A DNA stretch of 64,000 bases, taken from contig JAUCBJ010001863.1 of assembly GCA_032718475.1 (NCBI GenBank), positions 29,916 through 93,915 on the forward strand, written 5' to 3'. This DNA is from Nemertoderma westbladi. Taxonomy: Eukaryota > Animalia > Xenacoelomorpha. Below are positions 1-64,000 of this stretch, one piece after another; the stretch's first letter is position 1; each line of letters starts with the position of its first letter. The position numbers and the translations under genes are program-made. The notes below the pieces were generated by a model. It ran no database searches. It was not told the origin of the DNA and saw only the letters and a list, made by a program, of their open reading frames with translations.

Positions 1-3000
1 TCGAATCCTCTCTCTGTATAGTCCGATCGGATACTAGTGCATGTGCGTAGAATTTCGAAAACACCCAACTTCTTATACGACACTTTATTGAATCTACCCG
101 AAATATTACACAACTTGGCAAGCGGTCTGCTTACGAGGCGTTTCAGCTGCCTCTTAACTGCATTATTCAACGTATGAACACCAGTGCGGCGTAATGTAGT
201 GGTTAAGTGGGGTTCTTGAATGATGAGTTGTAATTCCTCTACTGTATTGGCAGGTGGTAATTCACACACAATATTCTCATTTTCAAGATGATTACTGTTT
301 CCATGAATGAGGCCACTACCGGTAGGCCTACCAATTCTTAATACTGAAGACTGTAAATTTTCAACCATGCCCTCTATCCTCTCAATACGACCTGCCAAGC
401 TTATTAACGAACTCTGATTCGATTTAGGAAGAGAAAACAAACTTTGCAGAATGTATTTAGAAGAACTGTTGTCACGCTCTTTACCGATTATTTCCTGGTT
501 TGTAGTAAGTTTCAATTCGTTCAGTACTAGTGCCAGTGCTTTATATTTATAAAAATAATTATATATTTAATTATAATATTTTTATTTAGGCCTATAATTA
601 ATATATTTATAGGCCTATTATTATCAATTGTTTATATTTTTTTTCATCTGGTGCAGCATTTCACAGATAGCTGGCACAGGATTTTTTGCACCTGGCGTGG
701 CACGTGGCAGCGTGGCCTTGCACCGACAAACCGAGCCGGCGCAAGGTTTTTTTTCACCCGGCGTGGCTTTTCTTTCACAGAGCTGGCGCAGGATTTTTTG
801 CACCCGGCGTCGCGTTCGGCGCAGGAAATTTCAACTTTTCAATAGGGCGCGGTAGGCCTACATAAATAATGAAAAAATTTATAAAGTGTTTTCAAATGGC
901 AGAATGGGCATGGCAGCATGGTGCTGTGGTGTTTTATGCACCAAACAGATAGGCCTAAATAAATGGCAAATGTGGACTCTCAGACCGGATAATCCCTGTC
1001 CCATTTTACCCCGTCCCCCGTCCCATTTTACCCCGCCTTACAGCCTTAGCTGCTTAGCCTAGAGGCCTGCTGTAGCAGTAGGCTGGTAGGCCTGTCCTGT
1101 CGGTGACCGCGACTGGTAGGCCTATTGCAGTATTGCTTGGCTAGGCCAAGCTGCCAATGCCATGAACCGATTACAAATTAGGCCTGCTATTTTATTATTA
1201 TTATTTTATTACCGGTAGGCTATTTCTGTAGGCCTACCGGTACCGGTATTTACATTTACAATACACAGCAATATGCCCAGATGCCTACCGGATAACGGTA
1301 CCGGTAGCGCGGTACAGAGGTAGGGCACATGCAAGGGCAGTAGGGTAAGAGCAAGCGGTAACTAATTGACTGCTGGAATGGCGAAAAATGCTGACATGTG
1401 CCACGCCGGGCAAAGTGCCAGAACAGCAGACAGGCAGAATCCAGAAGGCCCGGCACAGACAGACAGAGCACAGAGATGTGCTGCGCTGGTGCAGAATTGG
1501 CAATCAGGCTTAATACAGCGGTATTGATCCAGAGATCAATAACACCAATTCAGCATTTGCAATTCAATTGCCAATATCCAGATATCAGAATCTGCCAATA
1601 CTGCTATAGGCCTACTACATGCAGAATTCAGTACCATACCACCACCCTTATGCCTAAGTGCTTAAATTAAAGGCGGTAAAGTTTATTGACCAATAGAAAT
1701 TGATGACGATGTGGAGCCCCATGTGCGTTTTTCACTCAAATGCAGATCCCTATAAACTGGTATGCTTCGGCAATAGATACACCTCCAATTATAACTCATT
1801 ATACACCAGTGGAAACAATATATTCTAACACTGGCGAATATGTGGTGTCATATATTAAATTTAGACAAACCAATTTCAGCGCCACTTATTAACCAATTAT
1901 ACGCCAGTGGAAACCATATATTCTATCACTGGTGAATATATGTGGTATCATTTATAAAAATTACGGACAAATTCAAGTGCAGCGCCACTCATACACCTGA
2001 CGCCATTCTACACCAAACGTACACCGATATACTGTAGCACTGGATCATTTTTTACTGGGTAGCTTCTATGCAACAACTGGCCAACACACAAGTATCACTT
2101 TGTTGCCCGCAATAATATTGTTCCCCGAGAATGCCTCTGCCTCTCAGTTAACTTACCACGAGCTGTCAATCAGGAATAACTATATTATAATATTATATTA
2201 TTAGGAATAACTAATTATTTTCTCAAAGAATTAAAAGTGCCGCAAACTACCTCAAAGTGACATTTCTCAAAGAATTCAAAGAATTCAAAGTGCCTAAAAG
2301 CAGGAAATCACTTTGAGATTCCCAACTAAAAGTGTCTACAAGAATTCAAAGCGGCCGTTGGGAGTAATGTAATGACTTTTAGACACTTTTAGAAAAACTT
2401 TGAGAAAATCTCAAAGAACAGATGCACTTTGAGACCCCGACTGTATGTCTGTCCGTCAATAAAAAGCATACTATCTTTCTAAAAAATTATCTGTAAGGGT
2501 TTTCGTGGTCGGTGACTTCATTTATGATGTCATAAATTAAATTTGGCCTTGTCGGTTCTGTCTGTATGCCTGTCAGTATGTCTGTCAAAATATAACCGAC
2601 AGTCTGACAGCCAAACAGACAATTTCGAAGACATCAAATGTTAAAATTGACACTCGAAATGAATTCTGTGACCAGGGAACCCCTATAGCTAAACTATTAG
2701 CAGCTAAATGGTGTGCCTTTTTCTTATATTTGACAGGCAGATAGTCGGATAGTCTGAAAGACCGACAGACAGACATACATGCACACTAGATTTCATTAAA
2801 AGTAAAAACTGACCTCAGTAATGAAATCAGCGACCGGGAAAACCCCCACAGCAAAAATCTTATCATGGTTTTGTGCTTTCTTGTTACAAGATATATTGAC
2901 AGACATTCATTCACATATTATTATGATAATTAAAACTTACTTACTTACTGAAAAGTAAAGACGTGACACTGAAAATAGTGAAAGATAAGAAGTGGTACTT

Positions 3001-4675
3001 GAAAAGTAAAAACTATTTCTTAGATTTCCACAAATAATAGAAAACTCGTGCAATGCAATATTTATCCAAAAATAGGCAGGCCTATGCAAATATTAGAATA
3101 AAAGAATGCATTCTAAATTCATAAAAATTAACATTTATTTTTCTAATATAGAACCCTTATGAATCGTATAACGCGGGAAACAATATGTCGCACAACAATT
3201 ACTATTGGATATATTTACAAAATTTGGTGCCGGGCACCAAATTTTACACCCACCGCCAAAAAATGCGATTTTGAGATGTCTAGTGACCCCAAGATGTCAC
3301 AATCAATTTATCTATTTCAAGTATTTTCAAAAATTGGTGCTAGCACCAAATTTTCCACCCACCACCGAAAAATACAAGTTTGAGATTTCTAGTGTCATTT
3401 TTAAAAATTTAATTACTTTCAGAATCGCCATAAACCAGTATAACGCAATATGTTAGTTAAACAATATGAAACAATATGTTACAATCAATTCATCTATTGC
3501 AAGGATTTTCAAAAAGTGGTGCTACAGTAGCACCAAATTTTCGACCTACCGCGGAAATATAGAAGTTTGAGATGTCTCATGCCATTTTTATATATTCCAT
3601 GGAATTCATAACCCTCATAAAACCATACAACACAAGAATCAAGAAAACAATCATCTTTACAATTTGCCATATTATGTATATTTCTATCCCCTTTATGCAT
3701 GATGTTGCACTAGTGCAACAGTGGTGCAAAAAGTGCTAGTATATTTTTTAAAAAAAATTTCCCAATTTTTAGGTTTTTTACACCTAAATGACTGTGAAAA
3801 ACACCAAAATAATTTTTTTCTATGGAGCATCAATAATTCATGCAGTAAAGGGTTAAGTTGTCAATCACCAAGTTATTATTATGAAAACAATAAAATAGGA
3901 CATGGGGTCTTCTTCCCTCAGATACTACCTAGCATTTAGGGCCACTTGGGCCACTGTTAGTACTCAGGCACTAAGTTACCTGGCCTATACAGTAGCTATA
4001 GATTTATTGCATCCAATGGGAGTATTGTAATCAATAATAATTTTATGAAAGTTATATTAAAGACTTTCATATTTAAATATAAATGTTTTATATTGTAACT
4101 TTTGGCAAATTGAAATAATTTACTTTCTTACCCAGATTTCAGCGTTACGTAACGATTATTCCCGAACCCCCCCACCCCCTCTGTAACAAAATAGTAACGT
4201 TTCAGGCAGACCCCTCCCCCCCTTCTGAGCGTTACGTAATATGTGAACAGCCCCTATGCTATATATCTACTATAACTGTATAATTCTATATCTAATATAA
4301 TTATAGTATAATACTATAATTGAAACCGCTGAGTAATATATATAAACTCAAGTAATATATATAATCTTTAAACCCAGTACCAGTGTGGACAGAGTGTTTG
4401 TAGAACTGCGTGATGGTTATGGCTCCTCAGTTGCCCGTCTGAGCCGCTTTGTATATTATATCACACAATACAAATGTAATGACGAAAACATGTTGCAGAA
4501 GTGACTGCAGAAGTACTTCTCCTGGAACAGTCGACGAAAAGTTGGAAAAATCGGGATTCAGATCCCTTCTTGCGGAGGGGTCATTCGGTCCTCCCTATCT
4601 GGAACTACTGGGGTTCTTGAGGCGCTGACAACCGGTAGTCCCCTCAATCTAGCCAGTCATGGTGCATGTCTGGTA

Positions 4676-7476
4676 GGGTGTTACAAAAATCACTTTTTTG
4701 CCCCAATTGCTTGGAAACTTCGACATATTTTGCCATTTTAATATAGAAGTGCAATGCAAAAAACCGTTTTGAAAAAAAATTAGTGGGAGAGGTGTCAAAC
4801 GAGTCACAAAATCTGAGAAATTTAACTAAATATACCAGTTTTAATTTACTGATAATTTTAGCGCTACAGTAGATGATTGCAATGATCTGAAACTCATGTT
4901 ATGTAATGCATATATCATGGGCTTTCCAATAACGTTTTTTGCCTTGTGAAATTGACAAGATCACATGTGTCACATTGAGTTTGAAAAATTGAATTTTTTA
5001 AAAAAATCTGATAAATTTAACAAAATATAGCAGTTTTAATTTACCGATAAATCTAGCGACAGATGATTGCAATGATCTGAAACTCATGTTATGTAATAAT
5101 ACATTTATCATTTTTACAATTTCAAAATTGAAGATCTAAATGTATGAAAACTGAGTGTGTGAATCTCCTTACCAGTACTACGCACCTACTTCATCTACTA
5201 CTGTTACTCCATGACCCTTTTGCTTCATTCATAAAGGCCATGCAACAAAGTACTGAAGTACAGTAGGACAGTTTACTACAACAACAACAGTACAATAATA
5301 TTAAATTGCAGCATTTCCACAATTACATATAATTTAAAATTACAAATTTAATAATAGGTGATTTTGTTCAATTCGTGCAGTTAAACCGGTCTGGTAGGCC
5401 TACTACCAATTTTTGGACGGAATACTGCCAATGTCGGAAGACTGCTAAAATCGGTAGGCCGGTACGCAGTCAGTAAGCCCGACTCAATGTGAGCAGTCAA
5501 TGAAGAGAACAAACATTTGGCTCATCAACGCGACATCACCAGGAAGAAACTCGAGATGGAACAACACAAGGAGGCATTAATTCTAGAACAACAAAGACAG
5601 TTGGCTGCGGCCAAATCGCAACAGGAGGCCTATGAATTGGAGGATCGACAGCAAATGGATTGCTCAAGAACTCGAGCAGGCTCAATCCCTGCTAAACAAT
5701 GAGACGGCGCTGAGTCACTAATCAGCAGCCTGAACCATCGATTGTGCGCTTCAAAGAGATACATGGAGCCAACCCCATAGAAGCACATCAACATTATGCG
5801 CAATAAATCTATAGACTGGTAGCCAAGGATTGGTTGGACCCAGTGGATGTTGGGACTCCTGGAAACCAGGTAAGTCACCCCGGAGGTTGCCATGAGCCCG
5901 AACCTAGAGATCAATTAGAACCAACCACATCTACGACCTCAAGTAGAGTCTGGTAAAGATTTGTGACTAACGAAGGCGATCAAGCCGAGTGGGATGGAGC
6001 TCGAGACTGTGAGCGGTTTAATCCAAGTCCTACTCCAGGTAAGCCCAAGATCCATATGTATAAATTAAATTTAGCAATTAGGGAAGGTAATAAGGAGGTG
6101 TGGGATGAAGTCATCCATAGAAAAAGGTAAAGTCCAACATATTCAGTCACAAGTCCAACAGGTACAGGGACAAGTTCAAACTGTATGTAGTGTTGTGCAA
6201 GAAGTGTAGCAAAGAAATCAAAGAACGTCAAAGTGCAGGTGGATAAGGAGTTCGACCGTGTTAGGTGTAATATCCCTGAGGTCAATGACCATGTAGAGCG
6301 AGCTCAACAGGAGAATGAAAAAGTTAGAGTACAGGAACAACAGAAGAACAAAAGAATGTCCTGAAGACTATCCCAAGTTTAAAACACCACAATTGCAATA
6401 ATGCCCAGTTATAAATATTCAGACAGACTGACTATAGACCACCAGTCAGTGAGAAGGTAACCTATCACAGGACGAATTCGCGGACTCGTCACACAGGTAA
6501 GTTATCCTACCCATCCGTTGGAACCGATTCCAACTGATGTCCAACAACGGGTAAGAAGGGAAGACAATACTATGGTCAACTCAATCGCAGTGGAGTTTTT
6601 TAGGTTCAGTGCGAGACACAGTCTTCCTCCATTACATCCTCCGCACTTCACTGGTTTATCTAAACATTGGAGAACCTTCATCAACTATATCAAGACCAAT
6701 GTCGCACAACAGGATTTCTCACCGACTGAGAAATTCAACTACTTATACCAACAGTTGAGAGGTCAACTGAAGGAATTGGTGGTACGTAATTTGTAATTAG
6801 GTAATTAGTAATTTGGTGTCATCACCTATAAACGTCGTTTATAGGTGATGACACTGAGGTGGCTTATGACAGGTTAGTTACTGTGTATGGCGGCAATGTA
6901 AAGATGGCCAGGTCAGTAATAGTTGAACTAACTCAGGGGGGACCAGCACATTCCCATATAGAATTAGTTAAGTTTTCAAACTCAATGTGACACCTCTGAT
7001 CTTGTCAATTTAAGAATGCAAAAAACGTTATTGGAAAGCCCATGATATATGCATTATGCATTACATAACATGAGTTTCAGATCATTGCAATCATCTATCG
7101 CTAGATTTATCGGTAAATTAAAACTGCTATATTTTGTTAAATTTCTCAGATTTTTTTTAAAAATTCAGTTTTTCAAACTCAATGTGGCACATCTGATCTT
7201 GTCAATTTCACAATGCAAAAAACGTTATTGGAAAGCCCATGATATATGCATTACATAACATGAGTTTCAGATCATTGCAATCATCTATCGCTAGATTTAT
7301 CAGTAAATTAAAACTGCTATATTTTGTTAAATCTCTCAGTTTTTGTGACTCGTGTGACATCTCTTCCACTAAATATTTTTCAAAACGGTTTTTTGCATTG
7401 TACTTCTATATTAAAGTGTCATTATATGTCAAAGTTTCCAAGCAATTGGGGCAAAAAAGTTATTTTTGTAACACTC
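4676..7476. mobile_element. Non-autonomous DNA transposon-like element with long (~430-500 bp) terminal inverted arms and TA flanks
   Basis: Left end TA|GGGTGTTACAAAAATCACTTTTTTGCCCCAATTGCTTGGAAAC is the near reverse complement of right end GTTTCCAAGCAATTGGGGCAAAAAAGTTATTTTTGTAACACTC|TA. The arms (~4676-5100 and ~6972-7476) stay complementary and contain an internal ~190-bp repeat. No transposase ORF. Confidence 0.7.
6518..6990 (+). pseudogene. Decayed Bel/Pao gag (DUF1759-like) fragment
   Basis: ORF 6518-6796 reads SLPPLHPPHFTG..WRTF...FSPTEKFNYLYQQLRG, matching the Bel/Pao gag pattern also seen at 36931 (MPKMEIRTFEG..) and ~60095 (ELPPVEPFKFNG..). An upstream E/Q-rich coiled-coil fragment at 5517-5702 probably belongs to the same relic. 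Confidence 0.65.
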
Positions 7477-8086
7477 TAAATTGTCTGGCCTCCAACTTGT
7501 CCGAGAGTAGCCTGATCCAGGATGCCACATCCGATGCGAGAATGGAGTCAGCCATCAAATCCATCAGTCCATCCCCACTGAAAAGTATTGTATCTAACAA
7601 TATGATCATGGTGGTACAGCCCAATCTTACTTTTCTTAATTTTTTTTTCAATTACAATCTTAATTTTCTTTACATCAGTTAGGTTCTGTAAACTCCTCTT
7701 GAAAGATTCATATCAACTCAGCTTTGCTATTATCCTCTTATTTCCTCTTTGCTACTGTAGTTTACTGAAACCAATATCCATATATTATTAGGCAACGGCT
7801 GGTATCCAATGAACCTTTTTAGTAGGAGAGTTTGTGTTGGTCTATCAGTCCGTTACTTATAATCAGAAAATAGACCAATTATTTATTCATATAAACTGAT
7901 CCCTTTGTTAACTTTGAGCTACTTGGCTTCCACTAAGCTTACAGCAGACAGTATCTAATGTGTACTGTAGGTGTGTATTAGTATTACTTGTGTAGAAATA
8001 TAGGGTATGTTTCTGTCATTATTAAAGTCATTCACAGAAGATTATATTTTCGTTTGTGTAATAAAATTATTTATCACAACTCTACA

Positions 8087-8194
8087 ATGTCAATAAAGGA
8101 AACTCTCCTACTCTTAGCTCTGGCAGCTCTTTTAGCTGTGGAGTGCAATGGAGACAACAACGAGGACTCCAACAAATTAGTTGAAAGAGACAAT
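8087..8194 (+). CDS. Putative first coding exon of a secreted protein (signal peptide); downstream exons not identified
   Basis: ATG at 8087 gives MSIKETLLLLALAALLAVECNGDNNEDSNKLVERDN, a classical n/h/c signal peptide, followed in phase 0 by a perfect GTAAGT donor at 8195. Confidence 0.55.
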
Positions 8195-10314
8195 GTAAGT
8201 TTGTTCTCAAAGCAGATTTGTCATATGTTTAGCTTTACAACAATGTTTGTAAAACCACTCCCCTGGCTTCCCTCTATTTACCCCCTATTTGTCTCAGCCT
8301 ACAACCCAGCCCTCTCTATATAAAGAAGAATGTATGAAGAATTAATTTTGTAAACTGTAAATATACTATAAAACTTCTGAACATGCACTTTTCTGAACGT
8401 CCAACTTTGGGACAGCCAAGCATCAGGAAGATGGCCGCCTAGACCGTTAGGCCGTCAGCAACGCAGGGAAAAGATGTCCACAACACGCTAGCGCCCACAT
8501 TAGATTAGACCGCGCTCCCCCTTCGCCCTTCGAAATACTCCACTTGCCATGCAGCGCCCGCTTTATGAGGAAGGTAAGACTTTGTTTGACGCCCTTGGCC
8601 GACGTAAGACCTATAGATCAGGGTAAGCGTGACGCCGTCCTGGATTTAGGATGAAATAACTATGTTCTAGGCAGAACCCCCTTGTCAGTATTACGAATCC
8701 CTGGGTTACCTGTATACCTCATAGGTGCGAGCTATTGCTGTCCGTCAGTACACGAGTACATATTAGGTACAGACAGCATACGTTCCATAATTTAGTGATT
8801 CGCAGTACTGACCGTTTGGCACCGGTTCGCTTTGTAGAACATACATTAGTACCCCCCCCCCCCCCCCCCCCCTGCCTGAAGTTAGTTATTTGATCAGGCA
8901 AGGAGCATTTCTGCTACCGGCACACCGCTTGGCCTAGGGAGGTTTTATTAATATCCTACCGCGCCTTGCCACGTACTGATAGGTATTTGCTGTTAACTAC
9001 CGCAGCAACAAAGTTCTAGAATCAAATTTGTATACCAGATCAGCTAACGTACGGTAGCAATTAATCCCTATTTCTTATCTTACAACCAGAATCTGGTATT
9101 TGTGCCGATCACGGGTGTAGTTACTAACACCGTGGTTGCCCAGTTGAGTTGTGGATAGGAAGGAGAGAGCTTTGACGTCATTTGTAAGTATAAAGTTCTA
9201 CAAAACGCGACTAGCTTATTTTAGTAGCTAGCGCACGGTATTGTTTCGGTCAGAGAATTACTAAAACCTAGTAAAAAATGATATACACCAAAATTGTTTT
9301 ATTGTAACACACCCACACACACACGCCCTAAAACATATTTACCCTTAGAGTTATACTAGATAGCGCACTTTAGATCACTTTAGGCAGAGTATATCTATAA
9401 CTTACCATTCGTATTTGTAAAATTCGGATCAGATATTTAGTTACGGCAAGGGAGTGTGGGGCGAGACACGTATGGCGAGCCATCAGCGAACTGATATAAT
9501 TATACTATGGCCGTTTCTCAAAAGTCTGTGTGTGACGTGTGTGTGTGTGTGTGTGTGTGTCGGTAGCCATAAATGTCGGAAGCCATAATCGAAGTTAATA
9601 TCTTCAGCTAAATTGTACGATTGAATCGAATTATTTCGATTCTTCTATCGGTAATTAATTATTTAGGGGGGTAACATTTATCCCATCCCCATCTGGTATA
9701 AAATTAACATGGGTAGATTCGCCGTGTCCCATTCTATCAAAGTCTTTACTTTATACTCGAGATTAATGTCAAGTTTTATAGTTATTTATTGATTTACAAT
9801 TAAAATTGCATTTTTATCAATTAATTCACACGCAGGCTCTAACCGCCTAATGACAGTCAATACGGAGTAATTCCTTCCCGTGTCTTAGCAACGCTGCGAA
9901 TGTCCTGAGGCCTGTTAGAGGCAGACTGCTGCTGGTTGGGGATGGTTGGGCATTAATTCCCTATCCATTCACTCACTCTCCATAGAACTGGCTGACTGGG
10001 GGTGTGTGTGTGTGTTTAGGTATCAGTTATTCAATGACATTAATATTATTACTAATGAAGGAATACTCAATAGTGCTCCTTCAATACATCTCAACAGACA
10101 TCAATTCATTGCCTGTGCCTACCAACGCGTGCTCCATAACATAACAACATATATCCTTGGTTTCCATCACCTCTCACCACAATTATTATTAGTAATTAAA
10201 AGTTTCAATTCGGTTTGTCGTTCCGTTATCTGGTTATTCAGTTATTGCATTATTAATAAATAAATGTTTTAAAATATATCTTACGAAATATGGTTAATAA
10301 TTAAAACTTGTCGC

Positions 10315-10710
10315 TAACATTCTCACTATGGGGGTTTTAAGGAGTGCTGATTACATTTCTGATGTCAGTTTTCACGTTTACATAAATCTAGTCTGTCTGT
10401 CTGTCGGTCATTCTGTCAGTCAGTCAGTCTGTCAAAACTTAAAAAAGAATACAAACTAACTAACATTCTCGTTATGGGGGTTTTAATGGGTGCTAAGTTT
10501 ATTTCAGATGTCAGTTTTCACGTTTAAAAAAAATCTAGTCTGTCTGGCTGTCGGTCTTTCTGTCAGTCAGTCTGTGAAAACTTAAGAAAGTATACTAACT
10601 AACCAACATTCTCGCTATGGGGGTTTAAGGGTTGCTGATTTCATTTCTGATGTCAGTTTACACGTTTACATAAATCTAGTCTGTCTGTCTGTCGGTCTCT
10701 CTGTCAGTCT
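10315..10710. repeat. Tandem repeat, ~145-bp unit, ~2.7 copies
   Basis: AACATTCTC.(C/T)TATGGGGGTTT...TGATGTCAGTTTTCACGTTTA...TCTAGTCTGTCTG recurs at ~10317, ~10462 and ~10606. Confidence 0.8.
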
Positions 10711-13700
10711 GAACTACTGTACTGTGGTTGGCATTACGCCATATACCTAACACTAATAATACAGTCTACAATACAGCCTATCTACAGTACAGAATGGATT
10801 TTTTGCCACGAAGAGCAATAAATGTCATTAATACTATCCACCAGTATACCTACTCCAAGAGCCTTCCAATAAAACATGTATTCCAGCATGACGTCCACTG
10901 CACGTCTTCGTGCTGTCCATTGTGACGTGCAGTGGACGTCATAGGCTCTAAGGGGTTAAGTTAATTCTATGATATTCGCATTATTCATAAATCAAAGAAA
11001 CTTATTTATTACATGTGAAAAAAGTTATACTTTTTACCATGTAATACGTGGAACTACTGGACATAACATATTAAAATGTATGGCGTAGGGACTTACTGAG
11101 AAATAATGTCGCACTGCAATGGAAAATATGTCGCCCTGGCGATTTGGTAACAGTGCGAAATTAATTCCATACAAATAAATAAAAAACCTTAAATTATTTT
11201 ATTCGAATTTCAACAACTTTATCTCCGGATTGACTCCGAATTAATATGCCCGGAGCCGGAGCCAGTATAATGGGCCGGAGCTCCGGAGCCGGAGCTGTGT
11301 TGCATCCCTAATTAACACAATACTATCCACAGACTACTATTTTATTGAACGTTAATATTCTATAATATTATTTATTATTCTATAAAGTTATTCTACAGAT
11401 ACTAATTTCTGTGTTATTGTGTATATTGTTTAGGTATTTAGTATTTAGATTAAAATGCCCCATTATATTATGTAACATCAGCTGTTTTAAACGTGTTTGA
11501 TAATTTATATATTTTATTCAATTATTACAAATAAATGGTTAGATATTCCGGTATAGTCTCTTTGGTTGTTGGAGGAATGTTACACCGACCAAACTTATTG
11601 CAGTACATATTCATTCGCTGGCTCTATTTTTATATATTCGTTATGATTATATGTTTGTTATGAAATAATTGTACGTATGTTAAAACAATGAAAAATACAT
11701 TCACTATACCATGTTTATTTTATTGATGTACTTTTTATCCTTAAGTAAATTAAGTTAATATTAAAAATCGTAAACATGAAAAAAGATTTATGTAAAGTTT
11801 TGTGTTACAAACATTAACTGTCACTGTTAACTTTTAGTAAGTTTGCTTTTTGCTCTCCTAACCCACTAAGTTAGATTAATGTTCTAACTGATATTGTTAC
11901 AACAATTTGTGACAGAAACTCTTATTTGTCACAAAATATTAAATGTTTTAAGTAATTAATTAATTTTGTCTCTAGGTTAAGGAAATTAATTTATATTTGC
12001 GAAATATATTATGACAATAATATTTAATGATTCGTTTTAAACTAATGCTGAAATCTTTGTTGATACATTTACCTATGAATGTTATGACTTTTGGGTCGAG
12101 CCACTATCTGTTAGCTTTGGCATACACCTTAGTATTGTCCGTACTTCCATTTCTACTTCCGTTGTTTTAACGTTGTATCCTTGCGCTTCGAAGGTTAAGC
12201 TGTTCTCCATAGAAACCGATTTTATTTTTTGGATATAGCAATAATAAATAATAATAATTATTATTTTATTTAATTCAGCCAGGAAGGTAGAATTATCTAA
12301 AATGAAATAAAAGTGTAATTATAGGTGAGGAAAAAATATTAATTAAAGTAAATTACACTTAGTATATCAGTAATAAAGATTTTAAAAGTAGCAGATCTGC
12401 TTAAATGGCACAGTTGTTATATGTAATCTGTATTATTTTGGGACACGTAATGTAAGGGCTCTGGGACGGGCACATATATTTTTTAACCTGTTACATAATA
12501 ATATAATTTAATAACAAAACATATTAATTTCACAGTTTTTAATAAATGGTTGCGGTTCATAATTTATTATATTATTTTGGCTAATAATTTTATAATTATT
12601 GTGGCCTCCACCAGCCCGGTTGCCCATTCTCAGCCAATTCTGGCTCAGCCACGGAGAATGGAGGTGAAACTGTCTCTGTTTCAAATATATCAATAATTTA
12701 TGGCTGAGTTAGTTTTCGTGCTGTGGTCCCTTTCTGGCACCCATCAAAATTATTTTTCTGTCTAAAATTGTCATAATTATGTCTCGCTAGAATAAATTAA
12801 TTTGTAGTATATAGCGGTTTTTTTGGATGCTGATCACGATTATAGATCTCAAATATAACATTCGAGAAAATTTCTGGTTATTTTGAATGTGTCCCCTGGG
12901 GCAGGAAAAAAACAAGTAGTGCAAATATGATAATAAAAAGTTTTACTAAATTAGCCTGATTTTATGTCCTTATTGGTTTTTCCGTGTAGTTGACAAAATT
13001 TGATATAATTCACGTATCGTAGGACGTAGAGTAATATTAATTTCAATACGTGTCACTAAAATTCGTGTCACTAAAATACGTTTCACTAAAATACGTGTCA
13101 ATATCAATACGTGTCGCTAATTGGGTAACGTGTGCTTTATAACCCCCCCCCCCCCCCCCCCCCCCCCCAGGGGGGTAAATTAGCTCCAACGTCTCAAAAC
13201 AAAAATGTATAATATGGTTGTTCATCCCACACTAAATGCAACTCCAATCAAATAATGTACCGCATTGGAGTAGCGAATGGCAACATCGATTACCTTGAGA
13301 GAATTATTGCTTGGCAACACGGAGGGGTAATCAATACACGGTTAATGCCAATCTAATTAACGGCCGACTTATTCTCGGGTTGGTTGCATTAATATTAGCA
13401 TGTTTGTCGATTTGTTTATTTTTTGTAATTATTTTCAAATTTAATCAAAATTATCGTTTTAACCGGTTTTTTTTATGTTGTATATTTTTATTTATACAGT
13501 ACGGCTCTACCTCGAGTGGGAATATTGAGTTACTTTATATAAATTTGCTAGTGTTAGACGTAGAATGAAATAAAATGTTTCTTCATTATTAATTCGACGA
13601 ACTATATTCTCTGAGTATGCCGAAATCTAGCCAACCTTGGTCGCCATGGTTACCAATAGACCACACGTGGTATTACCATAGAAACGAGGCGCCACCACTG

Positions 13701-14864
13701 GCAATCCGAGAGAACACGACTGCAGGGGAAATGATGACAGATATCTACCGACACTCTGGCAACAATAATGTTCAATAATGTAACCCCGGATACTACAGCG
13801 GGGATATCGCTTGATATCCCTCCTATATTCCGGGCCGCCACCTCGGAATCATTCCGACCCCACTCCCGCTTCCCCCGTGTCTATCCGACCCCCGTAGTCA
13901 AGGCGACTGATCGCTCGGAATATATCCGGGTTGGTATGACAGCCCCTGATTCCGGTTCATTTAGGACTCCTCTTCGCTCCCTCGCTTTGGCACAGGAACC
14001 GTTCCAGAAACCCAATAACTGGCGATATTCAAACAGAGGCGTTAAAATATAATAGGATTTATTTGTATATTATTTGGTAATAAAGAATTTTAATTACCAA
14101 TTAATTTGTTTAATTATATCAGCTGATTTTGAAAAGTGTAAATTTTGCTTTCGGAACTCCTCCGACGTTCTCAAAGATAAAAGATATTAGGTAATATTAG
14201 GCAGACAACTGATACTGATGTTGAAATATTTAAGGCAACACTTATGAGTTAAGGTGCACCTTAGCTAAGGTTGATTTATATGCAACCGGCCCCTCCTGGT
14301 CTAACAGCAAGTTAAGTAAATAAAGTTAAGTTATTGCAACTATAACTTATTAATAATATTGTAAATATTAACCAAACATAAACCAATAACCCATAACCAT
14401 CACACATATAAACTGGTAACATATAGCAGAATAGGCAAGATTCAGTCTCTTCTAAATCTTATTGGAAATTCTAACTGCAAAATAAATAATAAAAACGTTA
14501 AAGTAAATAATTTTATAGTAAAAAACGATATTTATTCAGGAACTACATTATTATTAATCAGGAACTTTTCACCCAAATATATCATATCGTTTATTTATTT
14601 TCAATATATAAATGTTATACGAAATACTTTAATCCAACCCTATAGCAGAATATTTCATAGAGATGGTTATGGAGGTCATTTGGAATTTAGTGAAATAAAA
14701 TTAAATGTTTCATATTAAATTTTTAACACATTGCGTTTCCTACCCGCGGTAACTGGTTTTACTCAGTAGAATAAAAATTAATTTTAGAATTAAATGTAAA
14801 AGTTAGTTTCCAACGCTACTCTTTTGAAATTACTTAGTAATTTTATATAAAACTTACAGTTTTA

Positions 14865-15734
14865 CTAAATCCAAATCTTCATTTCAACTCGAGAAGCCGG
14901 ATTCCCTCTAGTAAAATGAACCCAATAAGGTCCTTTCGGCCACTCCGCACCATATTCTCCGTTCAAGTTACTAAACCCGCAGCCCCCGTACCACCACGAC
15001 CCAGTACGATCTACGGCGCAGTTGCCGAAGACGTTTTCATCATTATCGCGGTCCTTGGTAGAGAATGGGAGACCGTTGGAATACTCCAATGAGTCACCAG
15101 CAGTACCATGGTAACCAGATACATGTAGGGTGTAATTAGTTGCAGCTGATCCGATAGAGAAGTTGTTGTATTCCGCGTATTTGTGTTCGTTGTTGTAAGT
15201 CGCCCACTCCCATATATCATCACTCTTCTTAAATCCCTTTCCAGTGAACCACAAATCAACTCTCAACTTCACCCCGCCTTCACTCAGCTTGTGGATCGCC
15301 TCCAACCCCAACCAAAAGTTGGTATTCGGGTCGCCAAATCCTTCAACATATTCATCCCAGTTTCGATAGAAGTCAACAGATCCATCAACTCTTTGTTGAA
15401 TCTTCAGCCCATCTTTCTGCTTTAATAGCCGAGGAGCCATTAGCTGATACAGTGTAATGGATGAATCATGTAACCAGTAAACGAACTCTTTCAACTCTTT
15501 ATTCTTAACTTCCAACTCTTTATTCTGTTGTTCCAACTCTTTATTCTGTTGTTCCAACTCTTTATTCTGTTGTTCCAACTCTTTATTCTGTTGTTCCAAC
15601 TCTTTATTCTGTTGTTCCAACTCTTTATTCTGTTGTTCCAACTCTTTATTCTGTTGTTCCAACTCTTTATTCTGTTGTTCCAACTCTTTATTCTGTTGTT
15701 CCAACTCTTTATTCTGTTGTTCCAACTCTTTATT
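14865..15734 (-). CDS. Fibrinogen-related domain (FReD; ficolin/angiopoietin-like/FREP type) protein, exon 5: heptad repeat plus complete fibrinogen C-terminal domain
   Basis: Motifs IQQRVDGSVDFYRNWDEYVEGFGD, FWLGLEAIH, GTAGDSL, FSTKDRDND, NCA, GSWWYGGCGFSNLNG and EMKI. Acceptor TTTCCTAACAG ends at 15735 in phase 0; TAG stop at 14865-14867. Confidence 0.93.
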   Translation of the reverse strand, partial: NKELEQQNKELEQQNKELEQQNKELEQQNKELEQQNKELEQQNKELEQQNKELEQQNKELEQQNKELEQQNKELEVKNKELKEFVYWLHDSSITLYQLMAPRLLKQKDGLKIQQRVDGSVDFYRNWDEYVEGFGDPNTNFWLGLEAIHKLSEGGVKLRVDLWFTGKGFKKSDDIWEWATYNNEHKYAEYNNFSIGSAATNYTLHVSGYHGTAGDSLEYSNGLPFSTKDRDNDENVFGNCAVDRTGSWWYGGCGFSNLNGEYGAEWPKGPYWVHFTRGNPASRVEMKIWI

Positions 15735-15737
15735 CTG
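15491..15737 (-). repeat. Coding 21-bp tandem repeat encoding (NKELEQQ)n, ~11 copies
   Basis: CCAACTCTTTATTCTGTTGTT repeated nearly perfectly on the plus strand. Confidence 0.95.
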
Positions 15738-16380
15738 TTAGGAAATATTATTAATTGAAATTGTTTATTAAATTCTGTAAATCCTCTGCCCACATCTGAT
15801 CAGTGGTTGGGTTGGAGTTCTCTAGGGAAATCATTAAACGGCGGCATTTCGACCCAACATTTAGAGCAATTAAATACTAACTATATTACGTCGTTGCTAA
15901 TAAAATAGCACATTATAGCGTTACGGCACGAGTGATTTTGTTTAGTGAAATAATAGAACGAGGGCCGTAAAAGATTTAATATGGTAATTATGAACAACAG
16001 CGAATCTAATTTTATTTATTTGTGGGAAATTATTTGTAGTTTTGCACTTAAACTTTCTAGAACAACCTAATAATGACGCGGTGACATACTGGATATACTG
16101 AAATACATAGTAAATATATGGCGTAGGGACATACTGAGAAATAATGTCGCACTGCGATATAAAGTTAGGAAATATGTCGCCCTGGCGATTTGGTAGTGCG
16201 AAATTAATTCCACACAAATAAATAAAAACATAATAATAAAACAGAAGGACTTCAACACGGCAAATAATTATGTTACAAATAATTATGTTACAAATAATTA
16301 CTGGTTAAGAAACTAACATCGTTCTTTAGCTCATTATTTACATCGACTTGGTTAGTTAGGTTTGTATTTATATCGTTTAC

Positions 16381-16443
16381 TTGGTCACTCAACCGTGTAA
16401 TATTCCCCTCCAATTCTGTATTCTGTTCTTCCAGCTCTGTAAC
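16381..16443 (-). CDS. FReD gene exon 4 (63 nt, VTELEEQNTELEGNITRLSDQ)
   Basis: Flanked by TTTCCTAACAG acceptor and GTAAAC donor on the minus strand; phase 0-0; open frame; similar to the exon 5 heptads. Confidence 0.8.
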
Positions 16444-16605
16444 CTGTTAGGAAATATTTTTATAAATTTTTATTAATTCAACTCGCTTACAATATCTATG
16501 AAATCGTATGAAGTTAAAATGTTACAAATAATTACTGGTTAAGAAACTAACATCGTTATTTAGCTCATCGAGTTGGTTAATTAGGTTTGTAAGTATATCT
16601 TTTAC

Positions 16606-16668
16606 TTGGTCACTCAACCCATTGATATTTTCTTTCAACTCTGTATTCTGTTCTTCCAGCTCTGTAAC
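16606..16668 (-). CDS. FReD gene exon 3 (63 nt, VTELEEQNTELKENINGLSDQ)
   Basis: Flanked by TTTCCTAACAG acceptor and GTAAAA donor; phase 0-0; paralogous to exon 4. Confidence 0.8.
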
Positions 16669-16730
16669 CTGTTAGGAAATATTATTATAACTTTTAAGAA
16701 ATTGTCGCGCTCTCGTCACCGTAGTAATCA

Positions 16731-16920
16731 TAATTGAGTGAGATAATGTCTGGGAGACCTCAGGTGACCAAAAAAGAAAGGGTAACAACAGTTACGAGCT
16801 TTCATCCAACAGGGCTTCTCAAGCCATTCATCAAGCCCTGTCGGGTGAAAGCTCGTAACTGTTGTTACCCTTTCTTTTTTGGTCACCAGAGGTCTCCCAA
16901 ACATTATCTCAACTCAATTA
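16731..16920. mobile_element. ~190-bp near-perfect palindrome (foldback/MITE-like) in FReD intron 2
   Basis: TAATTGAGTGAGATAATGTCTGGGAGACC...GGGTAACAACAGTTACGAGCTTT...AAAGCTCGTAACTGTTGTTACCC...GGTCTCCCAAACATTATCTCAACTCAATTA; ~85-bp arms around a short loop. Confidence 0.7.
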
Positions 16921-17027
16921 TTTTATAACTTTTACGAATTTATCTCAACTTGTCACCACTTACAATATCTATGAAATCGCATGAAATTACATTTAAAATA
17001 ATAATTTAAAATAACTAACAAACTTAC

Positions 17028-17057
17028 ATTAATGGCTCCACATTGTCCATCATTTGC
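17028..17057 (-). CDS. FReD gene exon 2 (30 nt, ANDGQCGAIN)
   Basis: TTATTACAG acceptor and GTAAGT donor on the minus strand; phase 0-0; keeps the frame between exons 1 and 3. Confidence 0.65.
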
Positions 17058-17156
17058 CTGTAATAATAAATAAATTATAAATAGCTCTGCCGTACAATGT
17101 AAAAAGACCATAAGTCGCATTTTTTCCAAAATTCATTTTTCTGGTTAAGGTTGGTT

Positions 17157-17730
17157 GGAGCAGGTTAAGGCCGGATTTTCTAACCAAAACAATAAACAGT
17201 CACTTTACCAAATGAAGGAAAGGAGCAGGTTACAGAGGTTAGCCTTTCTAACCAAAACAATAAACGGTCACTTTAACAAATTAGGGAAAGGAGCAGGTTA
17301 CAGAGGCGGGATTTTCTAATCAAAACAATAAACAATCTCTTAACTAATTGAGGGAAAGGAGCAGGTTACAGAGGCGGGATTTTCTAACCAAAACAATAAA
17401 CGATCACTTAACTAATTGAGGGAAAGAAGCAGGTTACAGAGGCGAGATTTTCTAACCAAAACAATAAACGATAACATTACTAATTGAGAGAAAGGAGAAG
17501 GTTACAGAGGCGGGATTTCCTAACCAAAACAATAAACGATCTCTTAACTAATTGAGGGAAAGGAGCAGGTTACAGAGGCGGGATTTTCTAACCAAAACAA
17601 TAAACGATCACTTAACTAATCGAGGGAAAGGAGCAGGTTACAGAGGCGGGATTTTCTAACCAAAACAATAAACGATCACTTAACTAATTGAGGGAAAGGA
17701 GCATGTTACAGAGGCGGGATTTTCTAACCA
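17157..17730. repeat. 68-bp minisatellite, ~8.5 copies, in FReD intron 1
   Basis: AGGAGCAGGTTACAGAGG (or a near variant) recurs at 17221, 17289, 17357 ... 17697, spacing 68. Confidence 0.9.
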
Positions 17731-18874
17731 ACGGTAACGGTATCAAATGGAAACGGTAACGGGGTATAACATGTATAAGTAGTTTTTTCGAGTACGTATG
17801 AGTTTATGAACTGATCTTTGCTGTTGGAAGTAGTGGTGCCGCTATCAGTAACACTACACAGACAGTAGTCATGATCTATTATAAAACTGATAAATTATGT
17901 ATGTGAAACTGAAAGGTATATCCACATTTTCCACAATCCAGTTTGGCCTATCAATTATTTAAAATTTATTAGCACAACCGGTCAGCCTGTAGGCCTACCA
18001 ATACCGTATTCTAATGGTAAGGCTACACAGTAGGCCTACAGCAGTACCGGTGCCGGTACCGGTACTAAAATACCTAAAATACCTGCTTAATACCTACATC
18101 TGTACAAACAATACAGCAATAATACTGCAAAATAGTGCTCTATATACTAATACCGATACTGATAGCAGCCTGGGAGAACAGCAGTAGAGAAACCGGTAGC
18201 ATGGAACCTAACGGTAAATTTCTGGAGGACATAAAAAGTAAAAAAAAAGGACATCATGAGTGATTTAAACGGATAATAAAAATTATTGCGATAGAAAATG
18301 TTGAAAAATCCACCACATATTACAATATTACAAGAAAACTGATATGAGTTGGGGTACAATTGGTGTGGGGACAACAAATGTGGACATGGGAATAAGACGT
18401 GGCCAGGGAAACAGACGTGGACAGACGGATATCCAACGCGACATGGGGAGACCAAATGGTGGTGACAGGGATAAGTCTATACGGACAACTAGACAACTAA
18501 AAAGGACAACTGGACAACCAATATGGATATCCGGACACATCAGACTGGGTGAGGCCATAATAATAGCAAACCAGTCTGCAATACTGGGACAAAAACCAAA
18601 ATAAATGTGAACTGAATAACTAACAGACAGTTTGTGAGACAGTCAAACAGCTGTTGGCTACAGTCATGTATGCGTTGTCACTCTCTCTAGGATGCTAACC
18701 ATTTAAATAAAATTTCTGTTTGTGGAATAATTCTGTGAGAAAAATTTTTTTTTGTTTTGATGAATAAATCTAACATCCTAAATAAAGGGTTTCTTTTTTC
18801 ACGTGAGCAAATCATTAAATGAATAATTCAGATAACAACGCTAAATGAATACTTTATGCATTAAATAAACTTAC

Positions 18875-18931
18875 CTGGAGTAGGAAAAGAGCTGACAGCA
18901 GAGGAAATAGTTTAAGACTTACGGGTAACAT
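18875..18931 (-). CDS. FReD gene exon 1 (57 nt, signal peptide MLPVSLKLFPLLSALFLLQ)
   Basis: ATG at 18931-18929, hydrophobic 19 codons, CAG|GTAAGT donor. The five exons join to a ~360-aa ORF. Confidence 0.72.
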
Positions 18932-19013
18932 TTTTACAGTATTTGTAAATAACTTTGTAACTAAAGTTATGATATTTCTGATAGAGAATGGTTTTAATGC
19001 CTAAAACTCCTCC

Positions 19014-19021
19014 TATTTATA
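19014..19021 (-). promoter_or_regulatory. Candidate TATA box of the FReD gene
   Basis: TATAAATA followed by GGAGGAG on the minus strand, ~85 bp upstream of the exon 1 ATG. Confidence 0.5.
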
Positions 19022-19183
19022 CACTTTTGACAAAGGCAATTACTTATGCAATGAATAAAGTCTCATAAAGGCAATCAAAGGCGGCAAGTATTAAGACCTT
19101 TATAGAACAATTATTAGTAACTACCTTTAGTATAGATACCATTGTGTGTTAGTTATCACTTTAAATTACATTCTTATACAGAA

Positions 19184-20090
19184 AGACTGCTGCCGCCTGG
19201 CTACCAGTTGCAGTTACAGACATAGACTGCGGGCTTCTGGATACCAGTTAAAGGCAGACTGCTCGCGCCTGGCTACCAGATACATTCAGACTGCTGGCGC
19301 CTGGCTACCAGTTACAGGCAGACTGCTGTCGCCTGGCTACCAAATACAGACAAACTGCTGGCGCCTGGCTACCAGATACAGACAGACTGCTGGCGCCTGG
19401 CTACCAGTTTCAGACAGACTGCGGGCGTCTGGATACCAGTTAAAGGCAGACTGCTGGCGCCTGGCTACCAGTTACAGGCAGACTGCTGGCGCCTGGCTAC
19501 CAGTTACAGACAGACTGCGGCCGTCAGGATACCAGTTACAGGCAGACTTCTGCTTGCGTCTGCGTCTGGCTACCAGATACAGACAAACTGCTGGCGCCTG
19601 GCTACCAGTTACAGACAGACTGCTAGCGCCTGGCTACCAGTTACAGACAGACTGCGGCCGTCAGGATACCAGTTACAGGCAGACTCTGCTAGCGTCTGGC
19701 TACCAGTTACAGGCAGACTGCTGGCGCCTGGCTATGGCTACCAGTTACAGACAGACTGCGGCCGTCAGGATACCAATTACAGGCAGACTCTGCTAGCGTC
19801 TGGCCTGGCTACCAGTTACAGGCAGACTGCTGGCACCTGGCTATGGCTACCAGTTACAGACAGACTTAGGGTATCTGAATACCAGATACAGGCAGACTGC
19901 TAGCGCCTGCCTCCCAGATACAGTGATACAGATAGACTGCTGGCGCCTGGCTACCAGTTACAGACAGAATGCGGGCGTCTGGATACCAGTTAACAGGCAG
20001 ACTGCTAGCGCTTGGCTACCATAGGCAACTGCTAACGCCTGGCGACCAGTTACAGACAGACTGCGGGCGCCTGGCGACCACTTACATACA
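19184..20090. repeat. GC-rich minisatellite, ~31-33-bp unit
   Basis: GACTGCTGGCGCCTGGCTACCAGTTACAG(A/G)CA repeated with variants. ORFs 19146-19796 and 19969-20292 largely derive from it. Confidence 0.9.
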
Positions 20091-20179
20091 GGTACTGTAC
20101 GTCGCAGCGCAGTGGTTACATTGCGTTTCAGCAACTATCACGTTCGGCAAGAGTCGTAATTCGGAAATAAAGTTACGTT

Positions 20180-20510
20180 TCGGTAAAACAGAGCAAATTA
20201 CACCAGTGTTGCGTGATCTTCATTGGCTGCCTATTCTGCGCCGTATTGATAATAAATTTGCACTTTTGACATATACAGTAAGTGTGCCTTAATACAGTAA
20301 TATGGGTCGGGCCTATCTTACTGATCTCTTGCATCCACACTATCAACCACGCCCACTGCGCTCCAATGACCAGGGTCTCCCCATCATCCCACGATTTAAC
20401 CTAGAGAGCTACTGTAATCGATATTTCGCTGTAGCTGCGTCCAATATTTGGAATTATCTTCCACTCGGAGTCCGCCTTACGCCCACTGTTGCGAGTTCTA
20501 AGTTTACATG
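20180..20510 (+). pseudogene. 3' fragment of an L2/CR1-group LINE ORF2
   Basis: ITPVLRDLHWLPILRRIDNKFALLTY followed by PRPLRS...RYFAVAASNIWNYLP, the typical post-RT C-terminus of L2/CR1-like elements; interrupted by a stop/frameshift. Confidence 0.75.
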
Positions 20511-21054
20511 TACTGTACAAAATTCAATATAATTATTGGGGTCACAATATTTCATGACCTCTCCTACTTTTTTATACTCTATCCAAATGTATCGGGGTCA
20601 CAACTTTTACTTAAACACTTTTTTTTTATTTGACTTTTATTATTTAGGCAACGCCAAGGGCCGTTTGGGTTAAAATGACCCATTATAGTTTTACTCATAA
20701 TAATTGTGCAAAGTCGAATTATGTAAACACGTCAATTTTCCAAGTCAGGGCGATGCTTAATCAACATTGAAAATTCAATTCATCTGTTTGTATGTCTGAT
20801 TGTATGTCGGTGCGTGTGTGTGTATGTGTAATTTGGAAACATGGAAATATTGTCCATGAACCATATTTCCTGTATGGAAGGAACGTCTTAATTAGGCCCT
20901 ACAAACTGCAAAGTGTAGGCCTAGTCAGTGGTAATGTAGCGTTAGGTCCAAATCGGTCCTAATTCTCAATTAAATTATTCCTAACTCTCGTTTAAGTTTT
21001 GGTTCCTTTCAACTCGTCTATGTAAGCTGTGTAAAGTGTAGGACTTAAAAGCTA

Positions 21055-22248
21055 CAGTAACGCTTTCAAATAACGTCCTATTGGATCCTAATAGGATCCT
21101 AATAGGAACCTAATAGGAAATAAATAACCTTTAGAAAATCACTTGGAATTTGCCTAAAGTAAGTCTACCTAGAGTGGCTAAATATCAAAGCTTAGAAGTG
21201 TCTGTCAATCAACCTCCCGGGTTAGCTGAAAGTAGTAAAGAGAGCCGCTTTGTCTAGTGGTTGAGTTGTATTTCCCTTCCCCTGACTTATCTTACAACAA
21301 CAATACTACCCATAGGCTAATGTTAAATATGCAAAGAACACACTACTGGCTTTAACTCAACATCTGGACACATTAACTACCATACAGTAAAGGTATCGCC
21401 GCTTGTGTAAAATAGGCCCGCCAACACGTTGAGTGAGCTACAACAAGAAGTTGGCTGCTAAGGCGTAATCTGATTTTATTCGGACGTCAAACTTTTAATA
21501 ATTTTACTTAAATTATTGTGCGAACTTTTTAGATCTGGCAATTTTACCATTTCCATGGTAAAATAAATATAATTTATAATTAATAATAATATCAATATGC
21601 CAAGAGGTTAAGTTTGTAGAACTAATAAATGAAAATAAACTAATATTTGTTCTATTAATAATTACACAAATATTGTGTTTTACTCTTTATTACTGAAAAT
21701 CTGTTCAATAGTAATAAATACAGTGTGTGATCCTAAATTTATTTGTAAGTTCAATACGATTTCAAATTATTCCAGAGCCCACCAGCCCTCGGACGTTAAC
21801 TATGTGCGGATGTGTGTGGATTTCATCTATTAGAGTTTATATTTTAAATATTATTTACGTCAGACTGTCAGAGGCTGGCAATACAAGGTACAGTAGGAGT
21901 GTAATCTTCCATCGACAACCATACCTCAATTTAATGAACTGAACACTACGCAAACTTTATGCTGAGTCTAGTCCATTCTATACAACTTAATGATTGACAG
22001 GATAGAGAAGAAGTGGACTAGCACAAGCATAGTCTGAGTCAGTCCATCTTCCAGACATCAAAGTAAGCGCCGATTTCCAAGTAAATTCCTAATAAAATCC
22101 AAGTCAAATCCTAAGTGCCTCCAAGTCTGGAATTTGGGCTAAATTTCATTTACAATTAAATCCAAACTCCTATAGTAGTGAATCAGTGACTTGGATCCTA
22201 AGAGGATCCTATTAGGATCCAATACGACGTTATTTGAAAGCGGTACTG
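21055..22248. mobile_element. Non-autonomous Tc1/mariner/pogo-type element (MITE-like) with ~46-bp TIRs and TA target duplication
   Basis: TA|CAGTAACGCTTTCAAATAACGTCCTATTGGATCCTAATAGGATCCT ... AGGATCCTATTAGGATCCAATACGACGTTATTTGAAAGCGGTACTG|TA; no ORF. Confidence 0.8.
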
Positions 22249-23479
22249 TACCAGGCCACCAGGACCTAAAGCTACTGGGACTGGCTGACTCGTATCTGGC
22301 TGTCTGGCTATAATAGCCATAAATATATCATCTAGCTATCTAGGCCTACCGCCTATTGGCAACCAGTAGTCATTCTGTCTGTCATTAGCCTAGGCCTATA
22401 AATTAATAAATTGGGCTAATATATAAAAGTTGTGCTTGAAATGGAAACATTTTTGAGAATCTCTTTTGTGGACAATGTAGCCTGGCAGCCTGGTAGCGTT
22501 AGGTCCACACATCTGTAGGCCTATACTTTGTTACTGCTGAGTTAGGTCAGTAGAAGTAGGTCATCAGATCACGTAGCGTTTAGGTCCCATAGCTTTAGGT
22601 CCTCGGTTTTTGTGTCACTCGCTTCGCTCATTAATCAATAAATCAATCAGTAAATAGTCTGAGTAGTTACGTGAATGATATTATGAAACTCATCTTATAC
22701 ACAGGCTTGTTCAGGTGGAGTTGTCAACATTTCTATGTACCTCTGATCAAAATGAGAAACTCTCGTTTCGTTGTGTCACTCGCTACGCTCGTTATTGAAA
22801 CCAAATCGGATGTAAATAGCATAAGTAACTGGGCCGTAAGTCGCAAATGAGTTTCCACGCTGATAATGCCTCACTTTTGGTCATTTTGAATGATATATTT
22901 ATCAATAATATACTGTGGGTCAATTTGACCCAAACGGTATTTTTTTCTATTAATTATTTAACGAGCAATTTCTTGAATTTTATTACACATTTTGTAAATA
23001 GCTAATACTGTACATTGTAATAGCCTCAATTATTTTATTGGTATTGTTTTGTTTTGGTCTGTTTTATTTGAGTGATGATACTGTATGTGTCTTGTTTTTT
23101 AACTATCGCATACTGCGCCTTTGAACAGAACGTAAAAGTGAAGTTGCGCCTCGGCAATATATAAAGATAAATAATAGATGTTTTATATATCGATGTCGTT
23201 GCCTTTCGTCAAAAAAAGGTGCGATTCTGCAAAAAAAGGCATTGTGTAAAAATTTGGGCTGGGGGGGGGGGGTTGTGGGGTTGCGCCTCAATAACGACAC
23301 TATATTCTACATAGGACATAGGTGTATATTCGGTATATTACTGGGATACATTATACTGTGCAATGAATGTATCTTCAATCTACAGTATATAATGGTGTAC
23401 TGTTAAGTTACTGTTACTGTAGTTACTGCTACTTACGTATTGTATTTACTGATTATCCAATAGTCATGATGTGTATTTA

Positions 23480-26400
23480 TAACTTCAGCTCTAGTCACTT
23501 TGGCAATACGATGAAACTATAAAAAATATTCTAGAACACAACAATATTAATAGGGAGATAGGATACTTATCTCTCCACTCAGAAAACCACAGATATGGGG
23601 TTTTCTGACACAATCAAAATTCATTCATCTTCAGCGGAAAGACGTAGCAAATAACAGCTGATTACTTCTATAAATGTAAGTGTTACCTGTTCACATATAC
23701 CTGTGGTACCTGTTCACATATACCTGTTCACCATATCAATTTTCATATTTATAACTTCTATCCCACTCAACGAGATAAAGTATCTTAAATGAAAGTCAAA
23801 AGAACAGGTAATGTTCATGAAATAGCTGAGATATTTGAGGTGAATTATTGTATTATAAGTCAACTTCAGCTCTAGTCACTTTGGCAATACGATGAAACTA
23901 TAATAAATATTCTAGAACACAACAATATTAACAGGGAGATAGGCTACTTATCTCTCCTCTCAGACAGCCACAGATAGGGGGTGTTCCAACGCAATCAAAA
24001 TTCATCCATCTCCAGCGGAAAGACGTAGCAAATAACAGCTGATTACTTCTATAAATGTAAGTGTTACCTGTTCTTTTGACGTTCATTTAAGATTCTCTAT
24101 CTCGTGGAGTGGGATAGAAGTTATAAATATGAAAATTGATATGGTTTTTTAAAAAAATCAGAGGATATTTTGATAAATTATTGCAGAAAAATACCAAGGA
24201 TTTTGACATGGATTTAATACTTAATTATGTTCATGAAATAGCTGAGATATTTGAGGTGAATTATTGTATTATGAGTCAACTTCAGCTCTAGTCACTTTGG
24301 CAATACGAATTGATATGGTTTTTGAAAAAAATCAGAGGATATTTTGATAAATTATTGCAGAAAAATACCAAGGAATTTGACATGGATTTAATACTTAATT
24401 ATGTTCATGAAATAGCTGAGATATTTGAGGTGAATTATTGTATTATGAGTCAACTTCAGCTCTAGTCACTTTGGCAATACGATGAAACTATAATAAATAT
24501 TCTAGAACACAACAATATTAACAGGGAGATAGGCTATACTTATCTCTCCACTCAGACAGCCACAGATAGGGGGTGTTCCAACGCAATCAAAATTCATCCA
24601 TCTCCAGCGGAAAGACGTAGCAAATAACAGCTGATTACTGCTATAAATGTAAGTGTTACCTGTTCTTTTGACGTTCATTTAAGATTCTCTATCTCGTGGA
24701 GTGGGATAGAAGTTATAAATAAGAAAATCGATGTGGTTTTTGAAAAAAATCAGAGGATATTTTGATAAATTATTGCAGAAAAACACCAATGATTTTGACA
24801 TGGCTTTAATACTTCATTATGTTCATGAAATAGCTGAGATATTTGAGGTGAATTATTGTATTATGAGTTAACTTCAGCTCTAGTCACTTTGGCAATACGA
24901 TGAAACTATAAAAAATATTCTAGAACACAACAATATTAATAGGGAGATAGGATACTTATCTCTCCACTCAGAAAGCCACAGATATGGGGTTTTCTGACAC
25001 AATCAAAATTCATTCATCTTCAGCGGAAAGACGTAGCAAATAACAGCTGATTACTTCTATAAATGTAAGTGTTACCTGTTCACATATACCTGTGGTACCT
25101 GTTCACATATACCTGTTCACCATATCAATTTTCATATTTATAACTTCTATCCCACTCAACGAGATAAAGTATCTTAAATGAAAGTCAAAAGAACAGGTAA
25201 TGTTCATGAAATAGCTGAGATATTTGAGGTGAATTATTGTATTATAAGTCAACTTCAGCTCTAGTCACTTTGGCAATACGATGAAACTATAATAAATATT
25301 CTAGAACACAACAATATTAACAGGGAGATAGGCTACTTATCTCTCCTCTCAGACAGCCACAGATAGGGGGTGTTCCAACGCAATCAAAATTCATCCATCT
25401 CCAGCGGAAAGACGTAGCAAATAACAGCTGATTACTTCTATAAATGTAAGTGTTACCTGTTCTTTTGACGTTCATTTAAGATTCTCTATCTCGTGGAGTG
25501 GGATAGAAGTTATAAATATGAAAATTGATATGGTTTTTTAAAAAAATCAGAGGATATTTTGATAAATTATTGCAGAAAAATACCAAGGATTTTGACATGG
25601 ATTTAATACTTCATTATGTTCATGAAATAGCTGAGATATTTGAGGTGAATTATTGTATTATGAGACAACTTCAGCTCTAGTCACTTTGGCAATACGATGA
25701 AACTATAAAAAATATTCTAGAACCCAACAATATTAATAGGGAGATAGGATACTTATCTCTCCACTCAGAAAGCCACAGATAGGGGGTGTTCCAACGCAAT
25801 CAAAATTCATCCATCTCCAGCGGAAAGACGTAGCAAATAACAGCTGATTACTTCTATAAATGTAAGTGTTACCTGTTCTTTTGACTTTCATTTAAGATAC
25901 TTTATCTCGTTGAGTGGGATAGAAGTTATAAATATGAAAATTGATATGGTTTTTGAAAAAAATCAGAGGATATTTTGATAAATTATTGCAGAAAAATACC
26001 AAGGAATTTGACATGGATTTAATACTTAATTATGTTCATGAAATAGCTGAGATAATTGAGGTGAATTATTGTATTATGAGTCAACTTCAGCTCTAGTCAC
26101 TTTGGCAATACGATGAAACTTTAATAAATATTCTAGAACACAACAATATTAACTGGGAGATAGGCTATACTTATCTCTCCACTCAGACAGCCACAGATAG
26201 GGGGTGTTCCAACGCAATCAAAATTCATCCATCTCCAGCGGAAAGACGTAGCAAATAACAGCTGATTACTGCTATAAATGTAAGTGTTACCTGTTCTTTT
26301 GACGTTCATCTAAGATTCTCTATCTCGTGGAGTGGGATAGAAGTTATAAATAAGAAAATCGATGTGGTTTTTGAAAAAAATCAGAGAATATTTTGATAAA

Positions 26401-29400
26401 TTATTGCAGAAAAACACCAATGATTTTGACATGGCTTTAATACTTCATTATGTTCATGAAATAGCTGAGATATTTGAGGTGAATTATTGTATTATGAGTT
26501 AACTTCAGTTCTAGTCACTTTGGCAATACGATGAAACTATAAAAAATATTCTAGAACACAACAATATTAATAGGGAGATAGGATACTTATCTCTCCACTC
26601 AGAAAGCCACAGATGGGGGGTGTTCTGACACAATAAAAATTCATCCATCTCCAGCGGAAAGACGTAGCAAATAACAGCTGATTACTTCTATAAATGTAAG
26701 TGTTACCTGTTCTTTTGACGTTCATTTAAGATTCTCTATCTCGTGGAGTGGGATAGAAGTTATAAATATGAAAATTGATATGGTTTTTGAAAAAAATCAG
26801 AGGATATTTTGATAAATTATTGCAGAAAAATACCAAGGATTTTGACATCGATTTAATACTTCATTATGTTCATGAAATAGTTGAGATATTTGAGGTGAAT
26901 TATTGTATTATGAGACAACTTGAGCTCTAGTCACTTTGGCAATACGATGAAACTATAAAAAATATTCTAGAACACAACAATATTAATAGGGAGATAGGAT
27001 ACTTATCTCTCCACTCAGAAAGCCACAGATAGGGGGTGTTCCAACGCAATCAAAATTCATCCATCTCCAGCGGAAAGACGTAGCAAATAACAGCAGATTA
27101 CTTCTATAAATGTAAGTGTTACCTGTTCTTTTGACTTTCATTTAAGATACTTTATCTCGTTGAGTGGGATAGAAGTTATTAATATGAAAATTGATATGGT
27201 TTTTGAAAAAAATCAGAGGATATTTTGATAAATTATTGCAGAAAAATACCAAGGAATTTGACATGGATTTAATACTTCATTATGTTCATGAAATAGCTGA
27301 GATATTTGAGGTGAATTATTGTATTATGAGTCAACTTCAGCTCTAGTCACTTTGGCAATACGATGAAACTTTAATAAATATTCTAGAACACAACAATATT
27401 AACAGGGAGATAGGCTACTTATCTCTCCACTCAGACAGCCACAGATAGGGGGTGTTCCAACGCAATCAAAATTCATCCATCTCCAGCGGAAAGACGTAGC
27501 AAATAACAGCTGATTACTGCTATAAATGTAAGTGTTACCTGTTCTTTTGACGTTCATCTAAGATTCTCTATCTCGTGGAGTGGGATAGAAGTTATAAATA
27601 AGAAAATCGATTTGGTTTTTGAAAAAAATCAGAGAATATTTTGATAAATTATTGCAGAAAAACACCAATGATTTTGACATGGCTTTAATACTTCATTATG
27701 TTCATGAAATAGCTGAGATATTTGAGGTGAATTATTGTATTATGAGTTAACTTCAGCTCTAGTCACTTTGGCAATACGATGAAACTATAAAAAATATTCT
27801 AGAACACAACAATATTAATAGGGAGATAGGATACTTATCTCTCCACTCAGAAAGCCACAGATGGGGGGTGTTCTGACACAATCAAAATTCATCCATCTCC
27901 AGCGGAAAGACGTAGCAAATAACAGCTGATTACTTCTATAAATGTAAGTGTTACCTGTTCTTTTGACGTTCATTTAAGATTCTCTATCTCGTGGAGTGGG
28001 ATAGAAGTTATAAATATGAAAATTGATATGGTTTTTGAAAAAAATCAGAGGATATTTTGATAAATTATTGCAGAAAAATACCAAGGATTTTGACATCGAT
28101 TTAATACTTCATTATGTTCATGAAATAGCTGAGATATTTGAGGTGAATTATTGCATTACATAATAACTTTAGCTCCAGCCACTTTAGCAATACGATGAAA
28201 CTATAAAAAATATTCTAGAACACAACAATATTAATAGGGAGATAGGATACTTATCTCTCCACTCAGAAAGCCACAGATGGGGGGTGTTCTGACACAATAA
28301 AAATTCATCCATCTCCAGCGGAAAGACGTAGCAAATAACAGCTGATTACTTCTATAAATGTAAGTGTTACCTGTTCTTTTGACGTTCATTTAAGATTCTC
28401 TATCTCGTGGAGTGGGATAGAAGTTATAAATATGAAAATTGATATGGTTTTTGAAAAAAATCAGAGGATATTTTGATAAATTATTGCAGAAAAATACCAA
28501 GGATTTTGACATCGATTTAATACTTCATTATGTTCATGAAATAGTTGAGATATTTGAGGTGAATTATTGTATTATGAGACAACTTGAGCTCTAGTCACTT
28601 TGGCAATACGATGAAACTATAAAAAATATTCTAGAACACAACAATATTAATAGGGAGATAGGATACTTATCTCTCCACTCAGAAAGCCACAGATAGGGGG
28701 TGTTCCAACGCAATCAAAATTCATCCATCTCCAGCGGAAAGACGTAGCAAATAACAGCAGATTACTTCTATAAATGTAAGTGTTACCTGTTCTTTTGACT
28801 TTCATTTAAGATACTTTATCTCGTTGAGTGGGATAGAAGTTATTAATATGAAAATTGATATGGTTTTTGAAAAAAATCAGAGGATATTTTGATAAATTAT
28901 TGCAGAAAAATACCAAGGAATTTGACATGGATTTAATACTTCATTATGTTCATGAAATAGCTGAGATATTTGAGGTGAATTATTGTATTATGAGTCAACT
29001 TCAGCTCTAGTCACTTTGGCAATACGATGAAACTTTAATAAATATTCTAGAACACAACAATATTAACAGGGAGATAGGCTACTTATCTCTCCACTCAGAC
29101 AGCCACAGATAGGGGGTGTTCCAACGCAATCAAAATTCATCCATCTCCAGCGGAAAGACGTAGCAAATAACAGCTGATTACTGCTATAAATGTAAGTGTT
29201 ACCTGTTCTTTTGACGTTCATTTAAGATTCTCTATCTCGTGGAGTGGGATAGAAGTTATAAATATGAAAATCGATATGATTTTTGTAAAAAATCAGAGGA
29301 TATTTTGATAAATTATTGCAGAAAAACACCAAGGATTTTGACATTGCTTTAATACTTCATTATGTTCATGAAATAGCTGAGATATTTGAGATGAATTATT

Positions 29401-32400
29401 GCATTACATAATAACTTTAGCTCCAGCCACTTTAGCAATACGATGAAACTATAATAAATATTCTAGAACACAACAATATTAATAGGGAGATAGGCTACTT
29501 ATTTCTCAAATCAGACAGCCACAGATGGGGGGTGTTCTGACACAATCAAAATTCATCCATCTCCAGCGGAAAGACATAGCAAATAACAGCTGATTACTTC
29601 TATAAATGTAAGTGTTACCTGTTCTTTTGACATTCATTTAAGATTCTCTATCTCGTGGAGTGGGATAGAAGTTATAAATATGAAAATTGATATGGTTTTT
29701 TAAAAAAATCAGAGGATATTTTGATAAATTATTGCAGAAAAATACCAAGGAATTTGACATGGATTTAATACTTAATTATGTTCATGAAATAGCTGAGATA
29801 TTTCAGGTGAATTATTGTATTATGAGTCAACTTCAGCTCTAGTCACTTTGGCAATACGATGAAACTTTAATAAATATTCTAGAACACAACAATATTAACT
29901 GGGAGATAGGCTATACTTATCTCTCCACTCAGACAGCCACAGATAGGGGGTGTTCCAACGCAATCAAAATTCATCCATCTCCAGCGGAAAGACGTAGCAA
30001 ATAACAGCTGATTACTGCTATAAATGTAAGTGTTACCTGTTCTTTTGACGTTCATCTAAGATTCTCTATCTCGTGGAGTGGGATAGAAGTTATAAATAAG
30101 AAAATCGATGTGGTTTTTGAAAAAAATCAGAGAATATTTTGATAAATTATTGCAGAAAAACACCAATGATTTTGACATGGCTTTAATACTTCATTATGTT
30201 CATGAAATAGCTGAGATATTTGAGGTGAATTATTGTATTATGAGTTAACTTCAGCTCTAGTCACTTTGGCAATACGATGAAACTATAAAAAATATTCTAG
30301 AACACAACAATATTAATAGGGAGATAGGATACTTATCTCTCCACTCAGAAAGCCACAGATGGGGGGTGTTCTGACACAATCAAAATTCATCCATCTCCAG
30401 CGGAAAGACGTAGCAAATAACAGCTGATTACTTCTATAAATGTAAGTGTTACCTGTTCTTTTGACGTTCATTTAAGATTCTCTATCTCGTGGAGTGGGAT
30501 AGAAGTTATAAATATGAAAATTGATATGGTTTTTGAAAAAAATCAGAGGATATTTTGATAAATTATTGCAGAAAAATACCAAGGATTTTGACATCGATTT
30601 AATACTTCATTATGTTCATGAAATAGCTGAGATATTTGAGGTGAATTATTGTATTAAGACAACTTGAGCTCTAGTCACTTTGGCAATACGATGAAACTAT
30701 AAAAAATATTCTAGAACACAACAATATTAATAGGGAGATAGGATACTTATCTCTCCACTCAGAAAGCCACAGATAGGGGGTGTTCCAACGCAATCAAAAT
30801 TCATCCATCTCCAGCGGAAAGACGTAGCAAATAACAGCAGATTACTTCTATATGTAAGTGTTACCTGTTCTTTTGACTTTCATTTAAGATACTTTATCTC
30901 GTTGAGTGGGATAGAAGTTATTAATATGAAAATTGATATGGTTTTTGAAAAAAATCAGAGGATATTTTGATAAATTATTGCAGAAAAATACCAAGGAATT
31001 TGACATGGATTTAATACTTCATTATGTTCATGAAATAGCTGAGATATTTGAGGTGAATTATTGTATTATGAGTCAACTTCAGCTCTAGTCACTTTGGCAA
31101 TACGATGAAACTATAATAAATATTCTAGAACACAACAATATTAACAGGGAGATAGGCTCTTATCTCTCCACTCAGACAGCCACAGATAGGGGGTGTTCCA
31201 ACGCAATCAAAATTCATCCATCTCCAGCGGAAAGACATAGCAAATAACAGCTGATTACTGCTATAAATGTAAGTGTTACCTGTTCTTTTGACGTTCATTT
31301 AAGATTCTCTATCTCGTGGAGTGGGATAGAAGTTATAAATATGAAAATCGATATGATTTTTGTAAAAAATCAGAGGATATTTTGATAAATTATTGCAGAA
31401 AAACACCAAGGATTTTGACATTGCTTTAATACTTCATTATGTTCATGAAATAGCTGAGATATTTGAGGTGAATTATTGCATTACATAATAACTTTAGCTC
31501 CAGCCACTTTAGCAATACGATGAAACTATAATAAATATTCTAGAACACAACAATATTAATAGGGAGATAGGCTACTTATTTCTCAAATCAGACAGCCACA
31601 GATGGGGGGTGTTCTGACACAATCAAAATTCATCCATCTCCAGCGGAAAGACATAGCAAATAACAGCTGATTACTTCTATAAATGTAAGTGTTACCTGTT
31701 CTTTTGACTTTCATTTAAGATTCTTTATCTCGTGGAGTGGGATAGAAGTTATAAATATGAAAATTGATATGGTTTTTGAAAAAAATCAGAGGATATTTTG
31801 ATAAATTATTGCATAAAAATACCAAGGATTTTGACATGGATTTAATACTTCATTATGTTCATGAAATAGCTGAGATACTTGAGGTGAATTATTGCATTAC
31901 ATAATAACTTTAGCTCCAACCACTTTAGCAATACGATGAAACTATAATAAATATTCTAGAACACAACAATATTAATAGGGAGATAGGCTACTTATCTCTC
32001 AACTCATACAACCACAGATAGGGGGTTTTCTGACACAATCAAAATTCATTCATCTTCAGCGGAAAGACGTAGCAAATAACAGCTGATTACTTCTATAAAT
32101 GTAAGTGTTACCTGTTCTTTTGATTTTCATTTAAGATTATCTATCTCGTGGAGTGGGTTAGAAGTTATAAATATTAAAATCGATATGGTTAAAGTAAAGA
32201 ATCAGAGGATATTTTGATAAATTATTGCAGAAAAACACCAATTATTTTGACATGGCTTTAATACTTCATTATGTTCATGAAATAGCTGAGATATTTGAGG
32301 TGAATTATTGCATTACTTTTATTTTATTATTAATTTTAGCTCCAGCCACTTTAGCAATACGATGAAACAATAATAAATATTCTAGAACACAGCAATATTA

Positions 32401-33529
32401 ATAGGGAGATAGGATACTTATCTCTCCACCCAGAAAGCCACAGATAGGGGGTGTTCCAACGCAATCAAAATTAATCCATCTCCAGCGGAAAGACGTAGCA
32501 AATAACAGCTGATTACTTCTATAAATGTAAGTGTTACCTGTTCTTTTGACTTTCATTTAAGATACTTTATCTCGTTGAGTGGGATAGAAGTTATAAATAT
32601 GAAAATCGATATGATTTTTGTAAAAAATCAGAGGATATTTTGATAAATTATTGCAGAAAAACACCAAGGATTTTGACATGGCTTTAATACTTCATTATGT
32701 TCATGAAATAGCTGAGATATTTGAGGTGAATTATTGCATTAATTACATAATAACTTTAGCTCCAGCCACTTTAGCAATACGATGAAACTATAATAAATAT
32801 TCTAGAACACAACAATATTAATAGGGAGATAGGCTACTTATTTCTCAACTCAGACAGCCACAGATAGGGGGTGTTCCAACGCAATCAAAATTCATCCATC
32901 TCCAGCGGAAAGACGTAGCAAATAACAGCTGATTACTTCTATAAATGTAAGTGTTACCTGTTCTTTTGACGTTCATTTAAGATTCTCTATCTCGTGGAGT
33001 GGGATAGAAGTTATAAATATGAAAATTGATATGGTTTTTTAAAAAAATCAGAGGATATTTTGATAAATTATTGCAGAAAAATACCAAGGATTTTGACATG
33101 GATTTAATACTTCATTATGTTCATGAAATAGCTGAGATATTTGAGGTTAATTATTGTATTATAAGTCAACTTCAGCTCTAGTCACTTTGGCAATACGATG
33201 AAACTATAATAAATATTCTAGAACACAACAATATTGACAGGGAGATAGGCTACTTATCTCTCCTCTCAGACAGCCACAGATAGGGGGTGTTCCAACGCAA
33301 TCAAAATTCATCCATCTCCAGCGGAAAGACGTAGCAAATAACAGCTGATTACTTCTATAAATGTAAGTGTTACCTGTTCTTTTGACGTTCATTTAAGATT
33401 CTCTATCTCGTGGAGTGGGATAGAAGTTATAAATATGAAAATTGATATGGTTTTTTAAAAAAATCAGAGGATATTTTGATAAATTATTGCAGAAAAATAC
33501 CAAGGATTTTGACATGGATTTAATACTTC
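23480..33529. repeat. Satellite DNA array, ~416-bp AT-rich monomer, ~24 copies
   Basis: TTTGGCAATACGATGAAAC recurs at 26101, 26519, 26935, 27351, 27767 etc. (416-418 bp spacing). The array stops abruptly at the LTR start. Confidence 0.97.
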
Positions 33530-35141
33530 TGTTCGCGGTATTTCAACTTTCCATAACGCGAGTTGAATATTTTTGTATTTATTTAAAATTGATTATTCCG
33601 ATATTACTACTGGGTGCGGGACCATGGGTTTTGGGCACATTCAAGAAACTGGGGGCGATTTATGGGCGAACTTTGGGGCAACTTACAGGGTACGGGAATA
33701 ATTTCATAGTTATAAGGGCCAGGGGGGGATGGAAAATGCAAGCAGTATTCAGGTTAGCCTGAGTACTATTAGGCCCTGGCCAACTTCCTGCTGCCTGTAG
33801 GGGTGGATTTGGTAATGCGCCAGGCCTAAAGGACAAGGACTGCCCTTAGCGGTCCCTGGCCAACAGCAGCCATTACGAGACTGAAAAGAACTCGGACCGC
33901 TGACTGCTTGTGTCAGGGATTTGCGACGGGCACCGACGGCCCCTTAGTAGCCAAGCCGTTCTGGTTCTCGATGATCGTTCCCTTCGGGGTTCGTGAGGGG
34001 TGGAGCGGACACGCGAACGGGTGGCCAACTAACGACTGCCCCCTGACCTAAGCCGTACTGGTTCTCGATGACCGATCCCTTCGGGGTTCGTGAGGGGTGG
34101 GACGGACATGCGAAAGGGCTGGCCACAGGACGGGTTTGACGAGAACTGCCCTTAGCGGTCTCTGGTCAACGGCAGCTACTACGAGACTGAAAAGAACTCG
34201 GAACGCTGACTGCTTGTACTGGGATTTGCGACGGGAACCGACGACAGACCCCTTAGCCAAGCCGTACTGGTTCTCGATGATCGTTCCCTTCGGGGTTCGT
34301 GAGGGGTGGAACGGACACGCGATGGGGTCGAAAGACAAAGGACTAGACTCGACTAGACTCTACTGGCCTACCGACTGTTCGGAGCAGTTTCTCGGCTGCC
34401 GAAGCGACTACGAGCCTGAAACGGACTCGGAAAGCCTAGGTGGTTGGGTTTCTGTGATGAACTGACGGACCCCTAGCCAAGCCGTTCTGGTTCTCGATGA
34501 TCGAACCCTTCGGGGTTCGTGAGGGGTGGAACGGACACGCGAACGGGTCCACCGACACGACAGACTCCTAGCCAAGCCGTACTGGTTCTCGATGACCGAA
34601 CCCTTCGGGGTTCGAGAGGGGTGGTACGGATACGCGACAGAGTCTACCGACTGGACCGACCCTTAGCCAAGCCGTGCTGGTTCTCGATGATCGTTCCCTT
34701 CGGGGTTCGTGAGGGGTGGAACGGACACGCGACAGGGTCGACCGACACCGACACTACGGCACTAAGACTGGGACCGAGGGAAAATCTGGGGAACATTAGG
34801 TAGGCTAAAATTCTGAGCAAACAGTGGGTTATTAAATAATATACTGTAGGGATTTATATTATCGTGTATAATTATTGTGAATATTTGGTGTATATTGATT
34901 TGGGGAAGCCCAAAATTATTCTTAATCAAGTTTCAATGATGTTGAACGGGTTTCAACTATAGGAAGTTACATTAAAGAGTATATCCAACTAATGCAGCTT
35001 TTTATCAACCGCAAACTTGCATCTCAGAAAATATTCCCTCCCCACAATCAATATCCGGTGACTGGCCGGGGCTCGGTGGTCTGTTAAGTCACGTCTCCAG
35101 CATCGGCGTTTTTCCCCCCTGGTGTAGGGATAACGGCAACA
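33530..35141 (+). repeat. 5' LTR
   Basis: TGTTCGCGG...CGGCAACA; appears identical to 46200-47811 by eye, and the ORF-track translations in the two copies are the same. Confidence 0.96.
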
Positions 35142-35392
35142 AAATTAAGAATAATTCACGTGGTTAATTTTGACAGGGTGTCAAAATTAAGAATAATTAC
35201 GGTCAACTTCAACTGGTGGAAGTTGAGAATCCTTCAATACTCTTCAAAAACTCTCTACGTGCTTGCCAGCACCCACTACGAGGAAACTCTGGTATTTGAG
35301 TTGAGACAAAGTCGTGGTTTAATTAATCAGCAAACTCGATCTAACCAACTCGTAGTCGGCAGATCACATATTTGGAGAGTTGTTAACAGGGA

Positions 35393-35584
35393 ATGGAAGT
35401 ATCGATCACACCCATTGATATAATTCAAGTTGAGCCAGGAATCTGGCACGTCGAAGTTGAGGTACAAGGAACGAACGTTGGACGATTCAGGATTACTGTT
35501 CGGGTGGTCCAAGCTGAGTACAATACCTACGAGGAACTGTTTTACGACATCGCGTATCTAGCCATCGACGAGGCGTTACAATGA
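35393..35584 (+). CDS. Small upstream ORF (63 aa) whose stop overlaps the gag start (ATGA)
   Basis: ATG-initiated; sequence pattern suggests beta-strands then an acidic amphipathic helix. TGA 35582-35584 overlaps gag ATG 35581-35583. Confidence 0.45.
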   Translation: MEVSITPIDIIQVEPGIWHVEVEVQGTNVGRFRITVRVVQAEYNTYEELFYDIAYLAIDEALQ

Positions 35585-37767
35585 CAACAAATAACGTATC
35601 CGATACCGACGAGATGGATCACCACACAGACTCGGAAGCCGACGAGGTACCAAACGTCAAGAACATGACCCGTCGGTTAGGGGCTCTTAAAGGCGGAGTA
35701 ACCCGAGCGTATCAACGGATGGAGAAACAACTCAAAGGAGTCAAAACCCCCCTCAATGAGGTACAAACTCAGCTTCAAAGTATCCGAAATATCCTACAGC
35801 GGTACGAAAGAATGATACAGGCGTACCAAGAGCTCGTTCCCCCCACCGATCAGGAAAACTACCCCAAGTTGGAAGAACACGTTGTACATCTAGATGGGTT
35901 CCGCAAACAACACCGGAGGACCCTCAGCCTTGTGAGAGGCTATGAGGAACAGTATTACAAGAGGGCTGACGCGGAATCAGTACGATCCTCCAGCATCAGG
36001 ACAGCAGTACATCGTAAGAGAACGGGGTCCGCTAGAAATCAGCACTCCAGCGCTAGGAGCGAGATATCCGGCTCGGCGCGCAGTTCTCAAGGGGCGCCGC
36101 CACTCCGAGACCAACTGCGAGAACGGAAGGCATTAGCCCTCAAAGCTCGGATGGAAGATGAGTATATTCAACTGCAAGCCGAGCAAGATGTATTAGCCGC
36201 CGAAACACAAAAGCGAGAGGCCGAACAAGCGGCCGAACGGCAGGCCGAACAACGCGAACAGGAGGCCGAACAACATAGACGAGAAGCCGAACGACAGGCC
36301 GAACAACGCAAACAGGAGGCCGAACAACGCGGACGAGAGGCCGAACGAGAGATCGAACAACGTAAATGGGAAGCGGAAATGCGTAAACAACACGCCGAGG
36401 CCCAAGCAATTCTTATCCACAAAAAGAATGCGGATATTGCAAAACTCGCAGAATACGAAGCCGCACTTATAGAACGAGATATTCAACTCTACGAGGACTG
36501 GGAAAGGGATATAGATCAGGAATATGAACCAATTCCGGTACCGGAGTTAGAAAAGTCATTTACACCAACAGCGGCGAAACCTCCGAAACCCGAGATCCCG
36601 CCTACCAAACAGTCTACGCTATCGGCACAAGCCCCGGTGTTCCATCCCCCACCAGCTACGCTAAAGAATGAGGAACCTTATTTCCCATCCAACACCACGA
36701 CAGCGAGTGTACCCAAGTACGAGCCTGAAAGGGACTCGGAACGGGACGCCACTCCCCGATCTAACAACCCATTTACATCCACACCACAAACTCGTAGCCG
36801 CGTCATTATTAAAACTCCACCTATTATTGATCCATCAAGTATGGGAGTGAGTGCCAATAACTATAACCCTCCGAGTCACTCCAGTTCAGACGACGTCAGC
36901 ATCATCCGGGCGTTGGAGAACCGCCTTGCCATGCCTAAGATGGAGATTCGCACCTTCGAAGGAGATCCCGTTGATTACCTCAGATTCAAGAAACGGTTCT
37001 TTGCGCAGATCGGATCAACGGACATAGCCGACGCACAGAAATTGGTATATTTATCGCAATACCTGGGTGACAAACCACGCAGAATTGTTGCATGTTTTGA
37101 AGGAGGTTCTCATGAGGCATACTATGACGCATGGAAAACTCTAGATAAAAGATACGGAAATACCGGAACTATAATTAATAAAACTCTAGAGAGACTGATA
37201 CAGGACGCGGGATCACTAGGGGACCCACAGAACATACAGGAATTCTCCGACTCTATGAAGGATGCCTACTATACTCTGAAACCCTTAAATAAAGAGGACC
37301 AGGTGAACAACATTCTAAACCTCCGACAGATCGCCAAGAAGTTCCCCGGATGGCTACAAAGTAAGTGGGCTTATAAATGTGTAGATCTCCGGCGCAGACA
37401 TCCAGATCGAGATCCTAGCTTCCTTGAAATGTCGGCATTCCTGGACGATATCTCCGAAGCCATGAATGACTCGATGTTTTCAAAACAAAGTCTCGCAAAG
37501 TTGGACGGAATAGAGAGCAACTCCAGGAGTAAGATAACCCCTCCGAAACCGAGATTCCGCCCCCCACCGGTAAGTACGATGGCCATTACCATGGCCGAGG
37601 ATTCCGACGACGAAGACTACGAGGAACCGACATCCGCCGAGGAATGGGCATGTTATCTCGCGAGTTGGGCACCCGAAAGGGAAGGCATCACAAATTCCCT
37701 GCTCTGTCTGTGGGGAGAAACACAAAGTTTCAGTTCGCCGAACTCGTCCCACGCTTCGAGGCGATAA
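35581..37767 (+). CDS. gag: Bel/Pao Gag (coiled-coil plus DUF1759-like capsid region)
   Basis: 728-aa ORF; E/Q/R coiled-coil repeats; MPKMEIRTFEGDPVDYLRFKKRF...KLVYLSQYL...AWKTLDKRYG...KFPGWLQSKW. Confidence 0.9.
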   Translation: MTTNNVSDTDEMDHHTDSEADEVPNVKNMTRRLGALKGGVTRAYQRMEKQLKGVKTPLNEVQTQLQSIRNILQRYERMIQAYQELVPPTDQENYPKLEEHVVHLDGFRKQHRRTLSLVRGYEEQYYKRADAESVRSSSIRTAVHRKRTGSARNQHSSARSEISGSARSSQGAPPLRDQLRERKALALKARMEDEYIQLQAEQDVLAAETQKREAEQAAERQAEQREQEAEQHRREAERQAEQRKQEAEQRGREAEREIEQRKWEAEMRKQHAEAQAILIHKKNADIAKLAEYEAALIERDIQLYEDWERDIDQEYEPIPVPELEKSFTPTAAKPPKPEIPPTKQSTLSAQAPVFHPPPATLKNEEPYFPSNTTTASVPKYEPERDSERDATPRSNNPFTSTPQTRSRVIIKTPPIIDPSSMGVSANNYNPPSHSSSDDVSIIRALENRLAMPKMEIRTFEGDPVDYLRFKKRFFAQIGSTDIADAQKLVYLSQYLGDKPRRIVACFEGGSHEAYYDAWKTLDKRYGNTGTIINKTLERLIQDAGSLGDPQNIQEFSDSMKDAYYTLKPLNKEDQVNNILNLRQIAKKFPGWLQSKWAYKCVDLRRRHPDRDPSFLEMSAFLDDISEAMNDSMFSKQSLAKLDGIESNSRSKITPPKPRFRPPPVSTMAITMAEDSDDEDYEEPTSAEEWACYLASWAPEREGITNSLLCLWGETQSFSSPNSSHASRR

Positions 37768-40700
37768 TGAAACACCGAGGATGCTTCCGGTGTCTTGGAA
37801 CAGGTCACTATGTTCGGGAGTGCGACCAAAGATCATGCTGTACTGTCTGTAACGACCAACGCCATCACACGCTCCTCCACATCCCCGCGAACTTCGATTT
37901 TACTACCCTCCCCTTTCGGATCGAAGCCAGGCGAAGAGGAGAAACAAACCACATCTTCAAAGGAACCCGGACAACCCAACGGAGAGAAACCAACCCGTTT
38001 AAAATCTCCACCGATACACCACAAGTAACCAATATTTCGGCCACGATTAATCTTATAAATCGCCGCTACATGGTTTTCGCAAAGGTAATCCCAGTAAGGA
38101 TCCAAGGAGTCGGCAAATCTTTGACGACACTCGCGTTCCTCGATAACGGGTCTGACGGAACCATCATCGACCGGGATTTCCTCGAGCAACTCGGCCTAGA
38201 ATATGAACCTTGTAAACGGCCCATACAAACCATCACCGATAACAGAGAGGTAGAGTCCGGGGAGGTACAACTCCAGATGGAAGGAGTGATGAAGGGCTAC
38301 GAAACGGCTAAGTTAACCATCAAGAACGCCTTGGTACACACAGACCTCCGGGTGCGGTTCCGACAATCAGCCGAGTACGCCCCCCTCATACAATTAGACC
38401 GAGACGATGTAGACCTGAGGTGTCCGCAGTTGGACGTGAACCGTATCACCCTACTGATTGGACTTGATACACCGGAACTACACATCCCCACCGGAGATAT
38501 CGCTCGATCTATAAACCAGGATGATGGATTCTATGCTGAACGAACAATAATGGGATGGACACTCTGCGGCATTAAGGAGGAAACTACGGACACCTATACC
38601 TACCTTCCTAAATGTCAGATTAAAGAGAATGTAACCTCTGTGGGTTATTGCTCAGCTTCAGATCTTGACGAGGATTTGTTTCTGGAAACCGAGAAAACCC
38701 AACGAGAGATGACGAAATATTTTAATTTGGAGACCCAGGAGTTCGCGGAAAAGGACGAAAACCCATCCGAAGAGGACCAATATTGTATGGACGTTCTCGA
38801 CCAGGCCACGTTTAAAGACGGACATTGGTGTTCACCTATGTTATGGAAGGATCCAAACAAACCAATGGCAAACAACGCCAGCATGGCACTTAGGCGACTT
38901 AAAGGGATTCTACGCCGGCTGAATGACCAACCCGAGATAAAGGAGAAATATAATACCGTAATCCAAGGATATCTCGATGATGGATTAGCAGAAATGGTAC
39001 CACGGAATGAACTGCAAGGTGGTGAAAGAACATATTATCTCCCAACCCACTATGTAGTAGAAGCCCGCAAAGGTGGGAAAATCCGAGTGGTAAATGATGC
39101 TGCCGCTATGTACCAGGGCGAATCCCTAAACAGTCAACTTTACACGGGGCCCAACATATATAGCACACTCATTGGCGTATTGATCAGGTTCAGGGAAAAC
39201 CGGGTAGCATTCACCTGTGACATCAAGGCCATGTTTCATCAAGTTCGTACGTTACCAAGAGACTCGGACTGTCTACGTATCCTATGGACGGATAAAACGC
39301 TTACTCAACAGGAGATTAGCCAACTCACGATAAAGGACGTAGACGTAATGCGTATGGTCGTCAGGATCTTCGGCGCTAAGGACTCGCCGGTAGCATGCAG
39401 TGACATGCTAAAGAGGACGGCAACTATGTGCGAAAACGAGTTCCCTCCAACTGTCATAGAAACAATTCGACGATGCTTCTACGTGGACGACGGATGCGCC
39501 GGCGCGGATAATGTGGATGAGGCATATCGGCTAGCAATGGGGATGGTAGAATGTCTAAAGAAAGGAGGGTTTCCGCTCGTGAAGTTCAGATCCCACGACA
39601 AAACACTTATGGAAAAGTTTCCGGAGGACATCCGGCTGGAAAATAACAAAATGTATTCGGAGGATGTGGAACATCGTGTACTTGGGATTGAATGGGACAT
39701 AGAATCAGACGAATTCATCTTCAAGTATAAACCCCTACCCAAGCCTATGACAAAAAGGGGATGTTTGTCGATAAAAAGCGCCATCTTCGACCCACTAAAT
39801 TTCATATCTCCAGTAACCTTGGCCGGAATGAACCTGATTAAGGAAATGTGGATAGAAGGACTGGGATGGGACGAAGAGCTCCCCCCATACCTCAGCGTCA
39901 AATGGAGAAAATGGACGGAGCAGCTCGAACACCTACATCTTATGCGGATACCTAGACCGTTCTTCCTCGATAAGTTGCCCACCGATATCTTCCAGCTCCA
40001 CACCTTTTCGGATGCTTCGAATACCGGAATCGGCGTAGTCACCTTCCTACGGAGACTAAGTAACGATGGAAACGGCGATACAAGCTTCTTATTCTCCAAA
40101 GCAAAGACAGTATCCGGGGAATTCGTAGCAACGATCCCGAGACTCGAGCTACAAGCTGCAGTTTGGGCAGTAAGACAGAATCGCATGGTCATGCGGAACC
40201 TACGGATCCCCATAGAATCTCAACACTTCTGGGTAGATTCGAGTATAGTTCTCTATTATCTCCACTCTCCATCACGGCGTCACACCACGTTTGTTGCAAA
40301 CCGAGCCACGGAGATTAAACAGTGTACCGGCCGAGAACAGTGGCATCACGTGAACGGGAAGGAAAACCCAGCGGACTTATCAAGCCGAGGCGCCACCCCA
40401 AAACAACTCGGTAAAAGTAAACTCTGGCTTACAGGCCCGGAATTCCTACGGCAGCCACAATTAACATGGAGTACCCGATTCGACCCCGAGCTCGATAGCG
40501 GAAAATACTCCGAGGACGATAAAGAGATCCGTAAAATCCATCGAAGCAACGCGGTGGAAATTTATAGTTGTCTGACTGAGCCTGCAAAGGACTCGGGCAG
40601 GCACTATAACGTCGCGACGATCACCCAACTAGCGGCGTCTTTACATCGGTTGATCGAGCGAACTTCATCCATGAGACGGCTCGTCCACCACGTTATAACC

Positions 40701-42185
40701 CTTCGCAACTTCCTACGGTGGAAAAACAACAAACCGATAGTTCAACGGAATATACAAGAACTCATTATCGCGGAGAAGTGTATTGTTAGATATGTCCAGA
40801 AAGAAAGTTTCCCCGATGAATGGGAACAACTTAGTGCGGGCAAAACGTTGAAACCGGACAGCCCAGTCTACCAACTGAGACCAATGATGGGAGAGGACGG
40901 ACTGATCCGACTGAATACCCGGATGGCAAACGCCCCGGTCGAATATGAGGTTAAATACCCGGCGCTTCTGCCCGGAACGTCGACACTAGCTAAGCTATTA
41001 ATTCTACAATGTCACGAGGACAACCACCACGCAGGACAGAATTGGATTATAGCTAATATAAGACAAAGATATTGGATCACCCACATCCAGCCACTGATCC
41101 GGAAAGTGTTGAAACGTTGCTTCACCTGCAGACGTTACCTAGCGCCACCAATCACCCAAAAGATGGCCGACTTACCAGCCACCCGTCTACAAGCGGATTC
41201 CCCACCATTCTACGTCACCGGAGTGGACTGTTTCGGACCGTTCACGGTTATTGAACGACGATCCAACATCAAATGCTGGGGAGCCATCTTCACCTGCCTA
41301 AGGTCTAGGGCAATTTACCTAGATATCGTGGTAAATCTGACACAACACGCATTCATCAACGCTCTGCGTCGGTTCGTGGCGAACAACGGGACATGCCGCC
41401 ACATGTATTCCGATAATGGTACAAACTTTGTGGGAGGAGAAAGAGAACTTAGAGAGGCGATCGAGGGATGGTTTACCGATAACACCGCATCCCAAGTCTG
41501 GAAGGAACACCAGATACAGTGGCACTTCCAGACCCCCTTAGCACCCCATACGAGCGGGGTATGGGAGAAACTGATCGACCTAGTGAAACGATCCATGCGC
41601 GTCGCTCTAGGCGACACCCGGGTAACCCATGACACCCTCCGCACAACATTCTGCGAGATCACGGCTACCCTGAACAACCGACCCATTGTCCCTATCCGCG
41701 ACGACCCCACAGACCTGGAGCCCCTCACTCCTAACCACTTACTGGGGAGACCCAAAACCCACGTTCTCCCGGAAACCATGTTCCCGGATCCCAACGAGAT
41801 CGCGAAACATACAAACTGGAAAAAGGCCCAAGCGTTGGCAGCGCATTGGTGGAGAATTTGGGCCCAGGAGTACCTCATAACCCTCCGGACCAGGAGGAAA
41901 TGGAACAACACCTACCGGAACGTCGCAGTTGGCGACATGGTACTAGTTAAAGAAGATCTCAAAGACCGCGTTCACTGGCCTGTGGCGCGGGTCGTGACCA
42001 TACACCCAAGCAAAGACGGACTTGCGAGGACTGTGACGATACGAACGAAATCGGGCCACTACCAACGCCCCATCCAGAAGCTGTGCCTTCTTGAAGGCAA
42101 TGACAGTGGTGATTCTACAAGAGGTGATAAGTTCCCTACTACGGATCCTACTGTGGACATTGGTGACAATTATAAATGCGTTTAA
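37644..42185 (+). CDS. pol: Bel/Pao Pol: Zn knuckles, aspartic protease, reverse transcriptase, RNase H, integrase
   Basis: CFRCLGTGH..C..C..C...HHTLLH; protease LDNGSDGT; RT DIKAMFHQV and FYVDD; Pao RNase H FSDAS and TIPRLELQAA; integrase HHCC, GVDCFGP, YSDNGTNF and GVWEKLI. Confidence 0.96.
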   Translation: MGMLSRELGTRKGRHHKFPALSVGRNTKFQFAELVPRFEAIMKHRGCFRCLGTGHYVRECDQRSCCTVCNDQRHHTLLHIPANFDFTTLPFRIEARRRGETNHIFKGTRTTQRRETNPFKISTDTPQVTNISATINLINRRYMVFAKVIPVRIQGVGKSLTTLAFLDNGSDGTIIDRDFLEQLGLEYEPCKRPIQTITDNREVESGEVQLQMEGVMKGYETAKLTIKNALVHTDLRVRFRQSAEYAPLIQLDRDDVDLRCPQLDVNRITLLIGLDTPELHIPTGDIARSINQDDGFYAERTIMGWTLCGIKEETTDTYTYLPKCQIKENVTSVGYCSASDLDEDLFLETEKTQREMTKYFNLETQEFAEKDENPSEEDQYCMDVLDQATFKDGHWCSPMLWKDPNKPMANNASMALRRLKGILRRLNDQPEIKEKYNTVIQGYLDDGLAEMVPRNELQGGERTYYLPTHYVVEARKGGKIRVVNDAAAMYQGESLNSQLYTGPNIYSTLIGVLIRFRENRVAFTCDIKAMFHQVRTLPRDSDCLRILWTDKTLTQQEISQLTIKDVDVMRMVVRIFGAKDSPVACSDMLKRTATMCENEFPPTVIETIRRCFYVDDGCAGADNVDEAYRLAMGMVECLKKGGFPLVKFRSHDKTLMEKFPEDIRLENNKMYSEDVEHRVLGIEWDIESDEFIFKYKPLPKPMTKRGCLSIKSAIFDPLNFISPVTLAGMNLIKEMWIEGLGWDEELPPYLSVKWRKWTEQLEHLHLMRIPRPFFLDKLPTDIFQLHTFSDASNTGIGVVTFLRRLSNDGNGDTSFLFSKAKTVSGEFVATIPRLELQAAVWAVRQNRMVMRNLRIPIESQHFWVDSSIVLYYLHSPSRRHTTFVANRATEIKQCTGREQWHHVNGKENPADLSSRGATPKQLGKSKLWLTGPEFLRQPQLTWSTRFDPELDSGKYSEDDKEIRKIHRSNAVEIYSCLTEPAKDSGRHYNVATITQLAASLHRLIERTSSMRRLVHHVITLRNFLRWKNNKPIVQRNIQELIIAEKCIVRYVQKESFPDEWEQLSAGKTLKPDSPVYQLRPMMGEDGLIRLNTRMANAPVEYEVKYPALLPGTSTLAKLLILQCHEDNHHAGQNWIIANIRQRYWITHIQPLIRKVLKRCFTCRRYLAPPITQKMADLPATRLQADSPPFYVTGVDCFGPFTVIERRSNIKCWGAIFTCLRSRAIYLDIVVNLTQHAFINALRRFVANNGTCRHMYSDNGTNFVGGERELREAIEGWFTDNTASQVWKEHQIQWHFQTPLAPHTSGVWEKLIDLVKRSMRVALGDTRVTHDTLRTTFCEITATLNNRPIVPIRDDPTDLEPLTPNHLLGRPKTHVLPETMFPDPNEIAKHTNWKKAQALAAHWWRIWAQEYLITLRTRRKWNNTYRNVAVGDMVLVKEDLKDRVHWPVARVVTIHPSKDGLARTVTIRTKSGHYQRPIQKLCLLEGNDSGDSTRGDKFPTTDPTVDIGDNYKCV

Positions 42186-42469
42186 ACCCTTCTCATCATG
42201 TTGACAAACTCTTTTTAAACTGTGATTTATCGACAACGAATTATGGACCCCCTTTAAACCAACTGTAACCACGCATGGTATTTGTGTTTCCTCGTGTGTT
42301 ATGTGGAGTCCAGCGTCACCCTGCAGATGTTTCGGCTGACGCAGGGTCGTTTATGCATTGTTTACCCTGATTTTGGTCATCAGGACCTACGATATTGGAT
42401 TATTGGAAATGGAAAAGATTTGAAGTGGAATTCATTGTATTCATTGCAGTATGTTATGTTGTCCGTTGC

Positions 42470-42890
42470 GTGGGTAGTTCGGGGCGTAGGCGGTGTAACG
42501 AGTCCAGCTGTAGATCCCGGATTGCCGCGCAACACCCCCCTCTATCCCGTTATTCTGGTGGGTCCATGGTGCATCCACATGACTTCGACGATAGAGGGTT
42601 TTATGTTTCTCAGTCGCGTTATTCTGGTGGGACCGTTACGTGGATTTTGGGGCGTAGGCGGTGTAACGAGTCCAGCTGTAGATCCCAGAATGTTGCGTAA
42701 CCCCATCCCACATGACTTCGTCGACTGAGCTTTATGTTGTTGGGAGTGTTATTCTGGTGGGTCCCTGGTGCATCCACGTGACTTCACTCCCAGCGTCTTC
42801 ATTGTCCGTTACGTGCGCAGTTTGGGGCGTAGGCGGTGTAACGAGTCCAGCTGTAGATCCCAGATTGCCGCGTAACACCCCTTCCACGAC
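42470..42890 (+). repeat. Three ~170-bp imperfect tandem repeats between pol and ORF3
   Basis: GGGGCGTAGGCGGTGTAACGAGTCCAGCTGTAGATCCC at ~42481, ~42649 and ~42824. Confidence 0.85.
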
Positions 42891-43432
42891 AAAGATTAAC
42901 CAAAGAAAATGATTGAATATAGTTGGAAACGATGAAAAGGATCAGACAACTCTACTATAAACCTGAATGATGACGCGTATACTGATGAAAATGTAATGAT
43001 GCGCACCCTGGTGCTGCGCTTATAACCAATGATGATAGCCGGGGGGCTATAAACCCAAATGATGATGTGGAAATAAATAAATGTGAAATAAATGGTGGAA
43101 CTAAATGTTGAAATATACGTGGAAATAAATGAAATAAGATGAAATAATAATGAAATGAAAAAAGACAAAAAAAAGGTATAAAAAAGGTCAAAGAAAAGAA
43201 TTAGAAAAAAGAAAAGGACAAAAAAGTCATAAAAAACTGGTTGGATATTATGTATAGCTATAGTAACTGTAAATGCTGAATGTATTAGCAATAAGATGAT
43301 AGATGCCTATATAGCAATGTTATTAATAAACTGAATTAAATAAAAAACTGAATTATTCTGCTATCGCTATAGTTTCAGACTTTCTGGACTTATAATTAAC
43401 TGATCTAATTTGTAACGGATATAATCGTAAAT

Positions 43433-46033
43433 ATGGACCCAAATCGCCAAATTATCGGCGAATTACGTAACACGATAGATCTACTGGAATATTCGCAACC
43501 CGGATCCCCTGACTTTGATACAAATTGGAGCACCCTGCTAAATGAGAACGTGCGAGTCATTAAATTCACCGGGCGAGAGGGACCGGATTCTAAGAATCTA
43601 CGAGCCCTCCGGTTAGCTGATGCTAGTACGAGACTGAAAAGAACTCGGAACGCAAAGGCAACCGGAGGGGACGATTCGTCGTTTTGGGAAACGTTCCGGC
43701 AGAGCGTCTACAGATCCCGATGTTTGATCTACGACAACGAGGGAAACGCGACGCCCACCTCGAAAGCGATTACGTTGGCGAGATGTCAAAGTTTCGTCGA
43801 CGACAAGAGTACGTACCTCGCCCACTGGGGAAACCTGTCGGAGTGTACGGCGACGCTTCGAGAGGAACGCGTATCGATTATCCAAAACCGAGACGACTAC
43901 CAAGAAAAGTACGGGGCGAAAGAATACGGTCGATCCTTAGTCGTCGTCCTCGGAACCCTGGACGGTTTGGTACTGGTGTGCCGAATATTCCCGACACCCA
44001 GACAGGAAGTGCAGGCAGCCGGAGCGATCTGGTTGCTGCCTCCGGAAATCCAAAAGATCCTCTTCGACTTCGACGTCATTAAAATCGGGTCGGATATCAA
44101 GGCGGACGTCCGGAACGACTACGCGAACGCCCCTGCAGGAAGAAACCGACGAGACGACCTCAACGCCCTTAGCCATTGCATCGACACTCAAACGCTACTA
44201 GCCTGGTTACGATTCGCCGAGTTCATGCGAGGATTCCAAGAGGTGAGACCGACGAAATCCGGGATCGGCTACCTCGCTGTGCTCAACGGCGGTATCGACT
44301 TCAAACCCCAGAAATTCCGGGACTATAATAAAATATACGGTGGATACCCGGGATTGGAAATAAAGAGCGAGCGAGAGGGTCGATGGAAGGACGTTGATCG
44401 GAAGTGGACGATACACCAAAGGTGGGAGAATCCTGATCGACGGAACTACGTTTACGTCGTTATGGAGTGCTACACCGTCGCTAAGTTTATCTGTAAAACT
44501 CTCGATAACCTTATTACGGCGGTCCCCCTTTCCTTCGTCGACTACGACTGGAATGAGGTTATAAACCACGCGTTTAAAGCGGTCGAGAACATTACACCGG
44601 GAGAATCGAAAACGCCCGCCGTTATCGATTCCTGGGACGAGAGCGGACCTTACGACATCCCTACGATTACCGAACTTCTCGGTGCGGAGGAGCCTCTGAT
44701 CTCCTCGGAAGGGGAAGAGATATGGCTAAACGAGGGTGTTCTACTCTCCACCCCGAAGCGACAACTCGAGCCGGAGGCCGCGTATGGACCGGCCGCCAAA
44801 CGGGTTGCCTCGGCCGAACCGATGAAGAGAGCAGGCGTTTACACCCCACGCGGCTCCGGTAGCCCCGCGAGGGAGGTAGCCACTACAGCTGCATTGAGCG
44901 ACTTCGGCGACATATGCCAACGGTTATCCCCGTATCCTTTCCCGGGTGGCGAAGATTGGTCGTCGGAGATTCCGAGTACCAGCCACCAACGGACCCGCGC
45001 AGCGATACTGATCGAGGAGGGCCCCAGCGATGCGCCGACCCCCGACGATCTCCTCGGTATCCCTCCGTCGAAAACCCCGGCACCTCTTCGCCGACCAGCG
45101 GTGGCTACTACACCCGCCGTTCCTCAGGACCCTATGCGACTAACCCGTTGGTACGCCGAGCAAACTGAATGGATCCACCGCCAGAAACGGTCATCCGAGT
45201 TGAGACCAGCGGGACACAAAGAAGGTTATCGGAGCGAGAACCTATTACGCAAAAGCCTAGCATTCCGCGGGCTACCGACCACCGAGAATATTCCGAAGAG
45301 CGACCGACGACTCGAATACTACGTCGGCGTCCCGATTCCGATATTTCCTGGTCGAGAGATACAGTTGGAGGTATGCGGCGACTGCGGTTCGGAGCAGTGC
45401 CCACGCAGCAGAAGGAATCGGGTTACCGATTCTTGCCTCCAGCTCCTCGGGATACTCTATTGCCCATACTGCGCGACATCGGGCCACGACGTTTCCGTCT
45501 GCCCGATCCTTTATAACCTCTGCACCACGTGCGGTTTCCGTGGACATTCCTCTAGCCCCCGCTGCTATATCAAATGTCCAACCAAAGACGTTACCGCTAT
45601 GGGCAATATGGTCATGTTTGAGACATACGCAAACAGCCACTTAAAGACCAAGGTTCGGAGAAACGCTCGGAATATCGCGCAGGAGATGGCGTGCGGATAT
45701 TTCTCCTTCCCGGAACGCCTCCACACGTCGGCCACGCTACCTTTCCATTACGTGGATCTGCTACTGAGCGCCGGATTATTCGGTCCATTTGAAGTCATTA
45801 GACGATTATACTCGTATAAAGAGGAGTTCGGTGACGGAGAATGGTTCCTAGAGGCACGCAAATCTGAGTTGGAGAGACGAACCGACATGATCCCGATGCC
45901 TTCGAAAGGAAGAGCCGCCAGGAGACAAGCCGAAGCGTTACTCACGATGGATGTTGACGCTCCTCTACCAGCCATAGCGATCGATGAGAGTCGACGGGCG
46001 AAGAGACGAAAGGCGTATCAGAGAAAGAAATAG
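43433..46033 (+). CDS. Accessory ORF3: DEDDy/WRN-like 3'-5' exonuclease-fold domain (divergent catalytic motifs), disordered linker, CCHC zinc knuckles, basic C-terminus
   Basis: Uninterrupted 866 aa. LLPPEIQKILFDFDVIKIGSDIKAD, CIDTQTL, SGIGYLA and W...YVYVVMECY follow the WRN-exo motif order. CPYCATSGHDVSVC is CX2CX4HX4C and CTTCGFRGHSSSPRC is CX2CX4HX5C. No signal peptide or TM helix seen. Confidence 0.75.
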   Translation: MDPNRQIIGELRNTIDLLEYSQPGSPDFDTNWSTLLNENVRVIKFTGREGPDSKNLRALRLADASTRLKRTRNAKATGGDDSSFWETFRQSVYRSRCLIYDNEGNATPTSKAITLARCQSFVDDKSTYLAHWGNLSECTATLREERVSIIQNRDDYQEKYGAKEYGRSLVVVLGTLDGLVLVCRIFPTPRQEVQAAGAIWLLPPEIQKILFDFDVIKIGSDIKADVRNDYANAPAGRNRRDDLNALSHCIDTQTLLAWLRFAEFMRGFQEVRPTKSGIGYLAVLNGGIDFKPQKFRDYNKIYGGYPGLEIKSEREGRWKDVDRKWTIHQRWENPDRRNYVYVVMECYTVAKFICKTLDNLITAVPLSFVDYDWNEVINHAFKAVENITPGESKTPAVIDSWDESGPYDIPTITELLGAEEPLISSEGEEIWLNEGVLLSTPKRQLEPEAAYGPAAKRVASAEPMKRAGVYTPRGSGSPAREVATTAALSDFGDICQRLSPYPFPGGEDWSSEIPSTSHQRTRAAILIEEGPSDAPTPDDLLGIPPSKTPAPLRRPAVATTPAVPQDPMRLTRWYAEQTEWIHRQKRSSELRPAGHKEGYRSENLLRKSLAFRGLPTTENIPKSDRRLEYYVGVPIPIFPGREIQLEVCGDCGSEQCPRSRRNRVTDSCLQLLGILYCPYCATSGHDVSVCPILYNLCTTCGFRGHSSSPRCYIKCPTKDVTAMGNMVMFETYANSHLKTKVRRNARNIAQEMACGYFSFPERLHTSATLPFHYVDLLLSAGLFGPFEVIRRLYSYKEEFGDGEWFLEARKSELERRTDMIPMPSKGRAARRQAEALLTMDVDAPLPAIAIDESRRAKRRKAYQRKK

Positions 46034-46189
46034 TGGATCGGGATATTCCAGGAACATTTATCGAACATTTATTTTTATACAAACTCTAGGCCAAATTAAT
46101 TAAAAACTATGCAATATTAAATTTGGGTTTTTTATATTGGGAATGACCTACGCAAACTCAATCGACCGACAGACTTCACGAAGGTCATT

Positions 46190-46199
46190 GGGGGGGGAC
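46190..46199 (+). other. Polypurine tract
   Basis: GGGGGGGGAC immediately before the 3' LTR TG. Confidence 0.85.
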
Positions 46200-47811
46200 T
46201 GTTCGCGGTATTTCAACTTTCCATAACGCGAGTTGAATATTTTTGTATTTATTTAAAATTGATTATTCCGATATTACTACTGGGTGCGGGACCATGGGTT
46301 TTGGGCACATTCAAGAAACTGGGGGCGATTTATGGGCGAACTTTGGGGCAACTTACAGGGTACGGGAATAATTTCATAGTTATAAGGGCCAGGGGGGGAT
46401 GGAAAATGCAAGCAGTATTCAGGTTAGCCTGAGTACTATTAGGCCCTGGCCAACTTCCTGCTGCCTGTAGGGGTGGATTTGGTAATGCGCCAGGCCTAAA
46501 GGACAAGGACTGCCCTTAGCGGTCCCTGGCCAACAGCAGCCATTACGAGACTGAAAAGAACTCGGACCGCTGACTGCTTGTGTCAGGGATTTGCGACGGG
46601 CACCGACGGCCCCTTAGTAGCCAAGCCGTTCTGGTTCTCGATGATCGTTCCCTTCGGGGTTCGTGAGGGGTGGAGCGGACACGCGAACGGGTGGCCAACT
46701 AACGACTGCCCCCTGACCTAAGCCGTACTGGTTCTCGATGACCGATCCCTTCGGGGTTCGTGAGGGGTGGGACGGACATGCGAAAGGGCTGGCCACAGGA
46801 CGGGTTTGACGAGAACTGCCCTTAGCGGTCTCTGGTCAACGGCAGCTACTACGAGACTGAAAAGAACTCGGAACGCTGACTGCTTGTACTGGGATTTGCG
46901 ACGGGAACCGACGACAGACCCCTTAGCCAAGCCGTACTGGTTCTCGATGATCGTTCCCTTCGGGGTTCGTGAGGGGTGGAACGGACACGCGATGGGGTCG
47001 AAAGACAAAGGACTAGACTCGACTAGACTCTACTGGCCTACCGACTGTTCGGAGCAGTTTCTCGGCTGCCGAAGCGACTACGAGCCTGAAACGGACTCGG
47101 AAAGCCTAGGTGGTTGGGTTTCTGTGATGAACTGACGGACCCCTAGCCAAGCCGTTCTGGTTCTCGATGATCGAACCCTTCGGGGTTCGTGAGGGGTGGA
47201 ACGGACACGCGAACGGGTCCACCGACACGACAGACTCCTAGCCAAGCCGTACTGGTTCTCGATGACCGAACCCTTCGGGGTTCGAGAGGGGTGGTACGGA
47301 TACGCGACAGAGTCTACCGACTGGACCGACCCTTAGCCAAGCCGTGCTGGTTCTCGATGATCGTTCCCTTCGGGGTTCGTGAGGGGTGGAACGGACACGC
47401 GACAGGGTCGACCGACACCGACACTACGGCACTAAGACTGGGACCGAGGGAAAATCTGGGGAACATTAGGTAGGCTAAAATTCTGAGCAAACAGTGGGTT
47501 ATTAAATAATATACTGTAGGGATTTATATTATCGTGTATAATTATTGTGAATATTTGGTGTATATTGATTTGGGGAAGCCCAAAATTATTCTTAATCAAG
47601 TTTCAATGATGTTGAACGGGTTTCAACTATAGGAAGTTACATTAAAGAGTATATCCAACTAATGCAGCTTTTTATCAACCGCAAACTTGCATCTCAGAAA
47701 ATATTCCCTCCCCACAATCAATATCCGGTGACTGGCCGGGGCTCGGTGGTCTGTTAAGTCACGTCTCCAGCATCGGCGTTTTTCCCCCCTGGTGTAGGGA
47801 TAACGGCAACA
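46200..47811 (+). repeat. 3' LTR
   Basis: Direct copy of 33530-35141. Confidence 0.96.
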
Positions 47812-47859
47812 ATTTGGCTGTCTGTTACATAATGTATAGCCTATATGCATAATATTATT

Positions 47860-48185
47860 TGGCTGTCTGTTACCAGCTACAAGATGTCTGTCCCACTCCT
47901 GTTTCCATTGTATTTCAAACCTAGCTCTATGTATGATATTGATCTAAATCTGGTAACTCATTGAAACCATATACAAGAGCATAAGTGCCCATGGGCGCGG
48001 CGGCCTACTGGTCTTGTAAAATCAGCCCCACTCTCTTTGTTATGAGCCTCCATACATTGACATATATTAATTGTTTGACCAATATATGTCACATCAGGTT
48101 GGTGAGTACTGATTAGTAGGTAGCAATAACTTTGTCTGGCGTGTGGAATTACTAAACCATATGATCGGAATGGTTCTAGAGACAT
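47860..48185 (-). pseudogene. Frameshifted SLX1-like GIY-YIG endonuclease relic
   Basis: YCYLLIS...TYIGQTINI....HN..SGADFT, then in shifted frames RPWAL, VYGF and RARFEIQWKQ, which is the SLX1-type motif order. Confidence 0.65.
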
Positions 48186-48844
48186 ATTAATGATTGGAAG
48201 GGGGGTGTTAAGGCCTCTGTTCGCGCTTTTAGACCTTTAGCAGTTTAACCTGCCAATTTTAGGTGTCCTCTTGTATATCAATTATTTAATGTACTGAAGT
48301 TACATCAGCCGAAGCCAGCCTGTGCGCGACCATTCACCCACAGTTAAGGGAGACTGGATTCGGATGCTTTGATAGTGATTGCGGTGTATTATTCGATTGA
48401 TCGTTACTATATAATCTCTGACAATATTATTCACTTTCGGGGAAATATTAACAGTTCCTTTAGGACGTGGCGCTTTAAGTATAAAACAGAGTTATGACTT
48501 ATACTAATCACAACTGGATGGCTACTGAGTTTCGTAAAAAGCGCATTCTTTAGGAGATGCTTTATTAACCTTCACACTACTTCACACGACTTCACACTAG
48601 TTCACACTACTGCGCACTGATCTGCCGACCGTCACTGAATTTGATCATATATAAGGAGGATCGCAACTGACACATGTAGGGATTATGAAATAGCATTCAA
48701 TTCACACAAAAACCACTATAATGTAAGTCGCAGTTGCTACCGGTAAACCTGTTCCTCTAACCTTTAGTAATCAAGAAGATTGGGGGTTTTATGATTATTC
48801 ATCGGTATTCTCCAAATATATCAGCAATATACACCAACATAACA

Positions 48845-49086
48845 CGAATTAATAACAGAATCAAATAATTCGGTGAACAGTCAGTATGTGTTACTTATGC
48901 AGTGTTCCATGTGCAGCAATGCATGAATTACGGCGTGATGCGGTAGTTGAATCGCGTTACGTAGTGCCGCGTTTCAGTGATTCAGATATGAAGTATGATT
49001 CAGCAATGATTCAGTTAATAGTTTTACGTTCTTGTAATCAAAGCCATCTGATGTTTAGGTCAAAGTCTGAAACTTCTACAGAAGTA
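48845..49086. repeat. 242-bp direct repeat, copy 1 (probable long target-site duplication)
   Basis: CGAATTAATAACAG...CTACAGAAGTA matches 55150-55391. Confidence 0.9.
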
Positions 49087-49611
49087 GTTTTTTTTAGTTT
49101 AGTTTATCGCGCAATGCGCGCAGCGCCAGACTATCTGGCATTTATTTGATCAACAATAAATTCGTAATAAAATAATAAAATTCGTAAACCGCATTACAGG
49201 GAATTGAAATGTCTAAATATTACATATTTATAAACACAACCCGGTCACGAAATTTCAGTTATGTAATATAAGTCAATTACTAAAAATAACACATTCACAC
49301 GTAGTTCTAGATTATGAATTAAAATATATTTCATACATTAATTATTTAATTAAAATAAAGGATACGTAGATCCACAATAGTGAAGTACAAGGTATGCTGC
49401 TGACTCGTTTCGTGCATTAACAAATTTAAGTTAAGATTAAAATGGCCACGATTGCATCGAATATAGCCTATATAACCCGCTACATGTAATAGGATGTGGA
49501 TTCAAAAATTCCAAATAAAGATATTTACGGTAGTCAGTTATGACTCATCAGCAAGCTGCTCATCGGTCTCTGAAATCGACAAGGAAGACCCGACCAGACT
49601 ACATACGTGTA

Positions 49612-52600
49612 TTAAGTATTCCCGTAGATTGATGCAACATGTAATGCGTTGAAGAACTCTTTCAGTTTTTCGATACGGCGTTTTCGGGACAACGTCATTT
49701 GTGAGAGAGTTTTCTTAATAAACTCTACTTTGTATATATCTGATACGCTGACCTCCCCAGGCCTAATCCTCTCCAATATCTGCCGTTTGCTGTATTGTGA
49801 TGTGACCAAACTCTTTAATTCGGGGAGAGGTCCAAGTTTCGTTGCTTTTTCATATGCACTGCAGAGTCCCGGATATCGAACTCCATTGACCACCTTCGAG
49901 AGGAATGAACAAGATACCAATGTGTAGTGTATTGGATAGTTCGGACAATCGGTTATTCTTAATATGGTGGAAAGATTCGCTACACACATTGTTGTTATCA
50001 AATCCTGCACATTGAGCGAGGACAGCAGCACCGGGTTGTTTATATAACTACCAAGACCAAGCACCGATCTAAGCTTTCCTCTATAAAAAGCGTTGAGTTT
50101 GTCCGCCTCTACATTGGTGAGTGATCCCAGTAAATGTTTACATCGGTATAAAAAAGCGGGAAGAGCAATCGCTTTCCATAAGATACTAAGTGTTTCTATG
50201 TCTAACATCTCAATAGTCCAGTTGTTCTTCCAAAACATCCGTGCAATTCCAGTAAGTGCCTGTGTACACCTCTGTATCCCGTCTTTAATTCTCCTGTTAA
50301 AAGTGACACCCAGGAATGTTAGATTTGTATTCATCGGTACAAGCGTGCCACAAATATCAAGAAATGTTGGAATATTGCTGCTATGTGTGGCCCCGCAGCA
50401 GATCCAATGCGTCTTTGCTGGTTCTAGAGACAATTTAATCTCCCTAGTCTCCATTGCAACTATATCGGCCATTTGTTCTAATTCCATGGGACACGTTGAC
50501 ATTAGGATAATATCGTCGGCATAATTAAGACAACCAATCCATAAATTGAGAATTTTGCACCCCAATTTTGATTTTTCAAGACTAGTGAATATATTTGTTG
50601 TATATATATTAAATAATGCCGGTGACAACAAAGAACCTTGCTTCACTCCAATGTACATTGGTAAACCAATATTGGATATGGAGTCATCAAATTTCAAATA
50701 TATCATTGTATGCATGTAATAACTGTAGAGGGCCAGTGTTATATGTGGGTTTAAAATAGAGCTAATCCTCTCAAAAAGTATCTCATAATCCACCATGTCG
50801 AATGCAGAAACAATATCCAATTGACAAATGTAAATGGGTGTGCAATCCTGCCTATGGCGTTCTATTATCTCCATCATAGCTGAGAGAATCAAATCAGCTC
50901 CAATTTTCTTTTTATAACCAAGTTGATACTGACTAACGTATTTCGATTCTGTACCTAGGAAATTGTGAAGAATTACTCCCTCAAAAACTTTGGCAAACAT
51001 AGATAAATTTGAAATTGGGCGATATGACTTTCCCAGTTTTGGGTCACGACTATTCCCTTTGTAGAGATGTGTAATTATTGTATCTCCAAAGCTGTTAGGT
51101 ACTTTTCCCAAGTTGAAACAAGAGTTGATTATTTGTGCAAGTGCGGTACAGATGGCGTCATTTCCTGTCGAATAAATGAGATGCTCGGCTGTCAGAGACA
51201 TAATGTCGGGGGCCTTCCCCGTTCCCAGCTTTCCGATCACCATTTTTATTACATTCTTGGATATTGTTGGAGCTGTAGTTTTTTTACACGAGCCAATAAG
51301 TTTCTCCTGAATATTTGTTTGTCCCTTTGAGGTTTTTGAACTATTACTGAAGCGCTTTATTATTTCTTCCCGTGCTACCGCGGGTATAGGATTCTTCCCC
51401 CTCCTTTTACGGTTAAAATGCTTCCAGAAATGTTGTGGTCTGTATCTGTAGCTACTAGCCGCTTTCAGAATTGCCTTTCTCACCGAGTCTTTATTATTTC
51501 TATTTGTAAGTCTTCTTAAAATCTTTTTGGCTTCTTTTAGGGCCTCGGAATTTTTCTGTGTTTTTACTTTGTTGTGATCAGTCTGATGTTTTAATTTCTT
51601 GATTGTATCCAGATGCTCTGAAACTTTTCTAATATGGTGTCTCAGTCTCGAAGATCTAGTACGACTCCCTCCGTTTCGCAGAGGTCGGGTGGGTATTTCT
51701 TCTTGAGCAGATTGTAATATAATCTTCTGCACTCTATTGCTGTAACTGTTTAATTCCTCTTCAGTCCACTCCAATTCATTTGGACTGAGTGTTTGTTGCA
51801 GATCGGCTAGCTGGGCGTTTAATTTAACTGAGTATGACTCCACTTGTTTCTTAGATGCACCTTTCCAATTAGGGGCTCGAGTTCTTTCACACTTTCGAAA
51901 TTCTATCTCCGATTTTATGATGTGATTGCTATTTTCTGTTTCTCTGGCATGTTGGGAATTGATACATAAGAGTATTGTTACTGGGGTGTGATCTGCAAAG
52001 TTATTAGCATCATCCATCTCATATATTTCGCCCTTGATCAGTTTATCTTGCAATTCAATGGGAGCAATAATATGGTCGATATAAGACACTCCAGTCTCCG
52101 CACGATAGAATGTGAAATATGGACCTTTACATTGTGTCAATGTATCCAAAGCTGTCATACCGTTTGCTAAAAGAAAATTGTTGAGGTCGATGCCCCGAGC
52201 TGTTGGAGTTGATCTGCAGTACCGATTACCCTGTAGTGGCCCGAGGTCTGCATTCGCATCTATTAGTAAAATCGGGGTGTAATTGCTGTTTTCCTCCATC
52301 ACAGATGCTATGTTGCCAAGAAAAGTTTGATATTCAACCTTCTTTTTGCTGACATCTGGGGCATATCCGGAAATAAAGAGATAATCTTCAGCACTTCCAG
52401 CCATGGTTACAGTTGCTCCACAGAATGAACCTTCACCAGCTATTGCACACACCTCTGAACATATGGTCCTTCTAATGAATATAGCAGTGCCACCTATTCC
52501 TCTTGAATTGCCCAGATTGTCCATCAAGGGACTTACAGAATATTCACAATAGAATTTCTCATTATGTTTAGTGAGGAGTGTCTTACATTCCATTTCATTG

Positions 52601-52809
52601 AGCCAATGCTCTTGTATCCCAAGAACGTCGATTTCCTGCAATAGCTCATCTATATAGTGTTCACTACTGTTAAATCCAAAACAGTTGTATGTACCAACTC
52701 TTATTTCCCCTTTGTTAGTTTGTTCGTGTTTGACACCCTGTTTTTGTTTACGCTCATAAGTTCGGTTTGCTTTATTGGTCTTGATCTTCCTTGTCTTTCT
52801 ACTAAACAT
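49612..52809 (-). CDS. LINE ORF2: apurinic-like endonuclease plus reverse transcriptase
   Basis: APE motifs TYNC, GIQEHW, DANA, SYIDHI and ADH; RT motifs YRPIS, QLGY, DIVSAFD, GVKQGSLLSPALFNIY, YADD and FLG. Confidence 0.95.
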   Translation of the reverse strand: MFSRKTRKIKTNKANRTYERKQKQGVKHEQTNKGEIRVGTYNCFGFNSSEHYIDELLQEIDVLGIQEHWLNEMECKTLLTKHNEKFYCEYSVSPLMDNLGNSRGIGGTAIFIRRTICSEVCAIAGEGSFCGATVTMAGSAEDYLFISGYAPDVSKKKVEYQTFLGNIASVMEENSNYTPILLIDANADLGPLQGNRYCRSTPTARGIDLNNFLLANGMTALDTLTQCKGPYFTFYRAETGVSYIDHIIAPIELQDKLIKGEIYEMDDANNFADHTPVTILLCINSQHARETENSNHIIKSEIEFRKCERTRAPNWKGASKKQVESYSVKLNAQLADLQQTLSPNELEWTEEELNSYSNRVQKIILQSAQEEIPTRPLRNGGSRTRSSRLRHHIRKVSEHLDTIKKLKHQTDHNKVKTQKNSEALKEAKKILRRLTNRNNKDSVRKAILKAASSYRYRPQHFWKHFNRKRRGKNPIPAVAREEIIKRFSNSSKTSKGQTNIQEKLIGSCKKTTAPTISKNVIKMVIGKLGTGKAPDIMSLTAEHLIYSTGNDAICTALAQIINSCFNLGKVPNSFGDTIITHLYKGNSRDPKLGKSYRPISNLSMFAKVFEGVILHNFLGTESKYVSQYQLGYKKKIGADLILSAMMEIIERHRQDCTPIYICQLDIVSAFDMVDYEILFERISSILNPHITLALYSYYMHTMIYLKFDDSISNIGLPMYIGVKQGSLLSPALFNIYTTNIFTSLEKSKLGCKILNLWIGCLNYADDIILMSTCPMELEQMADIVAMETREIKLSLEPAKTHWICCGATHSSNIPTFLDICGTLVPMNTNLTFLGVTFNRRIKDGIQRCTQALTGIARMFWKNNWTIEMLDIETLSILWKAIALPAFLYRCKHLLGSLTNVEADKLNAFYRGKLRSVLGLGSYINNPVLLSSLNVQDLITTMCVANLSTILRITDCPNYPIHYTLVSCSFLSKVVNGVRYPGLCSAYEKATKLGPLPELKSLVTSQYSKRQILERIRPGEVSVSDIYKVEFIKKTLSQMTLSRKRRIEKLKEFFNALHVASIYGNT

Positions 52810-55149
52810 ACTGCCCGTAAGTTCTTCTGGTCGAAACGGTATCTTTATAGTTGCATCTGTAACGCGGATTTCTTGAAGTATAATTTATCCACTCTCTGCA
52901 GTGGATTCCATATGGCCAAAAGTCCCCATTTAACACCACATCTAAATCATCTGTGTTGATGGTGGCTCTCATTGACTTGGAGTTGTTGTATGAACGTGCA
53001 GTTATATTATCCACACTAATGCCTCTATCGTATAGGTAATCAGACAGGTCAATCTCATAGTTATCTCTCTTTATTCCGGTGATATATATAGTTGATGTGG
53101 CTTTCGTATCTGCACCTTTCAGCATTCTTTGGCGTCCAAACACATTTGAGCTTATATAATTCGTCCCATAATGGTCATCTTGCAGCCGTTTGATGTCTTG
53201 TGGATTAGGACCCCCTGGATGGTCAAGTGTATTTATCTTGTAATCTGGTAACCTGCCCACTTGCTCGGGCAAATCTCTACTCGATTTCGGTGCAACTTCA
53301 GGTTTGGGTATACCTTTATAAGCGGGTCCCGTGTACAACTTGTTATATGTGATTGTCTCCTTGACACTGTGTTCATTTGAGTTTATCTGTTTTCCTTCAT
53401 CTCTTCTATCTATAAGAGGGTTGTGTTCAGAATCTAATTGGTCACAAACCGTTGATGACAATACATCAAATCTGTTTCTCAAGAAATGTGATTTACATGT
53501 TGAATGGTTATCTGGATTTGGGTATGAGAGCGCATCAGTATGATCCATCCTGCTTTTACGCTTTCTAAATCGTTTTTCCCAGATTCCTGTTTTCAATGAA
53601 TCATCCACAGTTCCATATTCCCCTTCAACCTGATAGGCATGATTGTTTATAATATCATCATCACTTAGGCTGTCTATTACAACAAATCTTTCAGAAATAT
53701 CGACATTGCGAGATTTGCCATATCCATGCTGGTCAGTTTCATTATGAATTTTGTTATCCTCTACTTCTTTTTTGTATTGATCATCTTTCTGTATAGATTT
53801 TTCAATGTTGGCGAGTGTCGATTCGAGTACTAGGCGACAATGCCTCTCATGACTTAGATCATCCTTGAGCTTTGAGTTTTCTTCCACAGTTTGGGAAAGT
53901 TCCTGTTCTAGCTTGCACATGCGAGCTTGTAACGATGCTGTAACTGATATGAGATCACGCTGTAGACTCCCGAGACTGATAAGATCCGCATCGTATTTGG
54001 GATTAGGCCTAAAAAGACGTTTCAAGCAGGATTCATAAATCTTTTTATCTTTACAACATTGAAAGAGCTCATATACGTCTGTACTTAGTTCAGCACGGGA
54101 ACCACGTTTCTTTAAATGTAATGTAGCCATCTGAATGGGATTTAGCAAGGGTTTCACCAGAGTAAAAATATGATCTCGAAGTTCTGAGAGTTTTTCGATT
54201 GTTTGACCTCCAAGTTGTTTGATGGCTTCCTTTTTTGGCAGATACAACGCTTTGGGATACTCTATCACAACGTTATTGAGATTTTCGCCTGATTTACCAC
54301 TAACATTGATAAGGCCTGGACCACAGTTGACCACTTGTACAGGTTTTGACTCATCGGTGTTTAATATTTTCATTTGATCCAGGCATTCCGATAGCCATTT
54401 TCTGCTTGAGGAACTATCAAAATGTATAGCAGGAAGCGCCGGTTTGTCCTGGGCGATACTTACTGCAGTGAGACAGAGGTAGAGACCACAGTCATACCCA
54501 TTTGTTTGCTTGGCATAATTACAGTAACGTGCATCCGCTTCCCAACTTTTATTTGCAACATTGTTTAAGCTCCATGGACTGTGGGAATCGATCTTGTTTA
54601 GCAGATTGATAATTCCGAATGTAGTATAATTTGGCATATTGTTTCCTAGAGAATCAACACAACAAACAGTTCGACGTTCACAATCAGCTACATGAAGGAC
54701 GAAATGAGAATTGACACACTCTGGAAAAAACATGAGCCTTGGCTTCACTTTTGTGTGTCTGCCAATGTACCTAGGAGCGATGTATTTTATCGCACTTAAT
54801 TCATCGTAACTGGTTAATCCTTGTCCCTTGCCTTCTTTAAGTGGCCTTGACTCATTGAGTTTGTATGCTAGTTGACTGGAGATAGCAGCAGTGTCACTGA
54901 AATCACGTTCTAATATTCCAAGGAATCCATCGATAATGACATTACTCAACCATGATTCACATTTCAAAATGCTCCTCCTTTCTTCGTTTGTTGTGACAAC
55001 AATCCCAGGTTTATAATCTACAGACAAGTGCTCTAGATAAACGCGAATTTCCTTCGATCGATCATTACCTAGTTTGCTAGGGCTGTTTGGAAATACCTCC
55101 ACAAACTCATGAATTATTTGGCTTGCTTGTTTACGTTTACGCTTGCTTG
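52802..55149 (-). CDS. LINE ORF1 (5'-incomplete): Ulp1/SENP C48 protease domain, coiled coil, C-terminal RRM-like domain
   Basis: WLSNVIIDGFL, SHFVLHVAD, VDSL and QTNGYDCGLYLC give the Ulp1 His/Asp/Gln/Cys set. Coiled coil in the middle; IYITGI...FWPYGIHCREW typical of LINE ORF1 C-termini. The frame is open upstream of the GTG at 55102 up to the element boundary. Confidence 0.85.
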
Positions 55150-55391
55150 CGAATTAATAACAGAATCAAATAATTCGGTGAACAGTCAGTATGTGTTACT
55201 TATGCAGTGTTCCATGTGCAGCAATGCATGAATTACGGCGTGATGCGGTAGTTGAATCGCGTTACGTAGTGCCGCGTTTCAGTGATTCAGATATGAAGTA
55301 TGATTCAGCAATGATTCAGTTAATAGTTTTACGTTCTTGTAATCAAAGCCATCTGATGTTTAGGTCAAAGTCTGAAACTTCTACAGAAGTA
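55150..55391. repeat. 242-bp direct repeat, copy 2
   Basis: Matches 48845-49086. Confidence 0.9.
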
Positions 55392-56119
55392 CAGAAGAAT
55401 TTCTAAGCCGATGTTCCGAGGCTCAGAAAAGGTAAACAAAGACCGTAATGCATTGCGCAACTTTCCGTAGGCCTCTGTTTAAGATAAAATGAAAATCGCT
55501 CTGATTGGCTGAGTTGAGCGAGCTGAACAAAGAGAGGCTCCACGTGTACAGTAAACCAGCTGGCAGATTTCGTCATCTGAGTTACAGTCTTTAGAGTATT
55601 AAGCGCATTGCGGAGAAAATGGCTTGTTATGTCCGCTAAAACACCTTCACGGTACATTGCGGAGAAAATGGCTTGTTATGTCCGCTAAAACACCTACACA
55701 GTATATTGCGGAGAAAAATGACCTGTTATATCCGCAAAAGCTTTTACAGCCTCTTTGAGTTAAAACATTTATGACATAATGTATAAAAATGTCATATCGA
55801 GATCATTTTTTTAAAAGTTCAGCATTGGCTTTTAATGTAACATCTTTATTCCCAACAAATATAAGATCATTGAAGAAACTGACACGGCTAACTATAACTA
55901 TAATTTGTGAACGTAACCATAATTTAAACTGTTCATCCATGCTAGAAATTTGGGTAGCCAGTTTCCTTAAAGTAAAACCATTAATAGATCCTTGTAAAAA
56001 AGCTTGAACACTACGGAATTCGCGGATTCCAGATACAACTTTTCAAAAATTATTTCCAAAATCGACTTCAATTTACCAAAATTAATAATTCAATTTCAAC
56101 CTTTCAAAAAATCACATGC

Positions 56120-56440
56120 GGGATAGCACAGGGTTCAATCTTCCATTTTCTTTTTACTATATATTAACGACATACCAAATGCTTCTAAATTATACACAGT
56201 ACTTTTCGCGGACGACTCAAGTTTTCTTTGTAGAAACAGTGACGTGACTTCCTCAGTGACTACCAAAAACTTAGAACTGACAAGACTGGCTAATTTCAAA
56301 TAGATTATCAATAAATACAAAAAAACCGAATTTATGGCAGCGTCAAACTAACCCAATCCGATCCCAATTTCAAAACTCTTTAAAAATTAACAATAAATCT
56401 TTAACAATGTCACCATCGGTTAAGTACCTAGGAATTCATG
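56120..56440 (+). pseudogene. Decayed CR1/L2-type reverse transcriptase fragment
   Basis: GIAQGSI, then in a shifted frame LLYINDIPNASKLYTVLFADDSS, and later KYLGI. Confidence 0.7.
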
Positions 56441-57140
56441 TAAGCGGATTCAATTCCACTTCATTACCCACCAGAAAATGGGACTAGTGGCATTTTAGCA
56501 ATATGTTGGGGATACGAGATTACCAATATTAATCTCGTATCATAACCAACATTGGGGGGGGGGGGGGGGGGGGGGCGACACAAGCCCCAAAGCCACAGAG
56601 AAAGGTGAGAGGTCAAACCACCTTGGAGGGAATACAGCTAGTAGAGGCTAGCAGCGGGGGAAACACTCCCAGGGAGTGCCAAAGTGACAAGTAGTATATT
56701 AGCCAATAGTGGATAGGGAAGCACGTGATAGGGAACAGGAAAGCATCCATTGGGTAGAGGGCTAAAGTAGAGTAGGAGGTGAACCAATATTCAATGTATT
56801 AATCATATATTATCTTACATTACTGGTTTACTGGTCAGTTGTGTTATTCAGTTTAGTTAGTGCAGACTGGTCATAGTTAATGACCGCCACCGCCATACCG
56901 GTAACAATTTATCTGTATTTCTGCTTTAACCATATATTGTGCTATTACCGCCTATATTAATTAATATCGAAAGACAACAGGAACTTTTACTGTTTTCCCA
57001 GATGGCCTCGGCCAAAGCCAGTAGCATGATCCCCAGCAGAATGGTGATGCGTACTTTAACAACCCAGTCGGGATCTCAGATCCCGTCACAGTCATTAACT
57101 TTACCAACTGCCATCAAACTGTGACTGCAAGAACAAAAGG

Positions 57141-60100
57141 ATGAGCGATAGAGAGCCCCAATTATCTGAGGGAGAGAGGACGCCGCCGCGGACCCCGGAC
57201 GATACCAACCAAACGATCTGTGAGGCCGCGATGAGACGGTATCAGCCTGCCACGCCGGATTCGCCAAGGAGGGACGATCCGGCTGCCCAAGCGGAGGGCG
57301 GCCGTCAACCACGAGAGGGAGACGAGTCGACACACGACTGCGGTTGGAGTACCGAAGTCGCCGGCCAGCCACAGGCCGAGGGCGACGGACGGCCCACCGG
57401 AACGGCGACGGTGGGGCCGCCGGTACGACGCCGGACAAGGAGAGGAGGAGGAGTCAGTGAAGAGGACGTCGGGACGAGTGATCGGCTACGACGGGCCTAC
57501 AACGCCACCAAGAAGTTACTGAAGGAGGCCAAAGAAGGGAGAAAGGTAGACCAGCCTAAACTACATCAGAGACTAGGTGAGTCGAATAAACACTTTCGAT
57601 ATTTAGTCTGTTTTGGACAGGGAGAACTGGCGAGTGAGAGAGCGAGGGGGGTCGCCACGGAACTCTTTGAATTGTGGCGATCCAGGGTAATGGAGCCTGA
57701 AGTAGTGTATGTAGGGCCTTACTTAGTGGATGCTAGGGGAATTAAGTTAGTGGGTTGGGCAGATCCGCACGACGGCGAACCCGAGGTTAATCCTGAGGAT
57801 TCGGTGTCGTCGGTTAGCGAGAACCCCAGAAAGCGACGGGAATCCGTCGCGACCGATAAGTCCGCTACATCCCCCAAGCAAGGGTGTTAGAGATAGATCT
57901 GGCGTGTCAATTAGACCTTGTGGCGCTGGATCAGAGGGAGTTGGAGAGGCAACTGGATGAGGGAGCCGTGTTATTAGAGAAAGAGAGAGAGTTAGCGAGA
58001 GAGAATAAAGAGAGGGCTGAGAGGGTCGCGAGGAACTTTAGAGAGGCTGAGGAGAGGGAATTAAGGGAATGCAAAGAGCGAGAGGCGAGAGAGGCGAGCG
58101 AGCACAAGGAGCATGAGGCTTGAGAGGATTGCGAGAGAGGCAGAGTTGGCTGGCCAAAGTTTGCAAGAGGATAGAGAGAGAGAGAGAACGGGAAAGCGTA
58201 TGCGGGATGATATGCATACCCGGTTAAGGGGGCTTATGCAATACCAGGCAAAGCAAAAGCGCCGATTAGAACTGGTGCAGTTGGGATTATCTGAGAGTGA
58301 GGCTGGTTCGGGTAGTATTTACGAGGAGTCAGAAGTAATGGAAACGTTTGTTAATACCCCACTTACAGGCACCAGACGACAGACCCAGGACTGGTGTAAC
58401 CGTACGGGTGGGGGGGGGGGGGGGGTAATAATAACACGTTAGAGGGAATTAATATTAATAGTACCGTAGTGGACAACCCTAATCAAACCTTTGTTGCAGG
58501 AAATAATATTTTACCCGGTAGTAATAATTTTGATTCAAATGTGCAAAATAATAATATTAATTCAAACATACAAAATATTCCAAATAATAATTTTAATTTA
58601 AAGGCACAAAATAATCCAAATAATTCTAATTTAAATATACAAAATATTTCAAATAATAGCCCTAACTCTGAGCAAAATAATTTAAATAATTTAATTTAGG
58701 TAGTTAGGCAGGGAGTAGCGGGGGTGAGTCAACCCAACGGGAGCCTGCAAGGCCACGCAGTCGCACAGGGAGAGGCGGGGGTGAGCAGACCCAGCCATAG
58801 TAGAGACAATGCGTCGACTAGAGAGGGGCGTAGAAGCGAAGTAGGAGGTAGTGAAGTAAGAGGTGGCGAATGGGGGGGGGGGGAGGGGGGGGGAGGGGGG
58901 GCTGCGGGCGCCCCACCACAAGAGATTAGTGGCGAGAGGGGGGAGCAGAGAATACCCCACAAGCGTCGGTGGATAATGCGCGGGGCGAATTAGGTGAACC
59001 GCAGCACCCGACGACGGAGAATAGTAGGGGGATTGCGAGTATCCCCAGCAGGAGCGTCCAACCGGGTAGAGAGAGAGAGGTTGGCGTCATGAGCAGGCGA
59101 GCGACAAGACGTCGAGCCCAGTCGGAAGATGGAAGAAGAACAGTGGAGTTTAACTGGGAGGTCGAAGAGAGATCTCATGAGCGGGATCGCTACACTGAAG
59201 AGAGAAGAAGTGAAGAGAATAGGAGAAGCATTGCTACGAGCAACCAGAGAGCGAGGACGGACAGCGAACCGTCGGTGTTAGAGATGGAGTTAGAGAGTCA
59301 GTGGGGTCGAACTCCGGGAGATTGCCGTCACCCCGGAGAGACGCAGCCTGGTGAGATATACCATACACCGGGAGAAGGGTACAGGATGTACCGGTACGAG
59401 GATGAGAACAGGAGAGGGGATCGAAGAGAAACTTCCCGACGGGACATAGCTGCCGATCGAGAGTACGGTAGTCGCGGGGAGGACTTCTTGTAATATTCGA
59501 GAAGATTAAACTTCGGTCCAGAGGGACACAGGCAGACTGCAGGACAAACTGTAGGCCTTACTGCACATACTATAGGCCATGCTGGAAGAGATAGTATAGG
59601 CGATAGGGTAGCGCGGACAACAGGATTAGATCCGGAAGTCGCGGCATACATACTGGTAGGTAGGCAAGAAGTGGATAGGCCTATACCGGTACCTGCACAC
59701 CAGTATGACTATAACATGCAGGAATACAACATATTCCCAGGGGAGGGGGGAGTTATTTCCGATACGTGTGTGGGCCCCAATATATTAACATCAACCCCAG
59801 TACCAAACTTAACAACGGTGGGGGGGGGGCAGGGTGACATTCCCCCATTACAATATCAGCAATACACTCAGCCGAGAATAATAACACCGAACCCCTTGGA
59901 CCAGAACAGATCGTGCGATACGGAGATATGGAGGGGGCCGTTACCCCCAATGATATATCCGACACAGAAAGAATAGACAGGCCCGACGGGCGGACCGCAC
60001 CCAACAACAGGAGAGTCTGTACAGCATCCGTTGAACCCATTGGAAGCACAGGCGATGGGTATGGCAACACTCATTGATGCGCTTAAGACCAGGATCGAGC

Positions 60101-61878
60101 TGCCACCAGTGGAGCCGTTTAAATTCAATGGAAGCAGACCGGAAGAATACCTACAATTCCGACGCATGTACAGTAATGAAATATTAACTAAGAATCAGAC
60201 GCAGGCGGAGTGCCTAAAATATTTACAAGTTTACACAGGGGGCCCAGCGTACGATATCGTGAGGCAGTATCAAGGTATCGAGGGTGGCTTCACGACTGCA
60301 TGGCGGACCCTAGACAGGGAATACGGACACCCTGCCAAGATCATTCGGCAGGCCTTGAGGGGAATAACATCGGGTGGCCTACAGGATAACCCTGTCAGTA
60401 TAAAGACTTTCGCGAATAAGGTCGAGAAGGCGCTAATCGTGCTAAAGACCTTGGATGCGCCATACGAACTCAACGCATCAAATAACATCACCACGATAGC
60501 GCAGGCACTGCCAATCTGGCTAAGAAACAAATGGAGGAAGATCGCCTTCTCCACCCGGGAGAAGAAAGGTGCGGAACCGGGCCTAGAGGAAATGTCGAAC
60601 TTCCTCAATTACGAAGCGGAGTTGATTACAGACCCAGTCTTTAGTGAGGATAGTTTGGGGAAGGCGCTGAAGACCGAATACAACAGGCCTAAACCCGGAC
60701 ATAATCCGGCAGATGCATTCCCGAGAGTGAGACAGTCGCTACCATATGCGGCCACGCAGGGGACGACAAGTCCACAGTTAGCTGGGAGTAGGGCCACACC
60801 GTGGCAGGGACAGAAACAAAATAACAACATGATCCCAACATACACAGTAGGCCGAGTCCAAATAACCAAAACACTAAACCGGTGGATATGAATCTACACG
60901 CAATACGTGAAGGGCTATACAGGGAGCGCTACAATCCAGGATATGAATGTCAATTGCATAGGGATGGAACCCATAAGACCATGAGTTGTAAACGTTGGCA
61001 AGCGTTGCCTAAACAAGATCGTGTAGCCTACGCGGATACAAACGGACTGTCATTGATGCGTGGTAGACGGACACAGATTCGGAGAGTGTAGAGAAACAGC
61101 GATAGGATACGATGAGACTGGAGGCCAAACTATGGCTACGAGCACGGCAGGAACAAGGAGAAAGAGGAAAGTACTACTCGGGGTAGTACCAGTGAGGATA
61201 ACAGGAAAGGGCGGCTGATCAGTCACAACATTGATGCTGGTCTACAGAGGAGCAGCCTTCATGCTGGTGGAGAATTGGGTGGCCGAGGAGATAGGGTTAC
61301 AAACGAGGCCGAGTAGGATGGCAGTAACTACTATCTCAAGCAAGGATGAGGTCCTGGAGATGAGAACAGGATGGTGCGAGATATCAGCAATAGCACCAGG
61401 ATGTGATTATTGGGCGACCATCGACCCCATACAGATAATAGAATCGATTAATATAAGCGCCAGGCGACCCCCAAGGATCGAGGTCGAGCAATACCGGTTC
61501 CTGGACGATATTGATTTCTCAATACCAGAAGTGGACGTCTCGAAGGTATCCATCATAGTCGGAATGGATTGTCCGACGGCCCCCGAGAGAGTACGGACCA
61601 TATTCGGAGAGAATAAGCAGCAGGATCCGACGGCGATTCTCACGCCGTTCGGATGGACGCTTAGCGGCCCAATTAAAACCAAGGTTCCACTCAGGGTGTC
61701 GGAGACATCAGGGTGCATGCTACCAGGCACTATTAAGGACGTAGAGGAGAAACCAGAGACGGGCGATGGAGAGGTCCCATGTGAGAAGCGGCCCGGGAAA
61801 GGATACCAGGAGTTGTGTATGGATCTGGAACCACGCATAGTGGAGCGTAGCGAAAGGATAGAGGATAGTTCCAGATGA
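57141..61878 (+). pseudogene. Fragmented Bel/Pao gag-protease
   Basis: Coiled-coil pieces (57884-58442); DUF1759-like ELPPVEPFKFNG..YLQF...LKYLQVYTGG...AWRTLDREYG...LPIWLRNKW (60031-60891); CQLHRDGTHKTMSC; VSIIVGMD...ILTPFGWTLSGP. Multiple stops and frameshifts. Confidence 0.8.
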
Positions 61879-62689
61879 ATACCGTCAGTAGATGAATTAG
61901 GAGGGGAAGCTACAGCAAGATAGTGGGCGGAAGAGAATGGATTCGACGCGGAAGACTTAGAGACGATGGGATGGAACAAGGATGTTCCCGGCAACTATTG
62001 GTATGAGGATGGAGAAGTGTGGATGGCAAGATGTCCGGAGAAGTGTCCGCCGGTCCGGTTGAGAGGCCTACCGAAAAGGGGGAGGTCAAATAAGAAGACA
62101 GGGTGGAAAGGGATAGGATTACTATTACCCATTCTGTTTTATCTATTCTTTCGATTTCTTTTCATTCTACCGCCAGGTGACAACAAGATGAAGGGTGGCA
62201 TTTTGCTGCCAGAGGACCATGAGGAAATCAAAAAGGCGACCGAAAGACCCGATTTTAGGGTGGTGGAGGAGGGAGAATCAATTCCTAGAGAGTTGGAATT
62301 GGCAAGGAGGGTGTGGTGAAGGATAAGAGGACCTACAGGGGGCAGTGGGAGAGTGCCTGCTGGAAGAATCGCCCTTGAAGTTTAGTCGTCCAATATGTTG
62401 GACTGAGGGGGGTGGGAATGAGGGCGAGACGCCCTTCACACACATAAATAAAATATAAATAATAAAAAATAATAGAGTAAGAAGTGAGATAGTAGAAAGT
62501 TCGAAAGTAATAGTAGTAGATAGTAGGTAGCACTAGTTAGAAGTTAGTAACAGTTAGTAAGAAGTAAGGAGTTAGAAAGTTAGTAGAAGTTAGTTAGAGT
62601 AAGAGGAGAGTTAGAAGTTAGAAGTTAGTGAGAGTAAGAGGAGAATTAAGTTAGAGATTAGGGAGTGTGGCATAGAGATAGACATACCA

Positions 62690-63075
62690 CGAGAGTAGTA
62701 GTAGGGTACATAGTACTGAGAGAGTTAGGGGTTGCGGGCACCGAAAGCGCCACGTAGTAAGAGAGTAGAGGGTATGGTATGTAGGTATACCATAGAAGTA
62801 GTAGCAGAGGGGTTGTGGGCACTGAAAGCACCACATAGTAAGAGAGTAGAGGGTATGGTATGTAGGTATACCATAGAGGTAGTAGCAAAGGGGTTGTGGG
62901 CACCGAAAGCGCCACGTAGAAAGAGAGTGAAGGGTGTGGTATGTAGGTATACCATAGTAGCAATATTAGGGTACATAGTACCATAGAAGTTAGAAGTTGT
63001 GGCCACCGAGAGCGCCACGTAGTAAGAAAGTAAAGGGTATGTGGGAAAACCATAGTAGTAGTAGGGTACATAGTA
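62690..63075 (+). repeat. ~81-bp tandem repeats (3-4 copies) in the second Bel/Pao element
   Basis: GGGTTG(C/T)GGGCAC(C/T)GAAAGC(G/A)CCAC.TAG..AGAGAGT..AGGGT.TGGTATGTAGGTATACCATAG at ~62728, ~62809 and ~62890, with a partial copy at ~62995. Confidence 0.85.
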
Positions 63076-64000
63076 AGAAGGAAGTAGAAAGGTAGATAGG
63101 ATAATAGCACAGGCAGGGGGGGAACATAAATAAAATAAAACTAAGAAAAATTGGCACTTTGGGGGTGATAGAATACACAGGACATTGTGGAGCAGTGGGG
63201 ATGGGCCAGCTCATGGGCCTTGTCTGCCACAAGCCGATGGACTGGGGCAAGTTCCGGGAGGAGCACGGAGCGGGCACGGGACATAGTGAAGCAGTGGCGA
63301 TGGGCCAGCTCATGGAGCTTGTCTGCCACAAGCCGATGGACTGGGGTAAGTTCCGGGAGGAGCACGGATCAGAGCTGGCGAACTCGCTGAAGTGGGGAGC
63401 AAGGCCAGGGAAACAGGAGGTGTATCAGTTCCGGAGAGGAGCGATAAAGATATATCAGAAGAGATATATCCTACAGGAGGATTGGATAATGATTGGTCTA
63501 CTAAACCTATGGTGGTTATCGGAAGAGAGCCGACGGCGTTTCTGCTATCAGGATCACCTCTAAACTACAGAAGAACCTTTAAGGCGGCCTTCGAAGGTCT
63601 GGTAGACCACCCGGGGCTGAAGGGCGAGTCGGTGTAATACAACAGCCGGCACCTAGTAGACAGAGAGGTGGATACACCATACAAGAGATGGGAGAAGCTG
63701 GAAGTGGATTGACTTGAGGAGAAGCGACTGGAAGAAGTCGCCAGGCGAGAAAGGAGGGAGGCAGATGAGAGAGAGGCGGAGGCTAGGGGAGAGGATTACG
63801 GGTTCGAGGCCCAGAACTTGGACGAGCTGAGGTGGGGATCAGGGTGCTCGGGCGAGTTTCTGGGGGAGGAGCTAGGATGGATGGAAGAATCGCCGAAATA
63901 GTCGACATCAGGATTGCAAGCGATGCCCATGCCAGCGGGCTCTGAGGGCGATTTCGTGAGAAAGAGACCGAGAGAACAGGAAGGATGGAAAGTTATGGGT

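Follow-up and report, generated by a model that had tools for sequence, protein, structure and literature searches.

Among members of Belpaoviridae that carry a third gene, the layout is LTR-gag-pol-third gene-PPT-LTR, and only env-like third genes are described in the ICTV profile (PMC8742986). The same layout is found in a Bel/Pao retrotransposon of Nemertoderma westbladi, whereas its third gene encodes a predicted nuclease/zinc protein. What is this gene, and what could it do for a transposon? The window analyzed was the whole 64,000-nucleotide stretch of contig JAUCBJ010001863.1 (positions 29,916 to 93,915), in which the first-pass annotation had proposed a WRN/EXD-like, possibly inactive exonuclease with zinc knuckles (ORF3) as an undescribed system. 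Judged by its relatives, ORF3 represents an accessory gene that a deep lineage of Bel/Pao elements has conserved. All features of the element are collected in Table 1.

Table 1. Features of the Bel/Pao element and of its third gene (window coordinates)
Feature	Position	Strand	Basis or remark
Whole element	33530..47811	+	Bel/Pao retrotransposon, 14,282 bp, identical LTRs
5' LTR, 1612 bp	33530..35141	+	TG...CA ends; 100% identity with 3' LTR
Six ~85-nt hairpin repeats inside LTR	33941..34751	+	also present in 3' LTR
gag (DUF1759)	35581..37767	+	Pfam PF03564, E 2e-15
pol frame: protease, RT/RNase H, integrase	37533..42185	+	overlaps gag, different frame
Spacer, 1.25 kb	42186..43432	+	between pol stop and ORF3; hairpin repeats, then A/T-rich leader
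Three ~70-nt spacer hairpin repeats	42464-42534, 42634-42702, 42807-42877	+	spacer
Second spacer hairpin type	e.g. 42537-42602, 42740-42795	+	spacer
ORF3, 866 aa	43433..46033	+	intact ORF; family homologues
DEDDy-type exonuclease domain, aa ~81-362	43673..44518	+	profile, EXD2 match, structure search
ExoI D101-x-E103 (L-I-Y-D101-N-E103-G)	43733..43741	+	intact
~50-60-aa insert between beta1 and beta2	43745..43927	+	longer loop than homologues
ExoII D225	44105..44107	+	family alignment
ExoIII Y341-x3-E345	44453..44467	+	Glu replaces Asp
Pro-rich linker, poorly conserved	44519..45352	+	33 Pro in 278 aa; alignment
Conserved Cys/His module and helical tail	45353..45748	+	11 invariant columns in 12 rows
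Basic C-terminal tail, putative nuclear localisation signal	46001..46030	+	sequence
Polypurine tract (PPT), G-run	46190..46198	+	3' of ORF3, ahead of 3' LTR
3' LTR	46200..47811	+	TG...CA ends

The host element

The assignment to Bel/Pao is based on gag followed by a pol of PR-RT-RH-IN order with Pao-specific Pfam models (Peptidase_A17 6e-38, DUF5641 3e-29, Integrase_H2C2 1.5e-8), on the TG...CA LTRs and on the PPT. RVT_1 gave no match in the window Pol itself, and its RT region aligns at 27-30% to the Pol of two metagenome loci, L007 and L010, which themselves have weak RVT_1 matches. Both the element (14,282 bp) and its LTRs (1,612 bp) exceed the typical Belpaoviridae sizes of 4.2-10 kb and 0.2-1.2 kb, ranges that are descriptive and not diagnostic (PMC8742986). 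At the outer ends of both LTRs no target-site duplication was found. Ten TGG sites follow the 5' LTR as candidate primer-binding sites, and inspection by eye recognised no tRNA-Arg or tRNA-Gly match among them. A search for XXXYYYZ-type slippery sites at the gag-pol junction was empty and the two genes lie in different frames; therefore, this copy is probably broken at that junction.

The hairpins of the LTR share an invariant apex with a UUCG loop on a variable basal stem. Three of the six were folded singly, with folding z-scores of -2.0 to -3.7, and five spacer hairpins gave -2.2 to -4.5. Covariation in the LTR hairpins is weak, with two-sided changes in 4 of 29 pairs, a count reached in 44 of 500 shuffles. 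The spacer matched no Rfam family, a match to RsmY being judged chance.

Reading frame and exonuclease domain

As first annotated, ORF3 is an intact sense frame between the pol stop and the PPT inside the LTR element, and the motifs quoted for it were all recovered in place, with KRRK starting at residue 857. Its reading as an envelope gene was rejected, in agreement with the earlier view, since hydropathy reveals neither a hydrophobic N-terminus or signal peptide nor a C-terminal membrane anchor. The highest 19-residue Kyte-Doolittle window (2.08 at residue 168) is high enough to resemble a membrane helix; by homology, this sole hydrophobic window is the beta2-beta3 hairpin of the nuclease.

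The exonuclease fold proposed earlier emerges through homologues and not from ORF3 alone. The single window protein (P0001) has no meaningful match among Pfam models and PDB sequences, and word-based homologue searches with it found nothing; PDB matches to DJ-1 (E 0.06-0.7) were taken as chance. A family profile built without the window ORF3 nevertheless matches its residues 86-355 at E 2e-22, and against PDB the family profile identifies EXD2 (E 2.6e-6), Trypanosoma brucei RNase D (TbRND; 1.7e-5) and WRN (0.27). When five ORF3s were scanned with PF01612, one, that of locus L011, passed (26.1 bits versus a cut-off of 23.6, over positions 9-170 of 173). AlphaFold models were made from residue 101 on (pLDDT 41) and from residue 134 on (pLDDT 61); both lack the ExoI strand (beta1), and the better one drew on homologues. 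Foldseek with the ORF3 model returned nothing at E<=0.001, the best match being EXD2 at 7e-3, and in a wide structure search (best Z 8.8) all 50 matches listed were, by title, either DnaQ-like nucleases or polymerases with a nuclease of that type. A DnaQ/RNase H-like fold is thus indicated by the EXD2 profile match, by the Pfam pass of L011 and by the structure search, the last with a homologue-aided model without beta1. The best profile and structure matches, EXD2, WRN-exo, Nibbler (Mut-7), EXD1 and Egalitarian, are host genes with other domain partners. Because their Z-scores of 7-9 are effectively tied, on these models no specific cellular parent of the domain can be named.

The ExoI motif, which had been described as seemingly eroded (WGNLSE), is in fact intact upstream of the stretch (43790-44510) to which the fold had been assigned. 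Its placement is the best window of the whole protein (z 5.6; 0 of 2000 shuffles reach the score), and the same register is seen in a re-cut MAFFT alignment. Deletion of the ExoI strand, suggested by the first MAFFT alignments, was rejected by the window-free profile, the block score and the re-cut alignment. The loop between beta1 and beta2 is 73 residues long in the window ORF3 versus 13-48 in 14 homologues. The insert holds a segment (residues 144-158) resembling the N-terminal strand of the family, with a strand score matched by 1 of 2000 shuffles, and is probably a local duplication or permutation; no indels were listed among sister copies over 43760-44120.

The ExoII Asp and the YxxxE form of ExoIII were correctly described before. 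Two relatives (P0002 and P0004) also have YxxxE, and other complete members have YxxxD (four) or HxxxD (five). The window ORF3 has an acidic residue at each of the four positions and retains the Tyr, so that, from the alignment, the active site looks complete, the last Asp being Glu. Because catalytic positions are all occupied, an active nuclease seems likelier than the pseudo-nuclease suggested earlier, and the loss of catalytic acids that marks the EXD1/Maelstrom type is not seen in the window copy. The four acidic residues are kept in 12 of 20 family sequences, namely the window copy and 11 others, across lineages that are ~20-30% identical. At least one catalytic residue was lost in the other eight, which still keep the Cys/His module; catalysis is therefore not universal in the family.

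Cys/His module

The C-terminal module follows the pattern CxxC...CxxCx4Hx4CPxLxxxCxxCxxxGH...F..A..G..T...WG. Of the two CCHC knuckles annotated at first, one is canonical (CX2CX4HX4C, residues 677-690), and the second is CX2CX4HX5C (residues 697-711). As the last Cys of the latter is not invariant across the 12 aligned family members, the region is best read as a Cys/His module peculiar to the family and not as a pair of standard knuckles. Its profile has no match among PDB sequences and nothing above the cut-off in Pfam; by the family profile, the knuckles weakly resemble nucleocapsid and Lin28 (E 0.01-0.1).

Family, linkage to pol and selection

A sequence search of 1.84 billion representatives yielded 10 homologues of ORF3. 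The Cys/His profile also yielded 10, several being proteins of loci already found. No named cellular protein was among the homologues, and a search of viral contigs for ORF3 or Pol relatives found none. By alignment, ORF3 belongs to an unnamed family in which a DEDDy-type exonuclease domain, a linker and the conserved Cys/His module follow one another.

The 14 metagenome loci fall into about five lineages. With the window pol as query, a Pao-type pol was detected on the same strand upstream of the homologue in 8 of 14, and with a Pol profile in 10 of 14; none lay on the opposite strand. L001 and L005 have room upstream and no detectable pol, in L001 within 10 kb. Together with the window, the pol-linked homologues represent four lineages, between which Pol identity is 26-32%. 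The linkage to Bel/Pao pol is thereby borne out, and so is selective constraint. Among 40 listed of 41 substitutions between sister copies over 43760-44120, 30 are silent (31.9% expected; p 3e-8), with a rough omega of 0.16. It is considered practically certain that ORF3 is an intact frame after pol, belongs to a family found in the same slot in four lineages, is under purifying selection and has every catalytic position filled.

Comparison with known systems

Juno and Vesta are Gypsy-like LTR retrotransposons. In these bdelloid rotifer elements, a DEDDy exonuclease ORF3, shared with Athena/Terminon retroelements, is described (PMC5408684). Compared by description and not by sequence, it resembles the gene in the Bel/Pao element: it is a separate RNase D/WRN-like frame after pol, in the env slot, with one Asp-to-Glu change and no transmembrane region (nor, in Juno/Vesta, a coiled coil). 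In contrast, the change there gives DEED and here D-E-D-E; a Cys-His-Cys motif is mentioned for two families, with no separate C-terminal knuckle module in the text and legends covered; and those ORF3s were judged recent captures, whereas the present gene spans four deep lineages under purifying selection (PMC5408684). The claim of an undescribed system is consequently overstated, DEDDy genes in the env slot of LTR retrotransposons being already published. The literature searched yielded no report of a DEDDy ORF3 in Bel/Pao, of the fused Cys/His module or of the deep conservation.

TbRND (PDB 7C42/7C45) likewise joins an N-terminal DEDDy domain to a C-terminal CCHC-type zinc module, and both of its domains are covered by the family profile. 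However, TbRND is encoded by a cellular gene and has four canonical CCHC fingers in tandem on a short linker (PMC7797062), whereas ORF3 has a single canonical knuckle, which belongs to a longer, unnamed Cys/His module ~280 residues from the exonuclease domain. Dada DNA transposons also carry an intact DEDDy exonuclease, which sits inside the DDE transposase and has DNA ends as its proposed target (PMC3706591).

Possible functions

The best explanation overall, held tentatively, is an active 3'-to-5' RNA trimmer. The exonuclease domain would trim RNA in a metal-dependent manner, the zinc module would grip single-stranded RNA, and trimming would weaken small-RNA silencing of the element by the host. 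The 3' ends of mature piRNAs are 2'-O-methylated and these RNAs are seated in Piwi, which makes them resistant to such nucleases and counts against this trimmer. The Glu for Asp at ExoIII and the large insert adjoining the predicted active site also speak against it. Metal-dependent 3'-5' activity on RNA is somewhat probable, because the catalytic residues are present and the architecture is that of TbRND; there, the C-terminal knuckles bind RNA and feed the active site, the enzyme depends on its zinc domain to bind RNA and cleave it efficiently, and guide RNAs become depleted when it is overexpressed (PMC7797062). That the substrate would be host small RNAs or unmethylated precursors is a looser and doubtful suggestion. 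Because unrelated elements (Juno/Vesta, Terminons, Dada) each captured such nucleases, a task directed at the host is suggested, more than a step in any single mode of replication. Against this, bdelloid elements that carry ORFs of this kind remain covered by small RNAs and show no clear gain in copy number; a self-silencing role was considered conceivable there, and RNA 3'-processing, silencing and RNA binding by pseudo-nucleases were already voiced as guesses (PMC5408684). A more specific version, in which a TbRND-like ORF3 destroys piRNA/siRNA intermediates and the LTR and spacer hairpin arrays shield or license the element RNA, is improbable.

In a rival reading, rather unlikely, the main role of ORF3 would be that of an adaptor (Egalitarian/EXD1-like or Rev-like) that binds the element hairpins to export, localise or package RNA, with catalysis dispensable. 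Consistent with it, the eight degenerate members retain the Cys/His module, six hairpin repeats lie in each LTR and at least five in the spacer, locus L011 has two 3' of its ORF3, and the tail is basic. Egalitarian, a structure-search match at Z 6.8, uses its exonuclease domain to recognise a localisation signal (bioRxiv 10.1101/2025.08.03.668247). This reading is opposed by the acidic residues kept across distant lineages, by hairpin sequences that differ from element to element and by the absence of short repeats in L007, L008, L010 and L013, whose contigs may miss LTRs.

A nuclease acting in cis, trimming RNA 3' ends to the hairpins, clearing primers, or editing and proofreading cDNA ends for an error-prone RT, is also unlikely. 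The complete predicted active site and the unusual length of the element agree with it, the weak nucleocapsid likeness of the knuckles could allow co-packaging, and 3'-end processing was proposed earlier for bdelloid ORFs (PMC5408684) and Dada (PMC3706591). However, most Bel/Pao elements replicate without ORF3, which is a separate frame with a nuclear-localisation-like tail; several lineages lost catalytic residues, and L001 has the gene with no pol in the 10 kb upstream. That ORF3 was captured from the host only recently, or is a neutral passenger, might be suggested by a codon usage not identical to that of gag (r 0.17; pol 0.52) and by the two loci without detectable pol; it is highly improbable given the slot shared by four lineages, the silent excess and the lack of named cellular proteins among the homologues.

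Implications

A nuclease and zinc accessory gene in four lineages with less than one third Pol identity represents a second, old kind of cargo in Belpaoviridae. Mobile elements have repeatedly, and for unexplained reasons, acquired DEDDy nucleases, a pattern that now extends beyond rotifers. In contrast to the rotifer cases, there is evidence of selection, the family includes natural variants predicted to be active or dead, and candidate RNA targets are at hand, so that the role of such nucleases for a transposon becomes testable with one purified protein. From its sequence, ORF3 likely trims RNA ends and possibly blunts the small-RNA defence of the host, an idea raised earlier for other retrotransposons. 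If true, this would be an animal retrotransposon's own enzymatic suppressor of small-RNA defence, residing in an ancient Bel/Pao lineage.

The ORF3 family and its exonuclease domain

As a lone query, ORF3, the gene in the env slot of the Bel/Pao element, matched nothing in Pfam or PDB, and word-based homologue searches were empty. An exhaustive phmmer search of 1.84 billion representatives gave 10 matches at E<=0.001, none with an informative name. Most of these homologues have an N-terminal domain and a C-terminal Cys/His module in common, both of them conserved. The pattern of this module retrieved 14 metagenome loci from 128 candidate stretches, and its profile retrieved 10 proteins, some being the same genes as those of the loci. 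Eleven columns of the module are invariant in an alignment of 12 rows; it had no match in PDB and nothing above threshold in Pfam. The ORF3 N-terminus is not signal-like, and the single hydrophobic window (score 2.08, aa 168) reads, by homology, as a beta hairpin.

A 12-sequence family profile matched human EXD2 in PDB (E 2.6e-6) and both domains of trypanosome RNase D (E 1.7e-5), while WRN was matched weakly (E 0.27). The Pfam 3'-5' exonuclease cut-off was passed, over the whole model, by one of the five locus ORF3s scanned. For the predicted structure (pLDDT 61), the best Foldseek row was EXD2 (E 7e-3), with no row at E 0.001, and a wide structure search returned DnaQ-like nucleases in 50/50 rows, with Z up to 8.8. 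This model should not be taken as independent proof of the fold, because homologues were used and the first strand was omitted.

The catalytic motif ExoI had been described as eroded in the first-pass annotation. Instead, a profile built without the window ORF3 placed it at D101-x-E103, after which comes a long insert. No other placement along the protein scored as high as this register (z 5.6; 0/2000 shuffles), which lay inside the leave-one-out range of the homologues and was also given by MAFFT once aa 81-133 were included. Deletion of the ExoI strand is ruled out by the same placement in profile, register score and MAFFT. The catalytic set is D101, E103, D225, Y341 and E345. Across the family, the four acidic residues are kept in 12/20 sequences (3 with final Glu; 5 with His for Tyr), and 8/20 are degenerate or partial at the active site. 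Because the insert holds a segment resembling the family's N-terminal strand (a score reached by 1/2000 shuffles), its sequence suggests local duplication or permutation; no indels in this region were listed among sister copies.

Several members differ in architecture. P0003 (L003 124-2022) has the Cys/His module twice, but of the exonuclease domain just the first third. L010 7178-10045, L011 5529-8450 and P0018-P0020 form a sub-lineage with D-E-D-D kept and His replacing the ExoIII Tyr (HxxxD). L014 3-3488 has a textbook D-E-D-Y-D set, with ~690 unexplained residues ahead of the exonuclease domain.

The element and its surroundings

Features of the window (positions in window coordinates)
Feature	Position	Description
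Satellite	~23430-33529	416 bp, ~24 copies, ending at 5' LTR
LTR retrotransposon	33530-47811	one element with identical LTRs
gag		DUF1759 (Pfam match)
pol frame		Pao-specific Pfam models
Spacer		1.25 kb
ORF3	43433-46033	sense, intact, 866 aa
LTR-like part of ORF3	43622-43653	32 bases of 5' coding region, 97% identical to LTR (compared stretches 34175-34206, 33874-33900)
Polypurine tract		G-run
LTR hairpins	33941-34751, 46611-47421	six ~85-nt repeats per LTR
LINE-type ORF	49612-52884 (-)	intact, 1089 aa, endonuclease + RT
Second Bel/Pao element	57099-64000	decayed
ORF3-like match	63306-63503	last third of exonuclease profile, weak (E 2e-4, window's six frames)

The two LTRs are 1612 bp each and 100% identical. 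The gag and pol frames differ and overlap, and no slippery heptamer was found; this copy is therefore probably broken at the gag-pol junction. A primer-binding site was not identified. There is no target-site duplication at 33525-33529 versus 47812-47816, although the LTRs are identical, and copy-copy recombination, deletion or an assembly join is possible. The left flank is satellite, without continuation on the right. The bases common to ORF3 and the LTR read as sequence exchange, in either direction. The decayed element contains a gag-like part 31% identical to that of the first (E 4e-26) and a protease fragment, with no RT/integrase, and after these the ORF3-like match at 63306-63503. It is probably what remains of a further family in this genome that also carried ORF3.

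Linkage and selection

In 8/14 loci the window Pol had a match that lay upstream of the ORF3 homologue and shared its strand. With a Pol profile, which itself included L007, L010 and L011 (L006 being nearly identical to L007), this rose to 10/14, with none on the other strand. Peptidase_A17 and DUF5641 were present in L007 and L010, the two loci tested, and L012 has LTRs of 407 bp, 94% identical. The four loci without pol comprise L003 and L014, where upstream room is absent, and L001 and L005, where room is present without a match. The 14 loci are not independent and represent ~5 lineages, 3 of them pol-linked. Since four lineages including the window, at 26-32% Pol identity, share the arrangement, these comparisons indicate that it is old and exclude a one-off capture. 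In L001, an intact homologue (8070-11133) lies between direct repeats of 74-76% identity, and the 10 kb upstream contain no pol; it is possibly a non-autonomous element retaining only the ORF3 gene.

Between 59 and 70% of ORF3's words were present in four DNA-type runs of one organism. In two of these runs, 11,903 and 5,827 contigs at 80-100% identity span all 30 bins from leader to ORF3 end, which fits a multi-copy family. Among the 40 listed substitutions (41 total) in 43760-44120, 30 were silent, 9 residue-changing and 1 a stop, compared with an expected silent share of 31.9% under the same mutation spectrum (p 3e-8; rough omega 0.16). In the 40 best-supported of 1,054 rows for the whole element, silent changes were 10/13 in gag, 17/18 in pol and 5/6 in ORF3. 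Additionally, joints in DNA runs skip 0.7-6.3 kb in sister copies (window 35150-46195), pointing to internally deleted derivatives.

Possible function

ORF3 is a conserved accessory gene under selection, with an exonuclease fold and its catalytic positions filled. The zinc domain of Trypanosoma brucei RNase D is required for binding and efficient cleavage (PMC7797062). By analogy, ORF3 would trim RNA 3'-5', aided by its zinc module. Nucleases of this kind have been captured repeatedly by mobile elements of unrelated types, and for this reason host small RNAs or their precursors are tentatively chosen as the likeliest target. Mature piRNAs resist trimming. An RNA adaptor independent of catalysis and action in cis, as processing or proofreading, are both more doubtful readings, the former slightly ahead, and a passenger role is highly improbable.

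The LTR hairpins, together with two further types of repeated hairpin in the spacer, are no more than candidates for sequences that ORF3 might bind or be stopped by. The eight hairpins folded singly beat shuffles in stability (z -2.0 to -4.5); covariation support is weak, and Rfam has no matching family. All six LTR hairpins have a UUCG-capped stem that carries GAUGA on one arm and (U/A)GAG on the opposite arm. Where the minimum-energy fold draws a bulge of 5 nt, this pattern could instead be a kink-turn/box C/D-like motif.

Juno and Vesta are Gypsy-like elements. DEDDy ORF3s occur in these bdelloid elements and in Terminons, and the functional guesses made for them are those made for the window ORF3 (PMC5408684). 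The rotifer and Dada cases are cited in PMC6431247, PMC3706591 and PMC6338049. The third genes given for Belpaoviridae in PMC8742986 are all env-like, and the word 'exonuclease' was not found in the portion of PMC3118150 available. Searches of largely open-access literature, outside Repbase and GyDB, listed no description of a DEDD exonuclease carried by Bel/Pao elements. The initial description of an undescribed system is too broad given the bdelloid DEDDy ORF3s; what stands, and is well supported, is that ORF3 represents a real, new and deeply conserved accessory-gene family of Bel/Pao.
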